Source: Epithemia pelagica
Lineage: Eukaryota > Protista > Bacillariophyta
Direction of reading: 5' to 3'
Assembly: GCA_946965045.2 (NCBI GenBank)
Contig: OX337235.1
Coordinates: forward strand, 682,001 to 746,000
Length of the DNA stretch: 64,000 nt
How positions within the stretch are numbered: position 1 is the stretch's first letter; each line of letters starts with the position of its first letter. Positions 1 through 64,000 of this stretch are shown here, piece after piece. The notes under the pieces were generated by a model. That model saw only the letters and a list, made by a program, of their open reading frames with translations, was not told where the DNA came from and did not search any database. Made by a program: the position numbers and the translations under genes.

Positions 1-343
1 GGGCAAAACTCATGCCACCTTTCATATCTTTCCTCTCGGAGAAATGATTATGGGTCGCACAACATAACTACTATTCATCGTCTGGATGACGTTTCAATTT
101 TGTCATATTTTAGGTGAAATGAGGTACGGAGCACTTGGTTGTAAGTTTGTGACCTTAAGAATGGAACGTTTTCCAGACTTTCCCCCTTGACACTGATACA
201 CATCCGAATCCGACATGGCCAAGATGACCATGTCGCATTTCACGTTAGCATCATAGTCCCTATCTATGGATTGCAAACGTTAAAGATAGTGTTATTTCGA
301 GACAGAGGCGACATCACAACAACGACCGCGAGCGGCAACAATC

Positions 344-3300
344 ATGAGGTTCCAGTGCTTTCCACCCTTCTTTCGATTCGTTTTTCTCGTGGCAGCATTG
401 GCCGAGTCACTGGATGGACCGTCCGAATGCGTGGTCGACTCGGACGGCAACTGCGACGCAAAAGATCATCCAAAAGAAGAAGAAGAATCTTTGAATCCAG
501 TGAGAAACGACAAGGCCGACGATGACGATGCAGATCGAAACAGTACCATTCTAGAAGAAGACGCGACAACCTGTGGTGTGTACTTTGCTTCCTCCTCCTT
601 GCCCGGTGCTGGCAATGGACTCTTTGCCGGCCATGACTTTTTCAAAGGCGATCAAGTCATCCCAGGAGACTTGTCGGTCACCATTACTGATTTGGGATTT
701 CACTCTTTTCTGGGCAAAGACGAACTGGATGACCAGTTTTTATGGAACGAGTGAGTCAAAGGAGAGGAGCTTGGAGAACAGGTATAGTGGCCACGAGATC
801 TGGCAAAAAATCTGACCATATTTCACTCTTGCAATTCCGCCTTTAATTTTGTGTCCATTCCTTACAGATATACGTGGGCATCGGACATCATTGAAGGCAT
901 GGATGGGGAGGCCACAAGAGTAGATGTGGGGAGCTTTGGCATTGGAGCCGCTATTAACTGTGACTTTGGTTTGGAGAATGTGGACACCTATGGAGGCCAA
1001 ATGTCACCCTCAGGGAAAACATGGTCGCCTGAAGCACCCATGGGTGAACACCCCGGTGTCGGTGCCTTTACCATTTTTCATGACCGTCAAACTGTGGCCT
1101 ATCTAGATATACCAGCAGGGTACGAGCGCATTGTTGATTGTTGTCCAAGCGTCTTATGCCAATAGATTTCTTTTTTGTCTCGATTCTAACAATCCATGGT
1201 TTCTCTTTGTTTTGATTCAGAATGGAACTTTTCTTGAGTTATGGTGAAGAATACTTCTCCTCTCGAGACTATAATGATGTTCCACTGACAGTACATTTTA
1301 AGAGAGGGACGTCTCTGCTCAAGAGTTTTAATTCCTTGTTGAAGAGGTTAGGAACCGACAAGTCTGAATCTCCTCCCCCTTGGATGAACGACCTGTATAA
1401 CCTTGTTCGACACGAAATGGATGAGGTGTGGGGTGGAGCAACCTTGAAAACCTGGCCGGATACCATGGACCGAGTGGATGAAGTCCTTGATTTGGGCATC
1501 CGTAGTGCTCATGCGCACAAGAGCATTCGTTCCATGGAAATGCTCCAGACAGTTGGAAGTTGTGCCGATCATTTGGAAGCCCAACCTAGCACTCTACCAC
1601 ATGCCGGACGGGGAGCCTTTACACGTCGACGCATTGCTAAGGGAGAAACGGTGGCACCTGTACCCTTGATTCATATTCCCAATCGATCCATTTTCGACAT
1701 GTACGAGCCTTTGGTACCCGGCCATTATCCCAAACCGAGGAAAATTGATTTTCGAAATGTGACGGACGTTCCCGTGCATCGGCAATTGCTGTTAAATTAT
1801 TGCTTTGGTCATGCGGATACCGATCTATTACTTTGCCCGTACGGCGTTGGAACGGCGCTCATTAACCACTCCAAAGAAAAGGTCAATGCTAAGATTGTTT
1901 GGAGTACCAAGCATACCACTCATCCCGAATGGCTGGATATGAACCCTGCAGAATGGACCACCAGCTCCTCTGCTGGATTGGCTTGGGAGTTTGTCGCGAC
2001 GCGTGATTTGGCACAGGGGGAAGAAGTGTTTTTGGATTATGGAGATGAATGGGAAGAGGCCTGGTCTGAACATGTTGCCAACTGGATACATCCAACGACT
2101 TCCTCCTGCTTACCAATTAGTGCCGAAACCTTGAATGAATACAATGAAGATTTGATTGTTCCGACGTGGTCCGAGGGTTACTTGTCCTTTTCGACGCTCA
2201 ACAATGACTTTTGTGACACGGCAAGTATTCCATTGCGACACTTTCCGGAAGTGAGATGTCACAATGCGTTTTTGGATATGTGGGGATTGACGTATTTTGC
2301 ATTCCGTGAGTGGGACGATTCATATCCCTGTCGTGCGCTAGACAGATACCTAGATACGGAGACTGATACCCTTGTTTACACGGTGGAGTTGTTTGAACCG
2401 CTCGAAATGGACAAGACAAGAAGCAAATGCGAAGAATCTTTTGAAGGCATCATGTTTAAAGTACCGGGAGACATTTTCCACTTTGTGGATCGTCCCTATA
2501 CCAAGGATTCAGCACAACCGTGGTCTTTTCGCCATGATATGAGAATTCCCGACGAGCTTCTTCCCAACGCGTGGAGGAGGGCAGCTGAGGATGACGATGC
2601 GAATGGATACAGAACCATTCTAGAAGAAGACGCGATAACCTGTGGTGTGTACTTTGCTTCCTCCTCCTTGCCCGGTGCTGGCAATGGACTCTTTGCCGGC
2701 CATGAGTTTTTCGAAGGCGATCAAGTCATCCCCGGAGACTTGTCGGTCACCATTACTGATTTGGGATTTCACTCTTTTCTGGGCAAAGACGAACTGGATG
2801 ACCAGTTTTTATGGAACGAGTGAGTCAAAGGAGAGGAGCTTGGAGAACAGGTATAGTGGCCACGAGATCGAGCAAAAAATCTGACCATATTGGACTCTTG
2901 CAATTCCGCCTTTAATTTTGTGTCCATTCCTTACAGATATACGTGGGCATCGGACATCATTGAAGGCATGGATGGGGAGGCCACAAGAGTAAGTGCAGCG
3001 AGCTTTGGCATTGGAGCCGCTATTAACTGTGACTTTGGTTTGGAGAATGTGGACACCTATGGAGGCCAAATGTCACCCTCAGGGAAAACATGGTCGCCTG
3101 AAGCACCCATGGGTGAACATCCCGGTGTCGGTGCCTTTACCATTTTTCATAACCGTCAAACTGTGGCCTATCTAGATATACCAGCAGGGTACGAGCGCAT
3201 TGTTGATTGTTGTCCAAGCGTCTTTTGGCTATAGAATTCCCGTTTGTCGATCCTCAATCCATGGTTTTTCTTTGTTTTGATTCAGAATGGAACTTTTCTT

Positions 3301-6300
3301 GAGTTATGGTGAAGAATACTTCTCCTCTCGAGACTATAATGATGTTCCACTGACAGTACATTTTAAGAGAGGGACGTCTCTGCTCAAGAGTTTTAATTCC
3401 TTGTTGAAGAGGTTAGGAACCGACAAGTCTGAATCTCCTCCCCCTTGGATGAACGACCTGTATAACCTTGTTCGACACGAAATGGATGAGGTGTGGGGTG
3501 GAGCAACCTTGAAAACCTGGCCGGATACCATGGACCGAGTGGATGAAGTCCTTGATTTGGGCATCCGTAGTGCTCATGCGCACAAGAGCATTCGTTCCAT
3601 GGAAATGCTCCAGACAGTTGGAAGTTGTGCCGATCATTTGGAAGCCCAACCTAGCACTCTACCACATGCCGGACGGGGAGCCTTTACACGTCGACGCATT
3701 GCTAAGGGAGAAACGGTGGCACCTGTACCCTTGATTCATATTCCCAATCGATCCATTTTCGACATGTACGAGCCTTTGGTACCCGGCCATTATCCCAAAC
3801 CGAGGAAAATTGATTTTCGAAATGTGACGGACGTTCCCGTGCATCGGCAATTGCTGTTAAATTATTGCTTTGGTCATGCGGATACCGATCTATTACTTTG
3901 CCCGTACGGCGTTGGAACGGCGCTCATTAACCACTCCAAAGAAAAGGTCAATGCTAAGATTGTTTGGAGTACCAAGCATACCACTCATCCCGAATGGCTG
4001 GATATGAACCCTGCAGAATGGACCACCAGCTCCTCTGCTGGATTGGCTTGGGAGTTTGTCGCGACGCGTGATTTGGCACAGGGGGAAGAAGTGTTTTTGG
4101 ATTATGGAGATGAATGGGAAGAGGCCTGGTCTGAACATGTTGCCAACTGGATACATCCAACGACTTCCTCCTGCTTACCAATTAGTGCCGAAACCTTGAA
4201 TGAATACAATGAAGATTTGATTGTTCCGACGTGGTCCGAGGGTTACTTGTCCTTTTCGACGCTCAACAATGACTTTTGTGACACGGCAAGTATTCCATTG
4301 CGACACTTTCCGGAAGTGAGATGTCACAATGCGTTTTTGGATATGTGGGGATTGACGTATTTTGCATTCCGTGAGTGGGACGATTCATATCCCTGTCGTG
4401 CGCTAGACAGATACCTAGATACGGAGACTGATACCCTTGTTTACACGGTGGAGTTGTTTGAACCGCTCGAAATGGACAAGACAAGAAGCAAATGCGAAGA
4501 ATCTTTTGAAGGCATCATGTTTAAAGTACCGGGAGACATTTTCCACTTTGTGGATCGTCCCTATACCAAGGATTCAGCACAACCGTGGTCTTTTCGCCAT
4601 GATATGAGAATTCCCGACGAGCTTCTTCCCAACGCGTGGAGGAGGGCAGCTGAGGATGACGATGCGAATGGATACAGAACCATTCTAGAAGAAGACGCGA
4701 TAACCTGTGGTGTGTACTTTGCTTCCTCCTCCTTGCCCGGTGCTGGCAATGGACTCTTTGCCGGCCATGAGTTTTTCGAAGGCGATCAAGTCATCCCCGG
4801 AGACTTGTCGGTCACCATTACTGATTTGGGATTTCACTCTTTTCTGGGCAAAGACGAACTGGATGACCAGTTTTTATGGAACGAGTGAGTCAAAGGAGAG
4901 GAGCTTGGAGAACAGGTATAGTGGCCACGAGATCGAGCAAAAAATCTGACCATATTGGACTCTTGCAATTCCGCCTTTAATTTTGTGTCCATTCCTTACA
5001 GATATACGTGGGCATCGGACATCATTGAAGGCATGGATGGGGAGGCCACAAGAGTAAGTGCAGCGAGCTTTGGCATTGGAGCCGCTATTAACTGTGACTT
5101 TGGTTTGGAGAATGTGGACACCTATGGAGGCCAAATGTCACCCTCAGGGAAAACATGGTCGCCTGAAGCACCCATGGGTGAACATCCCGGTGTCGGTGCC
5201 TTTACCATTTTTCATAACCGTCAAACTGTGGCCTATCTAGATATACCAGCAGGGTACGAGCGCATTGTTGATTGTTGTCCAAGCGTCTTTTGGCTATAGA
5301 ATTCCCGTTTGTCGATCCTCAATCCATGGTTTTTCTTTGTTTTGATTCAGAATGGAACTTTTCTTGAGTTATGGTGAAGAATACTTCTCCTCTCGAGACT
5401 ATAATGATGTTCCACTGACAGTACATTTTAAGAGAGGGACGTCTCTGCTCAAGAGTTTTAATTCCTTGTTGAAGAGGTTAGGAACCGACAAGTCTGAATC
5501 TCCTCCCCCTTGGATGAACGACCTGTATAACCTTGTTCGACACGAAATGGATGAGGTGTGGGGTGGAGCAACCTTGAAAACCTGGCCGGATACCATGGAC
5601 CGAGTGGATGAAGTCCTTGATTTGGGCATCCGTAGTGCTCATGCGCACAAGAGCATTCGTTCCATGGAAATGCTCCAGACAGTTGGAAGTTGTGCCGATC
5701 ATTTGGAAGCCCAACCTAGCACTCTACCACATGCCGGACGGGGAGCCTTTACACGTCGACGCATTGCTAAGGGAGAAACGGTGGCACCTGTACCCTTGAT
5801 TCATATTCCCAATCGATCCATTTTCGACATGTACGAGCCTTTGGTACCCGGCCATTATCCCAAACCGAGGAAAATTGATTTTCGAAATGTGACGGACGTT
5901 CCCGTGCATCGGCAATTGCTGTTAAATTATTGCTTTGGTCATGCGGATACCGATCTATTACTTTGCCCGTACGGCGTTGGAACGGCGCTCATTAACCACT
6001 CCAAAGAAAAGGTCAATGCTAAGATTGTTTGGAGTACCAAGCATACCACTCATCCCGAATGGCTGGATATGAACCCTGCAGAATGGACCACCAGCTCCTC
6101 TGCTGGATTGGCTTGGGAGTTTGTCGCGACGCGTGATTTGGCACAGGGGGAAGAAGTGTTTTTGGATTATGGAGATGAATGGGAAGAGGCCTGGTCTGAA
6201 CATGTTGCCAACTGGATACATCCAACGACTTCCTCCTGCTTACCAATTAGTGCCGAAACCTTGAATGAATACAATGAAGATTTGATTGTTCCGACGTGGT

Positions 6301-6734
6301 CCGAGGGTTACTTGTCCTTTTCGACGCTCAACAATGACTTTTGTGACACGGCAAGTATTCCATTGCGACACTTTCCGGAAGTGAGATGTCACAATGCGTT
6401 TTTGGATATGTGGGGATTGACGTATTTTGCATTCCGTGAGTGGGACGATTCATATCCCTGTCGTGCGCTAGACAGATACCTAGATACGGAGACTGATACC
6501 CTTGTTTACACGGTGGAGTTGTTTGAACCGCTCGAAATGGACAAGACAAGAAGCAAATGCGAAGATTCTTTTGAAGGGATCATGTTTAAAGTACCGGGAG
6601 ACATTTTCCACTTTGTGGATCGTCCCTATACCAAGGATTCAGCACAACCGTGGTCTTTTCGCCATGATATGAGAATTCCCGACGAGCTTCTTCCCAACGC
6701 GTGGAGGAGGGCAGCTGAGGAAACCGCAAGTTGA
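344..6734 (+). CDS. Signal-peptide SET-domain methyltransferase, internally triplicated. Exons 344-750, 868-1119, 1221-2819, 2937-3188, 3286-4884, 5002-5253, 5351-6734; predicted 1914 aa, six SET domains
   Basis: Hydrophobic N-terminus MRFQCFPPFFRFVFLVAALA. GT-AG introns (gtgagt..cttacag, gtacga..attcag) splice in frame to FLWNE-YTW and DIPAG-MELFLSYG. SET motifs GAGNGLFA/AAINC/ELFLSYG and HAGRGAF/ALINH/EVFLDYG occur in each unit. Exon lengths sum to 5745 nt (1915 codons). Confidence 0.8.
521..6721 (+). repeat. Three-copy tandem duplication; units start at 521, 2590 and 4655 (periods 2069 and 2065 bp)
   Basis: Identical 533-aa ORFs at 1222 and 3287 and a near-identical 460-aa ORF at 5352. 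Junction GCAGCTGAG-GATGACGATGC at 2590 and 4655. Copy 1 differs in exon 2 and intron 2; copy 3 differs at 6566 and 6578. Confidence 0.95.
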
Positions 6735-6901
6735 TCCACACCACGGATGATGACAATGGAACCACGATGGCTGTGCTCTGGACAGAATTAGTCATTGGCT
6801 CGTGGAATTTTTAATTGCCCTTTCCCTTCTAGCCGAAGCACGCTGGTGGTTACATGTTCAAGGGGAGGCTTATTGAAGTTTCATAAGCTAACTGCTTTCC
6901 C

Positions 6902-8751
6902 ATGGTGTGTTCTTCAGTGAGATCACGAAGCCGTCTGTTGTTTTAGTGTCTACACTTTTCATCGTTTGCTTTTGTATGAAGCCTTGTGGGGTTCCCACAG
7001 CGACACCTTCGTTACAGCCTTCCTTGGTTCCCACGGCCACACCGTCTTTCCAGCCTTCCTTGAGTTCCGTTCCCTCCCAGACACCTTCAGACCAACCCTC
7101 GATGAGTTTGGTTCCTACAGAGACTTCTTCCATGAGTGTTGTTCCAACAAGAACTCCCTCTGCCCAGCCTTCAAGGAGTTTCGCTCCCTCAACGACTCCT
7201 TCGGGTCGACCTTCTGTGAGTTCGGTTCCTACCCCCGTCTGTCCCGGACCGACGGCATGTGAAGATGAATCTTGCGGCGACTGCAAAGATAGCAAGGATA
7301 GTACTGGTTGCAGTTGCTCTGGTTGCGAATGCGTCGTATGCGAATTGGATCCATTTTGCTGTGTCAATCACTGGGATCATATTTGTGTGGCAGAGGCAGA
7401 TGAGTTGTGCTCATGTATTGATGCTCCCACTGCCACCCCAACCTTAAGTCCGAGCTATGCATCGTTCGAATTCAACATGTTCCTTACGTTCTCCCACAAT
7501 GATTTCAGCAGCAACCCCGACAAGGCTGGTGGTGTCTTTGCTGCCAACATGGAGGGTAAATGAGGTCATCCAGTGCGTCTCTTTGTGAGCCCAAGTTATG
7601 GAAAAATGACAGGCCTCACGGCAAGTTTGTGCGGTGGACTTGATCATATTTATTGGGGGACCCCATACGGAGACGTATACGTTGCAAATCAAGATGGATC
7701 TGGACTAGCCATGAAACTTTACGATAATATTCGAACAGAACACTATACCGAAATTGGAAAAATTCTTGATGTTGCCGTGAACGAAGAGTCGGGTGATCTG
7801 CTTCTTGGTTCTGAAACGGGCCTTTACCATGATACATTGGATGGCAGCTCAACATACGCAGCTCAGCTAGATACCGGTTCGGTTTCAGCTGTTGAAATTG
7901 ATCCGAAATCTGGGTTTGGTTACTTCGGTGGAATAAACAACGAAGATGACCCAAATGGCTTTATCAAGCGCATACGTACACCCTTTGGCTCAGAAATGGC
8001 TCGTGTCATGTATACTTCACCAATTGACAATCGCAAGGGCCATCCTCGTGACATTACGATTGATTCCGATGCGGGGTACATGTACATTGTCGACAACCAC
8101 AAAATAACGCGTGCCGTCTTGGATGGAACCGCGCCTGTGGAGGATGTTTATGTTGGGTTTAACTTCAACCGTCAGTTTGCCCGAACGATTGACATCTTCA
8201 TCAATCGACTGTTTATAGGGAGCTTTGAACGTTCCAGTAATTCCTCGATTTGGGTAGCCAATGCAGATGGATCAGGTGTACCAAAGATTCTCTATAACTT
8301 GACCGACGAAAGAGGGTATCAAACTGGAATCAAGGGGTTGGTAGTCCGTAAATGTGTCGCTCCATCACCGAGTCCTACAGCGTGTGAAGCCAACAGATCA
8401 GAAGTGACGGCAGTTTTTCCTCGTTCCATTACTTCAGAATTCCCTAGAGGATTCATGACACAACATTTCATGTTTAATGTGGGCTGGCCTCGAACAAAAA
8501 CCGCAGCCATCTTCATTACGATTGAAGCCAATCGGGGAAAGGTCAGTAATCCCTTATGGAGGTCGGTGGAAAATGCCCTTTCCGTGAATGTGGATTCTGG
8601 GGTCGACGGGAGCTATGTCTACTTGTATGATTTCAACCTTCACGGGAGCGGAACCTACCGGTGGTTAGTATCGGTGTCCGTCGTGGACGATGCCTGTGTT
8701 GAGGAAGATACGACGGAATGGGAGGTGTATTCGTTGGAGACAGCGTTATAA
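6902..8751 (+). pseudogene. Secreted PSxxPS-linker, Cys-rich, beta-propeller protein, paralog 1, disrupted
   Basis: ORFs 6907-7563 and 7573-8751 are in one frame, split by TGA at 7561-7563, which aligns to Gly in paralog 3 (MEGK*GHPV vs IDGDGDSPV). ATG 6902 is out of frame with the signal peptide by an apparent extra GT in (GT)3. Contains DPFCC..WD..C motif and YWG / IDxxSGYMYIVD propeller blades. Confidence 0.7.
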
Positions 8752-9691
8752 ACTCCTCGTCACCAATCCTTTGTCCACGACTTTCGATGAAGCTCTATGA
8801 TTGTTCATGTTCTTACGCGTCTACATTGCTGTGGAAAGCCGAGCCTCTGAACAAGATTCATGTGTATGCCTGTACGGAAAAGAACGTGGTCCGGCTCTAC
8901 CTCTAGGTATAAAATATGTTTTTTGCACGTTTAGTCTTTGTTCTGTTACGGACTTTTGGATAGTTCGATAGTCGCCATAGGCTATGTACTTTTTTCCTCC
9001 AACAATGCATCGAGGAAGGAATCACACGCTCATTTATTCGAAACAGTGAAGTTCAAACAACATACACCATGGTCTAGTAGTGAATGACTCCTCCAACTTG
9101 TGCAGTTGAACGAAGGATGCACCTGCTGCCGTTTCGTTTTCTCTCTTTGCTGCTCCCTCTTGACCAACGAGGACGACTCTGCAGAACGGGGTGGTACGCA
9201 AGCACCTGGAACTGTCCTCCATTTCATTCTTCCGGTAGCGCGTTCCTACAACATGAGTCAAGCGATGCGACGCTCCCTTTGACACGTATTTGTGTGTAGC
9301 ACAAGATAGAGGGGTCGACAATGCTTTGTTGGTTTTGGGTCGTCAGGTTCTCATATCTTGGAGGTCTCATTATAACACCAGCCCTCTTGTTTCATTCCAC
9401 CAGTCCACATTTGTCGCACGCAAAAGTGTCAATGTGACATGTCAAGGATCAAAAAGACTCAGATTTGAACAATGAGTGTTTTGCATGATATGGATTTTGT
9501 TAAGCTTCCTTATATAGGTAGGCGAGAGATGTGTGTGTATCTGTGAAAAAACCGAACGTTGGGTGCCGCCATTCCTTTATTTGTGTGTTTCTTGCTTGCG
9601 TATGGGACGAATGCCAGGCAAACCTTTTCGGAGTAATGAAGAATTATCGTTGTGTGAAAACAAAAAAATACCATACACCACTATCCATGCT

Positions 9692-10375
9692 TTAGTTTCG
9701 ACCCCCTCGTCGTCCCCCCTTGTTATTGTTGTTGTTGGTATTCTTTTTGGCGGCCGGCTTGGAATTTCCATCGGCCGCTACAGCAGTACTACTGGGAGCG
9801 AATGAAATGACCATTTGATAGCCTTGTGGAATTTTAAATCCCTTATCTTCCATGGCCGTCATGGCGGCCTTGACGGCTTTTTTCGACGGCGGACGTCCCA
9901 AGGGTGCCGTGTCGGCCACTTTTCCCATGGACGTTGCGAAAGCACCACCACCAAACGCCTTGGTCTTTCCTCTCTTGGCTTCCAGCTCTTCGCGCTTGGC
10001 CTTGGCGGCGGCACGAGCCAACTTTCGTCGTTCCTTTCGTATTTCGGCGCGATCGTCACTGCTGAGGTTCGCATTGAAGGTGACACTCTTTTTCTTCTTG
10101 AGGGCGTTCTTGGCTCGCTCCAACAAGGTTTGTTTACCTTGTTTTTGAACTTCTTGTTCAATTTCCATGGCAGAGGCTTTCCGGTTGGTCGACAAGCCAC
10201 GACGCGCTCGCAAGGCTGCATTCCGTTTCGCTCGACTCGTGGCAATGCTGCGATCGACATTGCTCACTTGATTGGGGTCGTTGTTGGATGAAATATTATT
10301 GTTCGAAGATGCACTGGTGTTGTTGCCACGACGTCTCGAACTCGCACGTGTCTTTTGTTGTCGACTCGCAATCAT
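9692..10375 (-). CDS. Hypothetical basic Lys/Arg-rich protein, about 227 aa
   Basis: Long ORF from ATG 10375 with Asn-rich linkers and coiled-coil-like basic segments; no domain recognised. Confidence 0.6.
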   Translation of the reverse strand: MIASRQQKTRASSRRRGNNTSASSNNNISSNNDPNQVSNVDRSIATSRAKRNAALRARRGLSTNRKASAMEIEQEVQKQGKQTLLERAKNALKKKKSVTFNANLSSDDRAEIRKERRKLARAAAKAKREELEAKRGKTKAFGGGAFATSMGKVADTAPLGRPPSKKAVKAAMTAMEDKGFKIPQGYQMVISFAPSSTAVAADGNSKPAAKKNTNNNNNKGGRRGGRN

Positions 10376-11615
10376 CTCGTCTGTGTCCCAAACCAGCAAC
10401 CACGAGAGAGGATTCGCGTTTCAGTGTCATTCGTTGGTCCAAATATATTGTGTGTACCATATTATGAAACAGGAAGGATTTGTTTTAGCACAGGGTTCAC
10501 AAAGAGATTGTTCATGAATGAAGAACCAGACAGTCGAGAAAGAAAGGACAGTGAGCGACAAAGAATACGATTGCTTCTGGACGACGAAACAACAGGTCGA
10601 TGCAACCTACCTAACGACATGTTCATCGTTGAGGGTTCCGTCCCGGATGACCCAATATTGAAGTCACCAACTCCGAGAAGCGTCATGTTGGTGTTTGGAT
10701 GAGAATGTGAATACAAGAGAAACGGCAACACAAGGTCTGTGAAGTAGCTGTCAAGTATCTTTCTTGCTTGTGTGTGTTGCTGTCGATGCAGTGCACTTGC
10801 AGAGTTGAGTAAACAAGAAGCAGCAGCGATGCGCAGTCACATTCACTTTTTCGGTGCGGGTTTCCAAAAAGACGGCGCGTGACACTTGAAGCCGCGAGCA
10901 AACGTAACGGGACTCTATGACTGTGACTGTGCTTTTGTTGGGCCTGTAGGTGAAATACTGAGTGTTCAGCAGCGAAATGAGAAATTGAAAACATAACAGT
11001 ATTATGGCACAAGACGCTTGAGTGTCGATATACCCGCGACTCCGGCCGGCGCGAGACGTCGGGTGAGCCGCGGTCCGGACACAATGTATGGATTAGAGGT
11101 GGAGAGTGGAGAGACTACCTACCTACAGCTAGGAGTACCATATTCTCGATTTGAGTACCAATGGCAATGGCAAGGAGATACCCAGCGTCGATTTGTCCAA
11201 GGGGCGTAGGACATCCCTCTTCGTATCCAACGCAATTGTCGATTCAAAAGTGGAGGCAACCATCCAGGACTACTGGGGACAGTCCACGTTTGAAGCTGTA
11301 CGGCTGTCTCTTTGTTCTCCACGTGAGGAGATTAGATGTCTCCTATAGTACGCTATGACTGACTGAGTCAAAATCCGTCCTTGGCTACAATTCGCGTCGA
11401 CCACAGAAACTTCTGTCTCGAACGATGCCAAATGATTGGGTAGATTTTTCCAAAATGAAGACTCCATGACTATTTACATCTATTCGTCTCTAACAAGCTT
11501 CTTGCATGAGACACTGCCCTTGTCCCTTGTACCAATCACCTTGTGTTTCACGATCCTACTTTGAATGCCTGCGCGATTGTGTGCTCTTTCCCAGCTGTGA
11601 CAGAATCCAAACTCC

Positions 11616-13116
11616 TCAATCCGATTTGTGTTCGACGGCCCCTAACCCATACAAGTGTCGATGCCCAAACCATCGAGGCACCAATCCCAAATCTCCCAGC
11701 AGTTCAAAAATACTCAAGAGCGAAATTCCCAAGAAAAAGCCCATGGAACCACCAATCGCTGCCAACAATTGGGCAAACGACAGCGCCTTGCTTTCCGTCA
11801 ACAAGATATATTGAATCCTTCGGAAATTAATCGTCACAGATACGTAGTTCTGCAACACATACTCTTGGGTAACATTGTATTCGTCATAGGGAAAATCCTT
11901 CAACCACCGCTCCGAAAAGTTGACCTCGCCTGTGGTGAATTCGTATTCCGTCACGGAGCAAGTGGGCAAGACACAGTCATGGGGACATTGCTGTTCCGTT
12001 ACGGCACCCCCACTGGTAATGGCAAATTGCAAACACTCATCATCTGGAGGACAAAACTCGAGACGATCCTTATCGGTTTCATCGCCATAGCGCCGACATT
12101 GGCATTTCTCTCGAATATAGTCCATGATTCATTCGGACCGACAGCCTCCTTGGGTATATTCCGGTGCTTCTCCTTGACATCGGGCCCAGGGCAGTTGCTG
12201 CTCACGTGCAAATTGACTCATTTCGAGGGAAACCAGGGTTTCGCGTCCTGGTTTGGCCGTGGCGATGGGCAATTGACTGTCCAATAGCATGTCCTTGTCT
12301 TGGGCCCACAACAAGGCGGCGGCATATTCCGTCATGCTGTCGTAATCGTACTGTCTCAAATCAATCCATATTTTTAAACCACCATAGTACCCTGGACGAC
12401 GAACCGTCTCGTCGGTATCAAAGGCCCAACATCGACCCACTTCTTCGGGTACAAGGACGGGCTTCCACACCTCCGATACATTGAGTTCAATGCCATTAAA
12501 CCAGGAAGCAAAAATAAATTCCTTCAAAGGCGTCGACACTTGAATGAATTCGTCTTCGTTCTTGGGATACGGAATATTGAGTTGGTCTTAGCGTGATTGT
12601 GAAAAGGGACTCGAGTTGCAAAGAGTGACGCGTGGAAAAGCCAACGATTCCGGATTGATGGTTTCGGTATCGGTTATGACTTCAAAGTCGCGATATTGTC
12701 GAATCAATTGGGTCAATTTGCCACAGCATAAAGCCGGATGAGACCAACACCAAGAAAATCCAGACAGAGCGTTTCCACAATTTCCATACTGTTGAATCCG
12801 TCACCAAGGGAACACCGTGAATCGACGTGCCCTGTGCCCATTCGTTGATCACCACTGACAAGGCCGCATTGTTTTCGTCAAAGCCGTCTTCACCTGGGAA
12901 AATGGGACCCATGGAAGGACCGCCCTTTGGTCCAACACTTGTCGTGGTGTTGGTGCTGTCCTGGGAGGACTTTTTCAACATCTTCTCCTCGTCTAGCGTA
13001 TCCACACCTTGTGACCAGGCCCTTCTGCCCTCGTCTTCATTATCGCCGGATCGGAATTGTTCCATTTGATCCGAAGAGGTGCGACCTGTTGGTACCTCGT
13101 CGGCTTCGATTGTCAT
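11616..13116 (-). pseudogene. DEG/ENaC/ASIC-family amiloride-sensitive channel, disrupted
   Basis: Pre-M1 TSIHG, TM1, FPRVTLCN, Cys-rich CRSExIMDYIREKCQC and TM2 AIGGSMGFFLGISLLSIFE. Lesions: frameshift near 12717, TAA 12588-12590, TGA 12129-12131. Confidence 0.85.
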
Positions 13117-13759
13117 GGCGAAGTTCTTTGCGAGTGCTGACGTACATAAAAAATGAGGGCGTGTTCCACTTTTTTACCTTCAGATTCTGAGCGCCGGGCG
13201 AAGCCTTTGCGTGCGTGTTTCAGATTCATTCTGAAGAAAACAATATTTATTTTTGCCTCCTTAACGGCTATATGAGTGCAAGAAAGATATGCAGGCGTGC
13301 GCTTACTCGGCCTCGGAAGGTGGTAGCTATGGCTATGGCAGGTGCTCTAGTAGAGTATAGCCAACAGAGGAGGGCGCCAACGAATGACCATGACATCTAC
13401 TCCTCTATGCAATGCGTGTCTATCTGTTGTTCAGGATTTCATACATAATACTATATCTGTTGAATGGAAGAGATGATCGACTACCCCATCAATCCCGAAC
13501 GATGATCCATTATGAGTTACGAAGCCTAGGTTGATCGCTGGAGCAAGAACCGCAAGACGTTTCCGGAGAGCATGGATTCTTCGGATCCATCGATGTTCGG
13601 GCGTCTGGGTTACGTAGCAGCGTGCGAATTTCAATCGCCTTGTCTCTGATGGGCCGATTCTGTCCGCGACTGCAAAGATCTGGCGAGAGCGCGATTGAGT
13701 CATGAAGCCGTGTTCTTCCCACCGCCTTATAAACCGGATGTGAGGAGAAGAGGACGACC

Positions 13760-14938
13760 ATGTTTGCAGAATTCATTTTGGTCCGAGTCGATTTGGATTG
13801 TCATCATTCTTGCAATGAACGCGTTGGTGATGTGTTCCGAATGGATGTTGGACGCCTCAATGCCAGCCTAGGTCAGTGCGCAAAGTGGCTTGTTCATCAA
13901 CTCAACTTGCCAGATCAAGGACCAAAGAAAATATCATTCCTCCTGGGTGACTATGGCCGAAAGTCATGTACCTCTGACTATAATGTCCATGAAATGAACG
14001 AGCAGCACAACAGAACGTGGACTTTGAACCACTACTTGTCTTGCCATCAACAACAGCCAATTGCAGTTCGTGTGAGGGCAACGTTGGAACCCGTGCGGCT
14101 CTTAGTTCATCACACAATGACGAATAAACCGTGCGTCATCTCCGTGTCCCGACATGACAAAGTTTCGAACGTGAAACAAGCGATTGAATCATTGAAGCAC
14201 TTCCCAGTCGACGATCAACGAATCACTTTTTCTGGGAAACCATTGAATGATGATATGGCGCTTGCGGAATACAACCTCGGGACCGGAAGCTCTCTGTTTC
14301 TGTCTCTTCGTCTTCCAGGAGGTTCACGAGGAACATCATTTGTGGATGTTTCTCGAATGGACGCGCTTCGGACGCGTTCCTGGAGCAGTCAAGCTCCCAC
14401 GTGGCGAGAAGTGGGTGAAGGACTTTGCATCCATGGGAGATGTAGGAACAAATCCTGTGAAGCATATAAGCGGAAAGTTATTTGCACCATGGGCTTTGTG
14501 GACGTTGATATCGCTGGTCCCAACAAAATCAGCAGTCGCTGCCCCATGTGCAAGAGTCGATTCACCCCGAAAAAGCCAGGTTTCAACAATTGTTGGTGGA
14601 AAATTGAAGCTGTCAAGACTTTGTCTCCCGAGTGTGTCTTTCACTCCCCGTGGAACCGCGCCCTCAATGAGTACACGACGTACGACGAGGCTACTGCCGG
14701 AACAAGTGAGTTTGTCCGTCTTAAAGTATCCGTGCGCCCGCTTTGGGATGTTGACCACCGAAGTGGCCCTTCTCTCTGTCCGATTTGCTTGGAAGAGGTG
14801 AACGGCGACTACGTCACGACCTCCTGCAAACACGTGTTTCATAAGTGTTGCTGGCAAGAATGGAAACAGAAGTTGGCTTCTCGTGATCAGGCACCCACGT
14901 GCCCCCTCTGCCGACAACGTGACCCTAGCGTCCGCTAG
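13760..14938 (+). CDS. Ubiquitin-like domain, Cys-rich putative Zn domain and RING-H2; probable E3 ligase, 392 aa
   Basis: UBL with DQRITFSGKPL..LRLPGG; central CxHGRCxNxxC..CPMC..GFNNCWW; RING-H2 CPIC-x11-CKH-x2-H-x2-C-x16-CPLC. Confidence 0.8.
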   Translation: MFAEFILVRVDLDCHHSCNERVGDVFRMDVGRLNASLGQCAKWLVHQLNLPDQGPKKISFLLGDYGRKSCTSDYNVHEMNEQHNRTWTLNHYLSCHQQQPIAVRVRATLEPVRLLVHHTMTNKPCVISVSRHDKVSNVKQAIESLKHFPVDDQRITFSGKPLNDDMALAEYNLGTGSSLFLSLRLPGGSRGTSFVDVSRMDALRTRSWSSQAPTWREVGEGLCIHGRCRNKSCEAYKRKVICTMGFVDVDIAGPNKISSRCPMCKSRFTPKKPGFNNCWWKIEAVKTLSPECVFHSPWNRALNEYTTYDEATAGTSEFVRLKVSVRPLWDVDHRSGPSLCPICLEEVNGDYVTTSCKHVFHKCCWQEWKQKLASRDQAPTCPLCRQRDPSVR

Positions 14939-15387
14939 AAAGTTCACGGGACAATCGATCCTTCGTTGGTGCGGGTTAAAGTCATCTACCATTCATCAGC
15001 TGTAACACACCGAGAGCTGCTGTGATCAAGAGCTCCAAAGCATTATCAAACGATCGGTCGCCTGGATAAACAAGGCATCTGATGAAGAGACAAAGACCAA
15101 TCGAACTCAATTGCGTAGAGACCAAAGATAGACTCCTCTTAGTAACGTCTTTTGTATAAAGAATCCGAAATTTCAGACGAGTAGCAATGACGCTGTACTC
15201 ACAAAGCAGCTTCGACGTTCAAACACTCTCCTGAAGAGGCAGCTATCTATTTGCGCTGATCGTTAAGCGATTCATTGCTCCGAGAAAACACAACCAGTCA
15301 ACCTTCAATCCAAGCATGAATAATGTTTCTGCCGTTGGTTGCGAGCTGACCCGGTCCAATGACAAGGCTGTTTGATGCCGCTGCGGC

Positions 15388-18300
15388 CTATAGAGAGTTC
15401 CAGAACTTGGCAACAAACCATTTGCGCCATTCTCCATGTTCCTGAAGTGTTCTCTTTGCATCAATGCTGCAAAACTTTGGATACGCTTTCACAAACTCAG
15501 CGTGATGCAGTCGTTGATACTCCGCAACCAAGTGCACATGATGTGTCTTTGCGTCTGTGGTCTCATCGGACGACATAAAACTGGAAGCAAACGGGTCAAA
15601 TCCCTGCTGGACACTGCTCGAATTAGGAAACAAGAATTTGTGTTCCAGCGTCCAACTCAGGTTTTCAAGCCGACTCAGAGTAGCGTTGTCCAAACATTGT
15701 ACAGGAAACGGTACATGAGGAAGCTTGGTATCTTTGTATTCCTGGATCATTCGTCGAACATCGGTGCGAGTAACACCCCGCTCGACACTTCTTGCAGGAA
15801 TCCAGCCGTCCTTGTAAGCTTGGGTCGCCAACATGTCAAAATTCAGATCGACAGAAGGGTTGGCAAACTGTGAAGACCGCGGATTGGAGGATTGTTGGTT
15901 CGCAGTGGTCCCACCAACAAGGCGACCTTTTCGAACTGCCCAACACAGGGTGGGCCAACGACGCGTCTTGGGAGGTAATAGTTGGCAAAAAACAAAGTCA
16001 AGCAATGGATCACTCTGGGAAGGAATGACGCGACCATTCTCGAACAAGTAATTCAAGTGCGACAGTGACATGATGTGAACATTTTCGAAATGCTGTTGAT
16101 AGTTATGGTACAACACATGGGCCGGGTGCATTTGATAGCGTACTTCAATTTCCTGAACGTAGTCTCCAAATCCGTTCACATCATGGTTGCCTACTCCACC
16201 GTGCCGGCGCAAGGCTAGTGTATTCCCAGCACTGCGATTGTCCAGTGCAAAGGGCAAAATCTCTTCTCCAACAATCTGATTGTCGTCGCGGTGGCCAGGC
16301 CACAAACGTGCGGCCCGATTGCGCAGAGGTTTGACCACGGAATTGTACTTGGAGGGGAGCCATTCAAACAATGGACGATAGGCCACAACGATGTGAACCT
16401 CCCACCGATTCTTTCTTTTCAAGTACTGTGCCAAAGTGGCAATGTGACGCGACGACCATTCAGTACACCCTTCAAACACAATCAAGATCCCCAGACCATC
16501 CTCCCAAATCTCGTCGACGCGACTCACAAAGTCCGGATTGAGCATTGGTGGTCCAGCGGAAACTCTTGCCAGCTTTTGATTCACCTTTTTATTCGCCCGT
16601 TGGGGATCGAGACCATGTGGAAATGGGCCTACCGGATTGGCATTGGGATCAAGTGGAGAACGTTGAAAGAAGGCCAACTGCTGGTGCTTGAGGTACTTGT
16701 TTTCACGATCAATATCGGAACCACATTGAATGGGGCAAGTTCCTAGGTACACAAGCTTGTCTTGTCGCAACAGCGGTTCTGCGATTGCAGCGTTGGCGCA
16801 CAAGCTACATTGCAAATGAGTTGTGGCTGTCTTGGGAAGCCCAACGTGGAGTATAAACAGAGGACGATTTCCTCCCGCTCTTTGGTCTGTCTCGGTTTCA
16901 TTGTCCCTTTTGTTAGAGTCTCTTACACTTGTACTTGAGATATTGACAAAGTTGGACACGAACCAGTCTCGCCAATGCGGATCTTGTAAGGTTTTGTTGG
17001 CATCAATGCTGCAAAATTTATGGTTGGCCTGGGCTTTGGCAAATCCCACACGATGGAGATCTTGATACTCCTGGACTAGTGACTGCTGTGTTGTTGCGTT
17101 CAGCGTGCTGCCCTCGTTCTTCAACGCATCGCCGTCCCCAAAAAAGAGACGATACTCGACGTTCCAGCTAAGGGTTTCCAGTCGATTCAGTGATGCAGTG
17201 TCCCAACACAGCAAGGGAAAGTCGACAAAGGAAGGCCGTGGGCCCTCCACTTGCAACCCCCCTCGAGTAGATTTCAGATGCACCTGATGGCGGCGAATAT
17301 TCTCTGCTACAGATGGACGAGTTGGTTGATAGGCTTCTTCATCGTACCCAACGCCTTTTTCGACACGAATCAACCCCTGTTGGTATGCCGCCACGGCCAA
17401 CATGTCATAGTCGAGCTCAATCGATGGGTTTGTTGTTGTGGTTGCTGTGGAAATGGAAGAAGAAGCGGGCTTTGTGGAATTTTTCAAGCTTCCAGTGCGT
17501 TCAATGGTTTGACACGTTATGGGCATTTGCCCCGGCAAGACTTGGCAAAAAAGATAGTACAATAAGCGGTCGGTATGAGAGGTAGGGTCGCCTCCCGTTC
17601 CACCACCAAGGCCAAACCAATGACGCAGTCCTTGCCAACTCCAACCAGAGGGATTGTTGTCACGAACGACAGATTGTTGCGGCCCCAAATGCGGCAAGGA
17701 CATGATGTGAACATGGTCAAAGTACTGGCGAAAGTTGCTCTGCAACATGTGAGCAGGATGCATATGATACTTGACTTCGACATCATGGATAAAATCGGAA
17801 AAGAGTTCATCCGATTCCGAACTCTTTCGCAAATGGGGAGAATGTCCGGCACTCAAGTGATCCATACGAAACGGTGCAATCGCTTCACCCGTCAAGGTTG
17901 CTGTTGTTGTTGTATTATCGAGAGAAGAAGTGCTACCAACACCAATGACAGCGTCGTCGTCCTTGTCTGGGTTGTTATTATCCTGTTCCGCATTGGTCAG
18001 ATATCCGACAAACAAGGATTGGCCAGGCCAGATTCGTCCGGCTCGATTGCGAGTGGGTTTGATAATGGAGTTGTACTTGGAGGGCAACCAGTCAAACAGG
18101 GGCCGATAGGCTGCCACAACATGGACTTCCCACTGAGGTTCCAAGAAATCTCTCATGACTTGAATGTGACGATGGGACCAGACATTGGATCCTTCAAATA
18201 TCACCATGGCATTCAGGCCTTGCTCATAGGCATGTTTGACACGTTGTCGAAACTCCAACGACAGTTCTGGCCATGGTTCTTCTTCGTCTTCTTTTTCGTC

Positions 18301-19374
18301 CAAGTCGTTTGTCTGCTCTCCTGAACCTACGGCATCCGCTTTTGCTGTTGCATTCAGTTTTCTGGTCATCCATGAGGGAACCAACTGCTCTTTACCAGGC
18401 ACTTGTAGTTCATGTCTCTGTCGTCGTCGTTCTTTTCTGGTCATCCATGAGGGAGCCAACTGCTCTTGACCAGGCGGCGCTTGTTGTTCATGTCTCTGTC
18501 GTCGTCGTTCTTGAATACCCATCCAAATGCGGTTACGATCCAAGGCATGGGGAAAGGGACCAACTGGATTACTTCCGGCTTCCTCCATGGGCCCTGCTCC
18601 TCCTCCTCGTTGAAAGAAACTCCCTTGTTGATGAGCCAAGTACAAGTCGTTGTAATACTTGGTGATATGGCGTCTGTGGTGACGTCCCTTTCCTGGTCCT
18701 TGCATTGAAAATGGCAACTCATGGCCGCCTCGACACTCTCCAATGGGACAAGTGCCCAAATAGATCCAATGGTCTTGTTGCAACAAGGGAATGGTAGCAT
18801 TGGGGTTGGCACACAAACTACATTGTAAATGAGTTGTGGCAGTCTTTGGCAAACCCACATGCAAGACAAATCTTAAGGGATCCTGTCGTCCGGTTGTTGT
18901 GGAGGCTCCATGCCGAGTGTGGTTGTTATTATTGTTGTTGTTTGTACCCTCCTTTTCTGTAACTCCTCGTGTTGGATTGGCAAGGCTCGTGTTGCGATAC
19001 AAACCTGGCCCAAACAAATGATAGCCATTCAGTTGACCATGTTCCACATCGGGAACCCAAAAGGGCAAGAGAACCAACACACAAATGGACACGACCAAGG
19101 ATGCACGCAAACACAACGACACACAGGGTCCTATTGTTGCTGATGCTGATGGTCGTACTCTCAAGAGGGACCCTTTTTTGGAAGCACCACGAAAGGTTGG
19201 TAAATGCCGCTTGGATGTTGTGAATCGATCCTGCGCATCTGGGGAGCAAAGTCTATTGTGAAAGTTGCGTCCTTCGTCATGATGATAATGATTGCTATTG
19301 TTGGGGCCAGCCGCAAATCGTTGTCGTGGTTTTGGATGCGTCCGCCGTTCATCCAGTAGACCACCTTGTGTCAT
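15388..19374 (-). CDS. Type II membrane protein with two tandem sulfotransferase-like P-loop domains, 1328 aa
   Basis: Intronless ORF with one N-terminal TM. Two copies of LHVGLPKTATTHLQCSLC (5'-PSB-like) and of AYRPLFxWLPSKYNS (3'-PB-like). Confidence 0.75.
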   Translation of the reverse strand: MTQGGLLDERRTHPKPRQRFAAGPNNSNHYHHDEGRNFHNRLCSPDAQDRFTTSKRHLPTFRGASKKGSLLRVRPSASATIGPCVSLCLRASLVVSICVLVLLPFWVPDVEHGQLNGYHLFGPGLYRNTSLANPTRGVTEKEGTNNNNNNNHTRHGASTTTGRQDPLRFVLHVGLPKTATTHLQCSLCANPNATIPLLQQDHWIYLGTCPIGECRGGHELPFSMQGPGKGRHHRRHITKYYNDLYLAHQQGSFFQRGGGAGPMEEAGSNPVGPFPHALDRNRIWMGIQERRRQRHEQQAPPGQEQLAPSWMTRKERRRQRHELQVPGKEQLVPSWMTRKLNATAKADAVGSGEQTNDLDEKEDEEEPWPELSLEFRQRVKHAYEQGLNAMVIFEGSNVWSHRHIQVMRDFLEPQWEVHVVAAYRPLFDWLPSKYNSIIKPTRNRAGRIWPGQSLFVGYLTNAEQDNNNPDKDDDAVIGVGSTSSLDNTTTTATLTGEAIAPFRMDHLSAGHSPHLRKSSESDELFSDFIHDVEVKYHMHPAHMLQSNFRQYFDHVHIMSLPHLGPQQSVVRDNNPSGWSWQGLRHWFGLGGGTGGDPTSHTDRLLYYLFCQVLPGQMPITCQTIERTGSLKNSTKPASSSISTATTTTNPSIELDYDMLAVAAYQQGLIRVEKGVGYDEEAYQPTRPSVAENIRRHQVHLKSTRGGLQVEGPRPSFVDFPLLCWDTASLNRLETLSWNVEYRLFFGDGDALKNEGSTLNATTQQSLVQEYQDLHRVGFAKAQANHKFCSIDANKTLQDPHWRDWFVSNFVNISSTSVRDSNKRDNETETDQRAGGNRPLFILHVGLPKTATTHLQCSLCANAAIAEPLLRQDKLVYLGTCPIQCGSDIDRENKYLKHQQLAFFQRSPLDPNANPVGPFPHGLDPQRANKKVNQKLARVSAGPPMLNPDFVSRVDEIWEDGLGILIVFEGCTEWSSRHIATLAQYLKRKNRWEVHIVVAYRPLFEWLPSKYNSVVKPLRNRAARLWPGHRDDNQIVGEEILPFALDNRSAGNTLALRRHGGVGNHDVNGFGDYVQEIEVRYQMHPAHVLYHNYQQHFENVHIMSLSHLNYLFENGRVIPSQSDPLLDFVFCQLLPPKTRRWPTLCWAVRKGRLVGGTTANQQSSNPRSSQFANPSVDLNFDMLATQAYKDGWIPARSVERGVTRTDVRRMIQEYKDTKLPHVPFPVQCLDNATLSRLENLSWTLEHKFLFPNSSSVQQGFDPFASSFMSSDETTDAKTHHVHLVAEYQRLHHAEFVKAYPKFCSIDAKRTLQEHGEWRKWFVAKFWNSL
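18359..18511. repeat. In-frame 75-78 bp tandem duplication within the sulfotransferase-like ORF
   Basis: Encodes ERRRQRHE..EQL.PSWMTRK twice. Confidence 0.85.
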
Positions 19375-19994
19375 TGTTTCGTACGCCCTCTCTGTGGCGT
19401 CGATTCAAAACCACCTTTGGGTGGTGAAATACCAAAATGGAACCAGGAAGACTTTGTCCAAACCGGCAGCAAGGATTTAGGACGACACCATTGTCACTGT
19501 GTTGCGTACCTCCCTCGATGTGAGTTGCGGTCGCGTTCTGGTTTTGTGTCGCGTTTCAGACGCAGAAAAGGGTCAAGGGTGGCGCCGCGTAGGGGATAGA
19601 GTACCCCCCAGAGGGGTGGTTTTGAGGGTGTAATTTCGTGTTTCAACGAAAATACTACCTCCGAAACACCCCCGCTGGGGAATAGGGGATAGAGCAGATA
19701 GCAACCGTCAACTACCGTCAGAACTCCTCCTCCGTAGACAGCGAAACAGTAGAAGCATAACATATTCCTAATGTATTCTCACTTCCTACTCCTGTGGAAT
19801 ATGACCAGTGGCGACCTTTTGGCGTTCCTAAGTACAGGATCAACCAGGAAATCTCTTCACTAAACCTCAGGCACAGAATCAAACAAATGCAGTCATGGAT
19901 TGGTAGAAACGCTCAAATGAAGCAAGCCAATCGAAATTGATATCGTGAAGTATTGTGAAATGAACATGAGAAAAAACACGGACTCTGTCATACA

Positions 19995-21056
19995 TTACAA
20001 AGGCGGCGTGACGTCAAATTCTTTCCATTCCGTGGTGTCCTCCTCGAGACAAACATCATCCACGATGGACACGGAGACAGACCAACGGTACGTTCCGTAA
20101 CTCACATGGCTGAAATCGTAGAGATGGACATAGGCTCCGTCCACCCACGAATCCACATCAACCTCAATGCCTGGCGCAGCAGGGTCCCATATTGGTCGAT
20201 CGCTCGTTCCCCCTTTTCGTTCCAGGTTAATGGTGATGGCCGTCATTTTTTCTCGCTGCCAGCCCACGTTAAAGATGAATGGTGGTAGTGTCAACAAACC
20301 AGAGGGAACTCCCTGCATCGTCGAGGAGTGAGGGAAAACTTGAGTGGTTTCCGACTTGTTGGGATCACAAGGTGTGGGACTCGGCGTTGGAGGTCCACAA
20401 TCTCGTACTACCAAGCCCTTGATTCCAGCTTTGGAGTAATAAGGAACTGTCACGTTGTAAAGAATCTCGGGGATACCCGATCCATCAGCATTCGCGGTCC
20501 AAATAGTAGAATCTTCGTAACGTCCCCATACGCCAATGAACAACTGGTCCATGTAGAAGTCAATCGTTCGAACGTTATCATATTCAAAGAACTCTTCCCC
20601 ATAATGGACTTCCAACAAAGGGCTTGTTCCATCCAGCAATCCGCGAAAGACATGGCTCTTGTCCACAACGTACATGTATCCCGAGCTGGTGTCAATCGCA
20701 ATGCCACGAGGAGAATCTTTGTGGCCGTATGAGTACGGATTGTACAGGTTACGAGGCTGTTCCGAACCAAACGGTGAGCGCAAAAACTTGACAAAACTTG
20801 TTTCAAACTGGTCTCTACCACCATAGTACGCATACCAAGAAGTTGGATCAATCACCACCGCTGGTACTTCACCGGTATCCAACTTGTTGGCGTAGGTCGC
20901 AGTTCCATCCAGCGCAATTGCATACAGCCCATCGTCGGTACCGAGAAGCATTTCGCCTGAATCTTCATTGACTGCAACACCTAGAACTTTTCCTATTTGA
21001 AAACATGTAAGAGTACTGATGCAGCAACCAAGCAGCAACGTGTGCCACGGTGCCAT
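19995..21056 (-). CDS. Beta-propeller paralog 2, 5'-truncated relative to paralogs 1 and 3 (353 aa); possibly a pseudogene
   Basis: From IGKVLGVAVNEDSGE onward it aligns with the other two paralogs, including the FNVGW..GTYRWSVSV C-terminal domain. It lacks the Cys-rich domain and first blades. Confidence 0.65.
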   Translation of the reverse strand: MAPWHTLLLGCCISTLTCFQIGKVLGVAVNEDSGEMLLGTDDGLYAIALDGTATYANKLDTGEVPAVVIDPTSWYAYYGGRDQFETSFVKFLRSPFGSEQPRNLYNPYSYGHKDSPRGIAIDTSSGYMYVVDKSHVFRGLLDGTSPLLEVHYGEEFFEYDNVRTIDFYMDQLFIGVWGRYEDSTIWTANADGSGIPEILYNVTVPYYSKAGIKGLVVRDCGPPTPSPTPCDPNKSETTQVFPHSSTMQGVPSGLLTLPPFIFNVGWQREKMTAITINLERKGGTSDRPIWDPAAPGIEVDVDSWVDGAYVHLYDFSHVSYGTYRWSVSVSIVDDVCLEEDTTEWKEFDVTPPL

Positions 21057-23656
21057 GGTCAGTTTCTCCTTAAATCAAAGCTTGACACTCTTGCAGAAAC
21101 TGCAGTGCTCATGAAAATGAAATGAGCTGATGATGGAGATCCAAATTATGTGGCGTGCTCTAGGTCGATCCACCATTCGGAAGTCCAACGAGCAAAAACG
21201 AGAAGTTGTTGACATGGGGACCTTCTCGAAATCCCCCGAACGAATGAGACAGGATGGAGGAAGCCTCGTATTCAAGCTTACTCTGGCCTGGATTGATTGA
21301 TGACTTAAAAATAAAGTATGCATGGAAGGCGAAGTTCTTGACTCACTGTCTTTCGCATAGGGATGAGGTTGGTTTTTTCATCATCAGGACGCGAAGCGAA
21401 CCATAGATCAAGTAGACTGGATGCTTCCCGTCAGAGATTCTCAATATGCATTCATTCTTCTGGAGCAGTTTTGCGTTTGTAGTGTCACGGGCCTTGTAGC
21501 TTGTGGAGAAATTTGGAGATGCGTGACCCTTGTAGCCCCGAATCACCTAACTATTTGTTCTCTCCACAGCACCTTTTCTCGTACATACATGAGAGGAGTA
21601 TGCTCGATGGTCGGTCACATGCCATTTTCCAAACCATAGAGATGTCGACCACGAAGAATGCGGAACAGACGTTTTGGACGGATCTAGTGCTGTTGGTTTT
21701 ACACCATTCTGATCCGTGCTGTTGGCTGTTGACGCTCTCGGTTTCGGGTCAGACTTTTGCTTTCAGAGAGATCTACTGTTGATCTGTCAACCTTTCAAAT
21801 CTTCTTCCGTCGTCATGAGCAACTCGGACCGCATGACGCGAGAGGGGGGAACGTCCATCCTCTCAGGGTCTTTCAGAATTGCTCGCTTCTGCGCAAAGCG
21901 ATTCACGAGCACCCTCTTTGGGGTCTCGCACCGTCCGAGACGTAAATCTTCGGCAGTAATGTTCCGAGACTCCTAGCGTTGGAACGGTAGTTGTTGACAT
22001 GTAGAATGTTTTGTGTCGTGCTGTTGATGTAGGATGCAGGATGGTTTGTTGACAGCGTGTGATGTGCGTGTAGACTGTGCCGCTCCACCCATTTTGGTGG
22101 TAAGGGAAAAGGGATGGTAGTATAGGTAGTATAGATAGGTATGGACTCCCCTTGAGCTTTAGCTTTAGTGTCTCCGATAGTGGTAACAGACTAAATGCTC
22201 ACGACAATATCCTATACACAAAAGGATCCTTGGAAATGAGAAATCAAGAGGTAAGAGAGTAAGAAGTCGAGAAAAGTCAATGAAGAATCACCAAGCTAAG
22301 AACTCGTTTATGTATCAAAGCAGAAATGTAAAGCAAACCATGATATCATGCAACGTGTAGAGGATCCATTCATCCTTTCGTTTACTCGTCCACCGATTCG
22401 AATTGTTCCCATGGTGTTTCGTCCTTTTCAAAACATGGATCGTCCAAAATAGACACGGATACAGACCAACGGTACGTTCCATAACTCAGAGCGCTAAAGT
22501 CTTTCAATCTTTCAAGACGGTATAAGTTCCATCGACCCACGAATCGACATCCACAGCTACTGTCGTCGCAGGGCCCCAACCAACGGGTTCAGCGCTCGTT
22601 TCTTGTTCAATGTTGAGAGTAATGCCACCCATTTTGTCGCGTGGCCAGCCAACATTAAAAACAAATCGAAATATCAACACACCCGCGGGGAGTGCTGAAG
22701 CTGTCGAGAGAGGGAACACTTGCGTGGTTTCCGACTTGGCGGAATCACAACGTATGGGACAGTCTTGAAAGTTTCGTATAACCAAGCCCCTAATCCCTGT
22801 TACTTGATAACCCGCCATTCTCCATTCGTCATTGAAGACGGTAATGTTGTAAAGAACCTCGGGAATACCAGATCCATCCGCATTGACGGTCCAAATCGTT
22901 GTGTAGTCTGGGTCCTCTGCAAAACCGCCAATGTACAACTGGTCCTTGTAGAAGTCAATCGTACGAACTCTAGTTGTACCTTCCTCGTCAGTGGCATTAT
23001 TCTCAAAAAGCTCTTGTTCGAAATGAACTTCCAACAGAGGACTTGTTCCATCCAACAATCCGCGAAAGACATGGTTATTGTCAACAACGTACAAATAGCC
23101 GGAATGAGTGTCAATCGCAATCCCACGAGGAAAATCTTTGTTCATATACGGATCTTCTGCGTGCCAACTGTACATAGTCCGAGGCTCTTCTAAACCAAAT
23201 GGTGAACGCATAAACTTGACAAAGCCAGTTTCGTGTTCCATACGAATACCACCGTAGTACACATTTCCGGAAGTTGGATCAATCTCCACTGCCGGTATTC
23301 GGCCGGCATCCACCTTGGTGAAGTAGGGCGAAGATCCATCCGATGCAGCTAGGTACAGCCCATCGATGGTACCAAGAAGCAATTCGCCCGAGTCTTCATT
23401 GACTGCAAAATCCAGAACTGTTCCGATTTCGCTGTCCCATTTATCCTTGATATTTTCGTAAAGGCGAACAGGTGATCCGGATCCATCGAGATTACCGTAG
23501 AACACGTCGCCCGACGGAGATCCCCAATAAAGTCGATTGAGGCCACCACAGAAACTTGCTGTGACACCTGTAATTTGGCTAACATGCTCAGTGGCATAGA
23601 GTTTAACTGGACTGTCCCCATCTCCATCAATTGTGGAAGCATATACACCACCCATG

Positions 23657-24117
23657 TGTTGTTTTCCTGCTACCGTGGGCAACAAGAACGAGCTCAACCC
23701 GTGTAAAACAAAGTTAAGTTGTGTGTTTAGTCTTTACATCTACTCGTAGCGATGGCTGTGATCCGTTGGATCTTCGGCCGTTTGATAAGGTAGATTGGAG
23801 ATCTTTTGCGATCTTGTTGCAATCTTGGTTTCCTATGTATCGTCGTCCAGCCCGTTCTTGCCTGTCATAATGTTTAGACGACGACAGTTATGGGATGCCA
23901 TAGGATCTCGTTTCTCTATGTATTGGACTTGTTTGGGCCGTTATTGTTGATGACGCGTTGCTCCAAATGAGACTTGGTCGGCCCATTGGTTCATTTGTTC
24001 TGTTTGAAATAACGATGGTACTCGTCTCTTGTCGGTCGAATCTTCTACTTCCGAATGCCGGTTCCGAATATTAGTCGCACTTCTTCATTCACTGACCATA
24101 TCTCATTATTTTGAACA
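23657..24117 (-). repeat. 3' LTR of element 1
   Basis: No difference from 29485-29945 found by eye. Confidence 0.95.
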
Positions 24118-24126
24118 CTCCCTCTC
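24118..24126 (-). promoter_or_regulatory. Polypurine tract GAGAGGGAG of element 1
   Basis: Directly abuts the TG of the 3' LTR; the same 9-mer is the PPT of element 2. Confidence 0.85.
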
Positions 24127-24144
24127 GGCCGAGTAGAGGCGATG

Positions 24145-27100
24145 TTACCATCCTTGTATACTCTCGCGATGTTTCTCGAACGATGATTCGTTGAGCGATT
24201 TAGTGAAGATATCCGCGGTCTGATCGTCTGTCGCGCACGGGTGAATCTCGATCTCTTTTCGTTCCACAAAAGATTTAAAATGGAACAACTTGGTGCACAG
24301 ATACCGTGTCCTGGGTCTGTACTTGTATATCGTTGCGAGTTCGACTGCACCACTGTTATCTTCGAAGGCCTTGCAGTGTATATTGGGTGTCGTAGAGAGA
24401 ATAGGGAATCCCAAATCCTTCATCTCACGAGTGATGGCCATCAACGGAATGACGGTACGTAGTGCGTGTGACAAACTGATGATCTCTGCTTCTGTGGTTG
24501 ATAAGGCTATCTCTGACTGCAGTTTTGATCGCCATAGGATGGGGCAACCTGCATAGAAGACCACAAATCCCGTTCGAGACCGAGCCATGTCCTTGTTTGG
24601 GTGGTCGAGCTTGTTAAAATTGCCTGCAAAGTCCGCGTCGGCGAACACTTGGAAAGATTTCGTGGTGTCGGGTTTTAGTATCACTCCTTGCTTTTTTGTC
24701 CCGGCGAGGTAACGTGCTATGTGTTTGACGGCTTTCCCATGAATTGCTTTTGGGTTTTCGCAAAATCTGGCGCATTGGTGGACGGCGAAACTAATATCTG
24801 GTCTCGTGCTCTTTTCCAGGAAGTTGAGTTTCCCGATCGCCGACCTGTAATGGAAATGGTGATCAAATGCTTTTCCGTCTTGGTCTTGTCTCAAGCGTAC
24901 TGTGGTTGGTGCCGGTGTTTCTTTCTTCTTGGTTGATTCGTCGGCAAGGTGAAGATCGTGGAGGATTGAGTCAATTAAATGTGGTTGAGTCAAGTGGATG
25001 GTGCCATCCTCTTTTCTGTCGATGTTGACCCCAAGAAAATCGTTGACTCCGTCTTCGTAGGTCATCTTCAGACCACTATTCTCCATTGTAACAATCAACC
25101 GGTCGAGTTCTTCTTTGTCAGGACCCAACAATAAGGAATCGTCCGTATACAAGATGTATACGCATTTACCGTGATAAAAGAGGCACTTGTCGTGTGCACT
25201 TTGTTGGAAACCGACTTGCTTAAGTCGTTCCACGAGGTGTTGATTCCATACTCGGGCACCCTGCTTCTGCCCATAGTAATTTTGCTTGATCTTGAGGACG
25301 TAGTCTTCTGCTCGCTGGTTTCCTTTTGTATCGAATGTGAAGCTTTTCGGCGCTTCCATATACATATCAGTCTCGGCGACTGCTTGAGTATATGCCAGCA
25401 CATAATCTACCTGTTTGATGTGCCATCCTTGTGTGAGTGCCATAGTCAGGATGAATCTCACAACGGGCCATTGAATCACGGGAGCGTAGGTTTCCCAATA
25501 GTTAACCCCCTTTTCTTGCATGGACCCATCATATGCCAATCTGGATTTCCATTTGTAGACTTCTCTAGTTTTTAGTCTTCTCTTTCGGACGCAACTCCAC
25601 ACTCCTTGAGAGATTAGCGCTCCTTTCGGAATGTCCTTTCGCTTGACCACCTCCCATAGACCATTATCGCTATGATCTTGTACGTCTTTCTGTGCTGCCT
25701 TTATGAATTCCGCTCGATCCTCTTGTTTCATCGCTTCATGCCAGTACATAACATCTGGATTGCTGTTAGCTTGAGCGGTATTGACTGTCACAGTTGGTTT
25801 AGCTGTGATAGCTACTTCTCCGATCGCGTCTTCGGGCTCTTGGAGCGAAGTCAAGTAGTCTTGATATCGTTGTGTTCGACGAGGAGTACGTTGGGACCGC
25901 CTAGCTCCCTCATGCTCTGGCATAGTTTCTCGTTCTTCCATTGGCGGGTTAGCATCGTTAGTTTGGTCCCTGTCTTCGGGTATCGTAACGTCGGTCTCAC
26001 GTCGGGATGACGTCGTTGTACTTCCGAATTCCACGCGTGGTTGATTCTCCCTCATACGTGGTCTGGATTTTGTGAACCCTGCCTTATACTGCCATTGAGA
26101 TATTGGTTGGGCCTCTCCAAAACTTTTGCGTATTGTTTCAAATTGGTCATCGTATTGAACATGAAATTGAGGTGACGTCAATCCGGAAGAAAGGGATAAG
26201 ATAAGCCCGATTGTCCTTGCATGTTGGGGAGAATAGCCCAAGAAAATGCCAACTCGAGCTCGTTCGGACCATTTGGGAATTGGAGTTCCGCTTTGTAATT
26301 CGTTGTCGAGTACGTATGCTGGGCATCCGAACGTATGTGCGAGTCGTGTATTGAATCTTACCGTTGAACCTGTAAATAGTTCCATTGGCGTCTTTTCCTT
26401 GTGTTTCTTCATTGGTGCCTCATTGAACATGTCGTTGGCATAGCGGACTGCATAGGGCCATAAGTTCGTCGTCACTGTACTAGGCCAGCGTCGTTGGGCG
26501 TGTATTAGCATTGTTCTTCCTGATTCTTGTAGTTCTCTAATACGTCGTTCGGCCATGCCACTTTGAAAGTGAGCATTAACCCCACTGAAAGTTAATCGTT
26601 GATTCTTCATTTGTACTGCTTCCCGGAATTTATTATCGGCAAAGATGCCGTTATCGGCGTGATAATGTCGGATCTTGACTCCGTGAGTGTCTGCCCAAGC
26701 TTCAAACCGTTCTTTAGCTTCGATCGTGTCTTTTGCTGATGTACTCCGTTGAAGGTGTACATAGCCTACCCCTGAGAAGTGGTCGACGAAAACCGTAGCC
26801 ACCCTATATCTGTCCCGTGTGGGAGTCCCTCGTAGATGCGCAATGTAACCCGGAGTCTTTGATATCATTTGGTCGACTGATACACATTGACCCGGTGACG
26901 TCATGGTATCTAGTGTTCCACGATGACCTTTGATTCGCCAGGGACGTCGCGTAGCTTTCCCGTACATACGCGCCGTACAGACCGGGACCTTACAGTTTGC
27001 AAGTCGCTTTGGGAGTCCTCCTTGTCGTGCAAGGCTTTGGATTTTCGCCATCGACAGGTGACCCATTCTATGATGCGTTCGGAGTAACTCTAGCGTTGGA

Positions 27101-28140
27101 CTTTCGGGGAGTACCTCTTCTTCATTAGGAATCACATGTACGGTATCGCTGGGGTCTATGAGGAACTCGGTAGTCATCGGTACATCTCTTGTTGGAAAAT
27201 AATGTTCATTTTGTTCGTCGTCGAGATTCTTGTGATTTTCGTCGATACTCCAATCGTCTCCCTCATCTTGGTCCATTGTTGATGGAGACCGTTCCATGAC
27301 GGATTCGTCGTCGTCTTCAATGATGTTTGCGTTGTTGACCAGCAAGGGCTTGTTGTCCTCTTGTTGGATTGTCGTGCCTGCCTTTTTGCAAAACGCTTCG
27401 TATTTTGTGTATCCTGGGGCAGTCGTAAACTCACCCACATTTGAACCTCGTTGTTTCAATGGAATCGTCCGTTTGAAGAGTCCTTGCCCCCAAATCAATT
27501 CGATAGCGTTGCTATATGTCACACATCGTGTTCCTCTCGGCAAGGGTTTGATATCTTTTGCTGTTTGTGCCCAATGTTGGGGCGAAAGCAGTTTGGTTGG
27601 AGTCGATGGGATGTAGAAGGACCTTGGGAGCGTGATCGTATGGATCTTGCCGTCGTCGTCCTCGATATCCCATCGTATCGTCGTCTCGTATATATCTGGT
27701 TGATATGTTCCTGCTACTCCCTTGACCTTTCGTTTGATTTTGATTGGTTTGGTGCAGCAGTCTTGTATGTCGTTCGTAATTGACGCGGTTGCGCAATTGT
27801 CAATCAAGACTTTCCTGCTGTCGGTATCAAAGCCAACTTCGTGAGCCGCTCGGTGAGTAACTTGTCCAGTTGTCGAAGTCAGTATCGTTGCCATGCATAA
27901 TGCCCGGAGGAGTCCTGTATAGTTAGTTCTCCGTCGTCTCCGGCCATGGTCGATTCGTCGTTTCTTCTTCACTTTGATTTTGGTCGCGAGAGAGGTCGCT
28001 ATGGAGTCGCATAGCCTTTGGACGTAGTCTAGGACTGACTCCAGGTGGTAGCACCTAGGACACCATAGCCCGTAGCACAGCATAGTGTAACTTGATAAAA
28101 GGATCGTCACTAATACTGTGTAAACGAGCTGCTTGATCAT
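24145..28140 (-). CDS. pol: Pol polyprotein of element 1 (1331 aa from first ATG)
   Basis: Protease LIDNCATAS; integrase HHRMGH, VSVDQ, ADNG, ERRIRE; RT YTDD; RNase H ADADFAG..ADIFTK. Confidence 0.95.
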   Translation of the reverse strand: MIKQLVYTVLVTILLSSYTMLCYGLWCPRCYHLESVLDYVQRLCDSIATSLATKIKVKKKRRIDHGRRRRRTNYTGLLRALCMATILTSTTGQVTHRAAHEVGFDTDSRKVLIDNCATASITNDIQDCCTKPIKIKRKVKGVAGTYQPDIYETTIRWDIEDDDGKIHTITLPRSFYIPSTPTKLLSPQHWAQTAKDIKPLPRGTRCVTYSNAIELIWGQGLFKRTIPLKQRGSNVGEFTTAPGYTKYEAFCKKAGTTIQQEDNKPLLVNNANIIEDDDESVMERSPSTMDQDEGDDWSIDENHKNLDDEQNEHYFPTRDVPMTTEFLIDPSDTVHVIPNEEEVLPESPTLELLRTHHRMGHLSMAKIQSLARQGGLPKRLANCKVPVCTARMYGKATRRPWRIKGHRGTLDTMTSPGQCVSVDQMISKTPGYIAHLRGTPTRDRYRVATVFVDHFSGVGYVHLQRSTSAKDTIEAKERFEAWADTHGVKIRHYHADNGIFADNKFREAVQMKNQRLTFSGVNAHFQSGMAERRIRELQESGRTMLIHAQRRWPSTVTTNLWPYAVRYANDMFNEAPMKKHKEKTPMELFTGSTVRFNTRLAHTFGCPAYVLDNELQSGTPIPKWSERARVGIFLGYSPQHARTIGLILSLSSGLTSPQFHVQYDDQFETIRKSFGEAQPISQWQYKAGFTKSRPRMRENQPRVEFGSTTTSSRRETDVTIPEDRDQTNDANPPMEERETMPEHEGARRSQRTPRRTQRYQDYLTSLQEPEDAIGEVAITAKPTVTVNTAQANSNPDVMYWHEAMKQEDRAEFIKAAQKDVQDHSDNGLWEVVKRKDIPKGALISQGVWSCVRKRRLKTREVYKWKSRLAYDGSMQEKGVNYWETYAPVIQWPVVRFILTMALTQGWHIKQVDYVLAYTQAVAETDMYMEAPKSFTFDTKGNQRAEDYVLKIKQNYYGQKQGARVWNQHLVERLKQVGFQQSAHDKCLFYHGKCVYILYTDDSLLLGPDKEELDRLIVTMENSGLKMTYEDGVNDFLGVNIDRKEDGTIHLTQPHLIDSILHDLHLADESTKKKETPAPTTVRLRQDQDGKAFDHHFHYRSAIGKLNFLEKSTRPDISFAVHQCARFCENPKAIHGKAVKHIARYLAGTKKQGVILKPDTTKSFQVFADADFAGNFNKLDHPNKDMARSRTGFVVFYAGCPILWRSKLQSEIALSTTEAEIISLSHALRTVIPLMAITREMKDLGFPILSTTPNIHCKAFEDNSGAVELATIYKYRPRTRYLCTKLFHFKSFVERKEIEIHPCATDDQTADIFTKSLNESSFEKHRESIQGW

Positions 28141-28176
28141 GTCGTGCAGCCCGGGAAACCATCCCGGGTTTGGTTG

Positions 28177-29433
28177 TCATTCGTCGGTGCTGTTGTCGCT
28201 GTCATCGTCTTCATCGTGGGTAGCACCGGCTAGGGCGCTAGCAAGGCGGAGTCCTGGGTTCGTTCCCGTGTTCTCGGACGTGGTATCATCTTTGTTCTCG
28301 TGTGCTGCGTCGTAGGCCCGTTTCTTATCTCCTGTCAGACCACGTCCGTTACACGTTGCGGACGTGTGGTTTTTGTTGGTCGACCACTTTCCGTGCCACT
28401 TGCACCAGTACCACATTTTTCCGTTGACTTCCTTCGTCTCGGACTGACCGCTCTTTGGTCCCACCGTAAGCCAGGCCTTATCGTTGTCAGTTGCCTTGTC
28501 CGTCTTCCCTTTGCTTGTCTGTTTCTTCTGGTCACTTGGGTTAGTCTTGCGTTTCTGCTCCTTGAGTTTATTCACGGATGCTTCAAGTGCGATCAATTTC
28601 TGGTCGCGTGCCGAGAGAGCCTGCCATTTCTTCTGTTCCACGAGCGTCTGGTACTTGGTGCGAGCAACGCTCATTAGTTGACGCGGGGTCAGTCCTGGAT
28701 TGTCTCCTTCTTCATATGCGTTCTTCTTGCGACGAATGAACTCTAGAAAGTTATCGTCGTTCACGGTTTCGTAAGCCTTAAATAGATTCGGTAGAAGGTC
28801 GAGCGTCTGCTCGCCGCGCGCGTTGAGAGCCCGAAGAGTCTCGTCTACATAGAAGTTAAACTTGGCGATGTCCGCGTTCACATCCATAATATAGATGTGA
28901 AGGTCAGCCAAGCGTTGGCGTAGAACCATAACGGTGGCTTCTGTGTCCACATGTGCCAACGAGATCAAAACCTTGAGGAGAAGGGGTCCGGAACCACGCC
29001 CATCGATAGTGAAGTCTTTGCGTCGAATATTGACCTGTGCCTTGGCGTCGTTGGTAAGTGATGCCATAATGCAAGTGTATGCCATGTATGCATTCTGTGT
29101 CTGACGATTGGCTCCATTGAAGTGTTCAACATAGGCACGGACTTGTTGCAAGGAGACACGACCGTACTCGCTGGTGAGCAAACGAAGATTGGCGTCGGGG
29201 GCAGCGATCGCTTCTGGAATTGCAAAGATCGAAGTCCAGTTTTGTTCAACGATCCTGTCTTGGAGAGTATCAAGGAACGTCTTGAGTCCGTCGGCTTCAA
29301 GGTCGTAGAGATCTCCACTATCGTACAATCCACGAATCGCTTGCTTGTAAAACTTCGCTCCTCCTGCCGTCGTGAAGTTGATCACTTGATTGGCGTTGGC
29401 ATGAGCGGGTGAAAGGGCAAAATTTGCGGCCAT
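28177..29433 (-). CDS. gag: Gag of element 1 (418 aa)
   Basis: ORF between the 5' LTR and pol; GPLLLKVLI..LPNLFKAY core; C-terminal WCKWH..H..C knuckle. Confidence 0.9.
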   Translation of the reverse strand: MAANFALSPAHANANQVINFTTAGGAKFYKQAIRGLYDSGDLYDLEADGLKTFLDTLQDRIVEQNWTSIFAIPEAIAAPDANLRLLTSEYGRVSLQQVRAYVEHFNGANRQTQNAYMAYTCIMASLTNDAKAQVNIRRKDFTIDGRGSGPLLLKVLISLAHVDTEATVMVLRQRLADLHIYIMDVNADIAKFNFYVDETLRALNARGEQTLDLLPNLFKAYETVNDDNFLEFIRRKKNAYEEGDNPGLTPRQLMSVARTKYQTLVEQKKWQALSARDQKLIALEASVNKLKEQKRKTNPSDQKKQTSKGKTDKATDNDKAWLTVGPKSGQSETKEVNGKMWYWCKWHGKWSTNKNHTSATCNGRGLTGDKKRAYDAAHENKDDTTSENTGTNPGLRLASALAGATHDEDDDSDNSTDE

Positions 29434-29469
29434 GGTGGATGATGAATTGACAACGTTTTAGCTGTAAAC

Positions 29470-29484
29470 AGCGCAGAGGAAGCG
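29470..29484 (-). promoter_or_regulatory. Putative non-canonical PBS complementary to the D-arm of initiator tRNA-Met
   Basis: Sense sequence CGCTTCCTCTGCGCT abuts the LTR end. Its complement AGCGCAGAGGAAGCG fits the conserved eukaryotic tRNAi-Met GCGCAGNGGAAGCG. Confidence 0.65.
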
Positions 29485-29945
29485 TGTTGTTTTCCTGCTA
29501 CCGTGGGCAACAAGAACGAGCTCAACCCGTGTAAAACAAAGTTAAGTTGTGTGTTTAGTCTTTACATCTACTCGTAGCGATGGCTGTGATCCGTTGGATC
29601 TTCGGCCGTTTGATAAGGTAGATTGGAGATCTTTTGCGATCTTGTTGCAATCTTGGTTTCCTATGTATCGTCGTCCAGCCCGTTCTTGCCTGTCATAATG
29701 TTTAGACGACGACAGTTATGGGATGCCATAGGATCTCGTTTCTCTATGTATTGGACTTGTTTGGGCCGTTATTGTTGATGACGCGTTGCTCCAAATGAGA
29801 CTTGGTCGGCCCATTGGTTCATTTGTTCTGTTTGAAATAACGATGGTACTCGTCTCTTGTCGGTCGAATCTTCTACTTCCGAATGCCGGTTCCGAATATT
29901 AGTCGCACTTCTTCATTCACTGACCATATCTCATTATTTTGAACA
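29485..29945 (-). repeat. 5' LTR of element 1
   Basis: Direct repeat of 23657-24117. Confidence 0.95.
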
Positions 29946-30306
29946 CCCATGGAGCCACTCTGATCCGAGATGGTAAAGAACAAGTTGTGCTCGAATGTTG
30001 GGCCATCAGGAGGGATCGTGTCGTCACAAGAGCACAGATCAGTTGCCTCGTCAGCACAAATGTGATCCCAGAGCTTCACACAGCAAAAGGGGTCAATCTT
30101 GCAAACGACACATTGACATCCAGGACAGCTGCAACCAGTGCCAAGATCCTTTTTCATCAGGCAGTCGCCGCAAGAACCATTGTCACAAGCCGTGGGCCCT
30201 GTGCATTCTTCTTCAGAAGAAGAAGCATCCAAAGTCGCAAAACGCTGGGCAACAGGTGACTTTGAGTGGAGACGGCACTGGACGGGCAGTGATGTTAACA
30301 TGTGTA

Positions 30307-30475
30307 TGAAAAGGGCGCGACCTAATGGAGACTAGCCATAGGGCTGACGTATAGGGTCGACGTCACCTTGCCCAACCAGCCTCACACTCTGGATGACGCA
30401 CTACTTGCATATCTTTTAGGAACGTACGAACTAGGTAATCTTCTATCATAATTTTACGAATACATACCCTTTTCA
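30307..30475 (+). repeat. 5' LTR of element 2
   Basis: Direct repeat of 37276-37444 (CTACTTGC vs CTACTAGC). Confidence 0.95.
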
Positions 30476-30498
30476 GGTTATGAGCCCAAGCATCACGC
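30476..30498 (+). promoter_or_regulatory. Half-tRNA PBS complementary to the anticodon arm of initiator tRNA-Met
   Basis: GGTTATGAGCCCA directly follows the LTR and is the reverse complement of UGGGCUCAUAACC, the copia/Ty5-type PBS. Confidence 0.85.
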
Positions 30499-30682
30499 AT
30501 TGAAGCCTGTTGCGAAAAGACCATAACGATTTGGTGGACCAGTTCAAGCGTTTGACGTTGACGAAATCCGTACAAGCGGCCGTTGAAGTCCCCAAGACCT
30601 ACCAGTTTCGATAGCCCGTTTAAAGAACGGTGGTGCGTCGAAGAAGCAAGAACCAGGTGGTTTCGTTGCGATTTTCCAGTGA

Positions 30683-32279
30683 ATGGAAACGATAGCTGAC
30701 TTTCTCAGAGTAAGAGTAGGAGCAGCTGCTGAAGACTCAAGCTTGGATTCCGGTTCCAAGAGAATACCAGGTTGGTCGTCCTCTGAAGACTCAAGTTTAA
30801 GTAGTATCGAAACGATGAGTAATAAAGTAATTATTAACGGAGAAGAGGTTGAAGTGAACACAAGTGCCACACGGTCTGAAGATGTGGAGACAGCCCTGTT
30901 CAAGAAAGAAGACCGAGAAGGCATGGGTGCAGAGAAGCGCCAGGAACTCTTCTCGAAGGCTGCTACTTCAACCCCTGCCAAATTTGATCTCCTATCAGCT
31001 AACATCACAGACGTGAAACAGCTGGAGGAGTGTTACAATTTGAATCTTTTGGTGTCTCGTCTGAAGAGCCAACATATTATGTACGACATGCATGATGTGT
31101 TTACTATTGTTGTACCTGATGGAACAGGACCGAAGCTCAAGACGAATACGACACCCAAGGATTTATATCTGTTCTATGCAGATCTCTCAGAAGAAGAAGT
31201 CGCTGCCAGTAACGAGTGGTATTCCACATGGCCGAGTAAGTCTTGGTATCGTGAAAACTTAATGTTAACCGCGAAGCAACTTGAGGCCAGCATGAAGAAT
31301 TCCCTTTGGACCAAGGTCTATGAACGGTACAAACGTTACAAGACCGAACAGCAAGGTGGTCCTTTACTTTTTGTGATCATGATGAAGCTTCTCGTGACCC
31401 ACACCGAACAAGCAACGAAGAATCTTGTAGACACAGTTGAAAATCTTAAGATTTCTAAAGTCCGTGGGGAGAATGTTTCTAAGATCGTAAGCCTCATCCT
31501 CGGTGCTCACGAACGATTGGAGGCAATTTCGAATGTTCCCGATGATTTCTCTAAAACGGTTCTAAAGGTCTTACAGACTAGTTCCGTGGATCAGTTTAAT
31601 AAAGTGTTTGAGCTAATTGAGAGCCAAGCACGCATTGCTGGCGCCTTGACTCGCTCTACGCCATCTACCCAAGCACAGTTCCAGATCCCCTCTGTTGAAG
31701 CCTTGTTGGATCTAGCCGAGCAAGAATATCTCTCCCTTTGTCGCTCCAACGATTGGACGGGGAGCAAGACACAGAAGCCCCTCTACATTCACGGCTGGTG
31801 GCCTCACGGCTGATTCCGGCGGTTCTCGGAAATGGAAGCCCGTCTGTTGGAACTGTGGTGGGGAACATACCATCAAGGACTGCCCCAAACCAAAGAACGA
31901 AGCCCTCATTGAGGCCAATCGTCAAAAATATCAGGCCAAGAAGAAGGCCGGCGCTGGCAACGGCAATGGCGATCGTAACCGTAGCTCTAACAAGTGGCGC
32001 CCTCCTTCGTCCGACGAGAATGGCAAGCGCATCATTGATGGCAAAACCATGCACTGGGATGCCACTACCAAACGTTGGAACAAGCCTCACGGCAATGTTG
32101 CCAACGACCAAGCCGCTCCAGCAACCGACTCTTCGACCTCGACCTCCCAAGCGCGGTTTGCTGGTGCCACTGCCAATGTTGCTGCCACTGGCTCTGCTGC
32201 GACGACCCACGCTCAGTCTCGTCGCGTTCTTGAGCGCACCCTTGAGTCTTTAATGACCCAGGTGCAGAACTTATCTTGA
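30683..32279 (+). pseudogene. gag: Gag of element 2 with a +1 frameshift near 31780-31790
   Basis: ORF 30683-31813 continues in the +1 frame with TFTAGG..CWNCGGEHTIKDC (zinc knuckle) to TGA 32277-32279. Confidence 0.8.
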
Positions 32280-35200
32280 TGGCGTGGCCGTCGACCTCGT
32301 GTCGATGCAGGCCACCCTTTCCCTCAAACCTCTCTTCCCAGGAGGGATACCTGGGTAACCTCAGTTTGGTTGTTGTTTTCTTTTTCTGTGATCCTCGTTT
32401 TGTGTTTTCGTTCCATGATGCACTGGGCCTTGTCCTTTGAGTCACAGTATTGCCCCCTTTGTCCGTTCGCTTGTGCGTCTTTCGTCTCCATCTGTTTGCG
32501 AGAGGGAGGTGCACGTGGACGCAACCCTTTTTCGCGTGCGATGTTTGGACGCAACCCTTTTTCGCGTGCGATGTTTGGTCCCAACCAGATACGACGACGT
32601 CGCAAGACTCGGATTTATCACGTACGACGGCGCTTTACCACACAGAGTATGGCCTTTAACGTCGTAACGGATTCGACGGTTACATGGGCTGGTACGATTG
32701 ATATTCAACGGACTCCCTTTACTAAAGCCAGAGCGCGCCTTTCAAGACGACGCGCAAGGCGAGGCAAGAAACCGAAACACAAGAAAGCTACCATACCACG
32801 AAGAAGTGTAACGGATAGCTATGAGTTTAACTTCCAAGGAATCTATGTCCCTACAACGTGGACAATACAACAAGAGGAGCCGCCAGATCGAACATCAGAG
32901 CGACTTTCTCGTTGGTTTGGAACGATGGAGGAGCTGGAAGATGCCATCTTCAAGCCTTGGCCAAGAAAAGGTCCAGATCCTCTAGCCCAGTTCCACGCTA
33001 TACGGGTACTGAGTGGGTCACCTTTCTCCAAAAGTCATGCACCAAAGAAACGCATGCAGAAAGCAATGATTGCTGCTGCCAAGCTGACTGGTGCTGTGCC
33101 TTCCCAAGTCAATCAAGGATCACTGCCACCTTTGCTGCAGCAACGCATGTCAGTCTATCTCAATGCAGCCGATGATGCCGACCTTCCTGTAGTGATTGAT
33201 ACAGGAGCATCAACGTCTTTGACTCCTCGGCTGGAAGATTTCGATGGACCTATCAAGGATTGCGAGACAACCGAGCTCAATGGATTGTCGAGTACAACGA
33301 CTGTGGTTGGAGTAGGGATGGCTGCCTGGACACTGAAGGACGTGTTTGGAGTGGTACGAACCATCCGAACACGTGCCTATTACGTTCCAGAGGCGCAAAT
33401 CCGCCTGTTTAGCCCCCAAACCTACTTCCAAGAACAAGCCAAAGGCGAATTGTCGGTTAATGCTTTCCGTTCCAGGTTGACTCTTCATGATGGAAGCGAA
33501 CTAGAGTTTCCCTTTCATCCCAACAGCAATCTCCCCTTAATGCTGTCTGGCCGCCAAACCAAGATGGGACTTGCCTTTGAAGATGTCATGGCATTGTCCA
33601 AAGAGTTTGATTGTCATGGTTTGATGTCGGTGGCGGACGAAGTGAACCAAAATGTAACACAGGCTCAAAGAGAGCTGTTGACATGGCACTGGAAGCTAGG
33701 CCATGCGAATTTTGAGTGGATCCAAGATTTGTGTCGAGATCCTAAAACCGATCGACGCCGAATCCTTCGGACACGACACCGTCACGTGTCAAGTTGTCCC
33801 GTCAACGGTTTGCGATGTGCCGCCTGTCAATTGGGAAAACAGCGGCGTCGCGGTGCAAACACACAGCACACTAACACCAAGGATGGTCGCTTTATGGTCA
33901 CTCGGTCAAATAATCTTCGTCCCGGTGACTGCGTCAGTCTTGACCAATATGACTCGACGTTGACTGGCCGTCTTCCGCATACACGCGGCAAAGAACCAAA
34001 GAAGGACCAGTACACTGGCGGCACGCTCTTTATTGACCATGCTACGGGACTGATGCATTGTGTACATCAAGTGTCCTTAAACGCTGGTGAAACTATCGAA
34101 GCCAAATTGCACTTTGAACGGTTTGCTCAGGAACACGGAGTTACAGTCAAATCCTATCTGGCCGATAATGCCCCTTTTGGAAGTGCCAAATTTGTGGAAG
34201 CAGTCAAGAATGCCGATCAGACCCTATCGTTTTCTGGAGTTGGGGCCCATCACCAAAATGGTGTGGCCGAGCGCGGCGTTCGTACGGTAACCTCTTGGGC
34301 CCGTACTATGATGCTACACGCTGTGTTGCACTGGCCTGAGCATGCTCACGATTTAAGCCTCTGGCCATTTGCCCTCAACCACGCAGTATGGATGTGGAAT
34401 AACCTTCCCAAGCGTGGCTCGTTTATGGCCCCGCTTGAACTTTTCTCTGGCACAATCTTCCCTACCTTGGACCATCTACATCGAAGCCATGTGTGGGGAT
34501 GCCCAGTCTATGTACTGGACCCCAAGATTCAGGACGGAAGGAAGCTCCCTAAATGGTCGCCACGTGCCCGACGAGGGCAATATCTTGGCGTTTCTCCCGA
34601 CCATTCTAGCACGGTGGGCTTAATTCTGAATATTGCGACTGGCTATGTTAGCCCGCAATATCACGTCGTCTACGACGACCTCTTTTCAAGTGTTCCTAAT
34701 GCCGAAACCGGCGGTGTCCTACAACAAGATATGTTTACTGGGTCCTTTTGGGACCAGTTGGTGGCCTCTGGTCTGGAGCGAATTGATGATGGTGACTTTG
34801 AGGACGAGCAGCCTCAGCCACCACCCCTCCACCAAGATTGGCTCACTCCTGAAGAGATTGATGCCCTACGGCACCAACACAACGACATGGCTCGTATTAA
34901 CCCCTTACCTCTGCCTCCTATCCTTCCTCCACGCGCCCCTGCTCCAGAGGGAGCGGCCGCTCCAGAGGGAGCTCTGGTGCCCTTGGCTCCAGAGGGAGAG
35001 GACAATGGTGATGGTGAGATCAACGATGGGGAACCTCTTTTTCCTCCCCTTGATTTGGATGTGGAGCCAAATCCACCAGCAGCTCCTCCTGACGACGATC
35101 CCCAGGACTTGATTCCTCCTTTGGTGATGGATGGAGTATGGGACGGCCCAAACAACTCCACCATTGACTCTGGAGACGAAGTTGTGATTTTTGAGAATGA

Positions 35201-37208
35201 GGAGCAGGATGTGGAAGATCCAGTCCGGGCACAGGAGAAAATGAGACGTGCCCAGCACCTGGAACAGCCGGATGAAATGCATTTTGGTCGTGGCAAGCGC
35301 GCACGCAAGCCCAATCCTAAGTATGCTGCGTACTCGCGCGAACGGTGGAAAGAACACGCCTTATTTGGTCACGACGATTATGCGCGACTCAAGGTGAAAC
35401 GTGACTGCCTTAACGATTCATTCCTGGCAAGACTTGATTGGACCTCAACCATTCGTGACCTCAAGTCATCTCAGTCAACGCTGATGAGTCGCATCCTAGC
35501 TATGAACACCAACCCTAAGACGGGAACTGTGGAAGCTATGCATCCGATGTTCCTCATTACCAAGGCCGACGCAGCAGATAACCCATGATGGAACGAAGCC
35601 ATGAGTGGACCAGATGCTGCTGGCTTCATGGAAGCATGCAAGAAGGAGATCGATACGCTATTCCGCCTGATGAAAGCCTGGATAGTCGTCGATCGCGAAC
35701 CTTGGATGAACGTCATCCCATCAACTTGGGCGTTCAAGAGGAAGCGTTTCCCAGATGGAACGGTCAAGAAGTTGAAAGCACGATTCTGTGCTCGTGGAGA
35801 TTACCAGGTGGAAGGGATAGACTTCTTCGACACCTTTGCTCCAGTGGTGAACTGGACTACAGTCCGCCTAATGCTTATCCTGTCGATTATCCTTAACCTT
35901 GCAACGGTGCAGGTAGACTATACTGCGGCATTCCTTCACGCCCCAATTGATCGTGATCCCAAATGGGACTCAATGACACGTCAAGAGCGGGAAAGGAGCG
36001 GTGTCTACGTTGAGATGCCCAGAGGATTCGGACAAGACGGCAAGGTACTGAAGCTGAAGCGTTCACTGTACGGCCTGAAACAAGCCCCACGGAATTTCTT
36101 TCAACACTTCAAAGGGCAATTGGAACGAGTCGGCTTTGTTGCCCAGGACCAGGACTCGGTTGATCCATGCCTATTTATTTCGGACAAGGTAATAGCCGTA
36201 GTCTATGTGGATGACACGCTATTTTACAGTCCCAAGAGAGAGTACATTGATGAGGTACTCAACAGACTGAAAACCGAAGAGCACGCAGAACTCGATGTTG
36301 AGGATAGCGTTGCTGGTTTTCTGGGTGTCCATATTGAAAGGGACGAGACCCAAGGAACAATCAAGCTGGTACAGAAGGGCTTGATTAAACGCATCTTAGA
36401 GGCCCTACAAGTTGGTGACTTGGACCGGAGTTGTACCCCAGCTCTTTCTAAGCCCCTGGTAGAGGACAAGAATGGAGATCCCCCACAAGGCAGATACAAT
36501 TATGCAAGTGTGATTGGGATGCTACAATATTTACAGGCACACAGTCGCCCCGACATTACCTATGCGGTGAGCCAATGTGCACGCTTTGCTTTCAGTCCAA
36601 AGAGATCCCATGAGCAAGCGGTTGAAAAGATTGGACAGTACCTTAAGCACACGCAAGACCAAGGACTGATCCTTAAGCCCGCCACAAGTCTGGACATCGA
36701 TTGTTTTGTCGACGCCGACTTCGCTGGATTGTGGCCATATGAAGAAAAGCTGGACTCGACCTGTGTGAAAAGTCGTACAGGATTTGTGATCTGTCTGGCA
36801 AATTGTCCCATGGTTTGGACAAGCAAACTACAAACATCCATTGCCTTGAGCACTATGGAGGCCGAATATAACGCACTGAGTGAGTCGCTGAAATCGGTCC
36901 TACCACTACAAGAGTTGCTGACCCACGTTGCAGAAGGAGTTGGGCTCAGCAAAGAATACACAACAACATTTAAAACGACAATCTGGGAAGATAACATGGG
37001 AGCCTTGACTTTGGCCAACCTAGAACCCGGGCGGATCACACCACGATCGAAATACTACGCTGTTAAGATTCATTGGTTTCGACAGCATATCAGTGATCGG
37101 CTGCGAGTCGTCAAAGTGGATACGACACAACAACGCGCCGACATCTTGACGAAAGGTCTCACACAAACCACATTCGAACACATTCGGAAGCTCCTCTGTG
37201 GGTGGTGA
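32280..37208 (+). pseudogene. pol: Pol of element 2 with an in-frame TGA at 35586-35588
   Basis: Protease VIDTGAS; integrase HWKLGH/CAAC/ADN/ERGVR; RT YVDD; RNase H VDADFAG. DNP*WNEAM separates two same-frame ORFs. Confidence 0.9.
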
Positions 37209-37266
37209 CCAAATCTATTCTCACAATTTACACATTTCAAAGCCATTATCTCATCCGTGTTCGGCT

Positions 37267-37275
37267 GAGAGGGAG
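37267..37275 (+). promoter_or_regulatory. Polypurine tract GAGAGGGAG of element 2
   Basis: Abuts the TG of the 3' LTR. Confidence 0.85.
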
Positions 37276-37444
37276 TGAAAAGGGCGCGACCTAATGGAGA
37301 CTAGCCATAGGGCTGACGTATAGGGTCGACGTCACCTTGCCCAACCAGCCTCACACTCTGGATGACGCACTACTAGCATATCTTTTAGGAACGTACGAAC
37401 TAGGTAATCTTCTATCATAATTTTACGAATACATACCCTTTTCA
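37276..37444 (+). repeat. 3' LTR of element 2
   Basis: Direct repeat of 30307-30475. Confidence 0.95.
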
Positions 37445-38832
37445 GTGTAGAAGCACGGATACAGCAAAGTACCGGCGAAACCAATAGCGTCCTTGTTTCA
37501 TGACCATTCTCATTTCTTAGTTTTCTCTCGAATGTTTGTCTTTTCGTTTCTACTGACACCGAAGGTTTTCAGATTATGAGCGGAGGATTTGGACCCATAC
37601 TTTTCGGCCAATCCATACTCTGGCCAGAAGGAATTCACTTCTGGTGTGGAACCGGAAGCGCAGAGTATGTTACAAACCAAACGCGAAGAGAAGCGATGCA
37701 CAGCGTCATCTGCTTGTTCTTCACGTTTCAGTTTTAACATGCACATGTGTTTTGTACATGTTACCGTCTGTCAAAAAAAGACAAGATCCATAAGATGATG
37801 TGTGGTCTTTCTTTATTATTTGGGACGTTCAAGTCCAAGCACATAAAAAATGAGAAGTTTTTGAGGTTTGTACCAGGACGAAGTGAACCAAACCAAACGC
37901 GAAGCAAATCAAATCATTGATCGAGCTGCACATCTTTTCATCGTGTCTTTTTTTGTTTGAGATCCTGAAGATGCCAGTTCGTTTTTTAGAACGTCAACAT
38001 GCGATTTGTGAAAAAATGAGAACATGCCGTTTGTGGTCGGGGGGATGTTGGGGGAAAGTATGGACATGCTCGATGATCGTCCAAACGAGCCGCCGGCAGC
38101 CACCAAAACTCTAACTGTTCAAAGTCTCGGATGCATAATACGACAAACGACAACACTGAATCTGAGGACACTGATTGTCAAAATTCACCATCAACCATCA
38201 TGATATCTTGCCTGTCATTGTCAACTGGGTCTGTATCCACAAGTCACCGTATGTCTATCCGTTCCTGCTCCTCCCCCCTCCCACCCCCCGGTTTCTCCTG
38301 CCCCCATTTCGATCTAAGGTTACCTCAGCTATTAGGCAAAGCCACCTGATCGAGTGGCAAGTACTCCTAGCAAGGAAATAACCTACCCTAGCAAAAATAT
38401 GCTCTATGGACCATGATTGATGGTGCTTGCTGCGAATGGCAAGGCTACGGGGATGAGAATGCGACAACGACAACCAGTTAGACTGCCTAGATAGCATGCA
38501 TCGCTTTGTTCGTCGGTTTGAGCCAATTATTACATGTGCTATACATAAAGGTAACCTGGATAACCAAGCTGAATGAATAGCGAATAGCTAGTGTAAAGTC
38601 TTACAGGGAACTCCACATTGACAATGGAGATCGAACATGTGTTGTGATAGATTTCGGTGTACAGCCAGTAGAATGAATGAACAAGGGACTTGATGGAATA
38701 GTTGATGAAACATGTAGATGTGAACGGAACAGGATAGATGAGTGTGCAACTACGACAGCAAATTCAATTTGTTGTTTCGTGAGAAAGACAACCATCTTTC
38801 GTCTCTTCACGTGTCTCTTTTCAGTGACACTG

Positions 38833-41304
38833 CTAATTGGATGTCGATGGTAGTATCAAAGGTGGTGGAGAGCTTCCATGCACCATGGCAGGTGGAGTGA
38901 TTAGATCCCTCGTTGCGACGGTGGACGTGGAACTGGAATGACGTAGCCGACTACCACAGCGGGGAAGGGGAGGAAGGTTATCCGACACTTCGGACTCGTC
39001 GGTTGTCATCATCATTGGCGGGGGTGGATCAGCTATGGTCGAATTGGAATTTGATTCGCCATTCTTGCTCACATTCTCCCCATGGAACTGATCTCGTCGT
39101 ATACATGGGGTCTTGGACGGTCTGTGGTTCTCGTCGTCATCTTCCTCGTTGCTATTGCTTGAGGAAACTTGGTGTTGACGTTCCTCTTCAATATCACGTG
39201 GCGCTGCCAGCAAGAAACCTGAATCATTATCACTCCCCATCCCACTCAGAGACTCAAACTCAAAGTTATCAACATTATTGTCATCTTCTCTTGAATGACT
39301 TCTTGTTCCTTGAAGTTGATGGGAAGAGTGCAAAGACGAAGATGATCCACTTCCAGCCATTAGTCGATCGATAGGATCAGGCATTCCTTGATTCGAAGCG
39401 TGTAACAAGGACATGGCATAAGAAGGCTTGTTCTGCCGAGCACTATGAGACTTTGATAACGTTCGTGGACTCTCGTCAGGATCATCGTTATTCCATTCTG
39501 GAAGAGGAATGAATGAAGTCTTTGACGATGTCAAAGGCATTTGCCTTCTATTGGATACCGTACTGGAATCATGCGTGTTCCGTCTTTCTTCCAATAGCCC
39601 GATCCTTGGAGAAGCGACGACGACAGATCCGTTCGGTGATGACAAAACTTCAAGAACGCGACTGTCTCGTGGCTGAAGGGCCATCCGCTTTGGAAGAGGA
39701 GTCGTCTGAAGAGCATCTGGGGAGGCAAGAAGCTCCGAAGCTTCATTTTCCTCATCGTGGACTAAACTTCTCCACCCTGTGAAATTGCGTCTTGGTGTGC
39801 TCATGGTAGAGCTGCGATTGGCTTGGGGGAGTGCCTCATCGGGACCACGGCTAGTACTTGCAGCCATTCCCATGGGAGTATTTTGACCTTCTGATGGCTC
39901 CTTGCTGGTCGACTTGAAGAACTGGGTCGAGGACGACAACGAAGAAGACAGAACGGTAACCGTGTTACTCCCAGACTCTGATGAAGCTGCCGTAGCCAGT
40001 GTTTCCGCAAAATGTCTAAGCTGTCCTGGTAGCGGTGGTGCAGGACGTACAGCCATTGTTTTAGCATGTACTACTGAAGCAGCCGGTGTTCCAGTTACGA
40101 TTTGGAGTGGTGCTGTCTTGGTACGAGGTTGAGTGGAGGATGACATGAGGGTTGATCCCAGCATTCCAGCACTCCCATGCTTCATCACTGATGGCGGAGA
40201 CGAAACCCGTGCGGAACTTTTGTGGTCCGGGCTACCAAAATACTCTGACTGCAGTGGGAAGGATGGGTCCGAAGCATCAACTGCTTCTCCACCGCGAGGT
40301 AAAAGAAAGGTTCCATTTCGAGTCACAGAGGGGCGGTAGCCTGAAAATCTCGCTGACCCTTGTACTTGCTGAGGCGTTCTAGTCACTTGCGCAGAGAATG
40401 GACTTGATTTATCTTGATGCGAGAAGTGTCCATGTGCGGCAGGGCTAGGTCGGGGAGAATTCAAGGCCAGTCCTTGGAATGTCAAGGTAGCTCCGTCCAT
40501 AAACCCACCTCCAGGACTCTCGAAAACGCCTCCATGCAAAAGTTCTGGCTTTTGGGTACTATTAGTACACGCCACCTTGTTCGAAAACGCTTCATTACGA
40601 TCGCTCTTGAAAGATTTAGTGGAAGGCGGTGGAGACACCAACCCAGCTGCTTCGGGCTTCATGGAGGATGTTGCTGGAACGGCAAACGAGATCATTGGAA
40701 TGGGCACGGTGGACTGTGTCTGTTTCGACGATTCTGACACAGCCGCAAACGCTTGAGGCTGCAATGTATAGGAACGCCGTTTACGTCCTCGAGGTAATCC
40801 AGAGGGCTGGAGACGACCTCCCGCATCTGGATTGCCAGCGCCATGGGGTATGCTTGAAACAGCCATGGGATGTCGCGGTTGCAGTCGAAAGGCTTCCATG
40901 GCAGTGGTGCTAGGAGGGGTGCCACGGTGAGGGCTGTTGCTTGCAGCATGTTCCCTCCGTGATGGACCTGCGGGAGTTACTGCAACTGTTGTAGTTGTCA
41001 TTCCATGGTCCACATCAGCTACATTACGACTCATCGGAATCTCATTGTTTCCGTTCCTCCCTGAAAGCAACAATGACTTGACCTTCGATTCGGTACGACC
41101 TACTCCTGCAGGAGTCACGGCTGCTGCTGTACATCTTGCTGCGCTGTCCAGCGCTAGATCTCCATTCTCCCGAATCTCATGAGCCATACTGTCATTGTTT
41201 CCCCCTGGAAGAGCAAAAGAATTAACATTCAATGCAGAACTATCTTCATCCCTCTCCACAAATAAGCTCCGTTTTGAAGAGCTTTGCATCGTGGGAATGG
41301 CCAT
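38833..41304 (-). CDS. Hypothetical Ser/Pro-rich, probably disordered protein, 823 aa
   Basis: Long intronless ORF, low complexity, many SP/TP sites; no recognised domain. Confidence 0.75.
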   Translation of the reverse strand: MAIPTMQSSSKRSLFVERDEDSSALNVNSFALPGGNNDSMAHEIRENGDLALDSAARCTAAAVTPAGVGRTESKVKSLLLSGRNGNNEIPMSRNVADVDHGMTTTTVAVTPAGPSRREHAASNSPHRGTPPSTTAMEAFRLQPRHPMAVSSIPHGAGNPDAGGRLQPSGLPRGRKRRSYTLQPQAFAAVSESSKQTQSTVPIPMISFAVPATSSMKPEAAGLVSPPPSTKSFKSDRNEAFSNKVACTNSTQKPELLHGGVFESPGGGFMDGATLTFQGLALNSPRPSPAAHGHFSHQDKSSPFSAQVTRTPQQVQGSARFSGYRPSVTRNGTFLLPRGGEAVDASDPSFPLQSEYFGSPDHKSSARVSSPPSVMKHGSAGMLGSTLMSSSTQPRTKTAPLQIVTGTPAASVVHAKTMAVRPAPPLPGQLRHFAETLATAASSESGSNTVTVLSSSLSSSTQFFKSTSKEPSEGQNTPMGMAASTSRGPDEALPQANRSSTMSTPRRNFTGWRSLVHDEENEASELLASPDALQTTPLPKRMALQPRDSRVLEVLSSPNGSVVVASPRIGLLEERRNTHDSSTVSNRRQMPLTSSKTSFIPLPEWNNDDPDESPRTLSKSHSARQNKPSYAMSLLHASNQGMPDPIDRLMAGSGSSSSLHSSHQLQGTRSHSREDDNNVDNFEFESLSGMGSDNDSGFLLAAPRDIEEERQHQVSSSNSNEEDDDENHRPSKTPCIRRDQFHGENVSKNGESNSNSTIADPPPPMMMTTDESEVSDNLPPLPRCGSRLRHSSSTSTVATRDLITPPAMVHGSSPPPLILPSTSN

Positions 41305-42547
41305 GAATCAGAAAAAAGTTCTCAGGTATGTACAAGCTTTCCTTTCGCAAAGCTTTTCAAAATATGTGCAATAAATACGGCCGTAGCAGAGCAAAATTGA
41401 GAAAGCCACTTGCAGCCAGTCAAGAATGGAGCAATAATGAGGGCACTTTCAAGGATCTTGACTGCTCTAACTCATACAGTTCGTAGAAGTGAACACCAGA
41501 GTCATCAAAATCTTCGAGACTTTTCCTAACAGACAAAATTGGAATCTTCCTGCTCAACCAAAGGTCAGGTGAGCTGTTCGTTTCAATCATCAAGGTGCCA
41601 CAGCGGCGGGCATGAAACAGAGAATCTGTTGCAATCTCGCTCCCAACTTACAGTTCTTCGAAGAGGTTGGGGAAAATCAAAGCGAGATGGTAGCTTCTTC
41701 TATACAAAAACACAGAGTGGAGGTTGGGAGGTGCAAGACATCAACAATCAGAGCGTCAAAAACAGCACCGAGGCTGAATCTCTTTGTTATAGACAAAGTT
41801 ATGGACAAATAAAAGCTTCTGTTTCCTTGGGGGCCTATGATAAAGCCAAAGACACCACAAATCGTTGAGAACAGATGACACTGACACCTCCTTGCCAATT
41901 GGCAATACAATACGTGAAAGGCGAATGGATCACCGCACAATATCGGGACATAGGCCTATGGCTCGTTTACACGCATACTTCACACCTTGACCCTTGACTC
42001 ACCGATTGACGGAAGCTATTCTGAATCGACTGCTTTTTCCGTGTCTTTGTTCTCTGCGGGACGCGGTGACAGCGGTGACAGCCAAAGTGGGAAAGACAAT
42101 GGTGGCAGTGAGGCAAATTCTCTTGGCAGCAGGGACTGCACCAGAAGTTGCCGTTGTTTGTCACTCAAATTGTGGGGATGATGCCAGTCTGAACCCAGAA
42201 GTACGACATCAAGCGTGTTAAACTATATTTGTAGCTCAAATTGGAGATAGTTTAACCTCTTGGAGTGATACAAACATGTAGTATAGGTCAGAAAGTAAAT
42301 CAATGATACTTTATGTAGTCATCCCTGGGTCTCTCTTCAGAATATTGTGTCTCTCTTCTGTCTTCTTCCTCTTTGTTTCCGTTCATCGTATTGTACTCGT
42401 ACTCGTAACTCGTAAGGTTACTCGTCGCTCATCGCTCATCGATCCTCGAACACTCGTGTACTCCTCTATTGCATCTATTACCTATTCTACAAGTTGACTA
42501 TTCTTGAGAGGTGGATGAGATGAGAATGAGAGAGATGAGCAAGTTCC

Positions 42548-42621
42548 TCTAGAGGCTCGAGCCTCTAGAGCCTCGAGACTCTAGTCTAGAGGCTCGAGCC
42601 TCTAGAGCCTCGAGACTCTAG
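42548..42621. repeat. 37-bp tandem dimer containing a 22-bp perfect palindrome
   Basis: TCTAGAGGCTCGAGCCTCTAGAGCCTCGAGACTCTAG occurs twice. Confidence 0.9.
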
Positions 42622-43040
42622 AGGGACAACTTGTTACTCCTACAAAGGGGGACGAGGGCCATGACTTACTACGAAGGACAACGAGTTACTCTACGAACTA
42701 CTAGAGGGTTCCCACATAGTTGGTGCTCCTCCTCCTCCAGAATGGACTCAAAGAGTGAGAGTTGAAACATTATGGAGTGGACAAGCCGAGGTCTCAAGTA
42801 CTCCTACATACTAGACTCTACCTCCGAAGACTGTCATCGTCAGCCTACCTCTCGTGGTGTTGGTAGGCCTAATAGGGGAAGAGTTGATTGCAGAAAAGGG
42901 TGGATAGAGGACATAGCTAATCGGAGTATAGCCAGATAGCAATAGCAAGGTCGATCTGGTACGTTTTGTACGATAATTATGTTGGTGATGTCGAGACAGC
43001 GAACAGACACAGAAAGCGAACTGTGATTACGGGGTCCCGG

Positions 43041-43116
43041 GGGGGACGAAAAATTCCACCGCGATAGATAATAGGAGTACTACAATACGCTATAGCGATG
43101 GAATTTTTCGTCCCCC
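43041..43116. repeat. 27-bp imperfect inverted repeat (18 bp perfect) with 22-nt spacer; MITE-like
   Basis: GGGGGACGAAAAATTCCA ... TGGAATTTTTCGTCCCCC. Confidence 0.8.
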
Positions 43117-44248
43117 GGAGCATAGCAAATAGCAATGGCACATAGCACAGGGCAGTACGACGTACGACCTACGACTATGAACGTCACGATGAGAATTGCT
43201 CCATGTTCCATCAGCCAGCAGACTGAACTGGGAGATTCCAAGTTCCAACTCTTCCTCTAGGTGTATGAGTCGTTGAGATTCGTGGATGTAAGCTTTTAAT
43301 TCCTCTATTTATGGTGTAGGGACGAGTTTCTCACTGTGCATGTGGGAGAAAAGGGAATGGAGAAAGGACTGAGCAAATGGAATGGCAAGAAATTGGATAT
43401 CCAATTCGGGAAGTATGGTTCCCCGACGGCTTTCCTAGGTAGGTATGCATTGTTCCGGAGGAAGCAAAACCCAGATAAATGGGCCAGCAGAGTGTCGACG
43501 CAATCCACAAACTGCCGACCTTGTGACATGACCACCGCGTAGGTTTCCTGTTGGTCTGGGCGCGTTTGGCGGGGTTGTCATTGAGAGAAAGGCCAATTCG
43601 CCGGTGCCAATGTTCCGCACCTTGGCACCATAGGCGATGTTGGATGCCTGATCCATCCAGTTTGCGATAAAGACGGCCATGTCGTTGTCTTTCAGGAGCA
43701 TGTGAGCAGCAGTCGGACTCGTCACTTGGAGCATGGCCTGTTGTTCCGTCTTGTCAGAACGGAACTGGAAGATGGAACTGCATATGTTTCTTTATCTACT
43801 TCTAGTAGCTATCCCTCTATCATCGACTCCCCTAGTATTGGGACCTACATTGGTCTATCACGTATCATCACTATTCTAGAAAGAGACTGGAGATAGGCTA
43901 CGAGTAAAGATGATGGATCGTATAATGTACATGTGTTGGATTCCCTCGTAGAAACGGTGCGATTGTTCCCCAAACGCTTCGGTCCGTTGTCGTTCGACAG
44001 TATCTTTAACGTTTGTGCGATGGCCACCTCATTCGTACACTTGTTCGGATATGGTTCCAAACGAAGGATGCCCCGTTTCGGGAGCCGAAGAAACTGGGAA
44101 TCGTACCAGAGGCAATGTGTTTTCTGTTTGGAAACAACAAGAACTTGTCCGTCACACCGCCACCACCACCACGACGCATCCATTCCAAGGCAATCGGTCT
44201 ATACGTAGGCACACGAGAGACAAGGTTCATGCCCCATGTGTTTGGTTC

Positions 44249-45989
44249 TTAAACAATATCGGGAACCACACTGCGCTTGTTGGGTTTGGTAGTGGTATTC
44301 GTTCCACACGACGCGGTCGAACAGCACGTTTGTTCGAGCCGCGCCAGGGAGGCACTGCTGCTGCTGGTACAAAATCCCATGACTTCGTCCCGCACGGGCG
44401 TCGGAAAACAGGCTCCATGCACAAAGGGCGACAACCAATCGAGACGGAATTTGTTGGCCATGAGATTGTGGTGTCGTCGTCCCTTCTTGTTACTTCGGCC
44501 TTCTTTGGACAAACCAAACACTTCGGCCAGACCCGACAAGGATCCACCCACTTCAATTCCCTTGAGACGATCAATGTGCGTCATTTTATGCTGTACCACT
44601 TCCATTTGATCAACTGTTAACACAGAGCAAACACCACAAATGGACCAATCCGCAAGGCAAGCACAGGTCATGGTCAGTACACCAACCTGTCGGAAAAAGA
44701 CGTTACAAGATTGCCATTTTCGGCACCAAGAATGTTCACGTACACATCATACAGGAGGTAAAGATTCCAAACAAGAGCGATTCAATCAAGAGTAGTAGAA
44801 CTGTCAATAACTGAGAGGGATGATCGACGCACGAGGGGGGAGGACTATGCAAGGCTTCGGCGTGGACGGCCGCCGACGCATTGGCGGCTTGCATCGCATG
44901 GTCATAATGCCCATGTCGATGATACAAATGACTCCGGGAGGAATGGACACAGGAAGAAAATCGAAAAATGACGAGCAGCATGGAATAGGTGCAATTGACA
45001 AAGGTGTAAAAGACAAAGAGCAAAAAGTACTTGTGATTGCCAATGGCAACGCAATTGTTGACCCAGGGACAATGATGATCCATTTTGATAATGCATCGTT
45101 TGCAAATACTGCAATGATGCGCTCGCGGTGGTTTGAAGGCCTTGCAGCGACGACACAACCGCAAATTGCGTGGTTGCTTCCGTGTCAAGGGTACGTGATC
45201 CAAAAGGGCATCTTCTCCGTTGGTCCGACTGCCGGCATTGACAAAGGCATCTTCTTCGTCGGCGTCCTCGGGTTCCTCTTCCGGTAAGGGTTTGGCATCG
45301 GGTGGGACCGCACCTGGATTGGTCGTCATGGTTTTGAAATGACTGTAAATGGCCAATCCGGCAATGGACACAAACAAGGCTTCATGAAACAAGCCGACAC
45401 TGGTCAGGTGTCGGACCGATTCGCCCGTGGCTGTGACGAGCGTCACCGACATCCAGGGTGGTAACAACACCCACGTGACGGCATAGAGCGAATACAAATG
45501 CAAACTGTACGTAAAGGCCGCGCACAACAAACCGCAACAATCCAAATTCAACCACATGTAGTCAAAGGGTCCTGTACCAAACCAACGACGACGAACTGTG
45601 GCTCTCAAGACGGATTGTTCCTTGTGCAAATCTTCCATGACACGATTGCTCAAATCAATGGAAGACATGGGTCCGGACGACGACGATGTTGTCGTTGTTG
45701 TCAAGGTCGATCGGGACGCGGTCAAGGATCCAGAAAAACTGTGACTGGTACTGGCTTTTCGACTGTTTCGTGAAGTGGTATTTTTCGCGTGATGAGACGT
45801 ATGATTGCCCGAGGATGGAGCCGATTGGGTCGCCAACAAGGTCGTCGTTGCCGGAAGAATGGTCGGTGGTGACGACTGACTGGTGCTGCTGGTCCCTGTA
45901 GCAGCGGACGCACCGCCTGCCATGGGAGTTTTACGACGCTTGGTCGTTCCCACATTGGACGATGTCATGGCAGTGTCTTCCAGCATCAT
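44249..45989 (-). CDS. DHHC protein S-acyltransferase; exons 45989-44744 and 44613-44249
   Basis: CRRC..RAHHCSICKRCIIKMDHHCPWVNNC and four TM segments. Intron 44743-44614 (gtacgt..ttaacag) splices to SCMMFDQM..THIDRLK..EVFG..WLSPF. Confidence 0.9.
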
Positions 45990-47856
45990 GGTATGCAGTG
46001 CAATCGAACCAAACCAACCACAACAACAACAGTTGGTACTTGTACGAATGACAAGAACCTCATTGTGCTTGTGTGTCGGCACGAAGTACTATTTTGTTTA
46101 CAGTCCAAAAAACGTGACACAATTAAGACTGTTCGGCTCAAATGGAAGGATTAAAATGTAAGGGTCGGATCGGAGATAAGCACATAGATCGAATCGTCTT
46201 TTGATGCTCTTTCAGATAAGCCCCTATATGTCTTCTGAAATAAAGATATACATTTCTGAATATTTGGTTAAAGTTTGCCCAACGAAATTCTAGTATTGAA
46301 AACCCTAATGGGGTTTGTGTGGCACAGGTGAAGGAAGACTACGTGAGTCGCGCGCGTGAATGACCTTAGGGGTACGAGCCGCGCGCAACCCAAAAACTTT
46401 GGAGCGCGATAGCTCGAGAGAGGGATTTTTGGAAAATCCTGCCATTTGAACAGAACAGTCTTAATTAGGAATGCTGGTGGCTACCGATGCTACCCGGACC
46501 ATGAGAGTTTCGAGAAGAACCATGATGGGAGTGTCCGCAGTCCTGTCTCTAGGAAGAGCGACGAAACAGAGAATCATGTCGCTTCCCAATTCTCATGGGT
46601 GCCATTTTTACTCTAGGTAGACTGGTTCATCGTCTGTCAATCAACGAGGGTGCACAACCATTGTCTCTCGGGGGGCGTTTGGCCTACTTTTGTGTGGACG
46701 TGAGAACACCAATCTATACTTTTCCTAATTCCTAAGTAGACTTTGAAAACAAATACAGCTGCACCCCAACAAATGACGATGAAAATCCAAACATCCTCCA
46801 GTAGTCGTTGTCGATTGTCGACATTGCACCGCCCAACATTTTCGTATTGTATCTGTCCCATCCATGGCAGTGTCCCAAGGAGTGAACATAGAGCGTCCAG
46901 TCTCTTGCTTCGTCGTCCTGAAGGATGAGGCTGTGTTGTTGTCATTCGATAGAGCGAAACAAGCCTTTACCTCTTGTGTGCCCGCTGTCCTTTTCGCAAC
47001 TGTTCAGATGGCACATGGCAGTAGAGGCTCTAGAGAGTGGTACGAGGCGTAGTAGAGGTGTAATAGATAATAGTCGGAGAAGAGGATAGAGGATAGGCCA
47101 TGGCCAAGAGAATTGAAGGCCTACGGTCTACGGTATCGAAAATCGAAACACGGGATCGCTTATTATGGCGGTGGCTACCATAACTCGTCGTTTTCGCTAT
47201 CCGGAAGCTCGAAGATGTTCGACGCAACAATTCTCAGGACTCATGGAACGCTAGAAAGTGGTCAGTCGCCGTTGTTCCAACGGAACCTGTCCGCCGGCCC
47301 GTCTACTCTCTATCTGACACATTTTCTTACAGGAGAGTATTTCGTATTTCAGCCTCTCATTTGAGCCATGACATGTCTCATCTATTCTTCAACGGCCCAT
47401 CAAAATCAAAGCGGGATGATCAATAATCAATACCCAATACCGTAGACGAGCCACACAAGATAGAATCATCCATAATCTCATGTTCAAGGAGGACTTGATA
47501 ATTCCGATCTCCAATGGGACAAGCGAGCCAGTTAATCGAAAAACGTAAAATGTAAAATTATGGCGTGGCTGCTGTTTGAAGCCTGAAGCCCCAAGCCCCA
47601 AGTTGAACATTGAACAACACGACAAGGACTCGCCTCAACTCGGGGCACTTCCAATTTCCAAGCAAGACCCGTGCCAAGCGGCCGAGGCCATTCATGACTT
47701 TTCTTGATTGTTCGATGGATTGATGGAGAAATCTCTCTGCTGGTTTAGGTGTTAGGCGTCATCTCGTCCATTATTCTCACAACAAGCAAGAAGAAGAACT
47801 TGGTTGTTGTTGTCTTCCCAGTTCTTGCCCTTGGAAGAGGAAGCATTGTGTCGGCC

Positions 47857-49183
47857 ATGGAGTATGCAGAAGAGAAAGAGTTCACATCCTTCGAAGAGGA
47901 AACCACATCCGCTTCGGACGCGGAAGAATCTAGAATGTTGAACTCACTGGATGCTGGCACTGACGGTCTTGAAACATCACCACCAAGAAGTCTTTTGGGC
48001 CTGGAACAGCTCCGAGACCGAGCTCGTATGCATGTTCAAGAGGTAAGTCGTCCTTTGTTCCAACTGCTACATGCTTCCGCATTGAATATCGGCGGCTCAT
48101 GTTCTTTGTCACGTTCTCAACCTTTGATACTTGTAGTATATTCGGACCATACCGGCTGGACGCAAGTTGGCCTACATGGAAGCGGTGACCAAGGCACCCA
48201 ATCTGGTTGCGACCGAGACGGACGCGATGCAGTTTGTCCGTCACTGCAAGTACAATATTGCCGCGGCATCCGAACGACTCATCTTGTACTGGACGACACG
48301 GAAACAAGTCTTTGGTGCAAATGGAGCCTTTTTGCCTCTTTCCATGACTGGGTATGGGGCCTTGACGGAAAATGATGTTTTGCAACTCAAAGCAGGCTTT
48401 CCGGCGTGGTTGCCGAACACAACCGGTGGTCTTCATGTCGCCTACGCCGATCGTCGACAACACCTTCCAAGTTGCGATGCGGAAGCTCGTTTGCGATGTA
48501 CATTTTACTTGGCCCATTTGGCATCCAAAGATAGCCTGACTCAAACGGATGGAGTCTTGGTACTGGTGCTGTTGAACAATAAGCGAGTCATGGGGTTTGA
48601 TCTCGACTATGCGCGCAAAAGCTCACACCTACTCAGACATGTCTTACCCATCAAGTTTCGCCATCATATTCTGAATTTCATGCCAACCACCATGACACGG
48701 CGGTATACAGCTCAAAATATCATCACCAACTATCTTTCTGAGCTGTTGAACATCGGATTTGGTCCCTCCGATACACGTGTTCACTTTGAACGCGAAAATG
48801 GCCAGATTTTGAGGGAACTCATGGAGCTGGGTTTAACAAAAGAGGGCATACCAACCGATTTGGGTGGATCCTGGACCTTTGACATGTTTTCGGACTGGTG
48901 TCGCCAGCAAGTGGCGGCAGAGCGACTCGAATCTCTCCGAGCCGGCACGGGAATGTTCCCAGCAACCATGGCTTTTCCGGCCGACGAGCAATCGAGACTT
49001 ACACAAGTACGAATGACCAACGCCATTCATTCTCGTCGAAAACGCGATCGAAGACGGAACGAAGAGGCCGAGTTGAAAGAAGAACATGCAAAGCTGGAAG
49101 CTGAACATGCCTCATTGGAAGCCGAACACAAGAGGCTTCGAAACTTGCTCGAACAAGCAAACGAAGTGCTGGGCGAGATATAG
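47857..49183 (+). CDS. CRAL-TRIO-like domain fused to a C-terminal bZIP; exons 47857-48042 and 48137-49183 (410 aa)
   Basis: Phase-0 intron gtaagt..ttgtag. FVR..AASERLILYW..R..FG and IPTDLGG motifs. C-terminal N-x7-R-x9-L-x6-L-x6-L-x6-L. Confidence 0.8.
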
Positions 49184-49581
49184 GCCGGCTGCGATGATAG
49201 CAAACACACCTCAACTGCAGACTCGTAAGGAAATGTAACATTGTTTTTGCTTTTTTACAGGTAGCCCATTCCAAACGCTGACATGATACATGATGCTGGT
49301 AGATCAGCTATCAGCATTGCAAAATTACCTGACCGCAAAGCATCGGTAGAAAACCAAAGACGAGGATGTCGCTTTTGAGTCGCTCACATGAAAATGGTGA
49401 TTGTGGGAACCATGGCATGACATGACCCATCAACAAAAAAACAATTTAAGAGCAGATGTCCTTTGACACTGATATAAGTTCGCGTCTGCCCCAAGAAGGT
49501 GTATGGAGGATCTTTCAATGAAGCTCGTCTCGTCTTTCTGTTTCGCTGATTGCTTGCCCCACCATATCTTTGGTTGTGGAA

Positions 49582-51001
49582 ATGAATGCCTTTGCCATTC
49601 GACGCTGCCTTCTCAAGGGACCATTTGGACTTGTGCAGCCAGATTTTTATTCTTCTCCTGTATCGTTTGGACTTGAGAATGTTTCTCATTGGTTCTCGAA
49701 ACAAAGACGTTTTCTCAGCAGCTCTGCTCAGATTGACGATGATGATCCCGACGCTCCACTTCCGGGACCAGTTGTGCCTCCCGTTGATCGATGGAATCCT
49801 CGACAAGCAAAGCTTCTCTTTGCCCAGTTGAATGCTCTTCGAACACCCATAAACGAAAACAATATGACTCAAACGGAGGCATCGCTTGTCGGGTGCTTGA
49901 GGGAGGTATACAATCCTATACTAACTCCTGTCAAAAACGGCAAAAATCGAGAAACATTTTGGCTGCCGTTCCGAAATGCCGAAAAGAACATTTCACAATT
50001 CTTTGAAGAATGGCTTTATTACGCCCCGAAACCAGACGGAAACAAAACTCCCGGTCTCTATGCTGAAGAATGGGATTACCTGGCTAATACCAAGGAAGGT
50101 CTGAAACTCACCAATGAAAACGAGCCGTTCAAAAAGTGGTTTGTCGACTTTTTGTATCTTCGTGGCACATGGATTAAATCTAATCTCTCCTCAGCCTCCC
50201 TTAGGCAATGGATGGTATACCAAGGCGAAGCCGGACATCCATTCAATATTTCCGACTATATTGTTCCAGATCCAAAGGCTCCCGGTGGCGGCTTCAAGTC
50301 GTTTAACCAGTTCTTTTTGCGTTGAATCAAACAGGGCGTCAGACCACTTGGCAACGCCCCAATTGTATCGCCCTGCGATGGTGGTGCCTTTTACCTTGAA
50401 GAAGAGCTTAAGGTCCCATCTTGTGAAGACAATGGTAGCGATAAGAAACCAATCATCTTGCCACGCAAGTCAAACGATCCCTTTGACATGCGCTTCCCGG
50501 ATATGGTGATGCGTTTGTGGGTTGTCCACAATTGGACATTCTCTTGTGGTTTACAGACTACCATCATTTCAATTCCCCTGTCGAAGGGGAAGTGATTCAT
50601 GCATCGGAGTACAAAGGGTCTTACAACTACGACTTTGACGACTATAATCCAGATGATCCGCACGCTCCCCCTCCGTTGGAGGGGAGCGACAAGGTGGGTT
50701 TGTATCAGAACCTGGCCAAACACAAACGGTATGCCTGGATTATCAGGACACCAGATCTAGGCTTGGTTGCTATGATTGCCATTGGATTCTGGGATGTTGG
50801 ATCTATTATTCAGTTGCTAGAGTTGGGGACAAGCTCGAAAAGGGGCAGTACATGGGACACTTTGCCTACGGAGGATCCTCCATTGTCCTTGCTTTTGAAC
50901 CCGGCAAGAACGTAGAATTTAGTGTGGAAGGCAAGCCTCTTCTTGGCGCTGATCAACCCACCCTCATCAAGATTCGTCTGGATTTTGGTGGAACGAAATA
51001 A
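49582..51001 (+). pseudogene. Phosphatidylserine decarboxylase family pseudogene
   Basis: FNQFFLR*IK, IVSPCDG, DYHHFNSPVEG and GHFAYGGSSIV (pyruvoyl site). Lesions: TGA 50323-50325 and frameshifts near 50495 and 50815. Confidence 0.85.
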
Positions 51002-51382
51002 AGTCTTGATTTCTCGAAAAGCTTTCAAAGACCACATCTATTAGCAACCCGCATGTTCCAATACCTCTTGAGCTTTAGTTTGTTCTTGTGCAGAACAGAT
51101 GCGTATCCATGATAGCGGACGGTCCAAACTGATGCGGTGGGGATAGGGTGGAGTAATAATCTCCTTTTCTGACTGTCCCTTTCCCAACCTCTAGCCGCTT
51201 CGGACAACAAAACGGTTCCAGTACACCCTCAGCGGACATTGCGATATCTGTGTGTGGTTTGATCAACGCATCTGCGACCGAGACAATCGGTGAGTGACAC
51301 TTCGTTACATGTTGGATGCAGGCCTTGTTCCAGAGAAGATCCTATTACTCACTTCTTTTGTCGATTCAAAAGAACATCCGAA

Positions 51383-51453
51383 TCCGACATCCTCCGACAT
51401 CTCCGACATCTCCGACATCATCCGACCTCCGACATCCGACATCTCCGACATCC
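51383..51453. repeat. Degenerate TCCGAC(ATC) minisatellite, about 8 copies
   Basis: Repeated tccgacatc units. Confidence 0.85.
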
Positions 51454-51747
51454 GTGACTCATGTAATACTCCTATCGATGTATGAAAGCTGAAGCTAGTT
51501 GATAATGGCATGATGCGTCATCGTGACTATACTCTGAGTAGTAGAACAAAAATTTGAGTCCCAAATAGCGGAAGTTCGAAGAGATTCCTCTTCCGAGTCC
51601 CTCTTTTTTTCGCAAGACAACAGACAACATCTTCTCACAAAATCAACACGCAATCACCGAAAACCGAAAACCCAAGACAACACAAAATATCCATACTCTA
51701 GAAAGATCTGTCTCTCTTTACAGACAAACGACAAGAACAGTACAGCC

Positions 51748-52521
51748 ATGTCTTTTTCTTCCTCTTTACCTTTTCCCATTGAAAACCAAGTTGCCTTTGT
51801 GACTGGAACCAACAAGCCCAATGGCCTTGGACGAGCCATGGTTCATGCACTCTTACAACAAGGTGCGCAAAAGGTCTATGCCACCGCCCGAGATGCATCT
51901 GAGCTCCAAGACTTGGTGACCCAATATAACACGAGAGTCGTTGCGGTGGAACTGGATGTGACGGACCTTTCGGCCATTGCCGCACTTTCCACCTTGTACC
52001 CGGACGTGACAGTCCTGGTCAACAATGCCGGATACTTGTCGGGCAACGGTGCCATGGATAATGATTTGGAAAAGCTGCAGCGAGAAATCAACGTCAACTT
52101 GATTGCACCATGGGCCATGGTCCAAAGTTTTGGTGCTCTTTGGAAAAGATCCAATAGCAGTCGTGACACTTCCTCGACTGCTGTGGTGAATATCAATTCG
52201 ATTGCCTCACTCATCAGTTTTCCAGTGGCTGGCACCTACTCGGCCGTCAAGGCTGCCTCGCATTCCATGACACAAGCCCAACGACGAGAACTCCCCAATA
52301 GCTTGGTAGTGGGTGTATATCCTGGGCCTATTGATACATCCATGACCAAAGAAGTACCATTTGAAAAGGCTCCACCAAGTTCGGTGGCTAAGGCCATTCT
52401 TCAAGGTTTGCAAGAAGGTCAAGAAGATATCTTTCCGGATGCAGTGGCCAAGGATCTTTATGCAAAGTGGCAGAAAGATGCCAAAGCAGTCGAACAATCA
52501 ATGGCTCAATCATCTCAATAG
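51748..52521 (+). CDS. Classical short-chain dehydrogenase/reductase, 257 aa
   Basis: VTGTNKPNGLG glycine-rich loop, NNAG, catalytic Ser in NSIAS, YSAVK (YxxxK), PGPIDT. Confidence 0.9.
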   Translation: MSFSSSLPFPIENQVAFVTGTNKPNGLGRAMVHALLQQGAQKVYATARDASELQDLVTQYNTRVVAVELDVTDLSAIAALSTLYPDVTVLVNNAGYLSGNGAMDNDLEKLQREINVNLIAPWAMVQSFGALWKRSNSSRDTSSTAVVNINSIASLISFPVAGTYSAVKAASHSMTQAQRRELPNSLVVGVYPGPIDTSMTKEVPFEKAPPSSVAKAILQGLQEGQEDIFPDAVAKDLYAKWQKDAKAVEQSMAQSSQ

Positions 52522-52816
52522 CTGTACATAAGAACCCGTGGACAAAGGAGGATCCTCTTCGCAACAGTTTAGTCAGTCTCTCTGTGTGTGTGGAAACAAT
52601 ACTCTCGTCCATAATGCTATTTGCAAGTCATGGTAGTTATTTCTGACAAGTCAAATAAAAGAGAGTAAATCTTGTAGCATAATGCACTTCTTTACTAGCC
52701 GGCGCAATTTGGACCAAACAATCACCACCCTATTTAATAGTCTCCTCGTTGCTGAACATGTCATGTGTTCCACATCACACCTTTCAAGTGTCATCCGTCC
52801 CCCCTCCATCAACACG

Positions 52817-53977
52817 TCACGTATTGGTCCTCGCTCGTTTGCAGGCTAATGTCGAGCGCGAGCCGGGTGTTTTTTTGGCATCTTGGATACCACTTTGTTC
52901 ATGACGACGGTGGTACCATTGGTTCGCTTGCTGCTCACAGAGTCGCCGAAAACACCACGTATGCCTGTCCATCAAGGATACTGTCTCACAGGAAGGATAC
53001 AAATATCCGCCAATCACGGCAATTTGATTGGCAAAAGTCACCACACTGCAGTTTCGACGCATTTGTTTGAGTGGTGGGAGATTCCAGACACGGTTACGGT
53101 ACGTATCCAAAATTTCCACAGTGTTGCCTTGTCCTGCCACAACCAGGCAGGATCTCACGGCGACCACTTGCGGGCTAGGGAAACGCCGGCATTCGGAAAG
53201 GACGAAATCAGAGTGACTCGTCCAACCGGGCGAAGAGGAAATGAGAGCCGCAACAGTCTCCTCCGTTGTCTCTTTACTGCCCAAAGGTTGCTTTGGAAAG
53301 TCCCAATACTCCACCGAGCGTCCAACTACAAAGATGCGGTCTTGCCGTAAAACGGTACTGGAACACCATTCTCGAGGAGTGTTCATGGATGGTCCCTCAA
53401 TGACAGTGAGGTTGATGGTGTCAATAATGTCAACTGACGACAAGCCCCAAGTCTGCCTTTGGTTGCATCCACCCATTACCACAATGTAACGATTTTGAAC
53501 TGCAACCGCGGAACATCCTTTCCGTCTCGTTGATAGTCGACATCTCAATGTTGTCCATTCCTCTTTGCGCCTCGCTGATGATGATTGCAGCAAATCTTTG
53601 ACATCCATCCGTTCAATACAATTCAAATTTGTGCCTCCATCTCCACCGAAATTGCCTCCCAGAACGTAAACTCCTCCATTGCACACAACCGCTGCAAACT
53701 TACAACGTTTCTTGTTCAAAGGGGGACCTTTTCGCCACCGCTTGGATGGTTCTGATAAATCCAATAACAGCACGGAGTTGAGAATGCCATGGAACTTTTG
53801 ATATCCTCCCAACACGGCTACCGTATGTGCCTGGTCGTTGTCGGGATGATGGAGTACGACCGAAGTGTGATACATACGCCATTCACCCTCCAGAGGTGGC
53901 CAGTCCTCTTCATTCCATTCGGCGGTCTCGTCCGACAAGACAATCCCCGAGTGCCATCCTTGCTCTTCCAGCGTCAT
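52817..53977 (-). CDS. Kelch-repeat protein, copy 1 (about 386 aa)
   Basis: Repeated VLGG..W..GPPL..R motifs; no BTB domain seen. Confidence 0.85.
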   Translation of the reverse strand: MTLEEQGWHSGIVLSDETAEWNEEDWPPLEGEWRMYHTSVVLHHPDNDQAHTVAVLGGYQKFHGILNSVLLLDLSEPSKRWRKGPPLNKKRCKFAAVVCNGGVYVLGGNFGGDGGTNLNCIERMDVKDLLQSSSARRKEEWTTLRCRLSTRRKGCSAVAVQNRYIVVMGGCNQRQTWGLSSVDIIDTINLTVIEGPSMNTPREWCSSTVLRQDRIFVVGRSVEYWDFPKQPLGSKETTEETVAALISSSPGWTSHSDFVLSECRRFPSPQVVAVRSCLVVAGQGNTVEILDTYRNRVWNLPPLKQMRRNCSVVTFANQIAVIGGYLYPSCETVSLMDRHTWCFRRLCEQQANQWYHRRHEQSGIQDAKKTPGSRSTLACKRARTNT

Positions 53978-55188
53978 TGTTACGTGCTTCGCAATCTTTG
54001 GACTTTTTGTGAACGATTGACGGCAAGGAAGACAAGCACACGTTGGATGTTGGTATGAAGTTTGTATAGAGACAAAATATATGGGCGTTGGATGTTGGAA
54101 TGAAGTTTGCAACCGTTTTTGGATCGCTTTAAAAGAGGAGGCAAACCCAACACGGCACCATGCACAGATCCATCCACGCGGCGATCCAACAAATCTGTCC
54201 GATCGCATCAAGTGGCGGCCCGTGGCAAACCCATTACAGCCACCCTTCTCAACCAACAGAAAATGTTCCTCGTCCCCTTACCGTTGACCATCTCGGTGGT
54301 CTCGGTTTTTTTGCCACCTCTCTCCTCTTCCATCGCCCATCGACTCCCCCTTTTGGTCCTCATGGACCACCCTCTGCAAAGACCCTTTCCTTGGCCTCTC
54401 TCCGACCCAGGGCGCCCCTAAACCAGAAGCCTTCGAACCCTTTGACAACCTTCGCAACTGTCCAACCAACTTTTCAGCTGCAAAACACCCCCACGAACCA
54501 TTGTCCTCCCGCACTCAGTCCCCTGACCCAGATCCCACCACCTTCCTTTCTCTCTCTGCGTACTCCAAAATTGCCCTTGGCCATGCAATGATCAATGGCC
54601 TTGCCAAACATATCCATCAACAACAAGCTCTCCATTGCGCACGCTCAATCCAAAACGAATCCGTAACTCCCCCCAAACCTACACACGTCCCCCCACTATG
54701 CTCCGTTTTGGCTCCAAGATTCACTGGATACAACCCCACTAGCCACGCCCGCCTAACGGCCGTGGTTTCCCTCTCAAAAAGATACCACAAAAGATCCAGA
54801 GAACATCCTCAACATGTCTATACCTACCTTGCATCATGGATCTAGATCTACAAAGAAATAGATCCTACTGCATGATCTCACTTATACCTGGTCGTTGTGT
54901 GCGATTGGGTCCAAGCCAACAAGGCACAGCCATGCAACTCTACGAGCTACGAGACTCTTATATTCTAGCATCAGAACCGGCAGAATCATGCAAAACAATT
55001 ATGACACCTACAGAGTATTGGAGTCGTTGTTTCTTCTATAGTTCCATCGGATGTCATTCGAAGGTAGTACGGTTTTCTTCTCAATTTCTCGATCGATTCG
55101 AAAGCAACTGGGAAAGAGGACGGTTTGGATAAAGGCACAGACAAAATGTTCCAGTCTCTCCCATGGACATAGTGTTTGGTGGTGCTTT

Positions 55189-56586
55189 CTAGACAAACTC
55201 CACGGATGGAGAGGAGGAAGACGACGACGACGACGACGAGGAACAATCGGATGGTGACAAGGGATCCTCGTTCTTCTTCTTCTTCTTCTTCTTCTTCTTC
55301 TTCTTCTTCTTCTTCTTCTTCTTCTTCTTCTTCTTCTTCTTCTTCTTGATGGTTGACCTTCCTCGATGCTGACGTTGCAAGGTGGACAAGGAATTGGAAT
55401 GTCTCTTGTTGCTGTTGTCGGTCGGTTGTATGGTGTGGAGTGTCCACCCAAGACACCGTTGGCGCCGCATGCGACGTGGAGGAGACGAAGCAGACAATGC
55501 GTCCTTCCGAGCAGAGTTATTGGATGATGACAAGAGACCTTGATGATCCAAATCCCCATTGCCAAAGAGTTGCAAATAATTGTCCATGGTCAAGACGAGA
55601 GGGTCCTCTGACACCGTGCCATCACCAATCGTCCCGTGAGCTGCATCAGGCGAATGGGGTGGTGTCGAGTCTCGAAACCACCACGTGAAACATCCATGGT
55701 GGCGTCGTCCTCGGACCGGAGACGAGGCGGACGAACCAGGCGACAAGGAGGATAACGACAATGTGGAAAAGGACGAGTCTGTTGTCGCCGGACGAGTGTC
55801 CCAATTGTAACTGGCATGAATGTTGCGCAATTGATCGTGACGGGCTTGTCGTTGCTTCCATCGTTAGTTGTTGTTCTTTTCTTGATCTTGTTGGTTGCCA
55901 CGATACCAAGCCATGACTCCCATTCCAAGGATGAGGAGGACAACAATGGCAATGACAATCCCTACGACTGCAGTTTCTTCCTGTTTTACGAAAGGAGAGG
56001 GAGCGTCCATGGGTACGCAAAAGGCGGCCGATAGGACTTGATGATGCTGCGACGACGACAGGGAAGAGGAGGAATTTGGGGGAATCCCGACATTTTCCTC
56101 CATGGCCTCAAACAAGTTGGCCTCGCGAGGCAGGCACTGCGTCGTAGTGGGTATCGATGAAACGGTCGTGGCCATGAAATAATCAGTGCCCAATGTCGTC
56201 GTCGTGGCGGCGTCCTCCAAACATGTGGGAGAAGGTTGCGACAAGCGACACCCGTGACAGGGCGTTCCGGTCCAAACCGTCGTGGTCACAGGCCATGCCG
56301 AATCCATGGCGGTATCCCCGAAATGGGAATTAGTCATTGGGGTGGTCAGCAACTCGAGGTTGGGACACGAGCGCCATTCGGTACCCACTGCTGCTTGTGT
56401 TGCTGCGGCGTCGTGACAAGCCTCTTGCATGGCGGTATGGGTCACGGGAGGATGGTTGGGATCGGGTAAGCGCACCATTCGTGGTACCAGAGTTAACGAG
56501 TGGGTCTTGGTGGTGGTTGTATCGTCCTCGTCTTGGTTCGCCGTCATTATCGGCATTGTCTTGGGGGACCATATAAGTGCTGCCAC
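55189..56586 (-). pseudogene. Single-pass membrane protein B, copy 1, with in-frame TAA at 55864-55866 and a poly-Lys tail
   Basis: ORFs 55864-56586 and 55189-55830 are in one frame; TM VVGIVIAIVVLLILGMGVMAWY; paralogous to 58655-59567. Confidence 0.6.
55271..55347. repeat. (TTC)25 microsatellite
   Basis: Pure trinucleotide run; encodes K25 on the minus strand. Confidence 0.97.
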
Positions 56587-56820
56587 AATCCCTCGGAACC
56601 GTAGTCGACCGTCGACACGTGAACAACAGGCGTGGAGTCATGACAATTCTTTGGATGGGAATCGACGACTTGAATGCGTCGCAATGGAAGAGAGTAATTT
56701 TTGTCGCATTATGCACTTCTTTACCAGAATAAAATAAGCCTGCGCTATTTGGACAAAACAATCACCACTCTATTTAATAGTCTCCTCGTTGCATGTGGCA
56801 TCCGTCCCTTCATCACCACG

Positions 56821-57987
56821 TCACGTATTGGTCCTCGCTCGTTTACAGGCTACTGTCGAGCGCGAGCCGGGTGTTTTCTTGGCATCTCGGATACAACTTT
56901 GTTCCTGACGATGGTGGTACCATTGGTTCGGTTGCTGCTCACAGAGTCGCCGAAAACACCACGTATGCCTGTCCATCAAGGATACTGTCTCACAGGAAGG
57001 ATACCCAGATCCACTAATCACGGCAATTTGATTGGCAACAGTCACCACACTGCAGTTTTGACGCATTTGTTTGAGTGGTGGGAGATTCCAGACATGGTTG
57101 CGGTACGTATCCAAAATATCCACAGTGTTGCCTTGTCCTGCCACAACCAGGCAGGATCTCACGGTGACCACGACCGGGTAAGGGAAACGCCGGCATTCGG
57201 AAAGGACAAAATCAGAGTGGGTCGTCCAACCGGGCGAAGAGGAAATGAGAGCCGCAACAGTCTCCTCCGTTGTCTCTTTACTGCCCAAAGGTTGCTTTGG
57301 AAAGTCCCAATACTCCACCGAGCGTCCAACTACAAAGATGCGGTCTTGCCCTAAAACGGTACTTGAACACCATTTTCGAGGAGTGTTCATGGATGGTCCC
57401 TCAATGACAGTGTGGTTGATGGTGTCAATAATGTCAACTGACGACAAGCCCCATTGCCGCCTATGGTTGCATCCACCCATCACCACAATGTAACGATTTT
57501 GAACTGCAACCGCGGAACATCCTTTCCGTCTCGTTGATAGTCGACATTTCAATGTTGTCCATTTCTTTTCGGGTCTCGCTGATGATTGCAGCAAATGATC
57601 CACGTCCATCCGTTCAATACAATTCAAATTTGTGCTTATTCTATCTCCACTGAAATGGCCTCCCAGAACGTAAACATCTCCATTGCACACCACCGCTGCA
57701 AACTTGCAACGTTTCTTGTTCATAGGTGGACCTTTTCGCCACCACTTGGATGGTTCTGATAAATCCAATAACAGCACGGAATTGAGAATGTCATGGACGT
57801 TTCGATGTCCTCCCATCACGGCTACCGTTTGTGCCTGGTCGTTGTTGGGATGATGGAGTACGACCGAAGCGTGGTACATACGCCATCCACCATCCAGAGG
57901 AGGCCAGTCCTCTTCCTTCCATTCGGCTGTCTCGTCCGACAAGACAAGCCCCGACTTCCATGCTGGCTCTTGCAGTGTCATTGTCAT
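56821..57987 (-). CDS. Kelch-repeat protein, copy 2 (about 388 aa)
   Basis: Collinear paralog of copy 1. Confidence 0.85.
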   Translation of the reverse strand: MTMTLQEPAWKSGLVLSDETAEWKEEDWPPLDGGWRMYHASVVLHHPNNDQAQTVAVMGGHRNVHDILNSVLLLDLSEPSKWWRKGPPMNKKRCKFAAVVCNGDVYVLGGHFSGDRISTNLNCIERMDVDHLLQSSARPEKKWTTLKCRLSTRRKGCSAVAVQNRYIVVMGGCNHRRQWGLSSVDIIDTINHTVIEGPSMNTPRKWCSSTVLGQDRIFVVGRSVEYWDFPKQPLGSKETTEETVAALISSSPGWTTHSDFVLSECRRFPYPVVVTVRSCLVVAGQGNTVDILDTYRNHVWNLPPLKQMRQNCSVVTVANQIAVISGSGYPSCETVSLMDRHTWCFRRLCEQQPNQWYHHRQEQSCIRDAKKTPGSRSTVACKRARTNT

Positions 57988-58654
57988 GCTTTGGACTTTT
58001 TGTGAACGATTGACCAAAGAGGTCGCAAGAAAGACAATCACACGTTGTGGATGTTGGAATGAAGTTTGTATGTCGGAATGAAGTTTGTACAAAGACAAAG
58101 ACACATTTTGGATGTTGGAATGAAGTTTGTAACCTTAACCGCTTTTGGATCGCTTTAAAAAGCAGAGACAAACCCAACACGGGACCATGTACGGATCCAT
58201 CTCGACTTTTGTTCCAAAGAAGATACAGATATACGGATTACGGATGCCCACCAAAGATCCAGAAAATCTTCCACACATGACTATACCTACCCTGTATCAT
58301 GGATCCACAAACAAAGAAGCGAGACTACAAGACCTTGTGGAATGATCTCACCTATAGTCGTTGTGTGTGATTGCGTTCAAGCCATCAAAAGGCACAGTGA
58401 TGCAACTCCACGACACTTTCTTATTCTAGGATCAAAACCGGCAGAATCATGGACCATGGACCATGCCATACAATGATGGAACCTACAGCGAGTATTGAAG
58501 TCGTTGTTTCGTCTAAAATTCCATTGGATGTCATTCTAAGGTAGTACGATTCTCTTGTCAATTTCTCGATTCGAAACCAGCTCATGGTGGATTCGCTATT
58601 CGCTTGCACAACGGATGCTCTCTGTCTCCCAGGGAAACTGTGTTCTGCTACACT

Positions 58655-59567
58655 CTAGACAAACTCCACAGATGGCGAGGAGGAAGATGGGGATAAGGGA
58701 TTCCCGTTCCTCTTGTTGTCTTTGTTGTTGGTCGACCTTTTTCGATGCTGACGTTGCAAGGTGGACAAGGAGTTGGAATGTCGCTTCTTGTTGTTGTTGG
58801 TGTAGTCGGTCGGTTGGTTGGTGTGGAGTGTCCACCCACGACACTGTTGGCGCCGCATGCGACGAGGAGGAGGAGAAGAAGCACACAATTCGTCACTCAA
58901 CAAAGAGGAAGAAGGGTTCTTGGCCGTTGACGATAAAGTGGACAAGCGACCTCGACGATTCAAATCCCCATTGCCAAAGAGTTGCAAATAATCGTCCATG
59001 GTCAAGACGGGAGGGACATTTGGTACCGTTGCATCACCAATTGCCCCGTGAGCTGGATCGGGAGAATGAGGCGTCGTTCTTGTCGAGTCGCGAAACCACC
59101 ACGAGATGAAACCATGGTCGTCCTCGGACTGGAGAAAAGGAGTCGGACGAACCAGGCGACGAGGACGACGGTGACGTGGAAAAGGACGCGTCTGTTGTCG
59201 CAAGAGGAGTTTCCTAATCGTAGCTGGCATGAATGTTGCGCAATTGATCGTGACGGGCTTGTCGCTGTTTGCCCAGTTGTTGTTCTTGTCGTTGTTGTTG
59301 CTGGTGGTTGCCACCATACCAAGCCAGGACTCCCATTCCATGAAGGACGACAAGAACAATACTGACAATGACAATCCGCACGACAACAGTTGTCTCGTTG
59401 GGCGAGGGCTGGTAACGAGAAGGAGGGTCCATGGGTACGCAACAGGCTGCCCATATGACTTGTGGATGCTGCTGCGACAACGAAGTCGACGAGGAATTTT
59501 GGGAAAACCAGACATTTTGCTCCATGGGCTGAAACAGGTTGGTCTCGCGAGGAAGCCACTGTATCAT
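58655..59567 (-). pseudogene. Single-pass membrane protein B, copy 2, 5'-truncated with TAG and a frameshift
   Basis: Aligns to copy 1 (QARHDQLRNIHASY, SPSVEFV). TAG 59214-59216 where copy 1 has Trp; the distal part is in another frame. Confidence 0.6.
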
Positions 59568-59932
59568 TTGCCACTGGGGGTGCCATGTCGTTGTGGAGTT
59601 GTTCGTAGTAGAGATTCACGAAACGGTCGTGGCCATGATGCGAGAAAACAAGTGAATCATTTTGTAAACTGCACTCTCCTTAATGATTTTGCTCCCCAAC
59701 GCATGTATGTCGTAGTTTATTCGGACATGTCAAATAGAAGAGAGTGATTCATGGAGAATAATCAACTTCTTTACTAGAATGATAAGCCTGCGCTATTTGG
59801 ACAAAACATTCACTGATCTATTTAGTAGTCTCTTCGTTGCTGAACATGCCATGTGTTCCACATTGCACAATTCCGTCCCTTTTAATCGCCACGTCACGTA
59901 TTGGTCCTCGCTCGTTTACAGGCTAATGTCGA

Positions 59933-61052
59933 TTACGAGCAGGGAGTTCGATTGGCATCTCGGATACCACATTGTTCCTGATGACGGTGGTACCATTCGT
60001 TCGGTTGCTGCTCACAGAGTCGTCGAAAACACCACGTATTCCGGTCCATCAAGGATACTTTCTCACAGGAAGGATACCAATATCCACTAATCACGGCAAT
60101 TTGATTGGCAAAAGTCACCACACTGCAGTTGTGACGGATTTGTTTGAGTGGTGGCAGATTCCAGACAAGATTGCGGTTCGTATCCAAAATTTTCACAGTG
60201 TTGCCTTTTCCTGCCACAACCAGGCAGGATCTCACAGCGGCCACTACCGGGTTAGGGAAACGCCAGTATTCGGAAATTACGAAATCAGAGTGGGTCGTCC
60301 AACCGGGCGAAGAGGAAATAAGTGCCGAAATAGTCCCCTCTGATGTCTCTTTATTGCCAAAAGGTTGCTTTGGAAAGTCCCAATACTCCACCGAGCCGTG
60401 TGCGACGCCTCCAACTACAAAGATGCGGTCTTGCCGTAAAACGGTACTGGAACACCATTCTCGAGGAGTGTTCATGGATGGTCCTTCAATGACATTGTGG
60501 TTGATGGTGTCAATAATCTCAACTGACGACAAGTCCAATCCTTGCCCTTGGTTCCATCCACCCATTACCACAACGAATCGATTTTGAACTGCAACAGCGG
60601 AACATCCTTTCCGTCTCGTTGATGGTCCATTTCTCTTTGGATCTTGCTGATGATTGCAGCAAATCATTGACATCCATCCGTTCCATACAATTTAAACTTG
60701 ACTTTTCATACAAACCTGAATTGCCTCCCAGAACGTAAACTCCTCCATTGCACACCACCGCGGCAAGTGCACAACGTCTCTTGTTCATAGGTGGTCCTTT
60801 TCGCCACCGCTTGGATGGTTCTGATAAATCCAATAACAGCACGGAATTGAGAATGCCTCGTCCTGTTTGAAGTCCTCCCAACACGACAACCGTTTGTGCT
60901 TGGTTGTTCTCGGGATGATCGAGTACGACCGAAGCGTGATAGGTACGCCATCCACCCTCCAGAGGTGGCCAGTCCTCTTCATTCCATTCTTCTGCCTCGT
61001 CCGACAAGACAAGCCCCGACTGCCATGCTTCCTCTTGCAGTGTCATCGTCAT
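59933..61052 (-). pseudogene. Kelch-repeat protein, copy 3, frameshifted by a deletion of about 17 bp near 60623
   Basis: Copy 1 TGGACAACATTGAGATGTCGACTATCAACG is reduced to TGGACCATCAACG. Confidence 0.8.
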
Positions 61053-61388
61053 GTACTTAGCAATTAGCAATCTTTGGACTTGACAGCAAAAGAGGTTTGT
61101 TGGAATAAAGTATTCAGCCGCTTTTAGGTCGCTTTAAAATAGGAGACAAACCCAACATGGCACCATGCAAAGATCCATCCACGAGGCTGAATAAATCCCG
61201 CCAACAGGTCGCATATTGGCGGATACATGGTCGCATATTGGCGAATATGCATCGCCTACATATGCTGCTACGCATCTAGGTAGTTTTCTAGTCATAATTT
61301 TGGTCTAGCCACTTGTTGCACGCCGTATACACCGTGTTATAGCGTGTAGTGGCAGGATTTATACAGTTTATCAAACCCAAACGCTGCA

Positions 61389-61460
61389 GCCGCAGTAGTT
61401 TAGTTGGTTTATGTACGATGTTGGCATGGAAGGTCTGGGGTTCGACTCCCCATGATTTAT
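61389..61460 (+). ncRNA. Degenerate tRNA-like sequence (pseudo-tRNA or SINE head)
   Basis: A-box-like TAGTTTAGTTGG and T-arm GGGG-TTCGACT-CCCC at tRNA spacing; acceptor and anticodon stems do not pair. Confidence 0.35.
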
Positions 61461-62084
61461 CGGACGACCGGCCGTTGGACCCTATATCGGGCCCCACCTC
61501 TCCGATGGTAAATCAAAATGACCAGATAGTGCATCGGCGTCCGACTGTCCCCTAACTATATTCCAATTTTAACCAGGACTATGCTGCCTCGGATATTCTA
61601 AATGCTAAGGTGCTCTGTTTGCACCATGTGAGAACTATGTCGAGTTTTGCTCTTTGCCTTTTGCCCGTACTGGCAGCGGCTGATCACCGCTTGGGTGTGT
61701 TCGCGCTAAGCTACTCGTCACGGTATGCTTGCGGCACTACTTATAGTTCACACTCGTGATGTGTGACCCATGGCACTCTCCCACGTGACGGGGAGCACTC
61801 GCTTAAGTGAGCGATTGTTTTGGTAATCTTTTCTCCATACATGAAAATATAGGTACCTCCTTTTGCACTGTGCCGACGCACACGTCCTAAGTATTTGTTC
61901 TCTGCCGACTGCAGCGCAAACGCAAGTCGACACTACTTGTGCACCTTAATTCCAGGTAGAATCGCGAAATCTGCAATCTGCATCACCTTTTGGCAATGCC
62001 TCCACACTTCTGTGTTTTTTTGCCTGTGTTTTGCTCTGAACCTCTCCTGCTTCTGGCTCTCTTGCTTTCCTTTTGCCTGCCACC

Positions 62085-64000
62085 ATGTCTTCATCCACTG
62101 CCCCTGAAAATCCCAAGGAAGATTTCAAGGCTGCCGTTAAACGCTGTGGATACAATGATGCCACCGTTACCTACATCATTGAGCAGGGTTTTGATGATGC
62201 TCAATTGTTCATGACTGCTGCGGTCCATCAAGTGCCGTCGATGTTGAAGATGATGGCAAAGACCCCTCCAGAGAACGGGGCCTTTCCCTTCAGTGCTAAC
62301 CTGCAGCTCCACGGCTTCCGAATGTGGCTCGAATACCGTTTGTCTCGTGGTCAGGCTCTTAAAGTCTCACTTTTCTCTGATCCGCCCCTGATCAAGAAAT
62401 GGACCAAACGTACCCAGGAACTGTTTGCACTCAACAAGGAAGTTGCCTCCGATGAACTGACCCCACCGAAAGAGTTGACTTCGTTTACTCAGTGGGAGGT
62501 GTTTAACGATGCCTTGCTCACGTTCCTCGCACAGCATCGCAATCCCACAACGGGTGTCCCTTTGACTTACATCCTTCGTTAAACTAAGCCTGTCGGTTCT
62601 AAAAGCAAGGAATGCTGCCTACGATACTATCGATGACGATTTGATTGCTACTACTATCCTGCAAGGTGATCAGTATGCCCTTGACAATCAACGCGTCTTC
62701 ACACTGATGAAACCTTTCCTTGTTGGCGGACCTGGCCTGACGTTCATCAAGCCACACCAAAAGAAGAAGGACGGCCGTGAGGCGTATCTTGCGTTGACTC
62801 GCCAAGCTACTGGAACAGCAGCTGTCACCATCCGCAAGAAAGAAGCATACGCTGCTATTGCCGACGCAAAGTTTACAGGCCGCGGTCGTTTCTCGTATCA
62901 ACAATATGTTCACCGCCATCAGAAAGCTCATAATACGTTGGCTGAACTTGATGAACCCGTTGCCAAAACCAAAAAGGTAACCGATTTCCTCAAAGGTATA
63001 TCGGATCCCTCTTTGGCGGCGGGAAAGACGGTCGTCAACGGTGACGCAGCAAAGCTTTCTGATTTTGAAGCATGCCAGCAGTATTTTGGCACGTTGATTG
63101 CTGCATCCCGTACCGACAAGACCAATGACGAGAATCGAAAGATTGCTGGTGTGGGTACGACTAAGACTAGTGGAAAGAAGAATGGTCGTAACAAGCAGAA
63201 TAAAAAGAAGACGCGTCATTACAGTTTGGATGAATGGCGCAAGCTCTCTGATGAAGAGAAGGCCGAAATCCTCCGTGCCCGTAAAGAACAGAAAGACAAA
63301 GAACAGAAAGACGCTAATGGAAAGCGCAAGGCCGGAGCCGTGCGAACTGAAGATGAAAATGGCTCTCGCAAGTTGAGTAAAACTGAAACTCCAAAGTCTG
63401 ATGACATGAAATTGGAGACCACTGACCTGGATGGGGACGACGCGCCGAACCATTCCGAGCCTGATCCTCCTGTTGCTGATGAACCGACTGTTCCCAAAAC
63501 CTCAGCCGGAAACAGTTTCGGACGCTTTGCCCATAGTAAAAAAGGATCTACAAAGCCGCACAACCCTGATGAAACCAAGGAGCCTACAACTGCCGTTGCG
63601 AAAGCTGCCCTTGCTGATAAGGCCACAAAGCAGACCTGAGGCTGTGTGCCCAGTGATGAAATTGATAAAACAAATCTTATCCGTCCACATTTCTCACTTG
63701 TAGGCACCCCTACCTTCAGCTTAGCCTTTGCACACCGTTTATGTGCTGCCGTATCACAGTCCCATACCACTGATCCGATTGATCTGACATGTGAAATGGA
63801 CTCGCATGCTGACACTTGTTGTGTTGGTCGCAACTTTGTGAAATTCAGGGAACCTGACCGTTACATCACTGTTTCCCCACTCTCAGAGGAATATAAACCC
63901 CTCGAGCGTATCCCCGTCACCACGACCGCCACTGTCTGGACTGATGCCCACAACAATAGTTATCTATTGCTGTTTCACGAGTCGTTATTCTTCGGGGACC
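62085..64000 (+). mobile_element. 5' part of a third, degenerate copia-like element (gag 62085-63639, protease from 63640), truncated by the window edge
   Basis: Gag GVPLTYILR..DNQRVF..DGREAYLAL..KKVTDFLKGI, with TAA 62580-62582 and a frameshift near 62600. Protease EMDSHADTCCVG is in the same frame after TGA. LTR not delimited. Confidence 0.8.

Follow-up and report, generated by a model that had tools for sequence, protein, structure and literature searches.

A probable UGA readthrough signal between gag and pol of a Ty1/copia retrotransposon from a diatom

INTRODUCTION

Readthrough of UGA and other stop codons is a well known mechanism, used by MuLV, the alphaviruses, several plant viruses and a group of elements from fission yeast. 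Most copia elements have a single ORF, or rely on splicing or frameshifting.

Readthrough of UGA in conjunction with a 3′ stem has been described for the alphaviruses, for tobra-, peclu- and furoviruses, and for the Drosophila genes headcase and kelch (Firth et al. 2011, PMC3159437). The stimulators that have been verified consist of UGA-CGG or UGA-CUA and a 3′ stem, separated by spacers of 7–9 nt (PMC3159437). Among LTR retrotransposons, the passages cited here from a recent preprint describe fission-yeast Ty3/gypsy elements (Tj1, Tcry1 and Tosmo1-3) that carry the sequence GAA-TGA-CT in a conserved 8-bp context, and refer to work in which the stop of Tj1 was essential for transposition (bioRxiv 10.1101/2022.12.06.519325). 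In Candida albicans, the copia element Tca2 has gag and pol in one frame with UGA between them (PMC2194720), as was noted in the original prediction for the locus described here. The Tca2 junction by itself gave no readthrough in S. cerevisiae, where a cryptic promoter was responsible for a false signal (PMC2194720); because the junction failed to drive readthrough, it is a cautionary precedent. For diatom copia and LTR elements, a full-text literature search found no published description of a gag-pol readthrough signal, in agreement with the original prediction, whose author was aware of none.

Here we analyse a 64,000-nt stretch of the genome of the diatom Epithemia pelagica (contig OX337235.1), which is referred to below as the window. 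It contains a retrotransposon, element 1, in which the original prediction placed a programmed UGA readthrough signal at the junction of gag and pol. The junction was compared with other copies in the same genome, with related lineages from metagenomes, and with the systems listed above.

RESULTS

Structure of the element

All coding features and LTRs of element 1 are on the minus strand. The 5′ LTR (29484–29946, 463 nt, TGTTG...GAACA(C)) and the 3′ LTR (23656–24118, also 463 nt) are direct repeats with 100% identity. A target-site duplication of 5 bp, CCATG, lies on either side of the element (23652–23656 and 29947–29951), with an ambiguity of 1 nt in its boundary. The element therefore has the direct LTRs with TG...CA ends and the short target-site duplication that are expected of Ty1/copia.

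The gag ORF (28180–29433) has 418 codons and encodes an acidic C-terminal tail ending in ...STDE. It is closed by a UGA stop at 28177–28179, which is preceded by GAA and is the proposed readthrough codon. The pol frame (24148–28176, 1343 codons) follows at once and terminates with TAA at 24147–24145. As originally stated, gag and pol are in the same frame; a lone TGA stands between them.

The order of domains in pol is protease, integrase, reverse transcriptase (RVT_2) and RNase H. When pol was compared with Pfam, RVT_2 was matched at residues 849–1084 with E = 3e-32, above the curated cut-off. Two further matches were under their cut-offs, namely gag_pre-integrs at residues 364–407 (21.3 bits, cut-off 28.4) and SH3_retrovirus at residues 613–652 (26.0 bits, cut-off 27). 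The integrase precedes a reverse transcriptase of the RVT_2 type, and gag_pre-integrs lies ahead of RVT_2, an order characteristic of Ty1/copia. Among the Atlas gag clusters that have taxa on record, the nearest belongs to the Bacillariophyta.

The LTRs are identical, and the genome contains 13 near-identical copies, 11 of them with an uninterrupted gag, from which it follows that elements arranged in this way have moved recently. We conclude that element 1, a Ty1/copia LTR retrotransposon with a diatom host, is intact and was inserted recently.

Among public sequencing runs, only three, all from one study, were found to contain the element, where it is present only as fragmented repeat contigs. 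The contigs of these runs are up to about 500 kb long, and the three runs therefore look like DNA assemblies; the search found the element in no RNA run.

Sequence and predicted folding of the junction

The stop is followed directly by CAA CCA (28171–28176), which fits the CARYYA leaky-stop context, so that the sequence across the stop is GAA-UGA-CAA-CCA. Together with nucleotides 28169–28170, this hexamer makes up an 8-nt spacer, CAACCAAA (28169–28176). The spacer leads into a stem-loop, SL1 (28150–28168), in which CCCGGGA (28168–28162) pairs with UCCCGGG (28156–28150) across the loop UGGUU (28161–28157).

SL1 by itself has a predicted folding energy of −13.5 kcal/mol. The 45 nt after the gag stop give a value of −18.5, compared to −6.5 ± 3.3 for all other 45-nt segments of the locus, none of which is as stable. 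A 106-nt fold is unremarkable (z = −1.6), indicating that the stability signal is local, and for this reason the comparison of local segments was used instead.

A second helix, SL2 (28129–28149), is possible straight after SL1, and would be formed by CUGCA (28149–28145) and AGCAG (28133–28129). One of its pairs shifts from C-G to U-G to U-A across the families of copies described below, and SL2 competes with SL1 for one G. Given that just one pair covaries, we leave SL2 as tentative.

The original prediction likened the spacing of the hairpin to that of the MuLV structure. The 8-nt spacing is indeed the same, but the structure is a simple hairpin: the MuLV combination of UAG-G and, after 8 nt, an H-type pseudoknot was not found, and folding gave SL1, perhaps an adjoining second helix, and no pseudoknot, which is a type of structure that the folding tools used here do not predict.

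Copies of the junction in the same genome

The genome (60.5 Mb in 23 contigs) is that of a diatom, with at least 11 full-length matches to silicon transporters (E-values from 1e-102 to 1e-226), and was searched both with DNA and with the gag protein. This gave 30 copies with a readable junction, which fall into five families (A, B, C, D1 and D2). Family A is that of the window itself and has 13 copies, with gag identities of 97–100%. Family B (six copies) has a gag identity to the window of about 85%, family C (two copies) of about 75%, and families D1 and D2 (nine copies together) of about 67%.

The junction is the same in outline in all 30 copies, each of which has GAA or GAG, then TGA, then CAA-NNA, and then a hairpin at an equal distance from the stop. 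No copy has a sense codon in place of the stop, which was one of the checks called for by the original prediction. The pattern CAA-NNA is kept in families A–D and also in three metagenome relatives, although in family D1 the hexamer is CAA CGA, which is outside CARYYA. On the 5′ side of the stop the families are nearly unalignable as nucleotides, while on the 3′ side the first 30 nt are almost invariant.

The stem is CCCGGGA/UCCCGGG in the window, CCCGGGG/CCCCGGG in family B, and CCCGAGG/CCUCGGG in families D1 and D2, the most distant, where it differs by two compensatory pair changes. The peptide encoded here does not stay the same: QPNPGWFPGL in the window gives way to QRDPRSFLGL, with PGWFPG becoming PRSFLG in family D. 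An alignment of 11 sequences, including the three metagenome relatives, was used to measure covariation in SL1. In this alignment 94.8% of cells are paired, with changes on both sides at three of the seven pairs, and when the partners are slid by 1–3 columns the proportion paired is at most 77%. The hairpin 8 nt after the stop was originally described as perfect. This is correct for the window copy, to which the perfect 7-bp stem is private, but in the other 12 of the 13 family A copies the seventh, loop-closing pair is replaced by an A.C mismatch, leaving 6 bp and a 7-nt loop (−11.1).

Families A–D (five families) were also aligned by codon, over a scanned span of about 320 codons. Nucleotide invariance reaches its maximum of 0.73, the highest in the span, in a segment centred six codons after the stop, in which only five of the 11 residues are invariant. 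Invariant residues have identical codons in four cases out of four in this segment, compared with 30 out of 283 elsewhere (Fisher p = 1.7e-4). The constraint starts at the first base 3′ of the stop. Judged from these alignments, the constraint after the stop is one that acts on the RNA. The conservation and covariation that the original prediction proposed to check are thus both seen: compensatory changes keep the stem paired, synonymous positions directly 3′ of the stop do not vary, and both parts of the proposed signal are under selection. Since the stem falls in coding sequence and CCCGGG reads as a palindrome, causes other than the signal may account for part of the conservation.

The genome also has more distant gag families (29–35% identity), whose open frames end, in the search results, at 457–549 aa. 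These lengths fit a stop or a change of frame after gag. A fused gag-pol frame was seen in none of the 95 gag search matches in the genome.

Conservation of the arrangement in 82 lineages

A gag protein search produced 59 gag-sized proteins from ENA, JGI and Logan assemblies, to which were added 80 loci from one gag-profile scan of metagenome contigs. The profile scan reads DNA, and so is independent of where ORFs end. This genome and the metagenomes together provide 82 lineages that are more than 20% apart in nucleotide sequence. The gag proteins of the metagenome lineages are 31–47% identical to that of the window.

Gag terminates in TGA in 78 of the 82 lineages, in TAG in two and in TAA in two. 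Both TAG lineages (L079 and L107) have UAG-GG with the same stem. One of the TAA lineages (L149) has a TGA 22 codons downstream, where the acidic tail usually gives way to the hydrophobic segment, and in the other (L130) the TAA is at the end of the contig. A downstream pol match is present in 56 lineages, and in 55 of these the first match is in the frame of gag. The single lineage that differs is a decayed copy, with pieces of pol in all three frames. The stretch of about 100 codons that leads from the stop to the first pol match is kept open, with no additional stop in 53 of the 55 in-frame lineages. Neither of the remaining frames stays open for more than tens of codons.

Two other readings of the TGA can be discarded at this point. 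The suggestion that it is a disabling mutation in a pseudogene is ruled out by its conservation. Reassignment of the UGA codon is also ruled out: TGA occurs only once in the 1763 in-frame codons of gag and pol, the latter terminating with TAA, and in relatives from many samples gag likewise stops at a TGA.

The nucleotides around the stop could be compared in 77 lineages. C is found at position +4 in 51 of them, compared to 24% C overall. The codon after the stop is CUN in 19 lineages, CGG in 14, CAA in 11 and UGG in seven, and the codon before it is GAA in 41 and GAG in 13. The match of CAA CCA to CARYYA was correctly described for the window, but CARYYA is limited to seven of the 77 lineages, all in the window's subclade; the others have UGA-CGG, UGA-CUN or UGA-UGG.

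When all segments of a locus are ranked by stability, the junction segment falls in the top 5% in 38 lineages out of 76, and in the top 1% in 25. About half of the lineages are without a stable local hairpin. They keep the UGA arrangement nonetheless, which implies that the hairpin is not indispensable for the arrangement.

Covariation was measured in 19 lineages that had been selected because their hairpin is clear; the stem aligns without gaps in 17 of them. The stem in this subset has 11 bp (GCCC...GGGC) and follows a 7-nt spacer. Compensatory changes occur at nine of the 11 pairs in these 19 chosen lineages; 91% of cells are paired, compared with at most 48% when the partners are slid, and none of 500 shuffles reaches the observed value. 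The CCC of the window stem occupies positions +9 to +11 from the stop, precisely where it lies in the 11-bp class, and therefore the window hairpin looks like a shortened form of the 11-bp element. The lineages share ancestry, so that all these counts show maintenance by selection and not independent origins. On the evidence of this comparison, the stop, the type of stop, the frame and the sequence right after the stop are under selection.

DISCUSSION

A model for Gag-Pol synthesis

The junction of element 1 has a leaky stop context, a 3′ RNA structure that lies at a spacing within the 7–9 nt range and is backed by covariation, and one in-frame stop between two coding regions that is kept across diverged relatives. 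We consider it likely that the element makes a Gag-Pol fusion by programmed readthrough of the UGA. From the comparative data we infer that ribosomes actually pass the stop at some frequency, that an amino acid is inserted there, and that the hairpin acts as a stimulator.

In this model, the genomic RNA would be translated from the AUG of gag, and most ribosomes would terminate at the UGA to give Gag. In a minority of cases a near-cognate tRNA would decode the UGA and translation would go on in frame. Trp, Cys and Arg are the amino acids known to be inserted at UGA. The resulting Gag-Pol fusion would then be cut by the element's own protease, and the leak would set the excess of Gag over Pol that is required for assembly of particles. 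Three features may contribute to leakiness, namely the UGA with GAA before it and C after it, the CAA CCA hexamer behind the stop, and the GC-rich hairpin starting 8 nt after the stop, which would be placed at the mRNA entry channel while the UGA occupies the A site.

A more elaborate version of the model is that the UGA and the stem-loop are a regulated switch rather than a leak of fixed ratio, common to an ancient clade of diatom copia elements and tuned in trans. The tuning factor might be the Gag or reverse transcriptase that the element itself encodes, with the hairpin or the release factor as its target, or termination might be altered by stress. Diatom elements are activated by nitrate limitation. 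This suggestion is based on the conservation of the stem, which goes beyond the needs of simple contexts, and on the stress activation that has been reported for diatom elements (PMC2806351). We regard it as doubtful.

Other explanations

The features of the junction could have other origins, of which the one closest to our model is that readthrough occurs because of the stop context alone (GAA-UGA-C, CAA CCA), with the main role of the hairpin being elsewhere, for example in RNA packaging, in dimerisation, in pausing for Gag assembly, or as an inverted repeat at the level of DNA. This is unlikely. It would account for the in-frame UGA in the half or so of lineages that have no stable local hairpin, and CAR-YYA is reported to function without extended structure (PMC3159437). 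However, wherever the stem is present among the families of the window and the 19 chosen lineages, it begins 7–8 nt past the stop, which is the spacing of verified stimulators. A signal for packaging or at the level of DNA would not need to keep its distance from the stop constant to a single nucleotide. The fixed spacing of the stem argues against a main role elsewhere.

It is very unlikely that pol is instead made independently of gag, by internal initiation, by reinitiation after the stop, or from a subgenomic RNA with an internal promoter, with the hairpin serving that process or something unrelated. There is a precedent of a kind in Tca2, whose gag-pol junction holds a minor promoter able to drive a downstream reporter (PMC2194720), and the window copy has an ATG 13 codons past the stop (28140–28138), which the original prediction had presented as the start of pol. 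That assignment has to be abandoned, since three sister copies have AAG or GTG in place of the ATG and families B, C and D lack it, so that no conserved AUG follows the stop among the families. Independent synthesis of pol needs neither the frame of gag, which is nevertheless kept in 55 of 56 lineages, nor the roughly 100 open codons upstream of the pol match, which are open in 53 of 55, and it gives no reason for a constraint that begins with the first base after the stop. The lack of a conserved AUG, together with a shared frame that would not be needed, makes independent initiation of pol unlikely.

Two explanations in which the stop is removed or redefined are less probable again. Splicing balances Gag and Pol in copia elements of plants and Drosophila, according to the passages cited (PMC5580714), and splicing or RNA editing might similarly take the stop out of the pol mRNA here. 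The codons that flank the stop are coding and are conserved in frame, whereas an intron at this position would free them; since they are constrained, splicing across the stop is unlikely, and we consider the whole explanation highly improbable. The remaining idea is that the UGA is redefined, for instance as selenocysteine, with the hairpin acting like a selenocysteine redefinition element. Diatoms do have selenoproteins, and some selenoprotein mRNAs have a stem-loop a few nucleotides after the UGA. Against this, an Rfam scan of the 6.3-kb element (23656–29946) with E values of up to 10 found no SECIS and no other Rfam family, apart from one chance snoRNA match, and selenocysteine cannot explain why L079 and L107 have UAG with the same stem. 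We find this idea scarcely credible.

Programmed readthrough, as originally predicted, is therefore the reading that we retain; of the refuting conditions named in that prediction, those that could be checked here did not hold. It is supported by comparison of sequences, in which the stop, the frame, the pairing of the stem and the synonymous sites are all kept.

Implications

If the model is true, the few retroelements that make Gag-Pol by readthrough of a stop codon would gain a large Ty1/copia clade, and diatoms would be added to their hosts. Gene callers split such elements into a 'hypothetical' gag and a pol that has no start, and knowledge of the rule would allow diatom genomes, as well as metagenomes from marine and fresh waters, to be better annotated. 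At about 30 nt the module is compact, and it exists in many natural variants. If functional, these would be ready-made readthrough cassettes for tuning expression in diatoms, and they would also constitute a natural mutational series from which the effect on termination of a hairpin at the mRNA entry channel could be studied.

Comparison with known systems

The diatom junctions have much in common with the systems of Firth et al. (PMC3159437). They have UGA followed by C (CGG or CUA) or by UGG, a stem that starts after 7–8 nt, and a predicted fusion that contains the polymerase, and they have conserved synonymous sites and compensatory changes in the stem. In the viruses, however, the stem is extended and encloses a loop of some 100 nt or more, whereas here the hairpin is compact, with a 5-nt loop and 7–11 bp. 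The carrier is also different, being a diatom retrotransposon and not an RNA virus. The CAA CCA that comes at once after the stop resembles the stop-CAR-YYA signal of tobacco mosaic virus, and relatives of the element have the similar hexamers CAA CUA, CAA UCA and CAA UUA. Tobacco mosaic virus has UAG, unlike the UGA seen here, and a signal of its type does not need the hairpin that is present here.

As in MuLV, one stop divides gag and pol, which share a frame, and an RNA structure begins 8 nt beyond it. The MuLV signal consists of UAG-G and an H-type pseudoknot that has defined bases in its loop and spacer, whereas the diatom element has UGA-C and a simple hairpin, perhaps with a stacked second helix. 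The relatives L079 and L107, whose UAG-GG is followed by the same stem as in other lineages, share the UAG-G start with MuLV. The fission-yeast elements resemble the diatom element in having an in-frame TGA between gag and pol, with GAA before it and C after it, and GAA-TGA is also the commonest combination here (41/77). They belong to a different superfamily, and the passages cited from the preprint describe an 8-bp context and mention no stem-loop.

Within diatoms, the CoDi copia-like elements also have separate ORFs for gag (ORF1) and pol (ORF2) (Maumus et al. 2009, PMC2806351); the sections of that account cited here give no identity for the stop, frame relation, context or RNA structure. 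The one precedent of copia type is Tca2, which is a Ty1/copia element with the same in-frame arrangement around UGA and a predicted 3′ structure (PMC2194720). Tca2 is a single element studied by reporter assays, whereas the evidence here is comparative and comes from many lineages, with covariation over dozens of them. The mechanism proposed, UGA readthrough with a 3′ stem-loop, is a known one, of which the copia elements of diatoms would be a new case.

A second copia element and further gag families

When the Epithemia pelagica genome was searched with the gag of element 1, the intact Ty1/copia element of the window, at least four additional gag families were found, each of them multicopy, with 29-35% identity to the element 1 gag. 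The open frames of these additional families stop at 457-549 aa, and a fused gag-pol frame was seen in none of the 95 matches of the search. The layout in which gag and pol are separated by a stop may be general for the clade of element 1 within this genome.

The window contains a second copia element (30307-37454, +), which has an LTR identity of 97% and a broken gag frame, and which is older than element 1. At its gag-pol junction (32277-32317, +) a TGA is followed by TGG. The pol frame is open immediately 3′ of this TGA, which is also followed by an inverted repeat in the GGCGTGGCC...GGCCAC region. The element is similar to the metagenome lineages L104 and L156.

Other repeats in the window are three tandem units at 344-6734 (unit 2065-2069 nt, 96-100% identity) and three diverged copies at 52802-61000 (unit approximately 3-4 kb, 79-95% identity), the latter spaced by 4004 nt and approximately 3070 nt. 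One Logan contig, from sequencing run X3, joins position 29553, within the 5′ LTR of element 1, back to 28134, just beyond the element 1 hairpin, with one additional C. The join may stem either from a rearranged copy or from a chimeric assembly in a repeat.

Sequences following the gag stop

In element 1 (28050-28130, -), and at the corresponding position in relatives, the first 30-40 residues past the gag stop form a hydrophobic segment with many Trp, Leu and Cys residues, as in LVYTVLVTILLSSYTMLCYGLWC. Across lineages the sequence of this segment is poorly conserved, while its hydrophobic Trp/Leu/Cys character is retained. The segment might serve in membrane binding or assembly, and would be exclusive to the predicted readthrough product.

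In two metagenome loci, L079 and L107, gag ends in TAG-GG in place of TGA-C, and a GCCC...GGGC stem, as in hairpin-bearing TGA lineages, is found 7 nt past the stop. These loci combine a MuLV-like stop context (TAG-GG) with a stem of the diatom type.

Follow-up and report, generated by a model that had tools for sequence, protein, structure and literature searches.

The window, a stretch of 64 kb of the diatom Epithemia pelagica, contains on its + strand a gene coding for a CRAL-TRIO/Sec14-like domain followed by a bZIP-type tail, which extends from the start ATG through the stop codon over positions 47857-49183. It has two exons (47857-48042 and 48137-49183), the reading frame shifting partway, and a coding sequence of 1233 nt that translates into 410 aa. 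The initial annotation had placed a fused gene between exactly these limits, and this holds from ATG to stop, the 94-nt intron having gone unmentioned there. The features of the locus are given below; here and throughout, residue numbers of the domain, the linker, and the tail (e.g., Asn295, Leu313) count from the exon-2 product.

47471..47856, +: minimum 5′ untranslated region (an RNA-type contig from run X2 begins at 47471, with adapter letters before it)
47857..48042, +: coding part of exon 1, 62 aa (translation; the homologs P0002 and P0003 begin alike and align through the junction)
48043..48136, +: intron of 94 nt, GT..AG (GTAAGT...TTGTAG; seen in the sequence and absent from the X2 contig)
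48137..48943, +: CRAL-TRIO/Sec14-like domain, exon-2 residues 1-269 (profile, AlphaFold2, Foldseek, and Atlas searches)
48944..48985, +: short flexible linker, residues 270-283 (pLDDT <50 at 272-281)
48986..49072, +: basic region, residues 284-312 (conservation; alignment to GCN4)
49073..49183, +: leucine zipper and stop codon (heptad table; AlphaFold2 helix; Pfam scores of the excised tail)
49184..49696, +: 3′ untranslated region, as far as X2 contig 10 reaches (end of the RNA-type contig)

This locus is a real, expressed, and spliced diatom gene. The RNA-type contig of X2 (2158 nt, with adapter letters at its 5′ end) spans 47471-49696 and skips exactly the 94 intron bases (joint 48040->48135, cut +2); DNA-type contigs of X1, X3, and X4 keep them. 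Alignments with homologs show no gap across the exon junction, where MHVQE and YIRTIP meet here, versus MYVEE-YIRSMP in Epithemia. The start codon at 47857 is supported because no in-frame ATG lies between it and the preceding in-frame stop, itself found before 47749, and it is also backed by the two closest homologs, which have the same acidic (D/E)(F/Y)TSF(D/E)EE beginning. The existing public gene call at this place, in ENA assembly ERZ21939226 (contig ctg1336l, 1.03 Mb), is a truncated, prokaryote-style ORF of 279 aa (P0001) that carries no annotation. The 3′ untranslated region may extend into the gene that follows, although one contig covering both is no proof of a single transcript. There is no paralog of the gene within the 64-kb window, as tblastn of the protein matched only the gene itself.

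Two coding positions have another base in the contigs of X3 and X4 (sample S3) than in the window: 48233 (T>G, Phe to Val) and 48411 (T>G), where a family-invariant Leu becomes Trp; further differences lie in the intron, at 48061, 48064, and 48125. The window allele at 48233, at 48411, and at the intron sites is present in run X1 and in the RNA-type run X2, and the X3/X4 differences are probably strain or haplotype variation.

The next gene downstream, also on the + strand, is phosphatidylserine decarboxylase-like and consists of at least two ORF pieces (49582-50325 and about 50517-50915), the second of which matches PF02666 (E 3.2e-7, 30.7 bits). The position of a lipid-metabolism gene directly beside this one may be a coincidence. 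According to precomputed Pfam matches, the upstream neighbor (~45344-45989, − strand) is DHHC palmitoyltransferase-like, and a short-chain dehydrogenase (adh_short/KR) lies farther downstream, from ~51748 onward on the + strand.

The C-terminal tail of 65 residues fits the pattern N-x7-R-x9-L-x6-L-x6-L-x6-L, with Asn295 (49019-49021) and Arg303 at the signature positions. This match, which the initial annotation had already pointed out, is the only one of N-x7-[RK]-x9-L-(x6-L)3 in the six-frame translation of the 64-kb window, against a mean of 0.02 in residue shuffles. The family-invariant motif, S-R-R-K-R-D-R, stands after Asn295. The first zipper Leu begins nine residues past the signature Arg, and the heptads follow in register (Leu313, 320, 327, and 334, then Ala341); in the AlphaFold2 model, residues 284-347 form one unbroken helix. 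The basic region thus stands in fixed register with four to five Leu heptads. Three of the zipper "a" positions are occupied by the polar residue His, and in two heptads the Glu at g faces the Glu at the following e′ (heptad table).

The same annotation called this bZIP canonical, which is an overstatement. Canonical bZIPs (GCN4, CREB, Fos) have Ala and Ala at positions +3 and +4 from the Asn and Ser or Cys at +7, whereas this protein has His, Ser, and Lys at these base-contact positions, the family consensus being (H/Y/R), an invariant S, and an invariant K. The Pfam models also score below their gathering cut-offs: bZIP_2 reaches 11.6 bits in the whole protein and 17.7-18 bits in the excised tail (cut-off 22.3), and bZIP_1 reaches 8.8 and 13.3 bits, respectively (cut-off 27.6). 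Searches of Pfam, NCBIfam, and PDB with the single protein gave only weak or irrelevant matches. A word-index search restricted to the tail gave 30 candidates and, as its only match, the protein itself, with no independently annotated bZIP relative.

One might instead regard the protein as a Sec14-like lipid-transfer or membrane-signaling protein, in which the tail would be an oligomerizing coiled coil and the Arg/Lys cluster would bind acidic lipids or serve localization. Plant Sec14-nodulin proteins, with their polybasic, self-associating C-terminal module, provide a model for such an arrangement. The subthreshold Pfam scores of the protein and its noncanonical base-contact positions would fit this explanation, as would the presence of Asp in place of Asn at the signature position in about a third of the family (Asn 63 and Asp 31 among 103 sequences; Asn 16 and Asp 13 among 31 relatives, this gene having Asn). 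Two profile results also favor it. The smaller tail profiles give generic coiled coils (M protein, MreC, designed coils) about the same scores as bZIPs, and a profile of the basic region only (30 columns) has zero PDB matches at E <= 10.

However, a polybasic patch or an import signal needs neither an invariant Ser nor an indel-free register to the heptads. The initial annotation had named a basic region unconserved in orthologs as evidence against itself, and the opposite is found: S-R-x-K-R-x-R is invariant in 31 relatives that have 30-55% overall identity, and the spacing between this motif and the zipper is fixed, with zero indels in 29-31 relatives. The heptad leucines are conserved at ~90% or more among the 31 relatives, and the same conservation of the motif, with the same fixed spacing, is found in 66 tails from an exhaustive search (see following). 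The Pfam families matched by most tails are bZIP_1 and bZIP_2 (17 of 29 tails in one set and 34-35 of 66 in the other), and bZIP_Maf recurs. These models are both the commonest and the best Pfam matches, and they include the basic-region columns, which also speaks against a membrane protein with a mere coiled coil. The excised tails of P0144 (29.7 bits) and P0092 (28.0 bits) exceed the bZIP_1 cut-off of 27.6 in alignments that cover profile positions 5-58 of 64, basic region included. When the same two proteins are scanned whole, bZIP_1 has only 23.8 and 22.0 bits, and no tested relative passes a bZIP cut-off in whole-protein Pfam scans. Hence, the family lacks a bZIP annotation because whole-protein scans push the scores of the tail below the cut-off.

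The profile of the 66 tails argues against the membrane explanation as well, as its best natural match in PDB is the bZIP of GCN4 (E 1.3e-5), with basic region and zipper both aligned. The sole better match is a designed "origami" protein, one repeat of which closely resembles the GCN4 zipper. In the HMMER alignment to GCN4, the signature Asn and Arg fall on their GCN4 counterparts. Because the basic region alone matched no PDB entry, homology is supported by basic region and zipper taken jointly, together with the Pfam models. An alternative register, in which a shift of three places the invariant Ser-Arg on the canonical Ser/Cys-Arg, was rejected, since the heptad leucines are then no longer in phase and the match to the Asn is lost; the HMMER alignments to GCN4 and to bZIP_1 take the N-x7-R register and not the shifted one. 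As a structural type, the tail is thus well supported as a divergent bZIP subfamily. It is probably homologous to bZIPs, judging from these alignments, and DNA binding is predicted for it. The explanation as a lipid-transfer or membrane-signaling protein is accordingly considered unlikely.

The domain that precedes the tail is made up of an N-terminal helical subdomain, an α/β lipid-pocket fold ending in IPTDLGGSW, and a final helix. The IPTDLGG segment conforms to (I/L)P-x3-GG, with which CRAL-TRIO domains usually close, and one more helix follows it. With this protein alone, the Pfam model CRAL_TRIO_2 gives E 0.0079 and 17 bits versus a cut-off of 23 bits, nearly the whole profile being covered. 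Homology becomes clear at the level of the family: profile A3, built from 15 homologous domains, matches human CRALBP at E 1.6e-6, and P0048, a relative with three CRAL-TRIO-like domains, reaches 83.2 bits with CRAL_TRIO_2 against the same 23-bit cut-off. The AlphaFold2 model, made from an alignment of 16 sequences, is confident (mean pLDDT 88.9, pTM 0.82). When it is compared to PDB with Foldseek, all 49 matches at E <= 1e-3 are proteins of the Sec14 superfamily. The best is the α-tocopherol transfer protein (α-TTP, E 2.4e-8); α-TTP, CRALBP, and Sec14 span 2.4e-8 to 1e-4, and Sfh1-3, SEC14L, and AtSFH5 are further matches. In a shape search of the ESM Atlas, the best match is a diatom CRAL/TRIO cluster (TM 0.72, rmsd 2.6 Å over 254 residues). 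Language-model features also point to CRAL-TRIO, as a lead only. The complete CRAL-TRIO-like fold ending in IPTDLGG that the initial annotation described is therefore recovered by family profile, Foldseek, and Atlas alike. The assignment of exon-2 residues 1-269 to a complete CRAL-TRIO/Sec14 fold is solid, and this fold would contain a lipid pocket.

Exon 1 (62 aa) codes for an acidic N-terminus, with 13 Asp/Glu versus 2 Lys/Arg in the first 40 residues, and for the first part of the helical region that opens the domain (LEQLRDRARMHVQE). Judging from this acidic N-terminus and from the lack of a signal peptide, the 410-aa protein is predicted to be soluble. After the domain, about 10-15 residues of the linker are of low confidence in the AlphaFold2 model, with pLDDT <50 at residues 272-281; in relatives, the linker ranges from ~15 to ~130 residues and the segment is not alignable.

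The fusion of the two modules is stable among relatives. Word-index searches found 33 proteins, of which 31 contain the core motif; of the other two, P0027 has a tail of variant form that bZIP_1 matches weakly, and P0009 has another C-terminal module (see following). An exhaustive HMM search returned 3907 cluster representatives at E <= 1e-3; the number is 2074 with a limit of E <= 1e-10 and 884 with one of E <= 1e-30. Among the best 150 of this search, many are long proteins with 2-10 matched stretches, and 126 are new representatives, 89 of them with the core motif and 65 with the motif and four in-register heptads. In the long relatives, the tail typically comes after the last of several CRAL-TRIO-like domains. 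Members that have a name are, without exception, entered as "hypothetical protein" of Epithemia clementina, and the others come from ENA assemblies, JGI, and MMETSP transcriptomes; complete MMETSP ORFs of other species have both parts on one mRNA. The assembly that holds the window gene has a paralog (P0005) on a different contig, ctg1209l. The window gene is therefore one ordinary member of a very large unannotated family, with an expansion in this genome as well as in Epithemia.

The architecture of some relatives departs from that of the window gene. Many members (P0043-P0066 and others) have 900-1900 aa, with two to five or more CRAL-TRIO-like domains in tandem and a single bZIP-like tail. 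In the close relative P0009 (a Logan contig, 551 aa), the same CRAL-TRIO-like domain is present and DUF6824 (E 7.6e-9) replaces the bZIP tail; hence, the pocket domain is combined with more than one C-terminal module.

A second explanation accepts the bZIP factor and denies the gating. The CRAL-TRIO domain would then be a ligand-free pseudo-Sec14 scaffold that provides protein contacts, oligomerization, or stability. The divergence of the domain, which has just 17 bits with CRAL_TRIO_2 in this protein, and the strings of two to five or more such domains in many relatives are consistent with a scaffold. Against it, the complete, high-confidence fold superposes on ligand-bound structures of α-TTP, CRALBP, and Sec14, and the family as a whole has kept the canonical CRAL-TRIO sequence blocks, neither of these being proof of ligand binding. 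A scaffold without ligand gating is regarded as rather improbable. Finally, the truncated public call P0001 might suggest that the fusion is an artefact (neighboring genes read together, a pseudogene, or a misassembly), and this is effectively refuted, and extremely improbable, given the single uninterrupted frame once the confirmed intron is removed, the one RNA-type contig covering 47471-49696, and the same motif-bearing architecture in dozens of relatives, complete transcriptome ORFs included.

The reading that we prefer, with moderate confidence, is that this protein, with its predicted Sec14 fold and divergent bZIP, acts as a lipid-modulated transcription factor. The initial annotation had presented the fusion as a candidate ligand-sensing factor. 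Its domain architecture stands, on the basis of profiles, Pfam, structure prediction, and conservation, and canonical is too strong a word for the basic region. The gene is also not a singleton. In the proposed mechanism, the tail would dimerize through the zipper as a parallel coiled coil, and the basic helices would enter the major groove of DNA. The Arg/Lys cluster RRKRDRRR might double as a nuclear import signal, and the acidic N-terminus is perhaps an activation region. A hydrophobic ligand or a membrane lipid in the CRAL-TRIO pocket would modulate the factor, and how far the tail is available would depend on whether the pocket domain carries a lipid or is empty, and on whether it is bound to a membrane or free. 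Since the linker is flexible and of variable length, control by localization or availability (tethering versus nuclear entry, or masking of the tail) would be favored over rigid allostery. The His at "a" positions and the Glu g/e′ clashes would make for a weaker homodimer, which hints, speculatively, at pairing among paralogs.

The same reading may be extended to the family. Diatoms would then have a large family of bZIP factors gated by lipids or lipophilic ligands that standard annotation has missed, comprising sequence clusters in the hundreds and, in each genome, dozens of copies. This extension is put forward tentatively, and we regard it as possible but doubtful. If it were true, diatoms would have arrived independently, by way of Sec14/CRAL-TRIO, at a "nuclear-receptor-like" logic, and the various paralogs and tandem pockets could each turn a different signal (lipids, oxylipins, sterols, or pigment derivatives) directly into transcription.

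The closest comparison within stramenopiles is with other fusions of sensor domains and transcription factors. The published stramenopile-specific combinations are bZIP-LOV (the aureochromes) and bHLH-PAS (PMC4827209; PMC7670200), in agreement with the initial annotation, which had stated that the known sensor fusions use LOV or PAS. As in aureochromes (PMC7670200, PMC4827209), a stramenopile bZIP and a sensor domain, here a candidate one, of the small-molecule-binding type are part of one polypeptide. The differences are in the sensor, which is a flavin-binding LOV/PAS domain in aureochromes and CRAL-TRIO/Sec14 here; in the order of domains, as the sensor is N-terminal and the bZIP C-terminal here and the reverse holds in aureochromes; and in the basic region, which here, unlike in aureochromes, is that of a distinct subfamily with S-R-R-K-R-E-R as its core. 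The Pfam matches of this protein include no PAS or LOV family, even at E <= 10. No description of a CRAL-TRIO/Sec14 and bZIP fusion was found in the full-text literature, diatom literature included, coverage being incomplete and this being absence of evidence only.

A second comparison is with proteins of the same fold. The domain shares with Sec14, α-TTP, and CRALBP the fold, the sequence blocks, and the terminal (I/L)P-x3-GG motif. Known CRAL-TRIO proteins act in lipid transfer or presentation, alone or fused to GOLD, nodulin, RhoGEF/GAP, PTP, or MSP domains. The ESM Atlas listing includes the architectures of PTPN9 and MOSPD2, and there is no bZIP in the matched architectures of the CRAL-TRIO superfamily.

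Lipid-modulated regulators provide a third comparison. Animal nuclear receptors, plant START-HD-Zip factors, and yeast Opi1 would be the nearest functional analogs of the Sec14-bZIP protein, and they are not its homologs. In plants, HD-Zip III/IV factors combine a START lipid-transfer-type pocket with a homeodomain and a leucine zipper. They thus resemble this protein in having a hydrophobic-pocket domain joined to a DNA-binding domain and a zipper, and they differ in the pocket (START versus CRAL-TRIO), in the DNA-binding part (homeodomain-zipper versus bZIP), and in belonging to a separate lineage. Because both folds and lineages differ, the two arrangements would be convergent. By analogy, START-HD-Zip factors would be the nearest functional counterpart of a lipid-modulated factor outside animal nuclear receptors. 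Opi1 is a leucine-zipper regulator that is held at the ER by phosphatidic acid and becomes nuclear once this lipid falls. It may serve as a model for the way in which lipid binding would gate the protein studied here, to which it is not homologous, having no Sec14 fold and not being a bZIP.

The protein would thus join two known kinds, the sensor-domain bZIP and the lipid-pocket transcription factor, and the interest lies in the family rather than in the single gene. Diatoms are major primary producers, and little is known of the links from metabolic or chemical signals to their gene expression beyond aureochromes and a few other factors. A Sec14-pocket-bZIP family of such a size would be a large missing part of the diatom transcription-factor inventory, overlooked because neither domain reaches its Pfam cut-off when proteins are scanned whole. 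Through it, lipids or lipophilic infochemicals would act on transcription by a route that is open to direct tests. In addition, a CRAL-TRIO domain would for the first time be seen joined to a DNA-binding domain, in convergence with the START-HD-Zip factors of plants and the nuclear receptors of animals.

One short segment of the N-terminus may be singled out. The acidic tract contains the motif EFTSFEEE (window 47857-47905), which is conserved in the two closest Epithemia homologs. It could be an acidic activation motif or an FFAT-like motif for tethering to the ER, and it is put forward as a candidate lead.
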